A stretch of 64,000 nucleotides of DNA from Blepharisma stoltei ATCC 30299 (taxonomy: Eukaryota; Protista; Ciliophora), in NCBI GenBank assembly GCA_965603825.1, contig CBFDEM010000049.1, forward strand, positions 5,578 through 69,577. The letters are read 5' to 3'. Both the position numbers and the translations under genes were made by a program. The notes beneath the pieces were generated by a model that was not told the origin of the DNA, did no database searches, and worked only from the letters and a program-made list of their open reading frames with translations. Numbering within the stretch: position 1 is the first letter of the stretch; each line of letters begins with the position of its first letter. Positions 1 through 64,000 of the stretch are shown piece after piece.

Positions 1-1346
1 CTACCAAGTGATTTCATGATAATTCTGGACTTCCTTATTCAACGCTAATGAGTCATTATAAGCCAACTCTTCCAACTACTCCTCAGACAAAAACTCATAG
101 AAATTCTTCTTGAGATTTACTAAGCCCTACAAATGCCAATTTTACTCACAATTATTCACAAATTATAGAAAATAAACTAAAAGATTCAATCGGAAAAAGC
201 CACCCAGAAAATCAAATGGGTCACTGTTATAAATTAACTCCAAAAGAGGCTATATTAAAGGTAGAAGACGCTTTAAAATATTTGAAATTAAGGGAAATTG
301 GGTGCAGCAAACAAGAAGCTATTACATTTTGCAGCAGAGATAGGTGCACTCATTCAGTGCCTGAATATGAACTTCCTGCAAGATTACGAACGAACCATAG
401 CTCAAGGACTTTAGTAAACCAAGAAAATTCGAAATATAAGCTGTATAAGTCAAGTATGGAAGTGGAGTGTTTTGATTCTGTAAATAAAGCAATTACTAAT
501 TATTTAATTGCTCATAGGTATGAACCTGAACCTTATATGAATTCGTATATAGAAGAATGCCATCAAGATAATCTAACTGAATTAGCGAAAAAAGAAAATA
601 ATGAAATAACTATATTGGAAACAGAAGAATTTATAGACGAGGCCAATAAATTGTACAATTTTAAATTGCCTTTTAGAACTCTGCTAGAAAAAATTATTAA
701 TAAGAATACCCTTGAAAAAATAGAAATTTCGCCTAAAAATTCTACAGTAAAGAATTTTGATGATTTTGCATCGGAAAGGCCATTAATTAGGTTTTCCTCC
801 ATAATCACTCCAAAAAAGGAGCCTAAAAAGAGCAGCCCAGAAAAAATGAGCTTTTCTCAAATTCTTCATCCGCAAACAATCCCAAAGCAAACAGTTAATG
901 AGCAAACTGATCATAATATCCTTATAAAATCAGAATCTTCCAAGTCTTATGAATTAAAATTAAAACAATCTCGACGTGATTTTTTAAACATGAAAAATCT
1001 CGAAGAAAAAATAAAGCAAAATATAATCAATTCCAAATATGAACTTTATGAAAAAATTTGTAAAAAAGCTTCACAAAATGATGCATTAATTAGAAAAAAG
1101 CAAGAAAAAAAGCAGCAAATTGATGAAGATATGCAAAAACAATTAGAATTAAAATTTGAAGAAATTAAAGAGAAAATGGAAAAAGCCAAGCAGGAAAGAT
1201 TAAAATTAAAAGAAGGAAAAAAAATAAAAGCAAAAGAATACAATAAAAAACATGATCAGAAAGTTGAGGAACTTAGGGTCAGCAAATCTATTGATTTAGA
1301 AAATAGGATGAAAATTATGCTAAAAAGGCAGAAATCGAAATTTTAA
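1..1346 (+). CDS. Hypothetical Lys/Glu-rich coiled-coil protein, 5'-partial
   Basis: The frame of ORF 216..1346 stays open back to position 3 if two TGA codons are read as Trp. It ends in TAA, and the C-terminus is coiled-coil-like. Confidence 0.7.
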
Positions 1347-1992
1347 TAATTTTTAATTTTTGATTTTTTCTCTAATATCATTGATAATTTCTAAAGCATA
1401 TGATGATAATTCTTTATTGCACAAGCAGCAGTTATCACTAGGCCAATAAATTTGGCATAAAACACAAACATCATCTTCGCAACATCTTTTAGGGATAAAT
1501 CTCTCCCTTTTGAATTTTTCCCCACATATTTTGCATATCGCATATAAAATTTTATCGATTTTTATTTTGGTTTCTTCTGATAATTCACGTTTGCATTCTA
1601 AGCAGTTACCCATTCCCATTATTTGAACTAAGCATTCTCTGCAATAATAATGCTTTAAAGGGCAAATAGATGTCAAGCAATTCTTTACAAAATAAACTAT
1701 TTTTTTACAGCCATCACAATAGCCTTTTTCAGAAATAAACTCTTGAGTATAATTATCCCATTTTTCCACCTTCCCAGAACGTAAATTAAAAGCAAAACAT
1801 TCTTTGCATAAATTATCATGAAATTCACTAATTTCTTTAATAATTCCGCAGTTCTTGCAACTAAGATATTTCTCCTGATCTGCCTGAGCCAGTAGGAAGT
1901 CATATATAGGTTCAATAATTTTTCAATAATTATCTTTTTTTAGTGGATCCCTACATATTGAGCAAAAAAAGGGTAATTGATTTATTTCAAGC

Positions 1993-2641
1993 ACTTTCAT
2001 TTTTTAGAGCGAAATGAGTCACAGCCTGAACAGTATCTTGAACAACTACCTGAAGCACAGCCTGAGCAGCAACTTGAGCAGCAACTTGAGCAGCATCCTG
2101 AGCAGCAACTTGACCAGAAACTTGACCAGCAACTTGACCAGCAACTTGAGCAGCAATTTGAGCAGCAATTTGAACAGCTACATAAACTACATCATGAACA
2201 ACACCATGAAAATCTATGTGATGTACAGCCTGAGCGGCAACTTGAACTACGCACTGAGTGGCAACTTGTATCACAGTCAGAGAGGCAACCTGAACTGCAA
2301 CATGTACAGCTATCTGAAGAGCATCTTGAACAACAACCTGCACAGCAAACTGGACAACATGGTCAAACAAAAGTAGGACTACTGGACATGATACTGTGTA
2401 GTTGAAGGTATGAAGAAATGGCGTGAAGCTGGATTGGAGGTGGTAGGCTTGAAGAGGTAAAGGCACTGGACAAAAGCATAAAACAATATCACATGGAAGT
2501 GCTAAGAGAGAGAGCAGCAGGTGCAGCTAGATTGAGAAGGACACAAGAATTAAAACAGAGTAGAATTACGAATTGATTAAAGCTTGATCCATAAGGATCG
2601 GTTAGGCGACTATACGTCGCTAGATTTTAGATAAAGATAAA
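1993..2641 (+). mobile_element. 649-bp insertion with 14-bp target-site duplication; probable truncated or non-autonomous non-LTR retroelement
   Basis: GATTTATTTCAAGC occurs at 1979-1992 and 2642-2655. The + frame is open (TGA=Trp) from the left junction to TAA at 2592-2594. The 3' end carries hairpins GATCC-ATAA-GGATC and GCGAC-TATAC-GTCGC and a GATAAA tandem tail. Confidence 0.8.
2020..2360 (+). repeat. Degenerate 12-nt tandem repeat (consensus CTTGAGCAGCAA) inside the insertion
   Basis: 12-nt periodicity is directly visible and explains the overlapping EQQL, SSNL and VAAQ ORFs. Confidence 0.9.
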
Positions 2642-3049
2642 GATTTATTTCAAGCTCAGAAAGTAATAGCTTCCCATTAGAAGCTTCAAGTATAATATTA
2701 TTGGCACACTCTCTGCAATACTTATGCGAGCAAATTAACTCTATTTCTTTAGGCTTTACTTTGCATTTTTCACAAAAAGGACTTATTGATATATTAATTG
2801 ACTGCTCAGTATGATTAACTAGGCTATCAAGGAAGCCCTCTTGGGCCGGATTTTCATTAAGCAAAGAAATGATATTAATTGAACATTTCTAGTAAAATTT
2901 TGTTATTAAACCAAGAATATTATTTAATAAAATCAAATTTTGCTTATTAATTTAATTAATGCTATCAATAATTTAATTATCAATCCGCTAAACCAAAATG
3001 GCTACTTATTTCACTTTAATTTTATAAAAAATCAGTTTATAGGCTATAA

Positions 3050-3439
3050 CTATCGTTTATATTTTAAAAAAAAAATCATATCAGAAGGGTCGGAGTTATT
3101 TAATTCGCTTTTAGGAATGTTTTCATCTTGACTTTTACATTCAAATTCTTCTACACTAGCATCCTCTGTAGAATCCTCTGTATTCCCAGATAATAGATCA
3201 CTTTCACAATTTTTTCATTCAAAAGACTTTTTCTCTTCATACTTTGGCTCATCTTTATCTAGCAAAAGATCCAATGGTTCATTAATTATTGTAGTTTTAT
3301 TATCCAATCGAGGTCCCTCTGAAATTTGAGAACTAGAAATTTGATTGTAACCCATATCTTCGTTTGCTGGAGATTCATTCTTTGGAGCCAAGTGCAATAT
3401 TTTTGATTTTGATTTCTTCTTAAGCTCCTTTTTTCGCAT
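3050..3439 (-). CDS. Small acidic hypothetical ORF, possibly the detached N-terminus of the RING gene
   Basis: ORF 3215..3439 extends through TGA to TAG at 3050-3052. A 10-nt homopolymer near its end could hide a frameshift. Confidence 0.35.
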
Positions 3440-4862
3440 TTATTAAGGTGGAGCTGAATTATGAATCTACAAATTAATAAAAATATAGATAGAATTTGCA
3501 AAATTTGGAGCTTTTTAATTAGAAAAAGCAAAAAAAAAGCATTAAGCCGATGAAGGCATGCAAAAACAGTTCAAAAATACAAAAAAAAATTATGAGAAAA
3601 TAAGGGCTTTTCTCGGTTTAATCACCCGTAAGCATTTATATTAAAGTGGCATAAATAATGTCGAAATCACTGGCTTGTGTAATAATTCTAAGTAAATTGA
3701 TCAGATAGAAATTTAGTGAAATTTTCTTATAAATCTTTGCTTTCCAAAGTTCTCTAATAAATATCTGATAAAAAAGTCTTTTAATTGAGTCTGATGATAA
3801 CTAATTAAGAGCTCATAAGAGCTTCGAAATTGCATGCGCAATGTTATAGATAATAAGTCTGATGATAAAAATATATTGGATATGATATAATATAGAAGCT
3901 GATTTTAGTGAGTTCTAAGTAAATATGCCATCAGGAGTGATCATTTTGATATATCTAAGATAATCATCTTAGAACGCCTACAGTTATCATTGAAAATGAT
4001 GAATCTCCAATAGTAATTGACTTTAAGTATGATATAAAAAATAGCCATGAAGAAAAACCTTCATCAAATCAGTTATTTGTGGTAGAAGAGATGAATTCAA
4101 ATTTAGAAGAATCCCCAGCACACTCTCCAGTACATGGAATTCAAAGGGTGGGCTCGACAGATTTCAATTTTCTTAAGGAAAGTCCAAAAACAGTAGAAAC
4201 TGAAAAAAGCGGTGATGAAATTATGGAGGAATTCAAATTAATCAATTAAATAATTAACCTGCTAGAGAAACTTTAATAGGGCTATATTTTTGATTGAAAA
4301 TTTACCAATGATCTTTATTGATCCAATTTTAATTTTTATTAATATAAATATTTCACCAGCTGAGAACTCAACAATGAATTCATTATTAAAATACTTTTTA
4401 AAATAATGGAAATTACTTAGAAGCAAAAACATCTATAATGTATTTTAATATGAAAAATAAAACTTTTTATTAGATCTTATTATCAATTATAAAATTTAAA
4501 AATTCTTGATTTTTATATGAAGGAAATTATGTCAAACACATTTTTATCGTATAAAAATTCAAAGAATTTAAAAAAAGCAGCATTGAGTTTATTCTTGATA
4601 AAATTTGAGTTAATTAAATTTTATACAAGTTTTGAGCTTATTTAAAATAATCATCAATTTCGTATTCTTATGGCATCTCTACTCAAATCTTATACTTAGA
4701 AAATATCAAGCTAAATCACTCTTTCAGCTCTAGCAGTTACACTTTTATTTTTTAAATAAAATACCACTTTCTTTTCTTCCTTCACCAGCTCTCATTATCC
4801 CCACAAAATTTACTTCATAAAATCTCTCTTTAAATTCCAATTTAACTTAACTATTCCAAAAC

Positions 4863-6191
4863 ATGGCCTCAATTGGCACTGTAATTCGTAAACTCAGCAC
4901 CAGGCCTGTGACCTCAAACGCTCGTCCTACAGTTAAAGCTATCAAAGATCCTACCTTTGAAAAACCTTTAGGTTTAAAAACGACCATTCTCCCTACGAAA
5001 TCCAAGCACCGTCCATCCAATTCTTATTCAGGCCAAAGCAAAATTCCTCAGTTTTTCAAAGAAAGCCCGCTAAATAAGCCAATCAAGCCTCTTTCGGAGC
5101 ACACAGGGCTTGCTACTGCAAAAATCGCGACTCCGAAAAGCTCAAATCGACATACCATAAAATCAGCTCGCCATAGGCGAGCTACATCTCTTGCTGACAA
5201 GCCAGTTTCCCAAAACACCTGAAGAAAGCCTGAATCTGACGCAGCTCACCATCGAAAATTTTCGCTTGGAAGCACCATAAAACAAAACCTCGCCATCATC
5301 TCTTCTTTTTCTCATGAAACTCAAAAAGGGTTTATTCCAGGAAATCCTGGAAAAGTCAACCAAGACAATTTTTTTGAGCATCCTTGTGTAGCAGGTTACA
5401 ATGATTTGCATTTATTTGGTGTCTGTGATGGACATGGGATGTTTGGAGGAGAGGTTTCTGGGTATGTAAAAAAAAGGCTGCCCGAAATGTTGGCAAAGCA
5501 CCCTGAAATTTACAGTGATCCTAAAAAAGTGATAGAAAAATCTGTGATAGAAGTAAATGAAGAATTAAAAAGAATTAATATTGACGTTAGTTTTAGTGGA
5601 ACAACTCTGATTTTTGTATTGATTAAAGGGAGCGTTTTATATTGTGCAAATGTGGGAGATTCCAGAGCGCTAATAGCAAGGCAAGTTAATGACACAGGAA
5701 ATACGACGACGAGTGGAAGGCATTGGATGTCTATTGTATTATCAAGAGACCATAAGCCGGACGAAAAAGATGAATCAGCCAGAATTTTCCAATGGGGTGG
5801 AAGAGTAGAAAGCTACCAAGACGAAAATGGGAACCCATTAGGCCCAGCAAGAGTTTGACTGAGAAATCAGGATTTGCCAGGTCTTGCAATGTCAAGATCA
5901 CTAGGAGACGCAGTAGCAGCGTCTGTAGGAGTTATATGTGAACCGGAAATTTTAGAATTTCAAATGACTCCTGAAGACAAATTCATAGTTTTAGGAAGTG
6001 ATGGAGTTTTTGAATTTATTTCAAATGAAGATATAGTAAAAACTGCTGTCCCTTATTGGAGAATTAATGACAGCAAAGGTGTATGTGAAGCCTTAGCGAA
6101 ATTTGCCCATGATAGATGGGTGACTGAAGAAGAAGTAATTGATGATATCACAGCAGTTTGTGTGTTTTTAAACATTCCTAATAAAAATTAA
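4863..6191 (+). CDS. Protein phosphatase 2C (PPM family)
   Basis: Three track ORFs share one frame, joined by TGA at 5220 and 5856. Motifs: NQD, GVCDGHG, ANVGDSRA, SRDHKP, RV[W]L..PGLAMSRSLGD, GSDGVFE, DDIT. Confidence 0.95.
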
Positions 6192-6195
6192 AAAA

Positions 6196-9100
6196 TTATA
6201 CTGAAATTTTATAAGTTTGGCCGTCTTCTCTGCGGAGACTTATATCCCCAGTCACCGTCCAATCGATTTTCACTATATTTAAAAATTCCTTATAATTTTG
6301 TGCAGAATTAACCACCTTCTGTAGCGGCACAGTTTTTGATGGTTTTGATGACGATGATAAAATATCATGGAAAAATCCTTTTTCTATCTTAAATATACGC
6401 AGCGTACTGCCAATAGCACAATAAGAAGCGATTTTATTACCTTTTTTATCGAAATCAATAGCACAGACAGCGTCTTCATGGCCTTCAAGAATTTTTCATT
6501 GAGACGCAGTTTTTAAGTCATAAATCACAATAAATTTATCAAGAGTGCCTATAGCAAGACGTTGGGTTACCTGGCTGAAGGCGACCATTGGAAGCTTATG
6601 GACAAGTTTTTTTAGGAGAGTGCTAGCTTTTTCTAAACAATTTTTCCTTAGAATTGGGTTGTGGGGGTTAAGAGTTTTTAAGATAACTTCAATAATATCA
6701 GGCAAAAATCGTGGGAATTCTTCATATTTTTGGATTACAAGGTGTTTTAATGAGGACAGACAGGTTTTTGGATACTTTTTATCAGTCTCCATATCTTCCA
6801 AATCATGTGACAAAAATTTCAAATAAAGCATAAAATCATGGCATGCGATCTTAGTGACCCCTCTATACAAAATTTTCTTATAAACTGCATCATGGCTCCC
6901 TGCATCCCTTAAAAATTCTCTACAAATTTCCATGATCTGCTCTGTAGTAAAGCATTGTCTCCAAGCTCCAATTCCATTCCCAATTATTTTTGAAGCAATT
7001 GCTACGTAATGCGAGATCCCAGTTTTCGTCATATTTCTTAATGAATTCAGAATATTCTGCACCACTTTTGCATTTAAATCTCTATTTTCATTACAAAAAA
7101 GCCCTAAAATCGACACATATAAAGCTTCAATAAACGACACATTTTTGCTTTCTGTTTCTGCTTTATTTTCTAATAAAAAAATGCAGGATTTCACTAAATT
7201 TGTTTTTTTTCTGTTTTCTAGGTAAGGTAAAACTTGTTTAATTAAGAAGCCACTGGCGAGGTTTCCGTTTAGATATTGTATAACTAAGGCAGAGATATCA
7301 GCTGGCTTGTAGTTTTCGTGGAAGGATAAATGGGAATTCATAAACTGCTTCAGTTTTCTGCGGGTTGAGCCATCTTTATGTTGAAATGCATAAGCAAAAG
7401 CCAAGCCTGAGCCTAATAGGCAGCTAGTTAAATATCCAGAAATTTCATATTTATCGCTACATATAGGAAGCATAAAGGAATAGCAGTTATTGTAGCCTCT
7501 TACGCCGATATGGCAAGATACTAAAGGCTCTTCAAAACTTAAATATTTTTTTAAATACTCCTTAAGGGAAGTATGGCCTTTACACTCAGCTTTTCAGCAA
7601 GTAATTAGTCCTAGAAGGTACTCAGCCTCAGACAATCTTAATGAATTTTCATTAATCCGCTTTATAGCACTGGAGACATTAGCATGAAGAAGTGGAAAAT
7701 CAGATCCACCAATAGAAATTTGGTCAACTGTAATAGGAGCTTTATAGCCTTCTTCACATTGAAATTTTATATGGTTTCATAAGAGTTTGTGGATGTATGA
7801 GGACACTTCTTTTTCTTTTTCCTTTACTGGGGATAAAGGAGCGTTTATTTCTTGATTTAGGATAATGTGAATTTGGTCCATAGGGATTGCTCTTTCTAAA
7901 GCTTGAATTGCAGTATCAAAAATATATAGTTTTTGATTGTCACATATAATAAACAAGTAATTTTGGGCTAATAATAAATGGGCTTCAATTACATTTGACT
8001 GCAGAGGCTGAAAATAACAAAGAATATTATTTGTTATAAGCGAAATCAGCAAAATAGACCCATCTTTGCACTGAGATAAAATAATCCTTTTCCAATAATC
8101 CAAAATAGAATGGCTGTTATTTTCACCTAAAATTGAAATCTCTATCACTTTTTTGACTGCAGATGTATGAATAGGGATCACTTGCTCAGGATGGTTTTTC
8201 TTTACTTCTGGACGGATTGCAGAACTAGCTTGGTTTTGATAACTCGTTTGCGACCTAAAAAACATTCTCGGTGCTTTTGGGTATATTTCGTTTTGTTTTT
8301 CAGGACTTTTTGCTTCAATTTCGTGATTTTCTATTGAAAATTCCCATAGACACATAAGACTGTCTTTTCCACAAGTGACGAGCTTGTTTTTTGTTAAATA
8401 AATGCAGGTTATAGGAGCTTTGTGGTAGGAATAGGTATAGACTAGCTGGTTAGGCTGAAATGGGCACACATAAATATTCCCTAGAGAAGTCCCAATTAAA
8501 TAAAATGGCCATTTATCAGTTAGGGCTATAGTGCTAACTGTAATAATTTCGTTTTCTTTGAATAAAAGGTGCAGTCTGCTGTCTGCGTAGCTTTCATGGC
8601 CAATGGATTTTAATGAAAATTGTATAATATTGGTATTGGTAATCTTGTCAGGCTTGAAATCAAGCAAATTCAAAATAATGATAGATTGATGCTTATAAGA
8701 AATAATGAAATCGTTATAAAAAATAGTATTATTAAGTGTCCTGTCGATATATGTGGTTTCGCTTTCCAAACTATTTAAGTTATATTCATCATTTGCTAAA
8801 ACTGTCATGATTTTTGATCCTGAGCGACTTAAGCTCAATTCATCTTCAGTGATTTCATTTAAAATATTCATAGACTCATACCTCAACAAAACCCCATCAT
8901 TCAAAAAAACAAAAAAATAATAATAAGAAAATCCAATTGAGACTATCGGCTTGTCCATCTCCAAAAATGCTTTTTCTTGGACTTTTGACATGATCCAGTC
9001 CTCATGCAAAAATTGTATGCTTTTCGCGTGAGCAATAGCCATTATCGAGTCAGTCTGGGAAAAACAAAAAGATGTTGGGTTTTCATCAGTATAGACCTTA

Positions 9101-9726
9101 TACACAGCATCCAGCTTAAACCCAGGAAAATCGTCTTTTCCATACGAGAAATTTTTCAAATCTGGGATTTTTCAAAACTCGATTTTTCCTCCTAAATCTG
9201 ACCCTGCAAGATAATTATTTGCCAAATGGTTTCAGCTTGAAATTCACGATACCTTGTTATCCATCGTATATGTCGCCAAAATTTCCATTGTCCAGCTATC
9301 CACTAAGAAAATATTCATAATTTCTCCAGAAATCGCCAAAAATCGTTGCTGAATAGTGATCATCATATCAAGCCTCGTAGAATTTGGCAGCGTCCCATTT
9401 TCTGAAGAAATTATGCACCGGCCATCTCTGATGTCTCAGCATCTAATGATACTATCAGCATGAAGAGAAGCAATACACTGATCGCAGCCAATTAAATCAG
9501 AATTCAAAGGGGTAATAAAGGTGAGGGCGCGACACTCAACGTCTTTTCCGATTGTGCAGATCACGTGTGGGAGAAATTTATCTTGAATCTGGGTTCATAT
9601 ACAAATTTCACCAGAATCGCATCCCGTGCAAATTTTTTTGTCTTTGATAGAGGTACATGTAATGTTATGAATTAAGCCTTGGCTGTTCTTGTTCCAGAAT
9701 ATGAATGGAATATTTTCAAGTGACAT
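6196..9726 (-). CDS. WDR7/WDR72 (rabconnectin-3 beta)-like WD40 protein, ~1176 aa
   Basis: Single frame with TGA=Trp from ATG 9726 to TAA 6196. The N-terminus IPFIFW..ITC..ICTGCDSGEICI[W] and C-terminus LPMVAF..QRLAIGT..IYDLKTASQ[W]KILEGH resemble WDR7. Confidence 0.85.
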
Positions 9727-10358
9727 TTTTATTAATAAATACACAAGATGAGACTTGATAAATGAAGAAACTGGAGTTAAGAAAAATTAATTGGGAGAGA
9801 TTCTTAAAATAAATGAGGTAGGAATGAAAATAGATTTCCTTGATCTTTATATTGTGTGAAGGATTATTAAATAATGATATAATAAAATCTTTATGATTGA
9901 TATATAAAATTCAAGCAAATGCAAGATTACCCTGCAATATTAATCTAGAGGCTATTAGTATTGGTCTATAGTGCAACTAATTAAATAAATGAAGCTTAAT
10001 TTGTATTATTTTTTAATTCTAAATTACATCCCTTTAATTCTTCTCTTCAAGTTTTTGATTCTCTAACTTTTTTATTTGTTAAATTATTCAATAATCTGAA
10101 ATTAAGAATTAAAAATAATTTAAAAGACTTTTACAAGCATCAAAAAATAACATAAAATATTTAATAGTTGATAAAATAGTGTCGCATCAATTTAAGACTA
10201 ATTAAACAATAGATGGTTCAATATTTTAAGTAAATTTATTAAACACAATTAATTAATTTATTATATTTGTCAAAATTTTATATAATATTGGTAGGATGCG
10301 TTTATTTAATAATTGCTATTAAATGCAAATTAAATTATTTATTTACAATCTTAATAAC

Positions 10359-12260
10359 ATGGAAGGAGGACTTTTCTCAGGCCTACGCAAGCTTTTATCA
10401 GGGTTAGCGTGCTATCAAGCTCGTCCATCTATAGACATCGATAATTTTATGTCATCTAACCATTTTGACAGTCAAAATAAAACAGCAGAAGACGCAAGTA
10501 ACACGACTCATTACAACCACGCTAAAAAATCCCAAAAAACCATCCAAAAGCTGAAAACACATGACGAGACTTCCCCAAAGTTTACAAGAAAAAAATCCTT
10601 AACAGTCACAGAAAAAACTCAAGCAGTCTACCAAGATCAAAATTTCAACGACAAAGATCTCAGCCAATTCCACACAGAGCCTATAAGAAACCCTAAACAT
10701 TTATACTCAAATAAGCGAAAAATCAACGAAATGCTCTGAGAAGCCATAGAAACAGCTGACCCTGACCTCTGCAGAAGTTTATTAGATGAAAAAGTCTATG
10801 GATCATTAAAGGCACAATTGTCATTTCGAGGAGAAGACAATAAAACCCCCTTACATCTAGCAGTAGAAATCGGGAATATCAAAGTAATAGAAACTTTATT
10901 AGAAAAAGCTGAAAATAGCGACATAAACTCTCAAGACAATAATTGGCAGACTCCTCTACATATAGCCTGCAAAAACGGCAAGAAAAAAATCGCAAAAATC
11001 CTGCTCTCTGCAGGGGCAAGGACTGATATCACAGATACCAAAGGGAAAAAACCATTAGATGTTGCCATAGACTATGGATATCAGCCACTTATAGCAATTT
11101 TTAATAAGCAGACACAAAAAGCGGTCCCAGATTCCCCGCTGCCTTCACAGGAAGACGAGACTATTGAAATACAGACCTTTGAAGAAGCAGAAGTCGAACA
11201 AATGATGCAAAGACTGTCAACGCCATTTATCCCTAACGACAAAGGTAAAGAAAAAGCATCAAAAGTCCCTGTTTTTGATGAAGAAGAAAAATCTGAAAAG
11301 AAAAAAGTGACTGCCAGCGATTTTGAAGCCATTTCTCAGCTAGGAAAAGGAAGCTTTGGGGAGGTATTTTTAGTCAAAAAAATAGGCACTGACAAGCTAT
11401 ATGCTATGAAAATTTTGAGAAAAAATAAAATTATTGGCCAAAATCTCGTAAAATATGCCCTGACTGAAAGAAATGTGATGAGCTATTTTAATCACCCTTT
11501 TATTGTAGGGCTAAAATATGCGTTTCAGACTACTGATAAATTATTTTTAATACTGGATTATTGCCCTGGTGGCGATTTGACGTCTTATATAATAAAAGAA
11601 AAAAAATTTGACGAGAAAAGAGCAAGGATTTATTTATGTGAAATTTTATTAGCACTAGAAGAGCTACATAAACGAGATATTATTTATAGAGATTTAAAGC
11701 CAGATAATGTAGTATTAGACGCCCAAGGCCATGCAATGCTTACTGATTTCGGGTTATCGAAAGAAGGGGTTTTTGATAATAATTCAGCCAAATCGTTTTG
11801 TGGGAGTGTTGCATATTTGGCACCAGAAATGCTAAAAAGAAAAGGCCATGGGAAAGCAGTGGACTGATATTTATTAGGGGTTTTACTATATGAGATGCTT
11901 GTAGGAGTCCCACCTTATTATGCAAATAATAGGGAGCAGCTATTTTATAACATCCAAAACGCAAAATTAAAACTTCCTCCTTTTTTAAGCCCAGAAGCTA
12001 AAAACCTGTTAAAAGGGCTACTAGAAAGAGACCCGAATAGAAGACTAGGAAGCCATTATGACGCTGAAGAAATCAAAAGATATGAGTTTTTTGATGGGAT
12101 TGACTGGGCAAAAGTTATGAGAAGGGAGCTAAAACCGCCAAAGCCTGCCAGAAAATTTATACCGCCGACGAATATGCCACAATATAAAGTTCGAGGGAGG
12201 CAGCATTCGCCTGAAAGTGATGCAAACAGGCTTGAAAATTGGACTTTTATTGCTGAGTAG
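10359..12260 (+). CDS. Ankyrin-repeat AGC-family Ser/Thr kinase
   Basis: Three ORFs share one frame, joined by TGA at 10737 and 11865. Two TPLH ankyrin repeats, GKGSFGEV, YRDLKPDN, DFG, SFCGSVAYLAPE, KAVD[W]YLLG and an AGC tail are present. Ends in TAG; an upstream ATG at 10323 is also possible. Confidence 0.93.
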
Positions 12261-12646
12261 CTGTAAAAATATGATATATTAATTAAAATAAGGGTATTTA
12301 TTATGCCAAAATGGCTGAGAGTTCTAAAATATTGTTCACCAAATAGCTTAAAACTACTTTTTTTCTAGCAAAATATTTTAAAATATTAATATTTCCTTGA
12401 AAACTCTCAAAATCCAATTAAAAAATCTTCAAAAGTAATTTTTTAATAAGCCTTTATTTATCACTTACAAACTTTCCTTCCTCCCTTCCATAATTATTTA
12501 TTTTTTTAATATTCTCCTCCCTCTATTTTTCCGCTTTCAATCTCCTATATCCCAATTCCTATCCTTCGCCATTAAAAATCAATGGAGTATCTTTTAATAT
12601 CTCCTAGATTCCATATGGTTCCAAAATGGTTTCTTATAATAAATCA

Positions 12647-13765
12647 ATGGACGCCCCACTTGTAGTTGACCTTGGTGGATTTCTCGACCATCTGGCTCAC
12701 CACCCTCACGAGCCTATTCCTCCAGCAGTAAGAGACGAATGCCAAAAAGTCGTCGACACTTTCCACAATACAGGGATCTTAATTGCCCGTGACCCTAGAG
12801 TTAACGAACAAATCAACTGGGACTTCCTCGACATGATGGAGCATTACTTCAGAAGAGCTGGGAATCAGCTTTACAATGGAGAAAAAGTGGCTGAGGTCCA
12901 CCCTGAACTGCATTTCCAAGTTGGAGCGACTCCAGAAAATGTCGAAAAGGCGAGGAACCATTGTGAAAGAATTAATAATTTGCCAGAAGACTCAAAGGCG
13001 GTGACTGAGTGCCCACCTCAATATGATGCTAAGTGGAGATACTTCTGGAGAATCGGAGACTTCTCAGCCCATCGCTCAGACGTCGAATACGAAAACGTCG
13101 TCCCTCCAGATTTCCCACAATGGACTGAACTAATGAACACCTGGGGATCTCTCATGCTCAGAACCGTAGAAACAGTCGTCAGGATGTTCGAAATCGCTGC
13201 TGGCGTCCAGCCAGAAAAAATCGTGGACATGCTCAGAGGCGCTCCACATCTACTTGCCCCAACTGGCTCTGACCTAAACAAATTTGGCAAAGGATCAGTC
13301 TTCGCAGGCTACCATTATGACTTAAACTTCATCACAATCCACGGAAAATCAAGATTCCCAGGACTTTCAGCGTGGCTTAGAAATAACCAAAAAATTGATG
13401 TCGCAGTGCCTAGTGGCTGTTTATTGCTTCAAGCTGGGAAACTTTTTGAATATATAACAGGCGGGTACGTCTTGGCAGGATACCATGAGGTCGTTTTTAA
13501 TGAAAGGACACAAGCAGCGGTAAATACAGCAAGAGAGACTGGCAGAATTCTATGGAGAGTCAGCAGTACCTTGTTCAGCCATATCAGACATGACGTGGTT
13601 CTGCATCCGATGGAAGAGTTTGCTGATAGATTTCCATTGCCAAGAGAAGAGACAATAGCGAAGTATCCACCACTTACAGCAGCTGACAGCTTGAAAGAAG
13701 AGCTTAGACTGATCAATCTTTGGAAAAACGAAAACCCAGAGGCACCAGCCAGCAGAGGCTATTAA
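12647..13765 (+). CDS. 2-oxoglutarate/Fe(II) oxygenase (isopenicillin N synthase-like)
   Basis: HxD (GYHYDLNFITIHGKSRFPGL), distal His (AGYHEV) and RxS (WRVSS). An alternative start at 12626 is possible. Confidence 0.85.
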   Translation: MDAPLVVDLGGFLDHLAHHPHEPIPPAVRDECQKVVDTFHNTGILIARDPRVNEQINWDFLDMMEHYFRRAGNQLYNGEKVAEVHPELHFQVGATPENVEKARNHCERINNLPEDSKAVTECPPQYDAKWRYFWRIGDFSAHRSDVEYENVVPPDFPQWTELMNTWGSLMLRTVETVVRMFEIAAGVQPEKIVDMLRGAPHLLAPTGSDLNKFGKGSVFAGYHYDLNFITIHGKSRFPGLSAWLRNNQKIDVAVPSGCLLLQAGKLFEYITGGYVLAGYHEVVFNERTQAAVNTARETGRILWRVSSTLFSHIRHDVVLHPMEEFADRFPLPREETIAKYPPLTAADSLKEELRLINLWKNENPEAPASRGY

Positions 13766-14877
13766 TTTAATTAGAAATTAACGTTATAAACATATTTAAT
13801 AGGAGTAACAGAAATTTGATCAAGAAAAAAAGCGATTAAAGATTTCTTAGTTATGATGGAAAATACATGAGGACAGAAAAATTAGGCTTGTTGAAGCAGA
13901 TTTTATGACTCTATTAGAAATGATCATAGAAGAGTTTAGAAAAGAGATATAATCGAAATAGAGAAGAGGCCAAGGAAAAAATTATAGGAACTATAGGACG
14001 TTAGAAAGAAAAACAATTAGTTAATAGATGAAATAGAAGAATTTAATTATTAAGCAAATTATTATATCAATCTGAGGAATTTTGTCGGATTTGGATGAGG
14101 ATGAAGCTGATTTTGCTGAAATGGAGGTTAATAGACTTATTTTTTTTGACATTATCTTTATAACATACAGTAGAAAGAGGATTAACAAAGAAGTCTTCCA
14201 AAAACCCAAGCACTTAAGATGTTTGGACAAATTAAAAGAGGAATCAAAAATTTGGAAGAGAAAAGATACAAATTTTAAAATTTAATTTTAATAGAATATG
14301 TATGTGAGGAAAATAAAGACTTGGATTAATTTTTAATCTATATTGTTTATATGCATTGCAATTGCAATAAAATGCAGTAGCATCTTTAAAGAAATCTATC
14401 TTGATTTTGGCTTTAGACTTATTGTATTTGTGATATTAATTGTAAAGCTTCCTTAAGTAAAAATAAATTAATTGCAATAAAATTAAATAGGCATAAGTTT
14501 TAATAATTCTTTATATGTAATTATAAGATTCTATAATAGCTTTTTCCCTTTTCCTTAAAAAGCTTTCATTTTTTATTTGTTTATTCTAGCCAGAAAAAAT
14601 GATGACTCATAAAACAAAAATTTCAATTGTCTTTTTGCTACCCTGCATTATTCTTTAATCTAAATTGCATTTGCTCAAATAATCCTTTACAATTCCTTTT
14701 CAATTATTATTTTTCTTCATTTTCTATTTTAATTATTTACATGCTTTCACAAATCCTTCTCTTGATTACCTACACTTATATTCATTTTTAACGTCACGAA
14801 ATTTTATAACAGAGATTTTTTATCATTCTCTTGAGAAGTAATCCATTTTAGCTGGAAGAGCTATAAAACAATTAAAG

Positions 14878-15516
14878 ATGAATTCTGATCTCAAATACAG
14901 TGAGAAACTCAGCTCAAGCCTGATTGAAAACTTATACGTTGAAGAGGAGCCGCGGTCCTCTAAATACGAACTTCAGTCAGACGATAGACTTGAGCTTGAA
15001 GAACTTATTGATGGCCACCTAATTTTAGGATTCTGGGTACACAGACCTGGTTTTAGCCGCCTATCAAGGCTTTTTACCTTAATAACAGTTGTGCTCTTTG
15101 AGCTCATGCTTGAAGAAGTGCTACTTTTTGTGTATGGGAATAGTGATAATGGAGAAATTATGGGATCCCAAGACTTAGTTTCGAATTACATAAACAAGTA
15201 CCTGGGTTATACCATTTTGGCAGTCATTACAGTGATACCGATTGAAGCCTTTATGATAGCTTCCTTGAGCTTAAACAGAAAACAAACATCGAATTGGGCT
15301 GCAGCTTCAATTGTGATAGGAATTTTGATCATGATTGGATCTGTTGTTGGGATTTTTGTTATGAACTCCCAGATGGATTTTGAATGGTACGCGTTGTGGG
15401 GCTTAAGCTTCTTTACCGGAATATTGCTAGAAGCTGGCATCGTCGAAAGCTTTTTTATGTTTGCAAGATACTTTGTCATTCAGAGTTTCGGGCCTTTTGA
15501 CAAATATATAAAATAA
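14878..15516 (+). CDS. Multi-pass membrane protein, paralog A
   Basis: 212 aa with about four hydrophobic helices; colinear paralog at 16873-17502. Confidence 0.75.
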   Translation: MNSDLKYSEKLSSSLIENLYVEEEPRSSKYELQSDDRLELEELIDGHLILGFWVHRPGFSRLSRLFTLITVVLFELMLEEVLLFVYGNSDNGEIMGSQDLVSNYINKYLGYTILAVITVIPIEAFMIASLSLNRKQTSNWAAASIVIGILIMIGSVVGIFVMNSQMDFEWYALWGLSFFTGILLEAGIVESFFMFARYFVIQSFGPFDKYIK

Positions 15517-16872
15517 TGAGATAAATAACTATTAGGACTTTAATTAATCTCACGAAAAATATTGGTTACTCTCAAAATTTTTGGAGAAAATACCATAAAC
15601 ACTTCATATTTAGTTGACCTCTTCTTTATCAGTCAATAAAATTTTGGATTAAATTACATAAAACTTACCTGAAGCATTTTTCAGACTTTTCCAGTGCCTA
15701 AATTTGTTCATCTAATCAACAATTTTACCTTATTCAAGTATTTCAATGCTATTTTCAAGCTAGAGCTGCTTAATATCTCACCTTTATAAATTAATTGATA
15801 GAAATTCTATAACATCAAAATCGAATTTTCTTTTATTATTTAAACGTGCTATATATAGATTATTCAATTCATATTAAAATTGAATAAAGTTTCAAGCTCT
15901 TATAGAATAAACCATTTTAATTACTTCTATTATTGAGCCTAGCATCGAGGTTTTGTATAATCTCTTCTGAAACTTCTGATGATTTATCGAGCTCTTGAAT
16001 GTACTTTTCAAGCTTCTCAATGGTCTTATTTACTCATGATTATTTCCTGGGGAATACTCAATTTAATAGTTCGCTCATGTTGTATAAAATGCCGCACATT
16101 CTCGTCTCTTTAATTTAACTTTAAAGTCATTTTCTATGAGTCAGAAGTATTTTCCGTGAGTCAATAGTACTGGCTTATCCTCGCTGAACTTTATTTTAAT
16201 TATTTTTCAATTTTACGAAATGATTAGAGAAAAAGAATAAAATAAATCATGATTTTATTTCTTAAGATTTAAACTTAATTTCCCAGCTAGCAAGTTCAAA
16301 TTTAAATTATGGCTCATTTTTCATTAATACCTTAACTATCTAGAAGATAAGGATAAGATTTATAATTTAAATCTTAATTATAAATAAAATTGAAGCCTCA
16401 TTGAATAAAATATTTAAAAGTTTATTCAGAAATAGCTTGATATTTTAGCATCAGCATAATAAATTAAAAAAGTAAATAAATTTGACTGCACTAAAATATT
16501 TAATATTAAATATAAATGGAATAAAGCACAAGTGTATTTTGAAAGCTCAACAAATATTATTTATTTTCGTTTTTTTAGGATTATTTGCCGTACCTGATAG
16601 TTAAATTGGATAACATTTCTTGCTTTTTTTAAATTGAGCCTGTAAATTAATTAAATAAGGTTAAAAAGCTCATATAATAGTATACTAGCGAAAAATTATT
16701 CAGTTTGATTAAAAAAAAGACTATAGAAAGGTGCTTAGATTTTAAGAATTCAAGGTATTCTCTGCATTATAGCAATGCCAAGTGCTCATGAATAATTTCG
16801 CAGCATGATTTTGACCTATAGAAAGTATAATAGAGAGAACTATTTATTTAAGATAAAAACACTATTTGATTT

Positions 16873-17502
16873 TTATTTTTCAATATGTCCAAAACTTTGG
16901 ATAAAAAAGTATCTAGCAAACATGAAAAAGCTCTCAATGATACTAACTTCTAGCAAAATCCCGACCATAAAACTTACAGCCCATAGCCTATTCCATTCAT
17001 TTCCTGCTTGGGGACTCATAAAAAAAATCCCAATAGCCGATATTATCATAACTAAAATTCCAACCACAAATGAAGCAGTAGCCCAATTCGACACTTGCTT
17101 TCTTTTAAAGCTCAGAGAAGCTATCATAAAAGCTTCAATCGGAACCGCTGCAATTATTGCCAAAATTGTATAAACGAAATAATTGTTGATATAATAGATC
17201 GCAAAGTCCAGGGCTCCCATAGCTTCTCCAATGACAATATTACTATCTGTAGAAATCAGAGCTTCTTCGAGCGCCCGCTCAAAAAGCACAATTGTCATTA
17301 GGGTAAAAAGCCTTGAGAGATGGCCAAAATCAGGTCTGCGCACAAAGAAGCCTAGTATGAGATGGCCCTCAATGAGTTCTTCAAGATCAAGTTTCTCATC
17401 TGACTGAAGTTTATGCTTATATAACTGTAGCTCCTCTTCAACATTTAAGCTTTCAATCAGGCTTGAGCTTGTTTTTTCATTGCATTTTAAATCAAAATCC
17501 AT
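16873..17502 (-). CDS. Multi-pass membrane protein, paralog B (inverted duplicate)
   Basis: Aligns end to end with 14878-15516 and shares the 5' flank TATAAAACAATTAAAG-ATG. Confidence 0.75.
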   Translation of the reverse strand: MDFDLKCNEKTSSSLIESLNVEEELQLYKHKLQSDEKLDLEELIEGHLILGFFVRRPDFGHLSRLFTLMTIVLFERALEEALISTDSNIVIGEAMGALDFAIYYINNYFVYTILAIIAAVPIEAFMIASLSFKRKQVSNWATASFVVGILVMIISAIGIFFMSPQAGNEWNRLWAVSFMVGILLEVSIIESFFMFARYFFIQSFGHIEK

Positions 17503-18839
17503 CTTTAATTGTTTTATATTTCTTTATCCAAAAATGGAAATTTTGTACACTATTCAGTAAAAATTTCGGTTAAAATTTTATGATATACAGAATTACACTG
17601 ATAAATGTAGGAATAATTGGCAATGCATGGAAAACTATGCAAATAATAGAATAACAAATTGGGGACTAAGGTAAATAAAAAGGGCTTTACCTTGCTCGTT
17701 AAAATTAATTTAGTGAAGAGTGAATAGCAGTCTTGTATGAAAAAAAACAGTGTAACCCCTTTTTTATTGTGATGCCATTTTCTCATGTTAAAATAAAAGA
17801 GGGAAAGCTATTATTGAGGATAACTATTTTTGATAAAACATTTTTTATACGGAGAATTTCGAAAACTTGTTTTATTCTTGTTTATATATAAGCTTAATTC
17901 TATTTTAATCTTTCTAATTTCTTTATGTATTTTAATAATATATCAGATTCATTAATTTATGCTAATAATAAATTGTTTTGTTATTAGTCTCCTAGATTCT
18001 ATAGCTAGTCTTTCTTTATTACCTTCGGAGAATCACTATCCTTATCTTCCTCTGAGAGCTCTTTCTTTTCTTAAGCATTCATAGAAAATGAGCACCTATG
18101 AAACTTTATACTGAAGGAAAAGGAATCTTGCTTTAATAAAAAACCAAGTAAAAAGTAATTTGAAAAAATTGCTAACTAATCGTATTTAAAATGTGACTAG
18201 ATATCCCACGATGGTAACTTCTCCCTTTTTGGCATCTTCAGTTGGATATGGGCAAAATTAGCCTTAATAGCAGCTGTGCATCAACAGTGCCCATCTTTGC
18301 ATACTCATCCTTTTTTGTATTTTCCAAAGTGGTCATGCTATTGCCTAATCTGACTTGAATTTCGCAGCATTGATAGAAAGTTCCAAAATTATTTTCTAAA
18401 TACTCTGCAAAGTGCATTCATCACATATAAACTGATCTAAAAATATCACAGTTTTACTTTTCCTATAAAATTTTTCTCTCACAAGGAAGCTCGCCTCCTC
18501 ATCACTGAGTTATCTGTTGGGTTCAATGTTACACTTAACTAAAATCAGTCATAATACAAGATCAATGCTGATTTCCATTCCCTTCAGGGTGCATTCTCAT
18601 CTGCTTCGCTGGAGAGATTATCCTTGATCTGCAAGTTAACCAATCCTTTTACTTTACTTTCGCATGAAGGATTTTCCAAAATTTTCTCTAAGATCTCTTT
18701 TCTAATCATTGGGTCAATTAATACAGTTTCCTTCCTCAATTTTACAATTTTGCTAGAACATTCTGCAAAGACTAAGCTATTAGCAGCAAAATCATTTTGG
18801 TTAAATTTATAAGAAGGATGGTTAATTACAACTATCTAT

Positions 18840-19748
18840 TTAACTAATTTCTTTAGGTTCAAAGCTGCGGCTTGTTGCACTCTGAGGTCTCATTGAAAAA
18901 GTTCCACTTTGAGACCTCCCTGAAAAAGTCGCCCTCCCAGAAAACACACTTTTAGTCCCTGTGGTCTCAGAAATAAAAATCCCTGACCCAGTTGTATGCT
19001 TTCCATCAAACCTATTTTTCTCTCTCCTATGGGCGTTTTGCATTTCTTTTTTGATATTTTGGTATTTTTTAAGCAAACTTTCCATTTCCACTGCCTTGGT
19101 TTTCTTCATCTCGTCAAAACCATTTTTCGCTTTTTGCCTAAATGCTTGCAATTCATTATCCTGCCTCTTTTGCAGGGCTGCTAAACCTTGTTTAATTTGG
19201 CTGTCTCTATCTTGGCCCCAATTTTCCTTTTCCTTTTCTTCTAGCTCTATCATTTGTTGCTGAATTGCGTGGGCTTCCACGTATTCGTGCTTGGTAACCA
19301 AGGTGTCTTGGATTCTTTTGAGGTTCAAGAATTCAGAAGAATGCTTAGGGATGATAGGGATGGAGTCTTCTAAGGACTTTTTAGTGGTCTCGTACTCGTT
19401 TTCCTGCTTCTGCTTCAGCTGGTTCTCAAGCTCTTTGCATTCTTCACGATACTTCTCCATGCGAGAATCCCAGTCATCGTTAAAATTTTTGAATTCTTCG
19501 TTAAAGGTGTTGTCGAGCTCTTCTAAGGCTTTGTTTTGACGGTCAAGAAGCTTGGCTTCACGACGATCCTTGTGGTCACGCTTGAGCTGGAGAATCCTTT
19601 GGTGGGTTTTTTCTGCTTCTAAGAACTCGCCTTGTTTTTCATAATTGCTGCGCTGCTCTTCTAAGTTTTTGCTGCGTAAGGGTTACATGAGTTCATTGAT
19701 CTCTTCTAAGTCGTGATCTGTCTCTAAAGGATTGCTATCTTTATCCAT
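18840..19748 (-). CDS. Coiled-coil protein with one 15-nt intron
   Basis: ATG at 19748. Removing intron GTAACCCTTACGCAG (19672-19686) removes an in-frame TAA and joins the frame to ORF 18840..19460. Confidence 0.85.
19672..19686 (-). other. 15-nt spliceosomal intron
   Basis: GTAACCCTTACGCAG; A at -6; in-frame stop if retained. Confidence 0.85.
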
Positions 19749-20223
19749 TAATTTAAAACTACTATTTAATGGCTAGGTTTAGATTGATTTTTTTGAATTG
19801 AAGTAAAGAGAAAGCTAAAAAATATTTTTTGTGTTTTTAGGATATGAGAAGACATTTTTATTTGGAAACAAAAAATGGTCAGATTTTGGGATTTATAAAA
19901 ATGATAGACTTGTATGTTTCATTTCTGTATAATGATTTTTGGTAAATAAAAAAATAGAAATTATAGCGTGGGTAAATAGAAATTTTTGACTGTATATAAC
20001 ATTGAGGAGTATTGTATATTTTTGAAGGAAGATAAGAATTTTGTAAAATTAAGATGGAATTTTTCAATCACTATCAATTGCAATTTCTGAAGTCAAATTA
20101 AGTGTATAATTGATATTGGGCTATTTCTAAAGCATTTTATTGGAGCAGTTTTGAGTACTTTTAAATTTAATCGTTTTATTGTCCAGTTAATTTAATAATA
20201 ATTTATTTAGCACATGATTTATA

Positions 20224-21522
20224 ATGTGCAAATTAAATTATTTCATCAGTCTTTCTCTTGTTCTCGGCACGCTTTTCCAGCCTGAACAAATTCATCTTTC
20301 TTGAACTGAGAACGAAAATGAAATGCGAGCCACCTGGGTAAATTTCCTAAACCTTGAGACTTTTATCAGATATCGCCCAATTTTATGCTCAGATATTATT
20401 CCTGACTGACTTTCAGCCCCATCTTCTTGCACTCCTTTCAATGCAGGCGAAATCATATACCGTCTCCAGTACATCTACACATCGGTAATCCCAAATTTAA
20501 GACCAGAATGCTTTTATGAGTATTTTATCGAAACTTCAATGACCCAAAGCGAAATTTATATGTTCAGTGGGAGAACTCCAGATGCCTCAGAACCATACCA
20601 AGATGCCAAAAATCCATTATCAATGGTGGTCTATGGGGACTTAGGAATTGGGAAAAACTCGCTTTTTGTGAAAAATAGTCTTATGCAGGAAATCAAGGTC
20701 AGGGATTTTTTGGGGATTATTCATATGGGAGATATCGCTTATGATATGCATGAGGACGACGGGATGGTCGGGGATAGGTTTTTAAACTCAATACAAGACA
20801 TATCAGCAAACTTCGCTTACATGGTTTTGCCTGGAAACCATGAATTAAAGCATAATCTAACCCATTACCGCACCAAATTCAAAATGCCTTTAAATTCTGC
20901 TAATGATGGAACAAGTTTTTTTTACTCTTTTAACTTAGGGGCAGCTCATTTTATTATGATTAACACTGAAATGTATATTTCAGACCACCCTGACCAAATT
21001 TTGACACAATATAACTGATTGAAAAAAGACTTAGAAATCGCTAACCAGAACCGACAAGCTTTTCCTTGGATTTTTGTATTTACCCATCGGCCTTTGTACT
21101 GCTCTTTAATTGAATTTTCTGAATGCACCAGCGAGGCTGAGATATTGAAGTCTGCTTTAGAAGGGCTATGACATGAATATGCTGTGGATATCATGTTTGA
21201 GGCTCATAATCATTATTATGAAAGGTGCACGCCAATATATAAAGATAGAGTTGTAAAGAGCGAGTATGATGATTTTAATACCCATTATAATGCAAATGCA
21301 ACTTTGTATATTATTAGTGGAAATGGAGGAAATAATGAAGGCCATAATGATCCTATTCCAGAAGTTTGACAAGATTGGACTTTAGTTATGACTGATGAGT
21401 ATGGGTATGGGAAGCTTGATGTCTTAAACAAAACTCATGTACATTGAACACAATATGGAGCTGTTAGTGGAGATATGGTAGACCATGTATGGCTTATAAA
21501 AAATAGACTAAGATTTTATTAA
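20224..21522 (+). CDS. Purple acid phosphatase (ACP7/PAPL-like), copy 1, secreted
   Basis: Signal peptide, PEQIHLS[W], GDLG, GDIAY, GNHE, THRP and AHNH motifs; six in-frame TGA codons. Confidence 0.92.
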
Positions 21523-21969
21523 TTATAGAAAAAATACTATGAATTGCATTTTACATTGAATTTAGCTTTTGGCATTGAATTTTTTAAATAAGAATCACTT
21601 TATAAATTATTTTTTTTCTCATGTATTTATGAAACGAAAATGGAAGTGAATATGCTTGGAAAAGAATTGAAAAGCCAAGAATTCTAAAAGCGGTTCAAGC
21701 GTATTGCAAACATAATAAAAGATCAGTTTATATTAGATATGCTGATGGACACAGAGAATTTTAAATAAATCAGTGTAAAAACCTTTTTTTAGGTAAACAG
21801 ATTAGCACTCAAGATTTTTTGCTGTTAACCCAGGAAAAAATTACGTTTTTTTATTTTGGGGAGTTAGTACATGAGGAAGACAAAGAAAATTAAGTATGGT
21901 GTAATAATATATCAAATGTATATATATAATCCCCAATTAAAATCATTAAGTTTAATAGATGCCAGCTAA

Positions 21970-23379
21970 TTATAGCGCTATTTGACTAAAATCATAATCT
22001 TTCAACTGTTTTATAAAGCCAGAATTCGGGCGCACGATTCGTCTTTTGTGTTTAATTAAATTTCAAGCTGATTCTATGCTCTCTTTTTGAGCTGCAATTA
22101 TATAGGCTAAAATAATTGTTGGACTTCTTGAAATACCTTTATAGCAGTGAACCAATACTTTTTCATTTGATAGTAATATATTGTGAATGAATTTTATTGC
22201 TTCAGGGAAATACTGAGAAATATTTTCTTTTTCACTATCTTTTACAGGAATAATATGGTAGTTTATATCAGGAAGTTTTTGAACATCCTCATTGTATAAA
22301 ACGCGAACTATATTTCGAATTCCTTTCTTTTTCAATTCTTCAACATCTTGGGCCGCTTCGCCTTCCTTTATTCGGCTTTCTCCTGGTACTTTCCTTTGAA
22401 TGTGGTGTTTTTTGCGTTCTCCTGAATAAGATATAAAAAGAAAGTCGCCAACGGCTTTGTCATCTTTAAACTTGCCTTTATATAGGCCTTCTCCTTTTAT
22501 TTCAAGAGTCCCGAATCCTGATTTTTTGTAATTAGCAACATATCCTTTGTAGATATTTCCATTTTTGTACTTTAATGTTCCTTTTCCTATAGCTGAGTTA
22601 TAAAGAAAGGTGTCAATATACTGTGTCCCATTTGAGAGTACCATTCACCCTTTTCCATGATGCATCAAATATTTAAAGAACCCATAATATGAGTATTCAT
22701 CACTTCAGCTTCTAGCAAGTCCGTGAGGTCTGTCGAATTGAAATTGCCCGTCCCAATGGATATTACGAGTATTCCATTGGTGCCCAAACCCATGGCAACG
22801 GTCATCTTTTCAATCTCCTTCATAGCATTTGCCCTTGGGATAGCGAATAAAACCTTTTCCATGCCTATTCCCGTAAACTCAGTCGCCAACATAAAGCAAG
22901 CCAAGGTTATTTATCTTTCTTCCTTTGCCATGATGCTCGCCATCATACCAGTCGCCTTCATAAATATATTTGGAGTCTTCTTCCATGCAAATTCAAATGC
23001 CACGCCCATTAGGAATTCTTTTCTCGTTAATTTCTCCCAAATATGTCTCATCTACTCCAGCTTTCGTGGGCTTGATTCAAGAGGGCCCTATATCTTCAGC
23101 TTTAAAGTACATTCCGTTATCTTCAAGCTCCTGATAGATTTCGTCACAGATCTTTGCACCAAAGTAAGCTTTGAAAGCTTTAAAATTTGTTGCTATTTGA
23201 ACTATAGATTTAGGTTTGTTTTGTTTGATATGTTTACGAGCCAAATACCCTCTGATAAAGGCTTGAACATAGACAAGTTGACAACTTGATCCCAAATTGA
23301 ACTTTTCTATTCTATCTTGCAGTAATGTGAGATCACTGCTAACCTGATCATTTGCATCATTGCTTGCACAGCTATCCAT
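21970..23379 (-). CDS. IQ-motif + MORN-repeat + dual-specificity phosphatase protein
   Basis: One frame with seven TGA codons. IQ motif VQAFIRGYLARK, MORN repeats (YEGDW..HGKG), catalytic HCYKGISRS, and RPNSGFIKQL. Confidence 0.9.
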
Positions 23380-23574
23380 TTTATTATCTAGAGTTGCTTA
23401 TTTAAAGTTGGCTTAAATTTAATAATTATTATGATAAAAATGAATAAAAACTTAAAAGAAAAAATGAGCATTAAGTCTTGTGTAATCTAAAGTTAAAATG
23501 CTAATTCATAAAATCTCTTAATTTTTTATATAATCTTGTTCAAAAAATATTAATCAATTTCTTATCAATTATTA

Positions 23575-23835
23575 ATGTTAGCCTTTTTTCTATTCGAGTT
23601 CGTCCTCTTTCTAAACCTCACTTTTGTAAATGGGGGGTCTACAAGCTTGAACAAATCAGAATTTCTAACCGAGAGCAACGGAGAAATGTTGTCACCTGGG
23701 TCTCATACATCAATGTGGACTCATTTGTCGTATATCGTCCTGTTCTCTGTCCAAGTGCAGATACAAGTTGGAAGACGATCCAAGGGACACCCCAAGCTTT
23801 TAAAAAGGGCATTGGGTTTTTTTAAAGTAATTTAA
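23575..23835 (+). pseudogene. Frameshifted 5' fragment of purple acid phosphatase copy 2
   Basis: Close nucleotide match to 26656-~26890, with indels and truncation. Confidence 0.85.
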
Positions 23836-24001
23836 TGCAGCAGTTTTTGGTACTTTTAAATTTAATCGTTTGTTTGCCTAGGCAATTTAATAATGCTTCA
23901 TTATGCTCATGATTTATAATGAGTAAATTAAATTATTTCATTGGCATTTCTCTTGTTCTCGGACGCTTTTCTAGCCTGAACAAATTCATCTTTCCTGAAC
24001 T
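23836..24001 (+). pseudogene. Duplicated upstream region and 5' fragment of purple acid phosphatase copy 1
   Basis: Matches ~20142-20308 (GCAGTTTT..TACTTTTAAATTTAATCG..CCTGAACAAATTCATCTTTC). Confidence 0.85.
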
Positions 24002-24199
24002 TAGGAACAGGCACAATGCTTACTCCCCCAATTCATATCTCATTTATTGATTATGGTACTATAATCTTTTCAATAGACTTTATTGCATGAGCTACTTTAC
24101 CAGATGCCTATATTTGATGAAGCAAATATTTCATTTGTTGTTAGTAAATATTCAAGACAGTTAAAGTTTGATACTAGGATAAAATATTTTCAGTGTTAA

Positions 24200-24520
24200 T
24201 TCCTCACTATTCGTGGCTATATACCTCGCTTATTCGGTAATAAATACTAAATACACCAGCTTTCTGTCTCAAATAGCCATAGTAGCACATTGAAGAGAAT
24301 TTTGTTGACTTATTTGGGTAAATTTTAAAATTTATTTTTATGCTTCCTTGCTTTTTTAACTTCCAGAACTCCAAGTCCTGAATTTTTGTAATTAACTGCA
24401 TCCCTTTATAGATATCCCCAGTTCTGCATTATATTTTACCTTTACAACAATCAGTGATCAGGAAGCTTTCAATATTGTCTATTTGAGCAAGGCCTTTCCA
24501 TATATTTTTAATGGAATGCT
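24200..24520 (-). pseudogene. Highly decayed third copy of the MORN region
   Basis: Minus-strand GDIYKRDAVNYKNSGLGVLEVK aligns with GNIYKGYVANYKKSGFGTLEIK of the intact gene; stops and frameshifts are present. Confidence 0.6.
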
Positions 24521-25164
24521 ATTCATTACTTTCAAAAACATTACAGATTATAATAGATAAAGATAGCAAAATTTACTTTAAGCCCCCTTTAGGGGGGTAG
24601 CATTTTGATAAATAAAATGAGCATCGAAGAAGAAAACTAACTCCTCAGAGTCTGCAAGAAGTTGATAGCAGCACGAGAAATGAAAGTTTGAGCTCTCCAG
24701 GATTATCTGATATATATAGCAACTCAGGAAAAACAGACCTGGAAATGTCTCACCTGGAGAGTCCATTAAAAGACTAAAGTAATAGAATAGCAGCATAGAA
24801 TCATCAATCGACTATCACAAGGGAAGTAGACATAAAAGAAGTGCAAGCGAACTAATAGGCAAGAAAAAGAAGATACTCAATCCTGGATGGCACAGACCAA
24901 AAACAAAAAGCTACGAGCCAACATTTGGCTCAACAGTTTGGCTCAACAGTTTGGCTCAATTTCAAATAAAGAAGTAATGATTTTTATATAGAAGAAGAAA
25001 AGCCAAAAACCCTAAAATCGGTTGGACTAATGCAATATAACACAATAAAACTTCCTCAATCAAATTTAATATTAAACTTATAAAAATATTTTATAAAATA
25101 AAAATTAATATATCATTATTTGCATGAAATTTATAGTTGAAGCATAATTAGATGCCATATTTAA

Positions 25165-26420
25165 TTACAACGCTATTTTACTGAAATCATAATCCTTCAG
25201 CTGCTTTATAAAGCAATTATTTGGGCACACAATTGGTCTTTTGCGTTTAATTGAATTTCAAGCTGATTTTAAGCTCTCCTTTTGAGCAGCAATTATATAT
25301 GCCAATACAATTGTTGGGCTTCTTGATATTCCTTAAAGCAGTGAACCAACACTTTTTCATTAGATTGCAATGCATTGTGAATGAGTTTTATTGCTGCAGT
25401 AAAATACTGAGAAATGCTTTCTTTTTCACTATCATTTGCAGGGATAATGTGGTAGTTTATATCAGGGATTTTTTGAGCATCCTCATTGCATAAAACACGA
25501 ACTATATTTCGAATTCCTTTCTTTTTCAGTTCTTCAGCGATTTGGGTTGCTTCTGCACTTCCTAAATATAACTTTGGCAAATTTTCCATGAAAAATACAA
25601 ATTTACCTTGATTTGCGGTAAGCTTTCTGCATTCTCCTGATTAAGATATAAAAAGAAAGTTGCCAATGGCTCTATAAACCTACCTTTATATCAGCCTTCT
25701 CCTTTTATTTCAAGACTACCGGATCCTGATTTTTTGTAATTAGCAGCATGTCCTTTCTAGATATTTCCATTTTTGTCCTTTAATGCTATTTTTCCTATAG
25801 CTGAGTGCAAAAGGAAGGTGCCAATTACAGCATTCCATTTGAGATTACGATTCACCCTTTTCCATGCTGCATACCTTTTTTAAAGAATCCATAATATTAG
25901 TATTCATCACTTCAGTTTCTGGCAAGTCCGTGAGGCGTGCCAAATTGAAATTGCCAAACCCAATGGTAAGCCATGATATTGGCCATCATGCCAGTCGCCT
26001 TTATAAATACATTTGGAGTCTTGTTCCAGGCAAATTCTAATGCCACGCCCATTAGGAATTCTTTTCTCGTTAATTTCTCCAAATATATCTCATCTGCTCC
26101 CCCTTCCGTGAGCCTGATTCAAGAGGGCCCTATATCTTCAGCTTTTAAGTAAATTCCGTTACCTTCAAGCTCCTGATAGACTTCGTCACTGATCTTTGCA
26201 CCAAAGTAAGCTTTGAAAGTTCTGAAATTTGTTGCTATTTGAACTATAGATTAGGTTTGTTTTGTTTGGTATGTTTACGAGCCAAATACCCTCTGATAAA
26301 GGCTTGAGCATAGACAAGTTGACAACTCGACCGCAAATAGAATTTTTCTATTCTATCTTTTAGTGATGGAAGATCACTGCTAATCTGATTATTTGCATCA
26401 TTGCTTGCACAGCTATCCAT
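25165..26420 (-). pseudogene. IQ-MORN-DSP pseudogene
   Basis: Colinear with 21970-23379. It has an internal MORN deletion, a TAC>TAG stop near 25758, and a 1-nt deletion in the catalytic loop (HCFK then frameshift). Confidence 0.9.
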
Positions 26421-26655
26421 TTTATTATCTAGCGTTGCTTATTTAAAGTTGCATAGGCTAAAATTTAATAAAAATAATTTCTACGATATAAATGACTAAA
26501 ACTTAAAAGGAAAAACGAAAATTAATATAATTAAGTCTTATTTAATCTAAAAAATATTTGTACTAATTTTAAAAGTTAAAATACTAATTCATAAAATCTC
26601 TTAATTTTTTATATTGGTTTCAAAAAATATTAACCTAATTTCTTATCAATTATTA

Positions 26656-27975
26656 ATGTCTAACCTTTTTTTTCTATTCCAATTCATCCTCTTCCTAAAC
26701 CTCACTCTTGTAAACGCGGGGATCTACAAGCCTGAGCAAATCAGAATTTCCTGAACCGAGAACAAGGGAGAAATGCGTGTCACCTGGGTCTCATACATCA
26801 GTGTAGACTCATTTGTCGTATATCGTCCAGTTCTCTGTTTAGGTGAAGACACAACTTGGAAGACGATCCAAGGGACTTCCCAAACTTTTAACGAAGGCGA
26901 AATTGTGGTGAAGTTCCAATACATATATACCGCTGTCATGAATAACCTTAATAGTGAATGCAGCTATGAATATTATATAAGAAATTCCATAACAGAAAGT
27001 GAAATTTATATGTTTAGCGGTCGGACTCCAGAGACAAGTCCACCCTATTTAGAGACCAAAAGACCTTTATCAATGATTGTTTTCGGTGATTTAGGGATTG
27101 GGACCAATGCAATGGCAGTAAAGGACATTTTACTCCAAGAAGCCAAGCTCAGAAATTTTTTAGGGATTATTCATATGGGAGATATCGCTTATAATCTCGA
27201 TCAAGACGACGGAACTACAGGTGACGGCTTTTTGAATATTATTCAACCTTTGGCTGCAAACTATGCGTATATGGCAATAATTGGAAACCATGAAGGTTAC
27301 AATAATTCTACTCATTTTAGGACTAGATTCAAAATGCCAGTAAACCAAGACAACCAAGGATCTGGCTATTTCTATTCTTTTAATATAGGGCCAGTCCATT
27401 GGATAGTTATAAGTACTGAAGTTTATATAGACAACACCAAAAAAGCATCAGCAGAAATCCAAACTAATTGACTGAAAAAAGACTTAGAAGCTGCTAATAA
27501 AAATAGAGAGAATTTTCCATGGATTTTTGTCCTTACCCACCATCCTCTTTATTGTTCAACACACTCTGCTGTTACTTGTGGGTCTGAAGCTGAGCTATAT
27601 CAGAGCATTTTAGAAGATATTTTATATGAAAATTCAATAGATATTATGCTACAAGCCCATGTCCATAGCTATGAAAGAGACAAGCCAATCTATAAGAACT
27701 TGACTGTAAAAAGTGACTATGATGACAAACATACACACATCAATGCAAAAGCCCCATTATATATTTTAAGTGGAAATGCAGGGAATAGAGAAGGCCATAA
27801 TGAGCCTTTGCCACCTACTTATAAGGATTGGGGAGTATATATGGCTGATGACTTTGGGTTTGGAAAATTATTTGTTTATAATGAGACACATGTGTTGTGG
27901 ACCCAGTATAGCGCGACGCTTATGAAGGTTGATGACTATGTTTGGCTCATAAAAGATCAGCCTAGATATAATTAA
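26656..27975 (+). CDS. Purple acid phosphatase (ACP7/PAPL-like), copy 2, secreted
   Basis: Signal peptide, PEQIRIS[W], GDLG, GDIAY, GNHE, THHP and AHVH motifs; TGA read-through joins the track ORFs. Confidence 0.92.
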
Positions 27976-28005
27976 TTTTCTTATATAAAAAATAAGTTCA
28001 TAAGA

Positions 28006-28842
28006 ATGCTTCCTATAGCTGCCAGATCTTTTTCAAAAACGACTAAAATATGCGATTTAAGCTGGCTTTTTAAGGCGGATAAGCTAAGCCCATCATTTAT
28101 TAAAGCTGTAGATTCAATGCCAGAATATAAATTAGAGCTTGAAAATTTTTCGAGGGGTTTTGTATGGAAAAGAGGAGATATTGAGTTTCAGATTTTTGAT
28201 AAAAATCAGCTTCAAGGGTATAGGGAAATCATTGCACAATGCTTTGCGTATCATTCTGCTTTTAAAAAGTATGTGGATTTTTCATATGAGGAATGAAGGG
28301 ATTATGTATTGCCAGAACTTGCAGAGCAAACTGATTTTTTGAAATTCAGTGTAGCTGCAAGAGTAAAGGGAGAACTAGCTGGAGTGCTATATTCTATGTC
28401 GTGGGCATCAAGACCTCAATTTCCTGTTTATTTAAAGCCAAATTCAAAAGAGGTTTGAGAAAAGTTAAAGAATTTTGCACAACTTATTAATAAAAGCATT
28501 CCATTTAACTTTGGCGAGCCTGATAGAAGTGGGAAATTATCGCAAGGAACTTTAGACCGCAGTTCAGTTCTTTATTTGGCAGATGTTGGGGTATTGCCTG
28601 AATTCAATGGAAAAAATTTATCTTATGATTTAATGTTTTTATCAGCTTCACTTGGATATCTGTATGAACTAAGGTATGCAATGGCTGTGAGCTTCGACGT
28701 AAGGTCATCTTTTATTCAAAAATTAGGTGGAGTCTCATTTAAGCCAATTTATTTTAAAGACTGTGAGGTTGAAGGAATAAAACAATACCCTGTTGCAGTT
28801 GAAGGAGAAGGAGTATCATGCTTATTTTTGAATATGTCATAA
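28006..28842 (+). CDS. GNAT-fold acetyltransferase-like protein, possible mitochondrial presequence
   Basis: One frame through two TGA codons. LYLADVGVLPEFNGKNL resembles GNAT motif A, and the N-terminus MLPIAARSFSK is presequence-like. Confidence 0.6.
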
Positions 28843-30582
28843 TACTCAAATGGATTATAAATTATTTTGAAAATCAGATTAAAATGATTGTTTATTAAAA
28901 CTATTCATTTAATTCTTTTAAATCTTCTCTCCAGCTTCGAGTAATCTCATCTATTTTTAATTTTTTCTTGGTAATATCTTTTGTCGCCGCGTCTCATTTT
29001 TTAGAAGAATTAACACACTATAATCTTTGCTTTCTTCTGATCTCTTTAGTTCTTTATTTTCCTCAGTATCAATTTTTCTTTAATATTTAAAATCCAGATC
29101 TTTGGGTGCTCATTATTGCTCTCCTAGAGCTTTTATTCAAAATTCTTCTTTTTGTTTATCGATTTTATTCATATTCTTTTAGCTTTCATAATAGTTTCTT
29201 TTATGTCGTGAATATCTTTAGGGGATTTGAATTGCTTTTATTATATTTTGAGCTAACGGATTTCTTAGAAACAGTTGCTTTTTTTCCTTTTGATCTTGAC
29301 CCTTAATATACCTTTATAATAGCTTAAAATTTTCCACTGTCAATATAATTTTTCCGATTTCTTGTGATTAATTTTAATTTCTTCCATGTTTAAAAAGGTT
29401 TTCTTTTTGCGCTAATTATTGCAACTACCTGAATATTCGACTCTAAGGGCTTGCTTTTTTGTTTAAATTTTCAATGTCTAACTCGATGCATCATGTCACA
29501 GTAAATTTTGCTTTATTTCTTTTGAAATTGTTTTTAACGATTCTTCTAACTAATTTCGAAGATTGTAGATTTGCTCAAAGAAGTTACTCACAATTACTAT
29601 CCCAACTCCTAAGGATGTCAAAGCAGAGTAGCTGTACCTTGCTGGCAAAATTATGCTGCAATTTTGTCAATTACTTGATTGTGTATTTTTTGATGATATA
29701 ATAATCTATTTGTTTATAAAAAATGTTTAAATTTAACTTATATGTCACTATGTGAATAAGCAGAGATTTCAAGCCTTAATCAATAATAGCTGAATTGCAG
29801 TTTTAAACTTTGAATATTATAATTAGAATACTAAATATTATTTAACTTTACAAATAAAAACATTAAAACTCCATAAGGGCACTGCATATTTTGATGACTG
29901 GGTGAATGCTGATGGAATGCATTAATTGTAAAAAATTATTAATAGTCACCGCGAAAAGGGATTTATAATTAAAAATTGATGAAGATTGCGAGCTTTTAGT
30001 CAAATTTGACAGGTTGGGGATAAATTCATTCTCAGCTTGAATAACTAAGTGTTATTTAAAAGGCTTTAATATTTTCTTAAATAAATCCTAGATTTTGAAT
30101 TGGCATTAAATCAAAAAATAGCTCTGTATCTGGCATAACCAAAAGAAATTTATTTAATAATAATTAAATTCTTTTATCCCAAGCGTTACCTATCCCCACT
30201 TGCTTCTCAATTTGAGTGTTTAAATTATTAATATAAAAAACTCCTTCTAATTTATTGCTCTAAATCTAAATAATTCAATAATTTTATAAAAAAAAGCAAT
30301 TATCCCAAAAAAACCACAATAATAAAATAATTTAAGCTTTGGGATCAATCTTAACCTAAATCAAGCTTCAAGAATAATCAATTTTAATTTTCAAGCAAAA
30401 TCACATGCCTTATTTATTTTATTTAAATTAATATAAATAATAGATTTTCTATCAAAATAATTCCCATTATTGCCTGAAAGTCTAATCAAAGCTACCAAAA
30501 ATAGTTTAATGAAAATTCATCTCTCAATACCTCCTAGCTTATTAATTTTTTGCATATAAATTGTTGTTAGAAGTTAAGATAA

Positions 30583-31317
30583 ATGGCCGAACAGTTAAAA
30601 ATTAACGTTCCTATAACAAATTTTACAATTGATTTCAGAAGAAACTGCAGATCGGCAAGTGCTATAAAGCGGAGCGAAACAAAAAGAAGCCTATTAAACT
30701 CCTCACAAAAGCTGAACAGAAGTTTGCACAAGTTTAGCAGAGCTATATCAATAGACCCAAGGCAGTTTAGGTCAAAATCTTATAACTCAACTCCTCCAGA
30801 GCCTTTAAGACCAGAGTGTTGGAGACAACCGTCAGCGAAAATAATGGCAAGCAGTAACAAAAAAGAGCAAAAAGAAACAAACCTTCAATCTTTATTATCA
30901 AGCACGACAAATCTAATGAGAAAATACACTTGTCTAGGAAATAAAGTCAGCTTTACTCCATTAAGCAACACAATGAAAAAAAGCAACATAAAATACATAG
31001 AAAATCTGTGCAATGTGACGATGAAAGAATTAGAAAAAAGGGACAAACTGAAAATAAGCATAGCACAGCAGTTAATAAGGATGAATAAAATAAAAGAGAA
31101 TTATAATGATAATGGAAGCTTGAGGGAAGAAAATTGTAATATTTTGCATTCACACTTTGGAAGGGATAGTCCAATGGTATTTGTTTCAAGAAAGTCGCAG
31201 ACAAGGAGTACAAGGAACATTACAAGGGGGAATCTAAATTTTCAATTGAAAAGTAAACTGAGGATTTCTGGGGAAAATGAAAAATTTGGGGAACTGCATC
31301 AATTGGATAATTTATAA
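30583..31317 (+). CDS. Hypothetical basic protein
   Basis: 244-aa ORF from ATG to TAA between AT-rich flanks. Confidence 0.65.
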   Translation: MAEQLKINVPITNFTIDFRRNCRSASAIKRSETKRSLLNSSQKLNRSLHKFSRAISIDPRQFRSKSYNSTPPEPLRPECWRQPSAKIMASSNKKEQKETNLQSLLSSTTNLMRKYTCLGNKVSFTPLSNTMKKSNIKYIENLCNVTMKELEKRDKLKISIAQQLIRMNKIKENYNDNGSLREENCNILHSHFGRDSPMVFVSRKSQTRSTRNITRGNLNFQLKSKLRISGENEKFGELHQLDNL

Positions 31318-31404
31318 ATCTGCAAGTGAAGCTGTTAAAATAATTATTAATCTAAGCTGATTTATATAGTGTAATAGCCAATTAACTTATTTTATTGCAA
31401 GAAT

Positions 31405-31756
31405 TTATATAATAGCTTGCCAATTCGGTTCTATGATTTCTACTAAGCCGCGCCCTTTCCCTTTCTTTGCTGCGTCAAGCTGATGAATCCTTTTGTCCTC
31501 TTCCCAAACGTCAGATTCGTAGCTCATACTATTTCTATCGCTTGGTAAGGGCTCACTATGAGGTCTTCTTTCAGATATTGGTGTTCCGCAGTCAGTTGTT
31601 GAACTAGCCTCGCTGACGCTTCTCATAGGTTACTTAGATACTGTAAAGCGATGTATATGAAAATCCAGAAATCTGAGAGAAAGGAGTTGTCGCTGAATGT
31701 GAGCTTTGATGTGAATTCTCACTGTTTGAACTGTCTCTTTCTTTTTGGCTCTCCAT
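31405..31756 (-). CDS. Small Ser-rich protein, structure unresolved
   Basis: Two Ser-rich segments (ATG 31756 and ORF 31405..31626) lie in different frames, and no clean intron links them. Confidence 0.35.
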
Positions 31757-31888
31757 TTAATATTATAAGAACGCGCAAAAAATGGATTTTAGTTAAGTAA
31801 ATTAAATTTTTAGATTAGACTGTTATACAACTGGTATGAAAATTTCTGTGTCAAAAAAATACGAAATTCTATGTAAAAAATAATATAA

Positions 31889-32352
31889 TTAATAAAATCT
31901 TAGTCTAATTTTTATAAGCCACAATGATCTACCATATCTCCACTAACAGCTCCATATTGGTTCAATGCACATTGTTTTGCTTAAGAAATCAAGCTTCCCA
32001 TATCCATACTCATCAGTCATAACTAAAGTCCAATCTTGTCAAACTTCTGGCATAGGATCATAATGACCTTCATTGTTTCCTCCATTTTCGCTAATAATAT
32101 AAAAAATTGCATTTCCATTATAATGGGCATTAAAATCATCATACCCGCTATTTACAGCTCTATCTTTATATACTGGCCTGCACCTTTCATAATAATGGTT
32201 TTGAGCCTTAAGCATGATATCTACAGCATATTCATGCCATAGCCCTTCTAAAGCTGACCTCGATATCTCAGCCTCACTGGTGCATTCAGAAAATTCAACT
32301 AAAGAGCAGTACAAAGTCCGATGGGTAAATGCAAAAATCCAAGGGAAAGTCC
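31889..32352 (-). pseudogene. Inverted 3' fragment of purple acid phosphatase copy 1
   Basis: Matches ~21060-21525, with small deletions and the metal-ligand change AHNH>AQNH. Confidence 0.9.
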
Positions 32353-32617
32353 TGCTAAATATTTAGAAATTAATCTAAAATAGTTTAAATTTTATAAAAG
32401 CGATTTAATATCAAATAAAAATTCTAGAGTTAAAGAAACCAAAAATTAGAAAATAGAAGTCTAGACCTTTATAATTCCAGAATATTCAGGATAAGCACAA
32501 TTTAAAAATAATTTCCTATCAATTCGGCAGCTTATAATTTGCCATCTATTATTTTCTTTTTCCTACTCCTAAATGACTAATCTCCATGGCTCCATTTACG
32601 GCTTATAATAATTTGAC

Positions 32618-33283
32618 ATGGTGGAAGCTCCTCAGCCTGTACAATTCAAGCTTGTCTTAATTGGAGATGGAGGTGTTGGCAAAACCACTTTTGTCAAGCG
32701 TCACTTGACTGGTGAATATGAAAAACGCTATATCGCTACAGTCGGTGTCGATGTGCACCCACTTACATTTTTTACAACTCGCGGTCCAGTCTGCTTCAAT
32801 GTTTGGGATACTGCAGGCCAAGAAAAACTTTCAGGACTTAGAGACGGCTATTATATTGGTGGACAATGCGGTATTATCATGTTCGATGTTACCTCACGTA
32901 TCACATACAAAAATGTACCTAAATGGCACAGAGACCTCGTAAGAGTTTGCGAAAACATTCCAATTGTGCTGGTTGGTAACAAAGTCGATGTCAAGGACAG
33001 AAAAGTAAAAGCCAAACAAATCACATATCACAGAAGACACAACCTCCAGTACTTCGATGTCTCAGCCAAGTCCAACTATCAGTTCGAAAAGCCATTCTTG
33101 TGGCTCGCTAGAAGACTCTCAGGAGACGCTAATCTCATGCTTGTCGAAGCTCCAGTATTGGCTCCTCAAGATGTCCAAATTGACCCAGAACAAATGGCAG
33201 AAATCGAAAGAGAAAACGCTGAACTCGCAAGCTTGCAAAACGCTCCACTGCCAGCTGAAGATGAAGATGAGAATTTAGGCTAA
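32618..33283 (+). CDS. RAN: Ran GTPase, copy 1
   Basis: [32 protein letters not shown] and an acidic tail. Confidence 0.98.
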
Positions 33284-33541
33284 GGTGCTTATTAATTAAT
33301 CCTTTTTATTTAATATCCAAGTTTTAGAATTAATATAGGCTGAGACTAAGTTTTTTGAAGGGCAATATTTGCTTAATTTCTAGAAAAATATTTTATTTCT
33401 GATTGACTGAATTATTTGGCTATAAATATAAAACTTATAAGAATTTCTAATTTTATATACTTGACTCATAAATAGGAAATTTGATAGTGTAAATAGGAAC
33501 TAAAATATCTTCCATTTACGCGCAATATATAAATAATAGAT

Positions 33542-34207
33542 ATGGAAGCTCCACCACAGCCTGTGCAGTTCAAGCTTGTCTTAATCGGAGATGGAGGTGT
33601 TGGCAAAACCACCTTTGTCAAGCGTCACTTGACTGGTGAATACGAAAAGAGATATATCGCCACCGTAGGTGTTGATGTGCACCCACTTACATTTTTTACA
33701 ACTCGCGGTCCAGTCTGCTTCAATGTGTGGGACACTGCAGGCCAAGAAAAACTTTCAGGCCTTAGAGATGGCTATTATATTGGAGGACAATGTGGTATTA
33801 TCATGTTTGATGTGACCTCACGCATCACATACAAAAATGTGCCTAAATGGCACAGAGACCTCGTAAGAGTCTGCGAAAATATTCCAATTGTGCTGGTTGG
33901 TAACAAAGTCGATGTCAAGGACAGAAAAGTAAAAGCCAAACAAATCACATACCACAGAAGACACAACCTCCAGTACTTCGATGTCTCAGCCAAGTCCAAC
34001 TATCAGTTCGAAAAGCCATTCTTGTGGCTCGCTAGAAGACTCTCAGGAGACGCTAATCTCATGCTTGTCGAAGCTCCAGTATTAGCTCCTCAAGATGTCC
34101 AAATTGACCCAGAACAAATGGCAGAAATCGAAAGAGAAAACGCTGAACTCGCAAGCTTGCAAAACGCTCCACTGCCAGCTGAAGATGAAGATGAGAACCT
34201 CGGTTAA
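33542..34207 (+). CDS. RAN: Ran GTPase, copy 2
   Basis: Protein identical to copy 1 except for the first few residues. Confidence 0.98.
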
Positions 34208-34571
34208 AGTGCACAATAATTAATTCATTTTATGAGATTATTTCCATATTAAATCTTTAATAATTATCATTTTATTTTAAATAAATTTAATAAATGTTAA
34301 TTACTAAAAGCTTAAATAAAAAATAAAAGCTAAAGATTAATTATCAGCATTATATGAATATAGATAAGGAAATAAAGCTCCTACTAATTAAATTATTTAA
34401 TTTAGCATTCCGCACAATTCAAATTCAAATTTCTCCCTTTATAAAATCTCCTTCTTTTCTTAATAAAAAATATGGCTTTGCAATTCGTTTTATCGCAAAT
34501 TTTTTCAACTATAACACAAACTTTTTCCATAAAAATTCCAGTAGTTTTTTAAAATATATTTCTATACTAAT

Positions 34572-35179
34572 ATGGAGAAGGAGTCAAAGACGTCGACTAC
34601 TCGCTGTCCTTGCTGTGGAGGCATTCAAAATGTCTCTTGCAAGCCTAAGCTGGATCCATTACCTCATAGATGCGCTAGGATGGGGAATAAAGAGGCGCTT
34701 TGTGGGCTGATGATGTCAGGAGTGGATGTGAATCTGATCTCGGAGGTGGATTATGCTACGCCTTTACATAGAGCGGCGGAGAGTGGGTCGGTTGAGTGTG
34801 CGCAAGTCCTGGTAGCCCACGGAGCTTTATTAAATTTAACTGATTCATCAGGTAAAACAGCTTTGCATATTGTAAGAATTAAACATAGGCAGCTGAGAGC
34901 GGACATGTCAATTTTGTAGGCTTCTTATTAGAAAAAAATGCTAAAAAATTATGTCGCAGAGGCTGCAGAAAGTGCTCAATGTTTTGTAAATTAGTATTGA
35001 GGAAAAAGCAAAAAGAAGATGAGTCTAAAAATGTCAGCCCAGCTCATCATATAAATGATGATGAAGAAGAGGAAGGAAATGACCTTGACAAGCTTGACTT
35101 TATGGCAGAGCTTGAAAAATTAAGACCAGCATTGGGAAACATATGTGTGAGTAAAGAAGGTGAAATCATCACTATCTAA
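34572..35179 (+). CDS. Small ankyrin-repeat protein with one 17-nt intron
   Basis: TPLHRAAESG repeat. Removing 34872-34888 restores TALHI|AAESGHVNFVGFLLEKNA and joins ORF 34979..35179. Confidence 0.85.
34872..34888 (+). other. 17-nt intron
   Basis: GTAAGAATTAAACATAG; A at -6; removal restores an ankyrin repeat. Confidence 0.8.
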
Positions 35180-35367
35180 ATAATTTAATTTAATTTCTAA
35201 TTAAAATAAATTAATTTCAATAATTTAAAAATAAATTTTAGCATAAAACAGCATCATAGCTTATTATTAATGCTAAATTTTTAAAATCGACTCAAATATC
35301 TTATTATTCACCAGATATAATTCTATTTAATCCTAAATAAATATGCAATTAACATAAGTTATAATTT

Positions 35368-36018
35368 ATGAATAAATCATATGGGAAACCTATCTCACTA
35401 AACAACTCCTTAGCTTCCCCACACAACAAAAGCATTTCTTCTATTCCGTCATTCCTTATACGCTCTAAGCCAAAATCAAAAACTCTCCGCAAAAAAGTGT
35501 CAAGAACCCAGTCTGAGGTTCATTTTTGGAATCCACCAAGCTCGCCAAAACAGCCCATAAACAATTCCACAGAAAAAGTCTCCACAACAATTCTATCGAA
35601 TTCTCAACTCGGTGAGCCTAGCCCTCATAATTTATCTAAAGGCTTTGAGCTATGCTACAAGCTCTTTCCAAAACCTTCATTTCTTATGCATTCAGAAACA
35701 AAGAAAAAAACACTCAAAATTAATTGCGAATTCAGCAATAATGAGGTTGAGAGGTCTATTCAGACTCTGAACCATAAAAGACATTCTACTATTACAAGAA
35801 AAGCTTTGGGGAACTTAGTGCCTGAGCCAGAGCCAACTCCAGTAACTCCAATTGCGCTTAAGAAAAGAAAACACCCAATCAGTTTTTCTAAAATGGTAGA
35901 AAATACAGAAAAGAATTGGAAATCTGATATAGAAAAAATCCTTGAAAGTCTACAGAGCAGGAAATTAAGAGGAATTTATTTTTACGATAAAATTATAAAT
36001 AAATGTAAAGTTAAATAA
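35368..36018 (+). CDS. Hypothetical Ser/Pro/Lys-rich protein
   Basis: 216-aa ORF from ATG to TAA. Confidence 0.65.
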   Translation: MNKSYGKPISLNNSLASPHNKSISSIPSFLIRSKPKSKTLRKKVSRTQSEVHFWNPPSSPKQPINNSTEKVSTTILSNSQLGEPSPHNLSKGFELCYKLFPKPSFLMHSETKKKTLKINCEFSNNEVERSIQTLNHKRHSTITRKALGNLVPEPEPTPVTPIALKKRKHPISFSKMVENTEKNWKSDIEKILESLQSRKLRGIYFYDKIINKCKVK

Positions 36019-36030
36019 AGATAGCATTAC

Positions 36031-38178
36031 TTATAAACTTTTTTCCCAATTTTTTATCAGCTCTCCCTTAAGAATTTCTATCGCTTCTGGCCTATTTTTC
36101 GGATCTGGCTCTGTCATTGCCATCACAATTTGATGCTCTATTGGGTAATTTTTGATAAATTCAGTTGGAAAAGTATGGGATTCTCTCACATCTTTCAGCA
36201 TCCTATACCTTTCATGGTAAGTTTCAAACTTATGTGAAAGCTCCAATAAAATAATCCCAAGCGAAAAAATATCTACTTTATGGTTATAATTGGTGCTAAA
36301 TTCCTGCTCAGGTGCTAAATACAAAGGAGTCCCTATATTCATTGATAGTGCTGATTTAAGAATTTCAGTATAATCTTCTATATATGAATATTCAGACGAT
36401 ACCATAACTCTAGCTAAGCCTAAGTCCCCGATTTTTACGTTATCTTTTCCATTGATAAAAATATTGGCAGGTTTTAAATCTCTATGAATTATGGCATGCT
36501 CATGAATATATTTAATCCCTTTCAGCATCTGAGTGAAAAACTGTAAATTTCTTTCTCGGTCGATCTTATGGTTAGGCTGGTCTAGCCATTCTCGTAAATT
36601 CATGCCATCACAATACTCCATTTGGATATATAAATATAAATCAATCATTTTGTCGCCTTCGCTAGCCAGTTTGGAGCTCTGCAAGTTATTTGAGCTTTTT
36701 AGGCTTGATAATTCGGTAGCACTTTGGATGTAACTGCTAGACACCTCACTTTCTTCTATATCTTCCATATAGCTTGGCTCTTTTTCAGCCCAACAAGTGA
36801 TGTATCTTACTATATATTTAGATTGGAGCTGCTTAATTGCGTTTACTTCTGAAAAAAGTTTATGCTTTTTGATGTTTTCTTCAGGGTTAATCTGCATTTT
36901 TACTATTTTTATTGCATAAAGCTGGTCATCAAGGTTATGCTCAGCTAGGTGAACAGAGGCAAAACCGCCGCTTCCTAGGATCCTTTGGTATTTGTAATGC
37001 CTTTTATAGTGTCCATCATCTAAAAAGCTCCTTAATTCTTTATTCGGGATTTTCGGGTCATCAAAAGATTTATAATGGCTTGACTCACTGCTGGATTTGG
37101 TGAAATCTGAAGCTTCATTGTTTATTTGCGAATTTTCCTTAACGGCGACTGAGTGCTCAGAAAATTCAGGAGACTTCTGAGAATTTTTGGATTCTTCAAA
37201 AACTGAAACTTCATGAGCTGAACTAATTGCTGATAGATCCAGCTTTGAAATTGGGTATATTTTATGCTCAGTAGCATCAAAATTGTCTAGAAGTTGGTTA
37301 CTATCTTTATTTAAGCTTTCACTTGGAGCAGTGCTTTCAGTGTTTCTGGGTTTTTCACAAGGGATTTTTTCGACTTGCAGCCTGCCAACGTGAATTCCAA
37401 TAACCATAGAAGAAAGGACTAAAATAGCGATCCAGTAATAATTTATAATAAAGTCCCAGATCATAGTTCCACAGGTTCCTGCTGAGTTATAATCATAATC
37501 CAAACATTCATTTTCTTCTGAATTTTCTTCTTCATCTGAGTGCACTATTGTATGATTATACGACTGATCTATAATACTCAATGCGTTTTCCTTTTCTTTT
37601 AATCCAGAACTAGCTATCTCCAAACTATCATTTGCTACATTTAGCCCTGAATATTGGGTAAAATTCAAATTCCACATTATCTCGCCTGATAAAAAATTCA
37701 CCGCTTCTAATGAGTAGTCAAATTTTCCTAACAAAGCTCGGTTAAAATCCAATTCAGTCCCATACAAAAGTGCAGGCAATTCTTCAATAAAATATTCCTC
37801 GTCTTTCTGTACAACCTGATAGAGTTTTAGCTTTTTTGAGCCGACGATTAAAGTGTCAGGGAATTCTGATAAGTAAAATGGAGACTTGTTCACAGCTTCT
37901 TCAATGGAGTAAGGCAATTTTATATATAGTCCTTCTGAATTAATAAGGTATAGGTCGCCTTTATCAGTTGCATGGATCTGTTGAGGACCGATTAGATTTG
38001 AAGCGTAGGAAATTAAAGGAGAAATTTTGCCTGTAGATAAAGTTGCCAGGTCTGATGAGGAAATTTTGCTTGGGGATTTTAAGATGATGGGATTGGAAGA
38101 AGTAAGGGGGAGAAGCCGGTCTTCAGGTTTTGGCTGAGATGAGTAGCAGCCCAAAATTATGAGGAAGAAAATTAGCAT
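36031..38178 (-). CDS. PERK-like transmembrane eIF2-alpha kinase
   Basis: Signal peptide, luminal domain, transmembrane helix (YYWIAILVLSSMVIGI), YAIK, IVRYITCW, acidic insert, LYLYIQMEYC, HRDLKPANIF, KIGDLGLA and GTPLYLAPE. Confidence 0.9.
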   Translation of the reverse strand: MLIFFLIILGCYSSQPKPEDRLLPLTSSNPIILKSPSKISSSDLATLSTGKISPLISYASNLIGPQQIHATDKGDLYLINSEGLYIKLPYSIEEAVNKSPFYLSEFPDTLIVGSKKLKLYQVVQKDEEYFIEELPALLYGTELDFNRALLGKFDYSLEAVNFLSGEIMWNLNFTQYSGLNVANDSLEIASSGLKEKENALSIIDQSYNHTIVHSDEEENSEENECLDYDYNSAGTCGTMIWDFIINYYWIAILVLSSMVIGIHVGRLQVEKIPCEKPRNTESTAPSESLNKDSNQLLDNFDATEHKIYPISKLDLSAISSAHEVSVFEESKNSQKSPEFSEHSVAVKENSQINNEASDFTKSSSESSHYKSFDDPKIPNKELRSFLDDGHYKRHYKYQRILGSGGFASVHLAEHNLDDQLYAIKIVKMQINPEENIKKHKLFSEVNAIKQLQSKYIVRYITCWAEKEPSYMEDIEESEVSSSYIQSATELSSLKSSNNLQSSKLASEGDKMIDLYLYIQMEYCDGMNLREWLDQPNHKIDRERNLQFFTQMLKGIKYIHEHAIIHRDLKPANIFINGKDNVKIGDLGLARVMVSSEYSYIEDYTEILKSALSMNIGTPLYLAPEQEFSTNYNHKVDIFSLGIILLELSHKFETYHERYRMLKDVRESHTFPTEFIKNYPIEHQIVMAMTEPDPKNRPEAIEILKGELIKNWEKSL

Positions 38179-38887
38179 TTTTAAACGTGTTTTATATTTA
38201 TTTTCTAATAAGCGTTTGCAAAGAAAATAATGGGTTTCAAATATGAGTATTAGAAATTAACTTATTGAGATCACGAATATAAAGAATTTTCAAGACTTTG
38301 TTGAGTAGAGAATAGTTTTTTAGTAGGAAAAATTGAAAAATTATAATGGTTTTTCCTAGTAGGAAAAAGTATTATTGATATTCATAAATAAGGTCTTGCA
38401 TAATTTAGCACGATAAATCTCTTGGATAGACAGATTTTGTAGAGTTATTTGTGAATACTTAATCAAAATATTAAATAATTAATCTCTGTCAATGTCTTTT
38501 GAAGGATGAGTAGGTTAAAATTAGATATTTAATAGTTTTATAAGCAAAAATGTTTATATTCAATATACAATCTATTTCAATCTATTATAAAGTATTGATA
38601 AATCCTCCAAATTGTCTGTCACAAGCAAAGAAGCTTTATCTTAAAATTCTAAATTATAAAATATCTCCTCTTTTCAAACCTCAGCATAATAATGATATCA
38701 TATTTCTATTTATTTTTTAATTCAAAGCTACAATTACTTGAACATTATAGGTTTGGGGATATTATTATTCTTTTTATTGAAAATAATTTATTATAATTAT
38801 CACAATAAATTCAATCCAAAACTTATAATAAAATGTTTTTTCACAGATTTTCAACTATAATATCTTTTAATTAATAAAATCAGTACT

Positions 38888-40213
38888 TTAGGAGGAATAA
38901 TTATATGAAAGAATAGTTTTCCTAAACGAAGCAGCACACAGAAGAGGCACAAATGGATGTCACGACACATCTCTAATTAATTTCGTTTCTTGTAAAGGCC
39001 CATCATACGGATCCTTCAATATTCTAGCTGTTTTTCCAGTAACAGAGTCAAAAATATGCACATCGCCATCAGAGCTCCCTGTATATATAAATCTCTGCCC
39101 TGTCGAAAACAATGGAGAAAAGAAGCATCTAATGCACGTCCCAAACACCGCATGACCCCTAAAAGTCATCAATGAAGTATCCGCAGCCAGTTTTTTCGTA
39201 TAATTTTTCAAAGGATAGCGTTCCCATCTGTAGTCAAAATACGTCTGGTATCGATGACTTCGTTTAAACTCTATATACACCTTTTGGCTTGTCATAGTTC
39301 TGATATCCCACAGCTTTAAAGTCTGGTCTTTGCTGTTCGAAACCAAAGAAATCCCATCATACTTAGGCGACACATAAGTAACTCCTTCTCTATGCCCTAC
39401 CAAAACTCCTTGAGGTAGCCCATCATATTTTAAGCACCTTAAATCCCAAATTTTGATGCAAGACTCATCAGAGCCTGATGCTATAATATTGGATTTTTCT
39501 GGGTCCATAAAGCAAACAGAATTCACGTCGTCATCATGAGCTTTCTGTACAGAACACACAAGTTTTTTCTTTACCAGGTCATACATCTCTAGGGAGCGCC
39601 TATTTGTGCCGACTATCACCTTGTTGCTGTCACCTGAAAATTTGACACTGAAAATTCCAGCGTTTGTATCAATAGCGTCATAAGTTGTAACTCCGTTGAT
39701 GCTTCCTTGGGTAAAATTATAGTCGTCTATATTGGAATCGTCTATTGGGGTTAGCCTAAGCTTGGATTCGAAACTGGAAAGGATTAAGTATTTTTCGCAA
39801 GGGCTCAGGTCTACATCATTAAAAGACCAAAATGAGCCATTTACATCAAGGGATTTTTGAAGAGTCCAATTCAATGGGTCAGTTGTATTAAATATTCTGA
39901 TTTGCTTTTGGGTTGTACAATAATACATGTCTCCCGACTGGGAAAACTGCCCATTAAAAACCCAGTTGTCAAACAATGGGCCTTCGGAATAAAGCTAAAT
40001 ATTTGATACTTTATTAGGGATTAGCCTATTTGAGCAGGAAAAATTTCATGGGCCTGGAAGGCCAAATTCTCGGTTCATGATAGAATCTTGAACTGGTCCG
40101 TATTCTAAATCTTCAGCTGTGAGAAAGGAATCAGAAAAGCTTCTATCATCAGGAACATCGTCTGCTGATTGATAAGCCTGGTTAGTGCCAGACTGGAATG
40201 AAAAACCATTCAT
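38888..40213 (-). CDS. DCAF11/WDR23 (LEC14B)-like WD40 protein with one 15-nt intron
   Basis: HDDDVNSV, LVGHREGVT, SNSKDQTLKLWDIR, FDYRW, TFRGH, STGQRFIYTGSSDG and RDVS[W]HP. Intron at 39995-40009. Confidence 0.88.
39995..40009 (-). other. 15-nt intron
   Basis: GTATCAAATATTTAG; A at -6; in-frame TAG if retained. Confidence 0.85.
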
Positions 40214-41616
40214 TAAATATTATAATCAGATTTAAGGATTATTTTTTCCTTTAATTTGATTATACCAACTATATAGACATGAACCAATTTTGTTTAGAAT
40301 GAAAGTGGAAAAACTAAAAAATAAACCGTTTCCATTAGGAAGACTCATGGAAAATATATAATTGAAATAAAAAGTAGCTCTTCTAGAAGGAATTGGAAAT
40401 TTCGATTGCAGATAGTATTTAATGAGGCAATCTTTCTTATTTTAAATAATAGAATGTGCTAAAACGTCAAAAATTTAAATTTGTTGACTGGTAATTAGTT
40501 CAGGCCTACTGATTTTATATTATTAAAAAGGATGGCTAATCTTAATAGTAATTGCTATAATTAAATCTGAATATTTTTAAAATGCAACACTGCACTTTAA
40601 AGTTAAGAATTGCAATGCTTTGTGAAAATACTAAAATTGAGACAAAGATAGCTTAATTGTTATGTAAATTTCATTAGTTTTACTCACAAAAAAATTGAAA
40701 AGTATAGAGAAACTAAATAGAGCTTAATATAAACAACACAGCATGAGAATTAATTGCTAATGCATGTGAATTAGGGCTACTGGAGCCTACTTTTATACTC
40801 AAATATTGTTTATATTTAAAATTTAGCACAAGAAGAAAAAGACAGTTTTGTTGTCTTTCTATGCTGTTTAATGATTCCTAATAATACCAATAGAGCTTGA
40901 TATTTTGTTTCTTATATACCAGAATTAAATTATAAAGTAATTAAGATAATGCTCTTTGCTTAATAATAGTGATGATAATTATTTTTAGTAGTCGTTTAAT
41001 ATAAAAATTATAGCTTACAATACAAAAATGTTTTATATCTAATCATTGGCTGAAGTCTAAAAAAGGCTTTAATCTATCACATTATATTATAATTTTTTTC
41101 AATCGAGTTTAAGGTATTTAAATCCTTAAAACTAATATTTAAGCAAATATGAAATTAAAACCTCAGTGCTCTCAAAAAAAAATGCTTCTATAAGAAAACA
41201 CTAAGTTTTGAACTTAAAATTGGTGTGATTCTTGCAAAGCAATACAAAGAAAATAAAATCTTAATATTATGAAATAGCCCCCACAAAAATAGAAATAATT
41301 TTTCAGTCAAAAGTCACCTTCATTATTAGCATAATGCTCTATGATTTATATATGCTGACTTCTCAACCTGGAGCGATCAAATCCTGTATTTTTGATATTA
41401 ATATAATCAACAAAGTAAAATAGTAATTTATATAATATTTAATATCTAAATTAATGATATATTTAAACTAATAATAAACTATGATATATATATTAGCTGC
41501 CATCTAAATTAGGGCGCAACTACTGGTAGAATCCTAAGAGAATAGGGTTCAGCCTGCTTAGAAAATAAAATTCTGCATTTATAATTTAAAAATGTCAGTG
41601 TGGATTTCTGAAAAAG

Positions 41617-41945
41617 GTTATTGAAATAGCTAAGTGACTATAATAAAATAGTCTTGGAACTTTTGGAGAGCTCAAATGTGATAAAGCCAACAGGATCAGA
41701 ATAAAGCATCATATAAATCAGAGTATTAAATATTAATCTAGATAAACAAAATAACAATTGCTTTTTGATAACTCACTTATAGTGCCCAATAAATTTGTCT
41801 AAAACCATTTTATAAAGGGCTTCCAATACAGTTTGTTTGAAGATTTCAGTATTTTGTAAATTCAGTATCGATTTCTGAAGATCAGGCTATTGAATGGTTA
41901 AGTGACTATAATAAAATAGTCTTGCAACTTTTGGAGGGTTCAATT
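41617..41945 (+). repeat. ~60-bp imperfect direct repeat in decayed coding-like DNA
   Basis: TAAGTGACTATAATAAAATAGTCTTG(G/C)AACTTTTGGAG occurs at ~41631 and ~41899. Confidence 0.7.
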
Positions 41946-42658
41946 TTATTAAAGTCATCAGAATTAAGTTTTGAAGAGGAAGAAGAGGAGGAAACAAAAG
42001 AAGAGCTTTCAGAAAATGTAGATATAGACTTATGGAGAGTAGGATATGAAAAATTGGCTGTAGAAATAAATGACTTAAAACAAAGAAACCCAGCTTTTTT
42101 AGTTCAGAAAATGAGGCTGCAATTCAAAATTTAGATCTTTTTCAAGAAGAAAACATTTTTATTGTGTTTGTCTACTCAGCCATAAATTATCAATGGCTTG
42201 CTATTGATCCGAATATATTATCTCCTCTAAAATGCTGGACCTTTACTTTTAACTCTTTTAAATACGTGCTGATTTCATTTTTTTATTATTTGGAATCGTA
42301 AAAAAGCTATGATTTTCTTGATTTTTGGAGGATTTTCTACACTTCATGCATAGAAACTCTTGAATCAGAGTGATATTTGGTAAACTAACACTGGAAAGCT
42401 CTTCTAATTTTGATAATAAGCAGACTAAAATCTCTTTTGAATCTTGCTGGCCTAATGAATCAAGCTATATAGAGATTACTAATGGAAATTCTTAGTTAAC
42501 TTGATTTTCAAAAGTTCTTAAAGCTTAAAAATTGTGAAAGGACTTCTGATAAAGTTCTGCTTCAAAAAATTGTATCGGTAATAATAATGATTCATAATAG
42601 TATTGAAAGTCTCTAAGCTGTAAAATCAATTACTTCATTCTGGTATTAAAATAAATAA

Positions 42659-44218
42659 ATGGGTACATGTAAATCATTTCCTTGCTTGCACAACGAAACA
42701 ATAGAAAGCGGATTCTACACTTCTGCAGACGCTTTTCCACTTAAACTAACTCCAACACAAAGTACTAGTGGACGGAAATCCTCTGATTCTCCTCAACGAA
42801 ATTTAGATCTAGCCAAAACTAGCCCAATACTTAAAATCCACCGTGCAAATTTTGTTCATATCTCTCAAGGCAGAATCACTGATTTCTATCATATGCAAGA
42901 ACCTCTGGGGAATGGCAGCTTTGGTCGTGTATATAAAGCATTACATATAAGCACAGGAATTTATCGAGCTGTCAAAGCAATTTCTAAGCGGCATCTGGAT
43001 GCTGATGATCAAGCTCTGCTACTTAAAGAAGTGGAAATCTTAAAAAGCTTAGACCACCCTAACATTTTGAAGATTTTTGAAGTCATTGAAGATAACAACA
43101 CCTTTTACATCATCACAGAGCTCTGCACAGGAGGCGAAATTTTTGATAAAATTGTTTCTCAAGGCCACGTGTCAGAAAACAATGCTGCATGGTATATGTA
43201 TCAGGTATTATCTGCTCTGTCTTGCTGCTATAAAAATGGGATTGTGCATAGAGACTTAAAACCAGAAAATTTGTTACTGAGGGACAAGGAAAGCGATTCG
43301 CCTTTAAAACTAATTGATTTCGGAACTTCCAGAAGATTCAAAGCCAATCGGAAGCTTAAATCAGTGATTGGGACTGCTTATTATATAGCTCCAGAAGTAA
43401 TTGAAGGCCGCTATGATTCTAAATGTGACATATGGAGCTCAGGAGTTATCTTATATACCATGCTCTGTGGCAATCCTCCATTTAACGGAACCAGTGACAA
43501 AGAAATCATGACCAAAATATCCCGAGGAGTCTTTACTTTTTCCAACCAAGAATGGACTTACGTCTCCAAAGAAGCCAAATATTTAATCAAAAAAATGCTC
43601 ACAAAAAATCCAGAGACCAGACCGAACGCTGAAGAGCTCCTTAAAGATCCTTGAATCATTGAGAGAGCCAGGAATAAAATCGAGGACAACATAATCAATG
43701 GTAATACCTTGTCCAATTTGAGAAGCTGGAAGGCTAATTATAAGCTCCAACAAGCCGTGTTGGCTTATATTGCTTCTCAGCTGATCACAGAAGAAGAGAC
43801 TGAAGAGATCAGAAAAGCTTTTATTGCAATTGACGAAAACGGTGACGGAAAACTAAGCGCTGAAGAGTTGAAGCAAGGCTTTGAAAAGGCGTCTATTGGA
43901 AAAGATATCAATGTAGAAGAAATTTTGGCTAATTGTGACACTGATTATAATGGATATATTGACTATAATGAATTTTTGACTGCTACATTAGACTGGCACA
44001 AGGCACTGTCTGATGATAGGCTACAAGCAACTTTTAATGCAATTGACACTGATAAGAGTGGGACGCTGTCAGTAAGCGAAATTAAGAACTTTTTAGGAGG
44101 AGACCAGCAGATTGAAAATACTGTGTGGGAGAAAATAATAAAAGATGCGGACACAAATGGGGATGGAGTCATTGATTTCAATGAATTCAAGGCTGCAATG
44201 ATGAAACACATAGTGTAA
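42659..44218 (+). CDS. Calcium-dependent protein kinase (CDPK) with four EF-hands
   Basis: MGTC myristoylation-like start, kinase motifs, LLKDP[W]II junction, and EF-hands DENGDG, DTDYNG, DTDKSG, DTNGDG. Confidence 0.95.
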
Positions 44219-44263
44219 ATTAATAAATAAGGAGGAATTATTGTGTTAATAACTATAATACAA

Positions 44264-46159
44264 TTAGAAACAAAGCCATCTATTCCGCTGGGCCCTTCGA
44301 GACCGTCCCCTCCTCTGCTTAGTCTTTTTTTCTTCAATAATTTCTTCTTTTTGTATTTCTTCAGGTGTATAATTGACTGAGCCTTTATTAAAAACATGCT
44401 TGATAAAATCTACCTTCTTCATAAATGGGCTTCGATTGTCATAAGCTTGGATCCCCATCACATCGTTATAGTCAGAAATCCTTTCTGCTGTATGGAAAAG
44501 CAAGCCTTGTGTGTAGTCATTTAATTTTAGCCTCATGGCTATGTCGTCTTCAAGGATCCCTCAAATATTATTCAATGCTTTTACAATGGAGCTCTTGCCT
44601 GGACGCTTTAGCGACTCGATTTCTGACAGAATTCGCCTTAGTAAAGCATTGGAAGTCGCAACATATTCATTTACATTGGTAGCTTCAATAGACTTGCTAA
44701 TGATTTCTAACGCAGTTTCTTTGACAGCTTCATGCATATTAATAATCGCTATTAGGTCATTTTCAATATTATCCTGTTTTCTATTATAAAAAAGCAACTT
44801 CAGCTCTTTTTCTCTTGATCCTATCATTTGTTTGTAAATTATTTCTTTTTTTTGTGACTCTGCCAGGTCAGCCACCATGCTTTTTTTCTCATCTGACAGT
44901 TTTTCAAGCAGATCTTGCTTTATCGTTAAATCTGAATAAAACGTAGATTTTGTGCTTTCGATGGATTTCACGATCTCATGTAGTGAATCACGTTTATTTT
45001 TTATTTCTAGTATTTTCACAGTATTTTTGTCCTCTTTGGCTAGCAGCTTGCGGATATCATTTTCTCTGTGCTCAATTTCAGTCCAGTATTCAGCTTCTTT
45101 CTGCTCTAGGTCATGCAGACTTGTTTCGATTTCTTCTATTTCTTTGGTGAGTCTCATGATATCAGTATCTTTATTGTTTAATTCTGTTTCTAACGTGCTC
45201 ATGTGAGAGAGGTTTTTTCTGATCATGGCTTGCATTTCTTGAAGAGCTGTATCAGGGCCTTGGGCGAATTCAGGGTTTTTTTCAGCGTTTTGACTGTAAA
45301 GCTCTTCTTCCAAGATTGCTACTTTTTTAGTCAATAAGTCGACCCTTCGTTTTAAGTCTTCGTTTTCCAGCTTGATTTTTCTGGCTTCTGATTTGCTAAC
45401 ACCTGAACCTCCTGTAATATTGCTATTCATCGATCCGCCCATATTGCTCCTATAGAAAAAATTGTTGCCTCTGCCTCCTACAACTTCTATTTCTGTTGTC
45501 TTATCCCATGGGTGATTTTCTATTTCTCTTGGGACTAAAAACCTTACTTGTTTTGCCCCTTTGTCATCTACCATAACTCCAAGCTGAAAGTTCCTGTTAT
45601 CTCCTCAGGCATAAACGACTCCATTTTGGCTGATCCCATATGAGAAATTAGGCCCAGCCGCAATTCTAACGATTTCTGAAATAAATTCTAATTTTGTAGG
45701 CAGATTTCGATCATTTGTGTCCCCAAGCCCAAGCTGCCCAAATTTATTAAACCCTCAGCACCATATAAACTTATCATTATCAAGGGCGAGGACGTGGCTT
45801 TCTCCAGCTGCAATAGACACGATGAACCGACTTCTGAGATCATAAATTAATTTAGGGATTTTAGAGTCGTCACGTTTTTCTAAGGCTCGGCCGAGAGCAT
45901 TGGTTGTGTCTCCCCAAGAGAAGACTTGACCGGTTGTGCTTAATATAAAAGTGTTGAATTTTGAGCAGCATATTTGTTGGACTCGGCAGTTTTCAGGGAT
46001 TTGTTCAAAGAAAAGGATTGCTTTGTTAATTTGTGTCCCGACTGCTGTTTCAGGCTGGCCTGTTATGTAGACTTCACTGGCACTTGAGCAGTCTTTTCTA
46101 GATTTTCCACAGACGTCACAGAGCCCATTTGGTCCAGCAATGTAGTCGTGGGCTTCCAT
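44264..46159 (-). CDS. RCC1-repeat + coiled-coil protein
   Basis: One frame through TGA codons: GQVFSWG, IAAGESHVLAL, WC[W]GFNKFGQLGLGD, VYA[W]GDN, followed by a long coiled coil. Confidence 0.85.
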
Positions 46160-46268
46160 CTTTTAAATAGCTGTGACATTCTTATTATAAGACTTCTGTA
46201 GTATAATAACTCATTAAGGCTAATAGAAAGTCTATAAGATTTTATTATTCAAAATAATTATTTAAATA

Positions 46269-47549
46269 ATGGAAGATTTCCAAGATATGACGATCCTCCA
46301 AATTAGGAAAAGGCTCAATGAGCTGAATGCTTTCGTCCCCTCCAGCGTCACAAGAAAGCAAGACTTGATCGACAAATTAGTCGAAGCAATCCAAAAGCAG
46401 CAACAGCCTGAAAGAAATCCTCCTAAGAGATCAGTCTCTCCTATCTCTTCATTCCAGAGGCAAAAAACAGAGCCTGCTTTCTCTAGAAACTCCATTCCTC
46501 AAGCCCAAGCTGTATCCCCTCCAAGAAGGGTCGGTGCAATCCCTTACAACCCTAGCTCAATAAAGCTGTCAAATCAGAAAACTGATGTTTTCCGCCAAAG
46601 GATGGAGGCTGCTTTTCCTTCAGAAGAAAAAGAGTCATTAGAAGTCAAAAGCTCAAGCGCAACTTTAATAAAGGAAAGTCTTTCCCAAATCGGGACATTC
46701 ATAGGGATCCTTTTAGCAATTTTATTTGCTGCTTATTTGGTTAAAGTTTATATGGCTAAGCCAATATTTTGTGGGGAAGGGATCTATGAAAATTGCATAA
46801 AATGCCCTGAGCATGCTATTTGTAAAGGAGGCTCAATGAGCTGTGAGCCAGGGTTTGAGAGAGATAGAACTGCATGTGTAGAAGACGAGAAGGTTAAGAA
46901 AAAGGCCTATACGAGACTGTGGGAGCTTGAAAGCTACGTGATAAGTCAAGCGACACATAAATGGCTTGAAACTCGTACAGAATTCATGATTGACTTTGAA
47001 GATTACTCCCGCCAATTTTTAGAAACAGAAGAAGGGCTTATTGTGTCGAGGCTTAAAGAGCTCATCAAAGCCAAAGTTTCACTAAAAATTGACAGCTTAG
47101 ACGACCCTTTGAAGCTCATAATCCACGCCAAGAAGCCATTTTTAGGTCTCTACGCCCAGATTATAGAGTTCCTCCAAGACCATAAATACTCTCTCACAAT
47201 CGGTCTCCTCATTTCCCTCTTCTTCATCTACAAGTACATCTGTTACCGCCAGCGTAAAGTTCTGCTTCAGCAAGCCAGAAAAATGTACGAAATGATCAGC
47301 TCACAAATCAAAGCCAACGTCGACGACACCTTGGAGCACGGCGTAATGGAGTCCACCATCAAGTCTGACATCGAAAATCAGCTGGGCAAAAGCCTCACCA
47401 GGAAACTATGGCCTATCATTGAAGAATTGCGAAGAAAGGACAAGAACGTCTGCAAGTTCGAGATGATCGTCTCTGGGAGACCCAGAATTCTCTGGCAGTG
47501 GAAAGAAGAGGTGAAGCCTGTGATCGGCAACAAAATGAAGTACTTCTAA
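46269..47549 (+). CDS. HeH/LEM + MSC inner nuclear membrane protein (MAN1/Src1-like)
   Basis: N-terminal HeH-like helix pair, two transmembrane segments flanking a CIKCPEHAIC..CEPGF luminal domain, and a C-terminal WQW motif. Confidence 0.8.
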   Translation: MEDFQDMTILQIRKRLNELNAFVPSSVTRKQDLIDKLVEAIQKQQQPERNPPKRSVSPISSFQRQKTEPAFSRNSIPQAQAVSPPRRVGAIPYNPSSIKLSNQKTDVFRQRMEAAFPSEEKESLEVKSSSATLIKESLSQIGTFIGILLAILFAAYLVKVYMAKPIFCGEGIYENCIKCPEHAICKGGSMSCEPGFERDRTACVEDEKVKKKAYTRLWELESYVISQATHKWLETRTEFMIDFEDYSRQFLETEEGLIVSRLKELIKAKVSLKIDSLDDPLKLIIHAKKPFLGLYAQIIEFLQDHKYSLTIGLLISLFFIYKYICYRQRKVLLQQARKMYEMISSQIKANVDDTLEHGVMESTIKSDIENQLGKSLTRKLWPIIEELRRKDKNVCKFEMIVSGRPRILWQWKEEVKPVIGNKMKYF

Positions 47550-47579
47550 TCTTTAACAGGTATTATCATAATTAATAAA

Positions 47580-47864
47580 ATGAAAGGAGACCCACGCCGA
47601 CCCAGCAACGTGATCTATTACAAGCAGACAATTGACGAGAAGAAAGAGACGCCGCCTGACTATTACCACTTTATCGCAGTGCTCTTCGCTATGTTTGGCT
47701 TCATGTTCAAATCCAAATGGGGAGGGTGGCTCGCCCTGCTGACTTTCTGCTGCGGATTCACCAGTGCGAGGTCACAGACTACAGATTACGGCCAGCTGAT
47801 CACAACTTTTAGCATGATAATTGTGAGTTTGGTGACCAACTATATGTGGATTTTCAAGTCATAA
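47580..47864 (+). CDS. WDR83OS: Asterix/PAT10 (PAT complex subunit)
   Basis: 94 aa with DPRRP, DYYHFIAVLFAMFGFMFKSKWGGW and three transmembrane segments. Confidence 0.85.
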   Translation: MKGDPRRPSNVIYYKQTIDEKKETPPDYYHFIAVLFAMFGFMFKSKWGGWLALLTFCCGFTSARSQTTDYGQLITTFSMIIVSLVTNYMWIFKS

Positions 47865-47971
47865 CTAAATTATTCAATAAAACAGTATTCATTTTCAGCT
47901 ATTTTGCCTTTTGCCATAAATCTCATATATAAAAATAATAAAATTTACAAGCAAAATAGTATTTTGGTATA

Positions 47972-50863
47972 TTAAACTAAAGGATACTTCGGAAATTTTA
48001 TAATCCACTTGAAATCCATCGTCACTTCTACCCTGCAGTCGCTTCCGTTTGAAATAGACTCTTCTTTTTCAACACACTGGACTTTCCGAGGGTTCATCGC
48101 CTCTTCTTCTAGCACATCAATCAGGTATTCGCACCGTTCTTCAAGTTCGTCAAGACTTTTAGACTGGAATCAGACGTTGAACCGGAACTCAGGAGACTCT
48201 TGGATTTTTATCTTTATGTCGTCCCAGCTCCCATATTCCATTTCTAGCAGACATTTCACTAAAAACAAGTCCTCTTCCTTCGAAAAATTGGTAGGTTCTT
48301 GGTCTTCAGGGTAGCTTAAAGTTAGCCCACCTTCAGACCGGCTTCGTTTTGCCTTTAAAATCACGTCGATTTCGGCAAGTCTTTCTCTGTCCAGTTCTCC
48401 TTGGTTGATTCTTTCTACAAATTCCTCGCCGTTTGGCAGGTTTTTATACTTCCTCCAAAAGTGCTTGGAATATTTGACCACTTCCCTGATGCTTTTTGTG
48501 CCGATTTCTTCAGCGATTTTGTCAAACTCGTCTTTTCCATATATTTCGCAGGCTAAAATGAAATTATTGAAGTCCTTTTTTGTCCAGTTTAAAAATCCGT
48601 TTCTAAGCAAAGCTTTTCTTTGAGCTTTATCTTTATCAGTGAACCTTTCTGGCTTCTCAACTGGTGGGTCTCCTCGTCTTCTTTTGGTTTTTGTATTCAA
48701 AAATTCATTCCATTTATCTTCTTTATTGTCCAAATCGTCTAGTTCTTGCTCGTCAAAAAACTGGTGAGGGTGTCCTCCGTTGACTAGAGCCCTCCAGCCT
48801 TTTTTCTTATTTTTCTTATGCTGGTTGTTAAGATCTTTATTGACCTCATAAAGCTCGTTTTTCTTTCTGTTCCTTCTGCCTAGGCTGATATGGGTTTTTT
48901 CTACCTTTTTGTAGTCTTCGCCTTCAAAATGGTAAAGAGAGGCCCCATCAAAGCTTAAATTATTCAGGTTAAAAGCCTGCTCAATGTTTTTCAGCTCTTC
49001 ATTGATTTCTTCAGTCTTTTCTTGGGCGTACTTGAGGATTTTATCAATATCCTGATCAGGAATTGTGTTCCCAGTGCTTTTTAACACCTGCTGGGCGCCG
49101 AATTGGACGATGTTTTTCATGTCTTGGACAGATGGAGCTTTGTTTTGCTGTGTCAGTCCACCTCTTTGTATTACAAGATGATCCATTTTTAGCTTTTTGG
49201 CGGCCCGTTCTGCGATTTTTTCTTCGACAGTGCCTTCAGTGACGAACCTATACACAGTGACGGTTTGGGTTTGGCCAATTCTATGAGCTCGATCCATAGC
49301 TTGTAGATCAACCTGAGGGTTTCAGTCAGAATCATAAATTATCACAGTATTGGCTGCATGCAAATTGATCCCCAGACCTCCAGCCCTTGTAGATAAAATA
49401 AAAATTTTAACGTCAGACTCACGGTTTTGGAATTTTTCTATTTGAAGTTCTCGGTCTATGTATGGGGTATTCCCGTCAATCCTGCAGTACTTGTAGCCTT
49501 TATAGCTTAAAAAGTCGTCGAGGATGTCTAAAAGCCTGGTCATTTGTGTAAAAATCAAAATTTTGGAGCCTTTTTCGATTAATCGTGGGATCAGTTTGTC
49601 GAGAAATTTAAATTTCATGCAAGCTTCAACCAAGTGAGGTCCGTCTGCATAAGGAGGGCCTGGCTCTATGCCGTCAAACAGATATGGGTGATTGCAGACC
49701 TTCCTGAGCTGCATAATGGTGTTCATATATTGACTCCTTTCGCCAAACCCATTGACGACCTCTATATTTTTGGTCAATAAATTTTTATAAAGCTCCCTCT
49801 GGGCATCTGTCATGCCTAAAAATACATAAAGTTCCTTTTTGGGCGGCAGCTTGGTCTCTACCTCTTTTTTAAGCCTTCTCAGCATAAAAGGCCTCAGAAT
49901 CCTATGGAGCTGCCTTACTAGAAACTCTTGATCATCTTGGTTATGAGCGCCGCTCAAGTTAAACCAAGTGTCAAAATCCTGAGAACTTGAAAAAGTAGCT
50001 GGCATCAGAAAATTCAGCAGAGACCAAAGCTCATGCAAGCTATTCTGCAGCGGTGTCCCTGTTATCAACAGTCTATGTTTAGTCGAAAAAAGCCTTACAA
50101 TCTGTGATAAAACTGACTTCTCATTTTTAATCCTATGAGCTTCATCTATTATCAGATAATTCCACTTCACAGTCTTCAAAGTCGTCTTTTCAGCCATGAC
50201 TATTTCATAGGTGGTCAATAGGACGAAATACGTGTTCGTTCTGGGGACTTTTGCTCTCAACTGTTCTCGCTCCTCTTGGTTCCCATAAAATTCGAAAATT
50301 TGTAGAGAAGGAGCCCAGTGCTTGAATTCTTTGACTCAGTTAGAAAGGGTGCTTTTAGGGACTATGATTATGTTAGGGGAGGTTTCGCCTTGTATATAAA
50401 TCTGAGCGAGAAGGGAGATTGTTTGTAAAGTCTTGCCTAAGCCCATTTCGTCAGCGAGGACTCCGTTGATGTTGCAGGCGTGCATTTTAAGCAGCCAGTT
50501 GAGGCCTTCTAATTGATAATCACGCAGTGTGCCACCTACGATGGTTGCTGGTTGGGATTCAAGCCTGGTAGTATATAGTGAGTTATCAGAACTGATGAGA
50601 TCTTTTTCATCTTCATTTTCAGGACCGTGGTGACGCTTTCCATGCTCCACGTCGCTAGAAGTCCGTTGGTGGAACTGGCTGAGGTTGCGAGTGTAGGTGT
50701 CTATTTCGTTCATGAGGTACTGAAGCTTGGTTTGAGAATCAATAGGAGCCATAATGGGAGGTCCTCCAGCATTTGACTCAGGAATATACTCCGTGTCTTT
50801 GTCGCTGTAGTTAAACTCTTCTTCTTTATAAACTCCACGCATCTCTGTTTCTCGTCCAGCCAT
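47972..50863 (-). CDS. ISWI: ISWI chromatin-remodelling ATPase
   Basis: LADEMGLGKTLQ, STLSN[W], DEAHRIKNE, LSTRAGGLGINL, YDSD[W]NPQVDLQAMDRAHRIGQ and a SANT/SLIDE-like C-terminus, all in one frame with TGA=Trp. Confidence 0.95.
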
Positions 50864-51989
50864 GATTATTAAATCTTAGATTTTTTAGTTAGGCAAAGAA
50901 GCTGTAAATTTGTATTTAAATCAAAAAAGGGGAATTATTTTAAGTAATTTATCATGAGAAATTATATGGCTTATTAAGGACATTAAATTCAGTAGTTATT
51001 TGAAAATTAGTTGGTTTTGGGGAAGGGCAAGAGATCTTTTAATATTATCAACAATTATTTCAATTTTTATTTGAAGTTGGCTATAGAAACTTCTTTATTA
51101 TGCATTGGGTAAGGAGCTTGTCCATATCGTTTTCTTAATGGCTCAATGCTTTGGGAGGATATAATGGCAGTATCAATTTTTAAATCTTAAACCCAAGCTC
51201 TTAGAAGCTGCCTCTAGCGAGACTTTTTCCTTAGAGTTGGGAGCTTTCTTTCGCTTTTTCTTCATTTTCAAACAAAAATTTATCATTATTTAGAATAACT
51301 TATAAATTTAGATTTGTAGCAAACATAATGGAGACATTTTCATTCTCAATTTGATAATTCCTTTTTATCTTTGCAACAACAAAAAAATCGATATTTGTCG
51401 CTTGTGTAGGACTCAGATTTTTGCAAACAAAGAAAAGGATAGCTCCTCTCATTATTTAGCAATGCTTGAGCTAAAGCCTTATGAGATTTTACTACAATCT
51501 GTAGCATTTATTCTTCTACATAAATACTTTATCGTGTCCTTTTTGCCAATAAAGTCAATGGCAATCGAAGAGCATTTTATAGGGCTTATAATGAAATTTT
51601 AATTAAATTATTAATTTTAAGTACCTTAGACTGCATGAATTAGCAGTCCCGGTTTTTCGCATCTTTTCAAAGATTTCTTCTAATGCCAAAAGGATTAGCT
51701 GAAATATATACAGTAAACCTGCGCAAAAAGACTTAGACCTGAATTAAAAAATATTTGATCTTATTCAAAAGCGCACATAAACAAGCTTAAAGAAAGATAC
51801 GATTTATTTTCAAGAACCTTTCCCTCTCACAAATTGCTTATTACATAGGATTTAGTAGCAGCATTTACGCGAGCCAAGCACAACCTAAAATAGTGTCCCA
51901 AATCCTGGCTCTATCAAGCAACTTAATAAAATACTATTTGATATTAAATATTCCATTTGAAATATAAATCTCAAAGGTGAAACTATTAA

Positions 51990-52524
51990 TTATAAATTGC
52001 CCTGGCTGCTTCCGCTTTTCATATGGCTATGATTTATCCTGCTTAGATTAGATTGATTTATGAAGCTTTGCTTTAGTTGGCTGTCATCGGTCTCATTTCC
52101 GGAAAGATCTGAAGGAGAATAGCTAGTATTTACATAAGCTTTTTCTTTTGTGATCTGAATAAGAAATTACCTCATGCAGCTTTTTCCAATTTTCAATTAG
52201 CGACTCGAAAATTGCCTTTTTAGAGCTTGAATCATCTATATAATAATCGTAATCAAAAGTAGCGCTTTCTTCTCCTCCTTCTTCCTCGCCTTCTCCTTCC
52301 TCTTCTTCTTCTTCTTCCTCTTCTTCTCCTTCCTCTCCTTCTTCGCCTTCTTCGCCTTCTTCTTGACTTCCTTCCTCTTCATCATTCTCCCCATCATTTT
52401 CTTCTGAAGTTTCACCCTTTTGTGTTTCCTCTTTATCTTCAGGGAAATTGGATAGCTCTTTTCTTAGTTTAACATTTTCAGCTTTATCTTTTTCTTCAGT
52501 TTTCCTACTCTCAGCACAACCCAT
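51990..52524 (-). CDS. Acidic protein with MGC (myristoylation/palmitoylation-like) start and one 16-nt intron
   Basis: Intron GTAATTTCTTATTCAG (52155-52170) leads into an open frame ending in TAA at 51990; Glu/Gly tract. Confidence 0.7.
52155..52170 (-). other. 16-nt intron
   Basis: GT..AG with A at -6. Confidence 0.7.
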
Positions 52525-52713
52525 TTATTTATATTTTAAATTTTTTTTGCAAAACTTAAATTTGATTAATTTCGCTGTTTTGAATTCTTAAATAACCAAT
52601 TTCACAAATAATTAAGTTTTTATAAATTTTCTATGGCATTCTTTAATATAAAACATAGTCCAATTTCCTCATAATAAATAGTCGTGCTATTATAATATAT
52701 TTGAAAACTAAAA

Positions 52714-53100
52714 ATGAATTGTTTTTCGATTTTTGACAAAAGTATTATCCAGCGATGCTTTCCTCGAAAAGACTTAGCTATAACTCCTCTCAATCAAGCA
52801 ACCCTAACTCTAGAAGAAGAGCAGTCTCCTCAACCTACAAAATTTGAGCCTATGCCTGAAAGCGTGATTCCTATTCAAATAAGCCAGAAAAGGCAGGAAG
52901 ACGACTCTTCACTGCTTGACAACATGCTAAAGAATATTGAGCCGAAGTATTCAGCCCCCAAAAAAGTAAATTTTATTGTTTTGACTAAAGATGTTGATAG
53001 AAATGGAGAGAGGAGGCCTGAATCCAAAAGTAGGTTTGACTTAGAAGAAGATGAATTCAAAGATCTAGGTGATGAGCCTGAAGATTTGAAGCTTGGCTAA
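52714..53100 (+). CDS. Hypothetical protein
   Basis: 128-aa ORF from ATG to TAA. Confidence 0.6.
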   Translation: MNCFSIFDKSIIQRCFPRKDLAITPLNQATLTLEEEQSPQPTKFEPMPESVIPIQISQKRQEDDSSLLDNMLKNIEPKYSAPKKVNFIVLTKDVDRNGERRPESKSRFDLEEDEFKDLGDEPEDLKLG

Positions 53101-53401
53101 AATTGCAAGGTGTAATTAAAAATGGGGGTAGCCTAGAATTTTATAAGGAATTTTCTTAAAGGAATTTATTAAGCTTAGTTTTCTCAGGTTGAAAGTTTAT
53201 CATTTCCAGGCTTATTTAGTATTAATTTTGATATAAATTTTTAATAAACTTTAGAAGTTTATGAGAAATTCATTGTTTTATTTTATTTATCATCCATAAG
53301 GGTTTTATAATAGAAAAACCTGCATTAAGACTGAAACTTCTAAAACATCTCAAAGTAAAATCAGGAATTTTATATAAAGAAGGCCAATTAATTATGTAAA
53401 A

Positions 53402-54634
53402 TTATTCGAGACTCATACTTAAAGAATCAGGCGGAAGAGTATAATATGAAATTTTACCAGCCACCCAATCATGAAGCACTATCTTGGCCGAAGCATCAAG
53501 GTCAGGGATCCCTCCTTTCTTCATCTTTCCTCTCGCCCTAGCGATGTGAGCCAGAAACTCAATTCCTTCTTGAAATTGAGGGATTTTATAATAATTCATC
53601 AATTGATCTGGAGCCACTTTCTGCAGAATAGCTTGAACTGGAGTGATAGGATCTTCTACGCTTTCTATATTAATCACATTTCTTAGAACCATTTCTGGGT
53701 TTTCTCTCCCATCACTTTTCGCAAAGACAACTCCAGGACAGTCCAAAATTTTAATTTTGCTTTCAATTTCCACCTCTTGGACTCCTGTTGTAAAACCAGG
53801 GGTGCTTGAGACTCCTACCACTTTGGTTCTTTTTAGACTGTTAATCAAGCTGCTTTTTCCTACATTTGGGTATCCAGCCACTCCAATGGTGACTGCTGTC
53901 ATAACATTTCCGCTTCTCATATAGTTTTTAATCAATCCCATCAAAGCTTCAGAGCCCACAGTCTTTTTTGAGTCAAGAATATCATTGGCTAGCTCTGTGT
54001 TTACGTTTTTTCTGTGTAAATTTGACGAACTCAAACCTTTTTGCTGATTTTGTGTATTGCATCTAAAAAGCACAACTGGCAGATATTGGCTTAAATGATT
54101 ATACCAGCCCAAAGCTACGTCTCCAGGGACAAGATCGATTTTATTGAGCACTATGATAATTTTCTTGTGCCCGAAAGACAGGACCTTATTCTCAAGCTCT
54201 ATGCTTCGACAGCCAAGTGGGTCTCGGGCGTCTAAGACTTCAAGGATAATATCAGAGGATTCAATGACTTGGGTGATGTCTTTGTGGTAGGATTTCATGG
54301 AGTGGTCTGTGTAGGTCTTGACCTCTTCTTCCTCTTCTTTGCTGGTATAAAGCTGGGCTTTTGATTGAGCCTCGATCACTTTGTCAAGTAAGCTTTGGTG
54401 TCTTGATGCTTCTTGGCTGCTGGATAAAGCCTGGATTTGTCTTTCTCTCTCTTCAGTCGGCTTTTTTCTTTTGAGCTCTTCAAGCAGCTTCTTTTTGAAT
54501 TCGCCAACTCTTGGGAGATCAGGGGTTTTTTTAAGCTTGCAGACTGGGATTGCTTTGTATTTGTTGTTTTTCATGGTAGGGTGGGGTTTTTTCTTCTTGT
54601 TGTTTTGCTTGTCTATGTGGTAATTACCTTTCAT
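53402..54634 (-). CDS. GNL3: Nucleostemin/Nug1-family circularly permuted GTPase
   Basis: LDARDPLGCR, LNKIDLVP, GYPNVGKSSLINSLKR, LDCPGVV and KKGGIPD, with a basic N-terminus. Confidence 0.9.
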   Translation of the reverse strand: MKGNYHIDKQNNKKKKPHPTMKNNKYKAIPVCKLKKTPDLPRVGEFKKKLLEELKRKKPTEERERQIQALSSSQEASRHQSLLDKVIEAQSKAQLYTSKEEEEEVKTYTDHSMKSYHKDITQVIESSDIILEVLDARDPLGCRSIELENKVLSFGHKKIIIVLNKIDLVPGDVALGWYNHLSQYLPVVLFRCNTQNQQKGLSSSNLHRKNVNTELANDILDSKKTVGSEALMGLIKNYMRSGNVMTAVTIGVAGYPNVGKSSLINSLKRTKVVGVSSTPGFTTGVQEVEIESKIKILDCPGVVFAKSDGRENPEMVLRNVINIESVEDPITPVQAILQKVAPDQLMNYYKIPQFQEGIEFLAHIARARGKMKKGGIPDLDASAKIVLHDWVAGKISYYTLPPDSLSMSLE

Positions 54635-54709
54635 TAGCCCTATTTATTTTCTGTGAATTTATATAATCATGTAAAATCAATAGAAATCTTAAATTAACTG
54701 TAATTAACC

Positions 54710-56077
54710 TTATTTTTTTCTTTTTCTCCCTGAGGATGGCTGAAAAGTGCAGCCTTCTAATTCTGCTTGTTCCCTCATCAATTTTAGCTTGCTTGCTTTT
54801 AGTTCTTTTAATTGAGCAGTCCACATGAGTCTTTCATATACATCTTGTGGCATTGAGGATCTCCTTTTTTCTGCTAATTTTGCTGATCTTGGATTAATTA
54901 GCACAATTTTTTCTTCCACAACAGGCTTGGCCTCTTTCTTTAGTAGATGGGCTTTGTCTTCTACATTCAGTGACTGCATCAATTCTCCCATATGCTCCAT
55001 AAACCTATCAAAGTCATTTTCTTCTTTGCTCTCTTCGAGAAAGTTCAAATATGGAGTCAAAATCACAATACTTTTTACGTCTAAGTGCTCGATTTTTATT
55101 GAGTTAGACGATATCAACCCATCACTATCATAGTCTAAAGACTTAAATAGCTGCTCAAGCTGCTTCCTCTGGAAATTCCTAAAGATTTTTTGAGACTCCT
55201 CACATACTTTTTTGGCAGTGCTGCTTGCTTCCCAGAATTTCTGGGTTTTTTCTAAATTTTCCTGCTGTTTTGCAGTTTGGTTATCTTTCAGTGAATAAAG
55301 ATAGTCCCAAATAGACCCATTTCTAGACCTGCTCGTCCTAGATCCATTATTAATAGTAGGATGAAACAGTTCCTGCCCATTTGTTTGGTCAACTGACGCT
55401 TCTAGAGATTCTAATTGTTTTTTCCGCGCTTTCATGTCTTCATAAAACTTTTTTTTGGAGTTATAAAGTCTTTCAAAGATAGCTTCCTTTGATTCAGACG
55501 AGTTCCTGATATGACTTTGAATTCTAGGCCTAAAGGAGCATTGGCTAGTGCTTTGTTCAGACAATGAGCTGTTTCTAGACCTTCTTTCTCCAGCATCGTT
55601 ATATAGGTCAGAGTACACGTCTCTGCTTGAAGATCGGCTTCTAGAAGTCCTTGATCCGCTTATTGTAGGCTTGAATGAGCATTCGCTGAGCTCAGCATTT
55701 TGTTTTGCTTCTTTTAATTCGCTTATATGGCTTTTATATGTTTTTCCAGCTTCTATAAGCAGGTCTTCAGCTTTTAAGTTTGGTCTCCGCAGCATCTGCT
55801 TGGAAGCTTTGTCGATGGTTGGGCGGAAAGTTTCGTTTTTTTTCCTCTCGTCCTCGATTTTCTTACGCTCGATTTCGATGATTTTCATAGTTTCCTGCTT
55901 GAATTTCAGACCTTTCGCATAAAAGTCAGTTTTTAATTTTGGGGTAGAATTGGTGCTAGTAGTTTTTTTGAAACTTCCAGACTCTGAAGAAGACAAGGAT
56001 CTTGAAAGGGCTTGCTTCGTATTTTTATAGAGTCGATGGTAGATACTTCCTCTTGTTTTTTTACTAGAGCTCGACAT
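54710..56077 (-). CDS. Repeat protein with CxFxP and YxRLY motifs and an EF-hand-like loop
   Basis: TFRPTI, CSFKPTI, CSFRPRI, LFHPTI and CTFQP motifs; LDYDSDGLIS loop. Confidence 0.7.
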   Translation of the reverse strand: MSSSSKKTRGSIYHRLYKNTKQALSRSLSSSESGSFKKTTSTNSTPKLKTDFYAKGLKFKQETMKIIEIERKKIEDERKKNETFRPTIDKASKQMLRRPNLKAEDLLIEAGKTYKSHISELKEAKQNAELSECSFKPTISGSRTSRSRSSSRDVYSDLYNDAGERRSRNSSLSEQSTSQCSFRPRIQSHIRNSSESKEAIFERLYNSKKKFYEDMKARKKQLESLEASVDQTNGQELFHPTINNGSRTSRSRNGSIWDYLYSLKDNQTAKQQENLEKTQKFWEASSTAKKVCEESQKIFRNFQRKQLEQLFKSLDYDSDGLISSNSIKIEHLDVKSIVILTPYLNFLEESKEENDFDRFMEHMGELMQSLNVEDKAHLLKKEAKPVVEEKIVLINPRSAKLAEKRRSSMPQDVYERLMWTAQLKELKASKLKLMREQAELEGCTFQPSSGRKRKK

Positions 56078-56587
56078 TTAATTTTTTATATTAAAATGAA
56101 TTGGTTTATATGGAAATTGATAAAACCAGAGTTTTAATTGAAATTTCAGCATATGTACTCTATAAGCTGTTTTTGATCTCTGTAAAGCTGTTCTCCAAAG
56201 CAATAAATTAATCTAGATAATTAATGTAGTGAAAGTTTATGAACTAGTTATTGAATTTTGAGTTGGCTTTTCAACAAAATTGAAAATATCTTCTGCAACT
56301 ATTGAACATTAACTCACAGCGAAAATAGCAATAAATAGGCTTAATAGATTCATAAAGATTATTTTGATTTGAAAAAATACCTTGCTAAACTGAGAGTAAA
56401 TGATTATTAAGATACTTAATATAGCTTTTCTTATCTTTAAATAAATTGAGCAATATAATTAAAGCAAATTATTCATTAATAACAAAGTTTAAATGAGGAT
56501 TACTATTGTATAGGGTATCTGAAATTTATCCTAGATTTTATGCATTTGATAAATATGATTAGGCCGACATATTTAAAGGTTGTTTAA

Positions 56588-58989
56588 ATGCTCTCAAAGA
56601 GGCTCCTAAGGAACATTTATATACAAGGAAGAGGTGAAAACTTCCGCAAACTGTCAAAGGAAGAAAAGCTAGAGGCAGAGCGAAATTTTTATGAGGAGCT
56701 TCAAAAATCAAAAGGAACATTCCCAAAATTCCGAAATCCCCTATCAATCTTTAAATCACTTGGCTATCAGCTTGAACCACCTGTCGCCGATATCAAAGAA
56801 GCTGAAATAAATATCAAAGGAGATAGATTTATTGATGAGTACTCATGAATGCAAGATGACAATAATTACCAGCAGTGAGAAGACTACATTAAAGATGAAA
56901 CCATATACACAGAGTCATTCACAGCCAAAGACTTCTATACCATAAATGACCTCGTGAGAGAGTTTAGGGAAAGAGCTCCAAAGACCATCTTCCAGGTGGT
57001 CGAACAAAAAGGGTGTAATTTACATTTAGATATCTCTATACTTTTGAAAACAACTGCTTGGTAAGGAAATTTGGGGATACCGTTGAGGTCGTTTTAAGCT
57101 ATGAGGAAATGAAAAACCACCCAATTCTAAAATTCAATGAAAAGTTTCAGAGAATGCTTAAAGAAATTTCTTTTCCAATAGTAAACACTCAATTCTCACA
57201 TGATCATAGAATGATTGCCTTTTCAATACAAGTAGAGGAAAAGGTTGGAATCATTGTAAAAGATATGGTGAATAAGGCTATGACTGGATTTTTTGTTGAG
57301 GGCGTCGATGAATTTTGCATTTTTGATAAACTGTATGGACTTTATTATATTGAAAAAGATAATGATACTAATAAAGGGAAAAAGTGTTTTAGGGCAGATC
57401 TGAACCCTGAGTTATCAAAAGAAGAACAGATACTGAGAGAAGCTCAGCTAAAAATAGGCAAAACTTTTCTTGTTAAATCTGAGCTTATCTATGAAGAAAA
57501 AGATCCCAGCTTCAACGTTGAAGTATGTGATACTTTAAGTGCAGAATATATTTTGGTAAAAACCAGCAATATGCAAAATGACTTGAAGCTTATTTCCAAC
57601 GAAATTCGATTTAGGCCAAGCAACAGAGGCGATTTAGAATTTTTAATAATCCAAGAGAGAAAAGAAGGAGTGTTCTATGAAGTAAGGCATCAAGGCGAAA
57701 ATTTCTTTATTTTAGTAACATCTCTAGATGAGCCAAATAGAAAAGTGCTGAAGGCATCTATTCCTCCATATCATTCTTTTAATCCACCACAGGAACCTTT
57801 ATTGATTTCAGAATCCAAAGAGCTTATTGGGAGCTTTATAGGTGCAAAAACGCATATAGAGCATCGAAATAATATTTCTATTGACTATTTAGAGACTTAT
57901 AAAGAACACTCAGTTCAAGTACTGACTGATACAGAAACCTCTTTGCAGTACATTGAGGCTCAAAATCTCCTTTCTGGGACAACAGATATAGTAGCTTATG
58001 ATACTTATGAAGGCCAACTGAAAATTGCAAATAATAAATCATACAGGATCCATGTGATGCCTGAAAAGCAAGACTATCTTTCGCATTTTTTCAATTATAA
58101 ACTGTCAACTCTTCATTCTCCTAATAAAATAATCAAATACAACCTCAACTCAAAAGTAAATGAACTAATTGACCTTGAGCAGCACATAACTAATGTCCGG
58201 CTTGAAGATTATTCATCAGAAAGGATTGTTCTGCCTGCAACTGATAAGCAACTTATACCAGTTACCCTGGTTTATAATAAAAAATATGCAAAAAGTGGCA
58301 TGGAAGCGAATGTAATTTTGCATACTTTTGGAGGGGAAACAAAGAACACACATCAGTTTATGCTGGATTACACTTGGCTAAGCATGCTAGATAGGGGCTA
58401 TTTGTGGGCGATTCCACATATAAGGGGATCATATGATATTAATTATAGCTGGTATCAGAAAGGAATTCAAGCTAATAAGCTGAGGCATATACAAGACTTT
58501 TTAGATATTGGAGTTAGCATGGTAAGCGAAAAAATCGCTGGAAAATTGCATGCATATGGAGAAGGAAGCAGTGGAGGACTCACAGTAGCTTCAGCAATAA
58601 TGAAAGAGCCAAAAATATTTACTTCAGCAGTTTTAAAGGTAATTTCTATTTAGAATCCGATTCTTGATGTGATTTCTTATCTGAGAATTAAGAGAGATCT
58701 GTCGGAGTTTGGATCTTTAGATGATCCTGAGATCTACAAGATAATCAAAACATACTCTCCTTATCACGCTAACATGGAGCCACAGCATATGACCCAGCTT
58801 ATGCTTGCAGTTGATTTCGATAATGAGGCTACCTACCACGCCACAAAATTTATTGCAAAATTAAGGAAAAAGAATTTGGGAGAAAAAAATATTTTTCTAT
58901 ATAAAGAATATCCGACTTGGACAACTGATGATATTAAAAGAGCTGAAGAGTTTAGTTTCATAATTTCAAGTAATAAGCGTAAGAAATAG
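56588..58989 (+). CDS. Oligopeptidase B / prolyl oligopeptidase (S9A)-like protein with two tiny introns
   Basis: DEYS[W]M, beta-propeller region, DKQLIPVTLVY, LDRGYLWAIPHIRG, GSSGGL and AVLK|NPILDV. Introns end at 57029 and span 58639-58653; ends in TAG. Confidence 0.85.
57013..57029 (+). other. Tiny intron: 17 nt from GT at 57013 (the 15-nt donor at 57015 is out of frame)
   Basis: GTGTAATTTACATTTAG; only the 17-nt form joins the two reading frames. Confidence 0.6.
58639..58653 (+). other. 15-nt intron
   Basis: GTAATTTCTATTTAG; in-frame TAG if retained; removal restores AVLKNPILDV. Confidence 0.88.
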
Positions 58990-59299
58990 TTAAGTTCGCC
59001 TTCTTGCATTTAATTTAAGAATCTTTGTATGAAAATAATCAATTTTTAGGGTATAAAGCAGATATATAATCTGTTAAGCTGCTTTGTATAAAACATAATA
59101 TAAAATAGTTTATTGGAATAAGGAGGCGTTTAGACTAATTATTTTGTATGGAGATTTCATAAATATTTTTACTCTATTTGATTCGATCAATGCTTTTATT
59201 TAACTTTAATAAAATTAATTAAACCGATTAAGTAGTTCAAGTCCTTGCAAATAAGGCAGCATAAACAACGCTTTTTGCGATGAGGGAAGAAAAAAAGTT

Positions 59300-59813
59300 A
59301 AAACAAAATCTAAGGCTGATCGAACTGCGCCTATGGCAAGAAATTTGAAGAAGTCTTGAGCAGATATTGGAAAATAAGCATGAATGAAGTTGATCTGGCT
59401 ATTAAACAATGTTGAGTTCAAGTGATTTACTGCCAATTTTGTGATTCTCCGAGGGATATGAGATCACGATTAAAAAAATTGTATGCTCTGAAATGCTAAT
59501 TTTTTATCTACCGGCTAATGCAAAGTTTTCTAATGCTAAAAGTGAGGTAGAAGACTATGAATTCAGTCTCTATGGTGTTATATGCTACTATGGTTCTGAA
59601 AATATTGGGCATTATGCAGCTTATATAATTGCTTAATTCAGTGAATGAGACGAAGATGGGAATGTCTGGAGATTATATAACGACTCATCAGTAAGTGATA
59701 TAGAAATTGCCCGAGGATGGCGCAAAATAGCGCCATCCTCGGGCAATTTCTATAGCTATGATGCAGGAAATAGCTATTTATTTTTTTATTTATTAAATAA
59801 GCCAAGGACCTAA
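59300..59813 (+). pseudogene. Ubiquitin-specific protease C-terminal remnant
   Basis: YEFSLYGVICYYGSENIGHYAAY..*..WRLYNDSSV..SYLFFY (His box, WxxYND and YLLFY-type motifs), with an in-frame TAA. The 5' boundary is approximate. Confidence 0.75.
59699..59754. repeat. Perfect 25-bp inverted repeat with 6-nt loop
   Basis: TATAGAAATTGCCCGAGGATGGCGC-AAAATA-GCGCCATCCTCGGGCAATTTCTATA. Confidence 0.97.
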
Positions 59814-59999
59814 AAAATTCATAAATAAATTGTATCAGATAATGTAAATTTTCTTTTATTTCTAAAATAAAAGATATTTTAGCTCAAATTAATAATATAC
59901 CACGTTTTGCGAATTAGAAAAATAAATACTCATGCACGAGGTTTAGCATATAAATATCGATTGAAGTCTAGCTCCATTATTAAAATTTATAGAAATCAA

Positions 60000-60393
60000 A
60001 TGCAACGACTTATGGACGAGTTTATCAATCTCCAAGACAGACCAGAACCTTATGTCACTATAAGCATAGCAAATCACTCTTTTTACAACTGAAAAGGAAC
60101 ACTTAACGGCCCAGATGGACTCCATACGAAGGTGGATTATTCGAGTTCGAAATTATATTTCCCAAAATTTCATCCAAATATAGATCTGATGAACATGTTT
60201 GCTGAGAATCTTTTCAAATGCCTGAAACCCAAAAGTCCCTGCTAGAAACATCATTTCGTATGTGGTAGGATTATTAAATGATCCTGCACCAAGAGCAGGA
60301 TATATAGGACCTGCCATAGAATTGTGCTTGGAGAATGGAGAAAAATTTAATAGCAAAGCAAGAAAATGGACTTTTGAGCATGCAATGGGATAA
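60000..60393 (+). pseudogene. Ubiquitin-conjugating enzyme E2 (UBC4/5-like) pseudogene
   Basis: QRLMDE..N[W]KGTLNGPDG/PYEGGLF..FP/HPNI/..[W]NP..LLNDP..KARKWT. Several frameshifts, and the YPFKPP segment is missing. Confidence 0.85.
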
Positions 60394-60407
60394 AATGAAA
60401 ATTAAGA

Positions 60408-60521
60408 TAAGAAATTCTAATAAAGCTGTAGAATTTTACTTATTATATCACAATGTTTAGTAAGAGGTCTTAAGATACAGTGCCAAATATATCACTTATT
60501 TGAAAAACGAGTAAAATAATC
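60408..60521 (+). repeat. 114-bp segment duplicated at 61922-62035
   Basis: Four mismatches over 114 bp by direct comparison. Confidence 0.95.
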
Positions 60522-60676
60522 AAGCACAGACAATGAATATATATATATTTTTGCTTTTCTTAGTCGATAAGATGCTAAATAAGTGCATTGTATATGAATC
60601 AGATTTATCAATAAAAATATTTAAAGGGTTAATAGCAAAATATTATTAAATGAGACTTATTTATTCCCAAATTATT

Positions 60677-61190
60677 CTATCTTAGTCTAGTTAATATTTT
60701 TGATTGTAAATCAAACTTGAAATAACTATTAGATTGACCATTTTGATGTGCAATGTTTATTCCTCCTTTATTATATGACAAATAAACTTGATCAAATCTC
60801 TCATTTACTATTGAGCTTCCAATTTGACATATCGCTTTCATAGATTGATCCGCCACATTCAATTAAATACAGTCTATCTGCACTTATAAGAATTTTGTGT
60901 CTGTTAGCTTGAAAATCATAAGGAACTATTCAGAAGACTTCTGGTCCATAAACTGCATACCTGAAAAGATTTTTATTTAGATATCCAGAAATCACAATAT
61001 ACATGTTAGAATATACACTGCTGCAACAGTAATCAGCTTTTGGCAGTGGTTTTAATTTCCCTCATCTGTTTGAACTCGAATCTAAATAAAATTTCTCTTA
61101 TAGAGTTAAAGCATTTCCATTGCTTCCTCCAAAGCAAAAAACAGCATTTTCGTAATAGATACAAATATCTGCTAGATTATTGCGTTTAGT
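60677..61190 (-). pseudogene. Kelch-repeat gene remnant, 5'-truncated by the TIR element
   Basis: ICIYYENAVFCFGG..*EKF..NR[W]GKLKPLPKAD..IVISGY..ILISADRLYLIECGG, with in-frame stops. Confidence 0.7.
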
Positions 61191-61192
61191 GA

Positions 61193-61923
61193 TACTAGTA
61201 TCACTAGCAACACTAGCAACACTATCAGCACTAACACCACTAGCAACACTATCACCATTAACACCACTAGCAACACTAGCAACAATCTTTTGTGACATTT
61301 AATACTGACACTATTTTGTGTGCCAAAATAATAATATAATAGATTAGAAAATAAACAGCGCATTTAGCCATATACTTAATACAATATAATTTAAAATGGC
61401 TGACTATATTGAGAAGCTTTACAAAAGTGCGGGATTTTCTTTTCGTGCTCCATCAGGAGAAGAGCTCACAGAGAAGCTGCTTGACATTACATCACGCAAT
61501 CCCACAGTTTTTGCAGGTATAGACGTATTTTATGCGTAATATCAATAAACTTTAAAAGATGGCTCTTACCTCAAAATTACAATCTGAACTATGCGGAAAT
61601 CAAAGCACTTATGGAATCTGATAATTTGAAAAGAAAATCAACTTAAATAAACGAAACAGGTGTAAAACGTGTTAAAACAATCAACAAAAATGAGTTTATG
61701 TAATGTTAGATCTCTATAAATCTAAAATATGTTTCATATGAAATTTAAATACTATTTTCTTCTTTCTACTCTTTTTGGTAAATTCTAACACTACTTTGTT
61801 GGTGTGGCTAGTGCTGCTATTGTGTTGCTAGTGTTGCTAGTGGTGTTAATGGTGATAGTGTTGCTAGTGGTGCTAGTGTTGCTAGTGTTGCTAGTGTTGC
61901 TAGTGTTGCTAGTGATACTAGTA
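61193..61923. mobile_element. 731-bp TA-bounded element with ~90-100-bp terminal inverted repeats made of CACTAGCAA-type 9-mers
   Basis: The left end TACTAGTATCACTAGCAACACTAGCAACACTA (61193-61224) is the exact reverse complement of the right end (to 61923). A further 50-bp block is also exactly inverted. A short internal ORF starts at 61396. Confidence 0.8.
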
Positions 61924-62035
61924 AGAAATTCTAGTAAAGCTGTAGAATTTTACTTATTATATTAAAATGTTTAGTAAGAGGTCTTAAGATACAGTGCCAA
62001 ACATATCACTTATTTGAAAAACGAGTAAAATAATC
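61922..62035 (+). repeat. Second copy of the 114-bp segment, directly healed by telomere
   Basis: Starts at the element's terminal TA and ends 1 nt before the telomeric repeat. Confidence 0.95.
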
Positions 62036-62036
62036 G

Positions 62037-64000
62037 AGGGTGTTAGGGTGTTAGGGTGTTAGGGTGTTAGGGTGTTAGGGTGTTAGGGTGTTAGGGTGTT
62101 AGGGTGTTAGGGTGTTAGGGTGTTAGGGTGTTAGGGTGTTAGGGTGTTAGGGTGTTAGGGTGTTAGGGTGTTAGGGTGTTAGGGTGTTAGGGTGTTAGGG
62201 TGTTAGGGTGTTAGGGTGTTAGGGTGTTAGGGTGTTAGGGTGTTAGGGTGTTAGGGTGTTAGGGTGTTAGGGTGTTAGGGTGTTAGGGTGTTAGGGTGTT
62301 AGGGTGTTAGGGTGTTAGGGTGTTAGGGTGTTAGGGTGTTAGGGTGTTAGGGTGTTAGGGTGTTAGGGTGTTAGGGTGTTAGGGTGTTAGGGTGTTAGGG
62401 TGTTAGGGTGTTAGGGTGTGTTAGGGTGTTAGGGTGTTAGGGTGTTAGGGTGTTAGGGTGTTAGGGTGTTAGGGTGTTAGGGTGTTAGGGTGTTAGGGTG
62501 TTAGGGTGTTAGGGTGTTAGGGTGTTAGGGTGTTAGGGTGTTAGGGTGTTAGGGTGTTAGGGTGTTAGGGTGTTAGGGTGTTAGGGTGTTAGGGTGTTAG
62601 GGTGTTAGGGTGTTAGGGGTGTTAGGGTGTTAGGGTGTTAGGGTGTTAGGGTGTTAGGGTGTTAGGGTGTTAGGGTGTTAGGGTGTTAGGGTGTTAGGGT
62701 GTTAGGGTGTTAGGGTGTTAGGGTGTTAGGGTGTTAGGGTGTTAGGGGTGTTAGGGTGTTAGGGTGTTAGGGTGTTAGGGTGTTAGGGTGTTAGGGTGTT
62801 AGGGTGTTAGGGTGTTAGGGTGTTAGGGTGTTAGGGTGTTAGGGTGTTAGGGTGTTAGGGTGTTAGGGTGTTAGGGTGTTAGGGTGTTAGGGTGTTAGGG
62901 TGTTAGGGTGTTAGGGTGTTAGGGTGTTAGGGTGTTAGGGTGTTAGGGTGTTAGGGTGTTAGGGTGTTAGGGTGTTAGGGTGTTAGGGTGTTAGGGTGTT
63001 AGGGTGTTAGGGTGTTAGGGTGTTAGGGTGTTAGGGTGTTAGGGTGTTAGGGTGTTAGGGTGTTAGGGTGTTAGGGTGTTAGGGTGTTAGGGTGTTAGGG
63101 TGTTAGGGTGTTAGGGTGTTAGGGTGTTAGGGTGTTAGGGTGTTAGGGTGTTAGGGTGTTAGGGTGTTAGGGTGTTAGGGTGTTAGGGTGTTAGGGTGTT
63201 AGGGTGTTAGGGTGTTAGGGTGTTAGGGTGTTAGGGTGTTAGGGTGTTAGGGTGTTAGGGTGTTAGGGTGTTAGGGTGTTAGGGTGTTAGGGTGTTAGGG
63301 TGTTAGGGTGTTAGGGTGTTAGGGTGTTAGGGTGTTAGGGTGTTAGGGTGTTAGGGTGTTAGGGTGTTAGGGTGTTAGGGTGTTAGGGTGTTAGGGTGTT
63401 AGGGTGTTAGGGTGTTAGGGTGTTAGGGTGTTAGGGTGTTAGGGTGTTAGGGTGTTAGGGTGTTAGGGTGTTAGGGTGTTAGGGTGTTAGGGTGTTAGGT
63501 GTTAGGGTGTTAGGGTGTTAGGGTGTTAGGGTGTTAGGGTGTTAGGGTGTTAGGGTGTTAGGGTGTTAGGGTGTTAGGGTGTTAGGGTGTTAGGGTGTTA
63601 GGGTGTTAGGGTGTTAGGGTGTTAGGGTGTTAGGGTGTTAGGGTGTTAGGGTGTTAGGGTGTTAGGGTGTTAGGGTGTTAGGGTAGGGTGTTAGGGTGTT
63701 AGGGTGTTAGGGTGTTAGGGTTAGGGTGTTAGGGTGTTAGGGTGTTAGGGTGTTAGGGTGTTAGGGTGTTAGGGTGTTTAGGGTGTTAGGGTGTTAGGGT
63801 GTTAGGGTGTTAGGGTAGTGTTAGGGTGTTAGGGTGTTAGGGTGTTAGGGGTGTTAGGGTGTTAGGGTGTTAGGGTGTTAGGGTGTTAGGGTGTTAGGGT
63901 GTTAGGGTGTTAGGGTGTTAGGGTGTTAGGGTGTTAGGGTGTTAGGGTGTTAGGGTGTTAGGGTGTTAGGGTGTTAGGGTGTTAGGGTGTTAGGGTGTTA
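62037..64000 (+). repeat. Telomere (GGGTGTTA)n / (CCCTAACA)n
   Basis: About 245 copies of the 8-mer run to the window end with the G-rich strand 3'; this is the heterotrich ciliate telomere repeat. Confidence 0.99.

Follow-up and report, generated by a model that had tools for sequence, protein, structure and literature searches.

The window analysed here is a stretch of 64,000 nucleotides, i.e. the last 64 kb of the 69.6-kb contig C49 in the somatic (MAC) assembly of Blepharisma stoltei (PMC9942806). The somatic genome comprises 41.46 Mb in 64 contigs, reads TGA as Trp and has an 8-bp telomere unit; the contig ends of this assembly were manually capped with a representative telomeric read (PMC9942806; 10.1101/2021.12.14.471607). 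Close to the telomere, an element with long inverted arms lies beside a broken host gene. The following features were located there in window coordinates, with C34 and C38 denoting contigs that carry further somatic copies:

60600-61163, minus strand: host flank, the 3' part of a broken kelch-like gene from a large family; homology to paralogs stops at 61161-61163
61160-61192, plus strand: outer, non-repetitive part of the left arm, matching both C38 ends; start uncertain (61160-61165)
61187-61206, no strand: perfect 20-bp palindrome at the base of the left array, including the left TA of the original prediction
61194-61284, plus strand: left subterminal array, about 10 units of ACTAGCAAC
61396-61511, plus strand: first 39 codons of a MULE transposase, 77% DNA identity to C34
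61512-61703, plus strand: last ~60 codons of the transposase, right after the SWIM finger, with a KRWLL motif
61802-61922, minus strand: right subterminal array, about 13 units, outer end cut off
61922-61923, no strand: TA common to the truncated arm and the host duplication; marks a junction left by a deletion or rearrangement and is not a terminus
61922-62038, plus strand: 117-bp, 96% copy of 60408-60524 (3' flank of a UBC-like gene), with the telomere added at its end
62037-64000, plus strand: telomere, about 245 copies of the 8-bp unit

The UBC-like gene itself is frameshifted (59998-60393), and near-complete paralogous segments of it are found on contigs C35 and C15. Elsewhere in the window, direct and inverted duplications of 0.2-1 kb occur at 14842-17538, 20115-27994, 21059-32349 and 32622-34233. 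Furthermore, a perfect, TA-bounded 25-bp hairpin lies inside a protease-like reading frame (59699-59754). In the germline assembly, the ends of a ~229-bp palindrome (L065:492-720) match it at 96%. The hairpin occurs with many differing flanks and has a 4-10-fold higher scaled depth in the runs of study P1; it likely derives in shortened form from a palindromic IES family and has been retained.

The arms were originally placed at 61193-61284 and 61823-61923, and this description was borne out, including the exact inversion of the first 32 bp and of a 50-bp block, the one extra 9-mer in the right arm, and the C/A-rich left and G/T-rich right composition. The fold of the element has z = -13. The TA dinucleotides at 61193 and 61922 are present as well, but they are not the termini for which they had been taken, because the left one is internal to the arm and the right one marks the junction. 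In fact, the left arm runs ~30 bp past its TA, to about 61160-61165, and in the C38 copy (93%) the arm extends at least 22 bp past the left TA, and about 30 bp at the longer end. The left outer arm starts with TACA, as do four other somatic ends, whereas the intact germline MULEs described below start with GGG. A reading of TA as a true target duplication was considered as well; the host paralogs have TA at three ends but TT at the intact C38 end, and truncation seems the likelier of the two. We rejected the arms as protein-coding repeats, because several frames are open on both strands and the unit number varies freely.

The somatic assembly contains four copies of this subfamily (in the window and on C38, C23 and C34), three of which are internal, 43, 75 and 193 kb into their contigs. 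The C38 copy has the same internal deletion as the window copy, in frame (83 aa), which is hence shared by two of the four copies, and C23 has a different one. C34 retains the middle deleted in the window and encodes a near-full, frameshifted (broken) transposase; the element (L032:5544-8153) is split by an inversion, with a degenerate 9-bp array still upstream of the N-terminus. This inversion is tied to duplicated WD40/ion-channel-like genes and is possibly an element-linked rearrangement.

The interior of the window element consists of transposase remnants. Two stretches match the C34 transposase, one of 285 bp at 72% identity (E 2e-35) and one of 100 bp at 77%. From Met1 onwards, the N-terminus can be aligned with the MULE on somatic contig C12 (0 of 3000 shuffles) and with that at germline locus L064 (E 6e-4). 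In the window copy, the C-terminal piece has lost 1 nt at 61534 and carries a stop at 61644. C38 and all four read sets have an extra T, which joins the N and C parts into one 83-aa frame. Pfam scans of the window ORF and of single stop-free C34 gene pieces gave nothing significant, so the MULE assignment rests on comparison with PF10551-positive proteins. Over 216 aa, the C34 transposase shares 37% of its residues with the PF10551-positive proteins on contigs C12 and C48, and it matches a profile of five somatic MULE proteins at positions 91-618. The SWIM search did not detect C34, although a SWIM-type Cys/His pattern is visible before its KRWLL tail. A protein tree was poorly supported, contained one row out of frame and was set aside. 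The domains of a MULE transposase (PF10551, zinc finger, SWIM) lie on C34 and the germline kin, and the window keeps two tips only.

Could the fused 83-aa frame be a domesticated mini-gene, whose N and C parts are kept together because they serve some function, for example in dampening MULE activity? The reading frame is intact across the fusion in C38, where the fusion is annotated as protein P0002, and also in the majority read haplotype. However, by chance alone a third of deletions would be in frame, the window copy carries a frameshift, no homolog was identified outside B. stoltei, and no RNA run on record contains the stretch beyond a small share. We thus consider such a function highly improbable.

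Read evidence is available as Logan contigs from four DNA runs, which cover the window element. Contigs cannot prove absence, and no joint skipping the element is listed among those of the four runs. The contigs that match the flank exactly have a depth of 28-46, compared to 124-520 for the paralogs, and the contig end at the window looks like a minor form. In all four read sets, these flank contigs stop at 61159, just before the element. The interior read contigs differ from the window at 4 sites and 1 gap, where C38 differs at 9 and 2; these distinct differences represent a third haplotype, which implies copies that are not in the assembly. Moreover, the arm depth in three P1 runs is 7-9 times that in the P2 run, when scaled to a somatic gene family (contig depth does not equal copy number). 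The run types are not on record; P1 comprises four runs, which is also the number of germline-enriched fractions in the published study, and so the 9-bp array may be far commoner in the germline than in the soma.

Taken together, the window element is very probably a non-autonomous, internally deleted MULE relic with the layout of a type 2 foldback element. Its TIRs are longer than 100 bp, as is typical of Mutator/MULE elements, with about 125 bp in the window and 250-360 bp at C38, and they consist of an outer unique part and subterminal tandem repeats, as in type 2 foldback elements. A target-site duplication (TSD) of 8-10 bp was found neither at the window nor at C38 or C34, where the ends are truncated, and there is no G-rich terminus like that of intact B. 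stoltei elements, as the somatic ends start with TACA or are cut. Because TSD and terminus are missing, the window copy is filed as a MULE-derived remnant and not as an intact member. Of the original prediction, the multi-copy, non-autonomous TIR element in somatic DNA stands, and its identity as a TA-bounded telomere mimic does not.

The closest known architecture is that of the type 2 foldback elements Muta1 and Muta1NA of Aedes aegypti, which share with the window lineage the MULE transposase, a short unique outer segment followed by a tandem array in each arm and, in Muta1NA, non-autonomous derivatives with unequal repeat numbers between the arms. The subterminal repeats of Aedes MULEs are 9-15 bp long, bind the transposase and vary in number in derivatives; in Muta1 they raise excision, and excision with the TSD is about 90% precise (PMC5225508, PMC5499845). 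Unlike Muta1, the window unit of 9 bp is arranged head to tail and without spacers, the termini and TSD are lost, and Blepharisma has separate germline and somatic genomes.

The likeness of the arms to telomeres had led to the proposal that the element mimics a telomere, its arms being bound by telomere proteins or serving as seeds for telomere addition. Indeed, the 9-bp unit matches the telomere at six of eight positions in the same polarity, the longest shared word is 8 bp, and the window copy lies 115 bp from the telomere. However, when 9-mers are drawn at random, 4-5% are this telomere-like in the given polarity and 8-11% in either, so that the match is within reach of chance (4-11%). No CCC/GGG tract occurs in about 1.66 kb of arms, the commonest arm core is CTAGC and not the telomeric CTAAC (112 versus 3), and a germline element of the same arm layout is built from an unrelated 15-bp unit. 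The TIRs neither terminate in host telomeric repeats nor contain a full telomere unit with its C-tract, and the arrays are subterminal. The telomere was added ~115 bp beyond the right arm, on the duplicated host stretch rather than on the arm. A C/A-rich 5' arm also characterises Tel-1 of Tetrahymena, a ciliate TIR element that bears host telomeric repeats at its TIR ends. The same arm composition is seen in the Oxytricha TBEs, another group of ciliate TIR elements, which carry true telomeric repeats at their very ends, a Tc1/mariner transposase and an ANT target (PMC4724952), none of which is present at the window. Nor is a special link to chromosome ends supported, given that three of the four copies are internal and that telomeres are added at about 46,700 sites across the Blepharisma genome (PMC9942806). 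Hence, telomere mimicry deserves very little credence.

A protein search with a C34 piece returned B. stoltei proteins, five of which each have just a single contig on record, and an alignment search added a sixth. Every significant relative identified is a protein of B. stoltei, and several carry the name MULE or SWIM; leaving out one weak 1709-aa match, no homolog from outside the species was found among the matches looked up. The contigs of the germline relatives were taken from the MAC+IES assembly GCA_914767885. Six germline elements of 2.4-4.4 kb encode a MULE; all have inverted ends and a 9-bp TSD, and GGG is read at one terminus or at both. A seventh element is non-coding:

L063, 8108-12063: MULE, inverted ends of 757 bp
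L064, 8495-12391: MULE, inverted ends of about 700 bp
L065, 6420-10790: MULE, inverted ends of about 800 bp, TSD without TA
L066, 6762-9672: MULE, inverted ends of about 315 bp
L067, 7033-9943: MULE, inverted ends of about 330 bp, gapped
L068, 6414-8783: MULE, internally deleted, inverted ends short
L066, 3430-4427: non-coding foldback MITE-like IES of 998 bp, ~20 copies of a 15-bp unit per arm, 9-bp TSD

In L067, all three candidate catalytic acidic motifs are present, as judged by eye, and three of the six MULEs have TSDs without TA. The 998-bp foldback shows the window layout, i.e. a short unique end and arrays in both arms, with a non-telomeric unit, and it is precisely excised from coding sequence. 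For five of seven germline elements, an exact empty site with a single TSD copy exists in the somatic assembly, and reading frames were reopened where tested; L065 was excised to one target copy although its TSD lacks TA. Empty-site patterns for the L066 MULE and L067 were not found in the somatic assembly, and these two may be nested in larger IESs. The germline relatives share the protein but little or no TIR sequence with the window subfamily, and look-ups for the window, C38 and C34 loci retrieved no intact germline copy with the 9-bp array. Judging from these relatives, we infer that the true ends of the 9-bp-array subfamily would have resembled theirs.

L068 is 99% identical to the somatic remnants on C12 (L046:1997-4271) and C48 (L045:2217-4527), both with 53-68-bp repeats upstream of the gene; one of these misses one end and the other both. 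By sequence comparison, the two are probably recent remnants of a germline transposon and not domesticated genes. Each of the six somatic MULE remnants is missing one end or both, whereas the seven germline-limited elements all have both, in a sample that is small, biased and non-independent, as the germline copies were located via IES-only proteins.

These data also bear on the claim that the element is a TA-bounded IES or a Tc1/mariner-type MITE, similar to BogoMITE, which was retained in the assembly. TA occurs at both ends given originally, and the low-depth contig end holds the likely retained IES-type hairpin mentioned above. However, the left TA lies within the arm, the interior and its transposase are of the Mutator type, the flanks are unrelated without a contiguous empty site, and the ends do not resemble those published for Bogo or BstTc1 (PMC9942856). 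The predicted TA-to-TA excision found no support either, because the element is present in the somatic assembly and, as far as contigs can tell, no TA-to-TA or other skipping joint appears in the four runs. We regard this origin as very unlikely. As for the high copy number expected of a MITE, there are four somatic copies, two with the deletion of the window copy, and the reads add the third haplotype and the 7-9-fold arm depth in one study. Bogo/BogoMITE and BstTc1 are Tc1/mariner elements of Blepharisma with 30-38-bp TIRs and TAA or TATA targets (PMC9942856). They resemble the MULE lineage in that the same genome contains a transposon and its deletion derivative and that intact germline relatives double as IESs, and they differ from its Mutator affiliation, long arms and, in the relatives, 9-bp targets.

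A different question, which concerns the end loss only, is whether the germline copy is still intact and a host excisase clips the outer ends in each new somatic nucleus, cutting from a flank TA to a TA inside the arm and leaving the interior as a footprint. All seven somatic ends of the subfamily lie at a TA-containing junction, five of them start with TACA across two divergent subfamilies, and TA is common to the host paralogs at the window, C34 and the left end of C38; moreover, Blepharisma IES repeats mostly contain TA (PMC9942856). On the other hand, TA is frequent at 67% AT, the C38 flanks stem from two gene families and so presuppose a large deletion, a sister family has a remnant on C48 that lies in a kelch gene and shows no TA pattern, and no such joint is listed in the read contigs of the four runs. 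Clipping, with the same MULE origin, is therefore possible but on the unlikely side, and the ends were probably lost once in the germline rather than in each development.

Returning to the MULE relic, its history may be pictured as follows. The short form would have been mobilised in trans, as suggested by Muta1, and by the same analogy its arrays would be repeated transposase-binding sites and not telomere decoys. The GGG termini and the 9-bp TSD could have been lost through deletions ending at TA-containing microhomologies, which would leave the copy immobile, so that it stays through somatic genome building, unlike its intact germline relatives. Its position beside the telomere probably results from the alternative addition of telomeres that occurs across the genome, here at a contig end of low coverage. 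A further, doubtful step would be that germline MULEs are cut out at their own 9-bp TSDs, even those without TA, by a MULE transposase, and that end-less copies escape; this transposase may be element-encoded or a developmentally induced, domesticated one.

The genome papers reported MULE domains in IESs, named only Bogo and BstTc1 as germline transposons and described the somatic MULE genes as TIR-less (PMC9942856, PMC9942806). The domesticated somatic MULEs of Blepharisma (PMC9942806), Oxytricha and Euplotes vannus (PMC12513430) share the zinc finger, MULE domain, SWIM finger and RWLL tail with the window lineage, which differs by having TIRs; C12 and C48, two of the six somatic MULE matches, are 99% identical to a germline element bounded by TIRs and a TSD. 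Within our incomplete coverage of the literature, and the authors' unclassified repeat families aside, no account of Blepharisma MULEs with TIRs was found. Hence, the family is apparently undescribed, as had been suspected, and the same apparently applies to the set of germline Mutator elements with 9-bp boundaries that behave as IESs.

The window element itself is a broken relic of known architecture, and its value is that of a pointer to the germline MULEs. Six diverse TIR-bearing MULEs in the published germline assembly contrast with only two named Tc1/mariner transposons. Moreover, Blepharisma, Oxytricha and Euplotes all induce MULE transposases while the somatic genome is being built, and no role is known for these enzymes. 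With the germline loci and the end-less somatic remnants as natural controls, it is directly testable whether a MULE transposase excises a class of IESs. If true, Mutator-specific excision would provide the first substrate for the domesticated MULE genes of ciliates.
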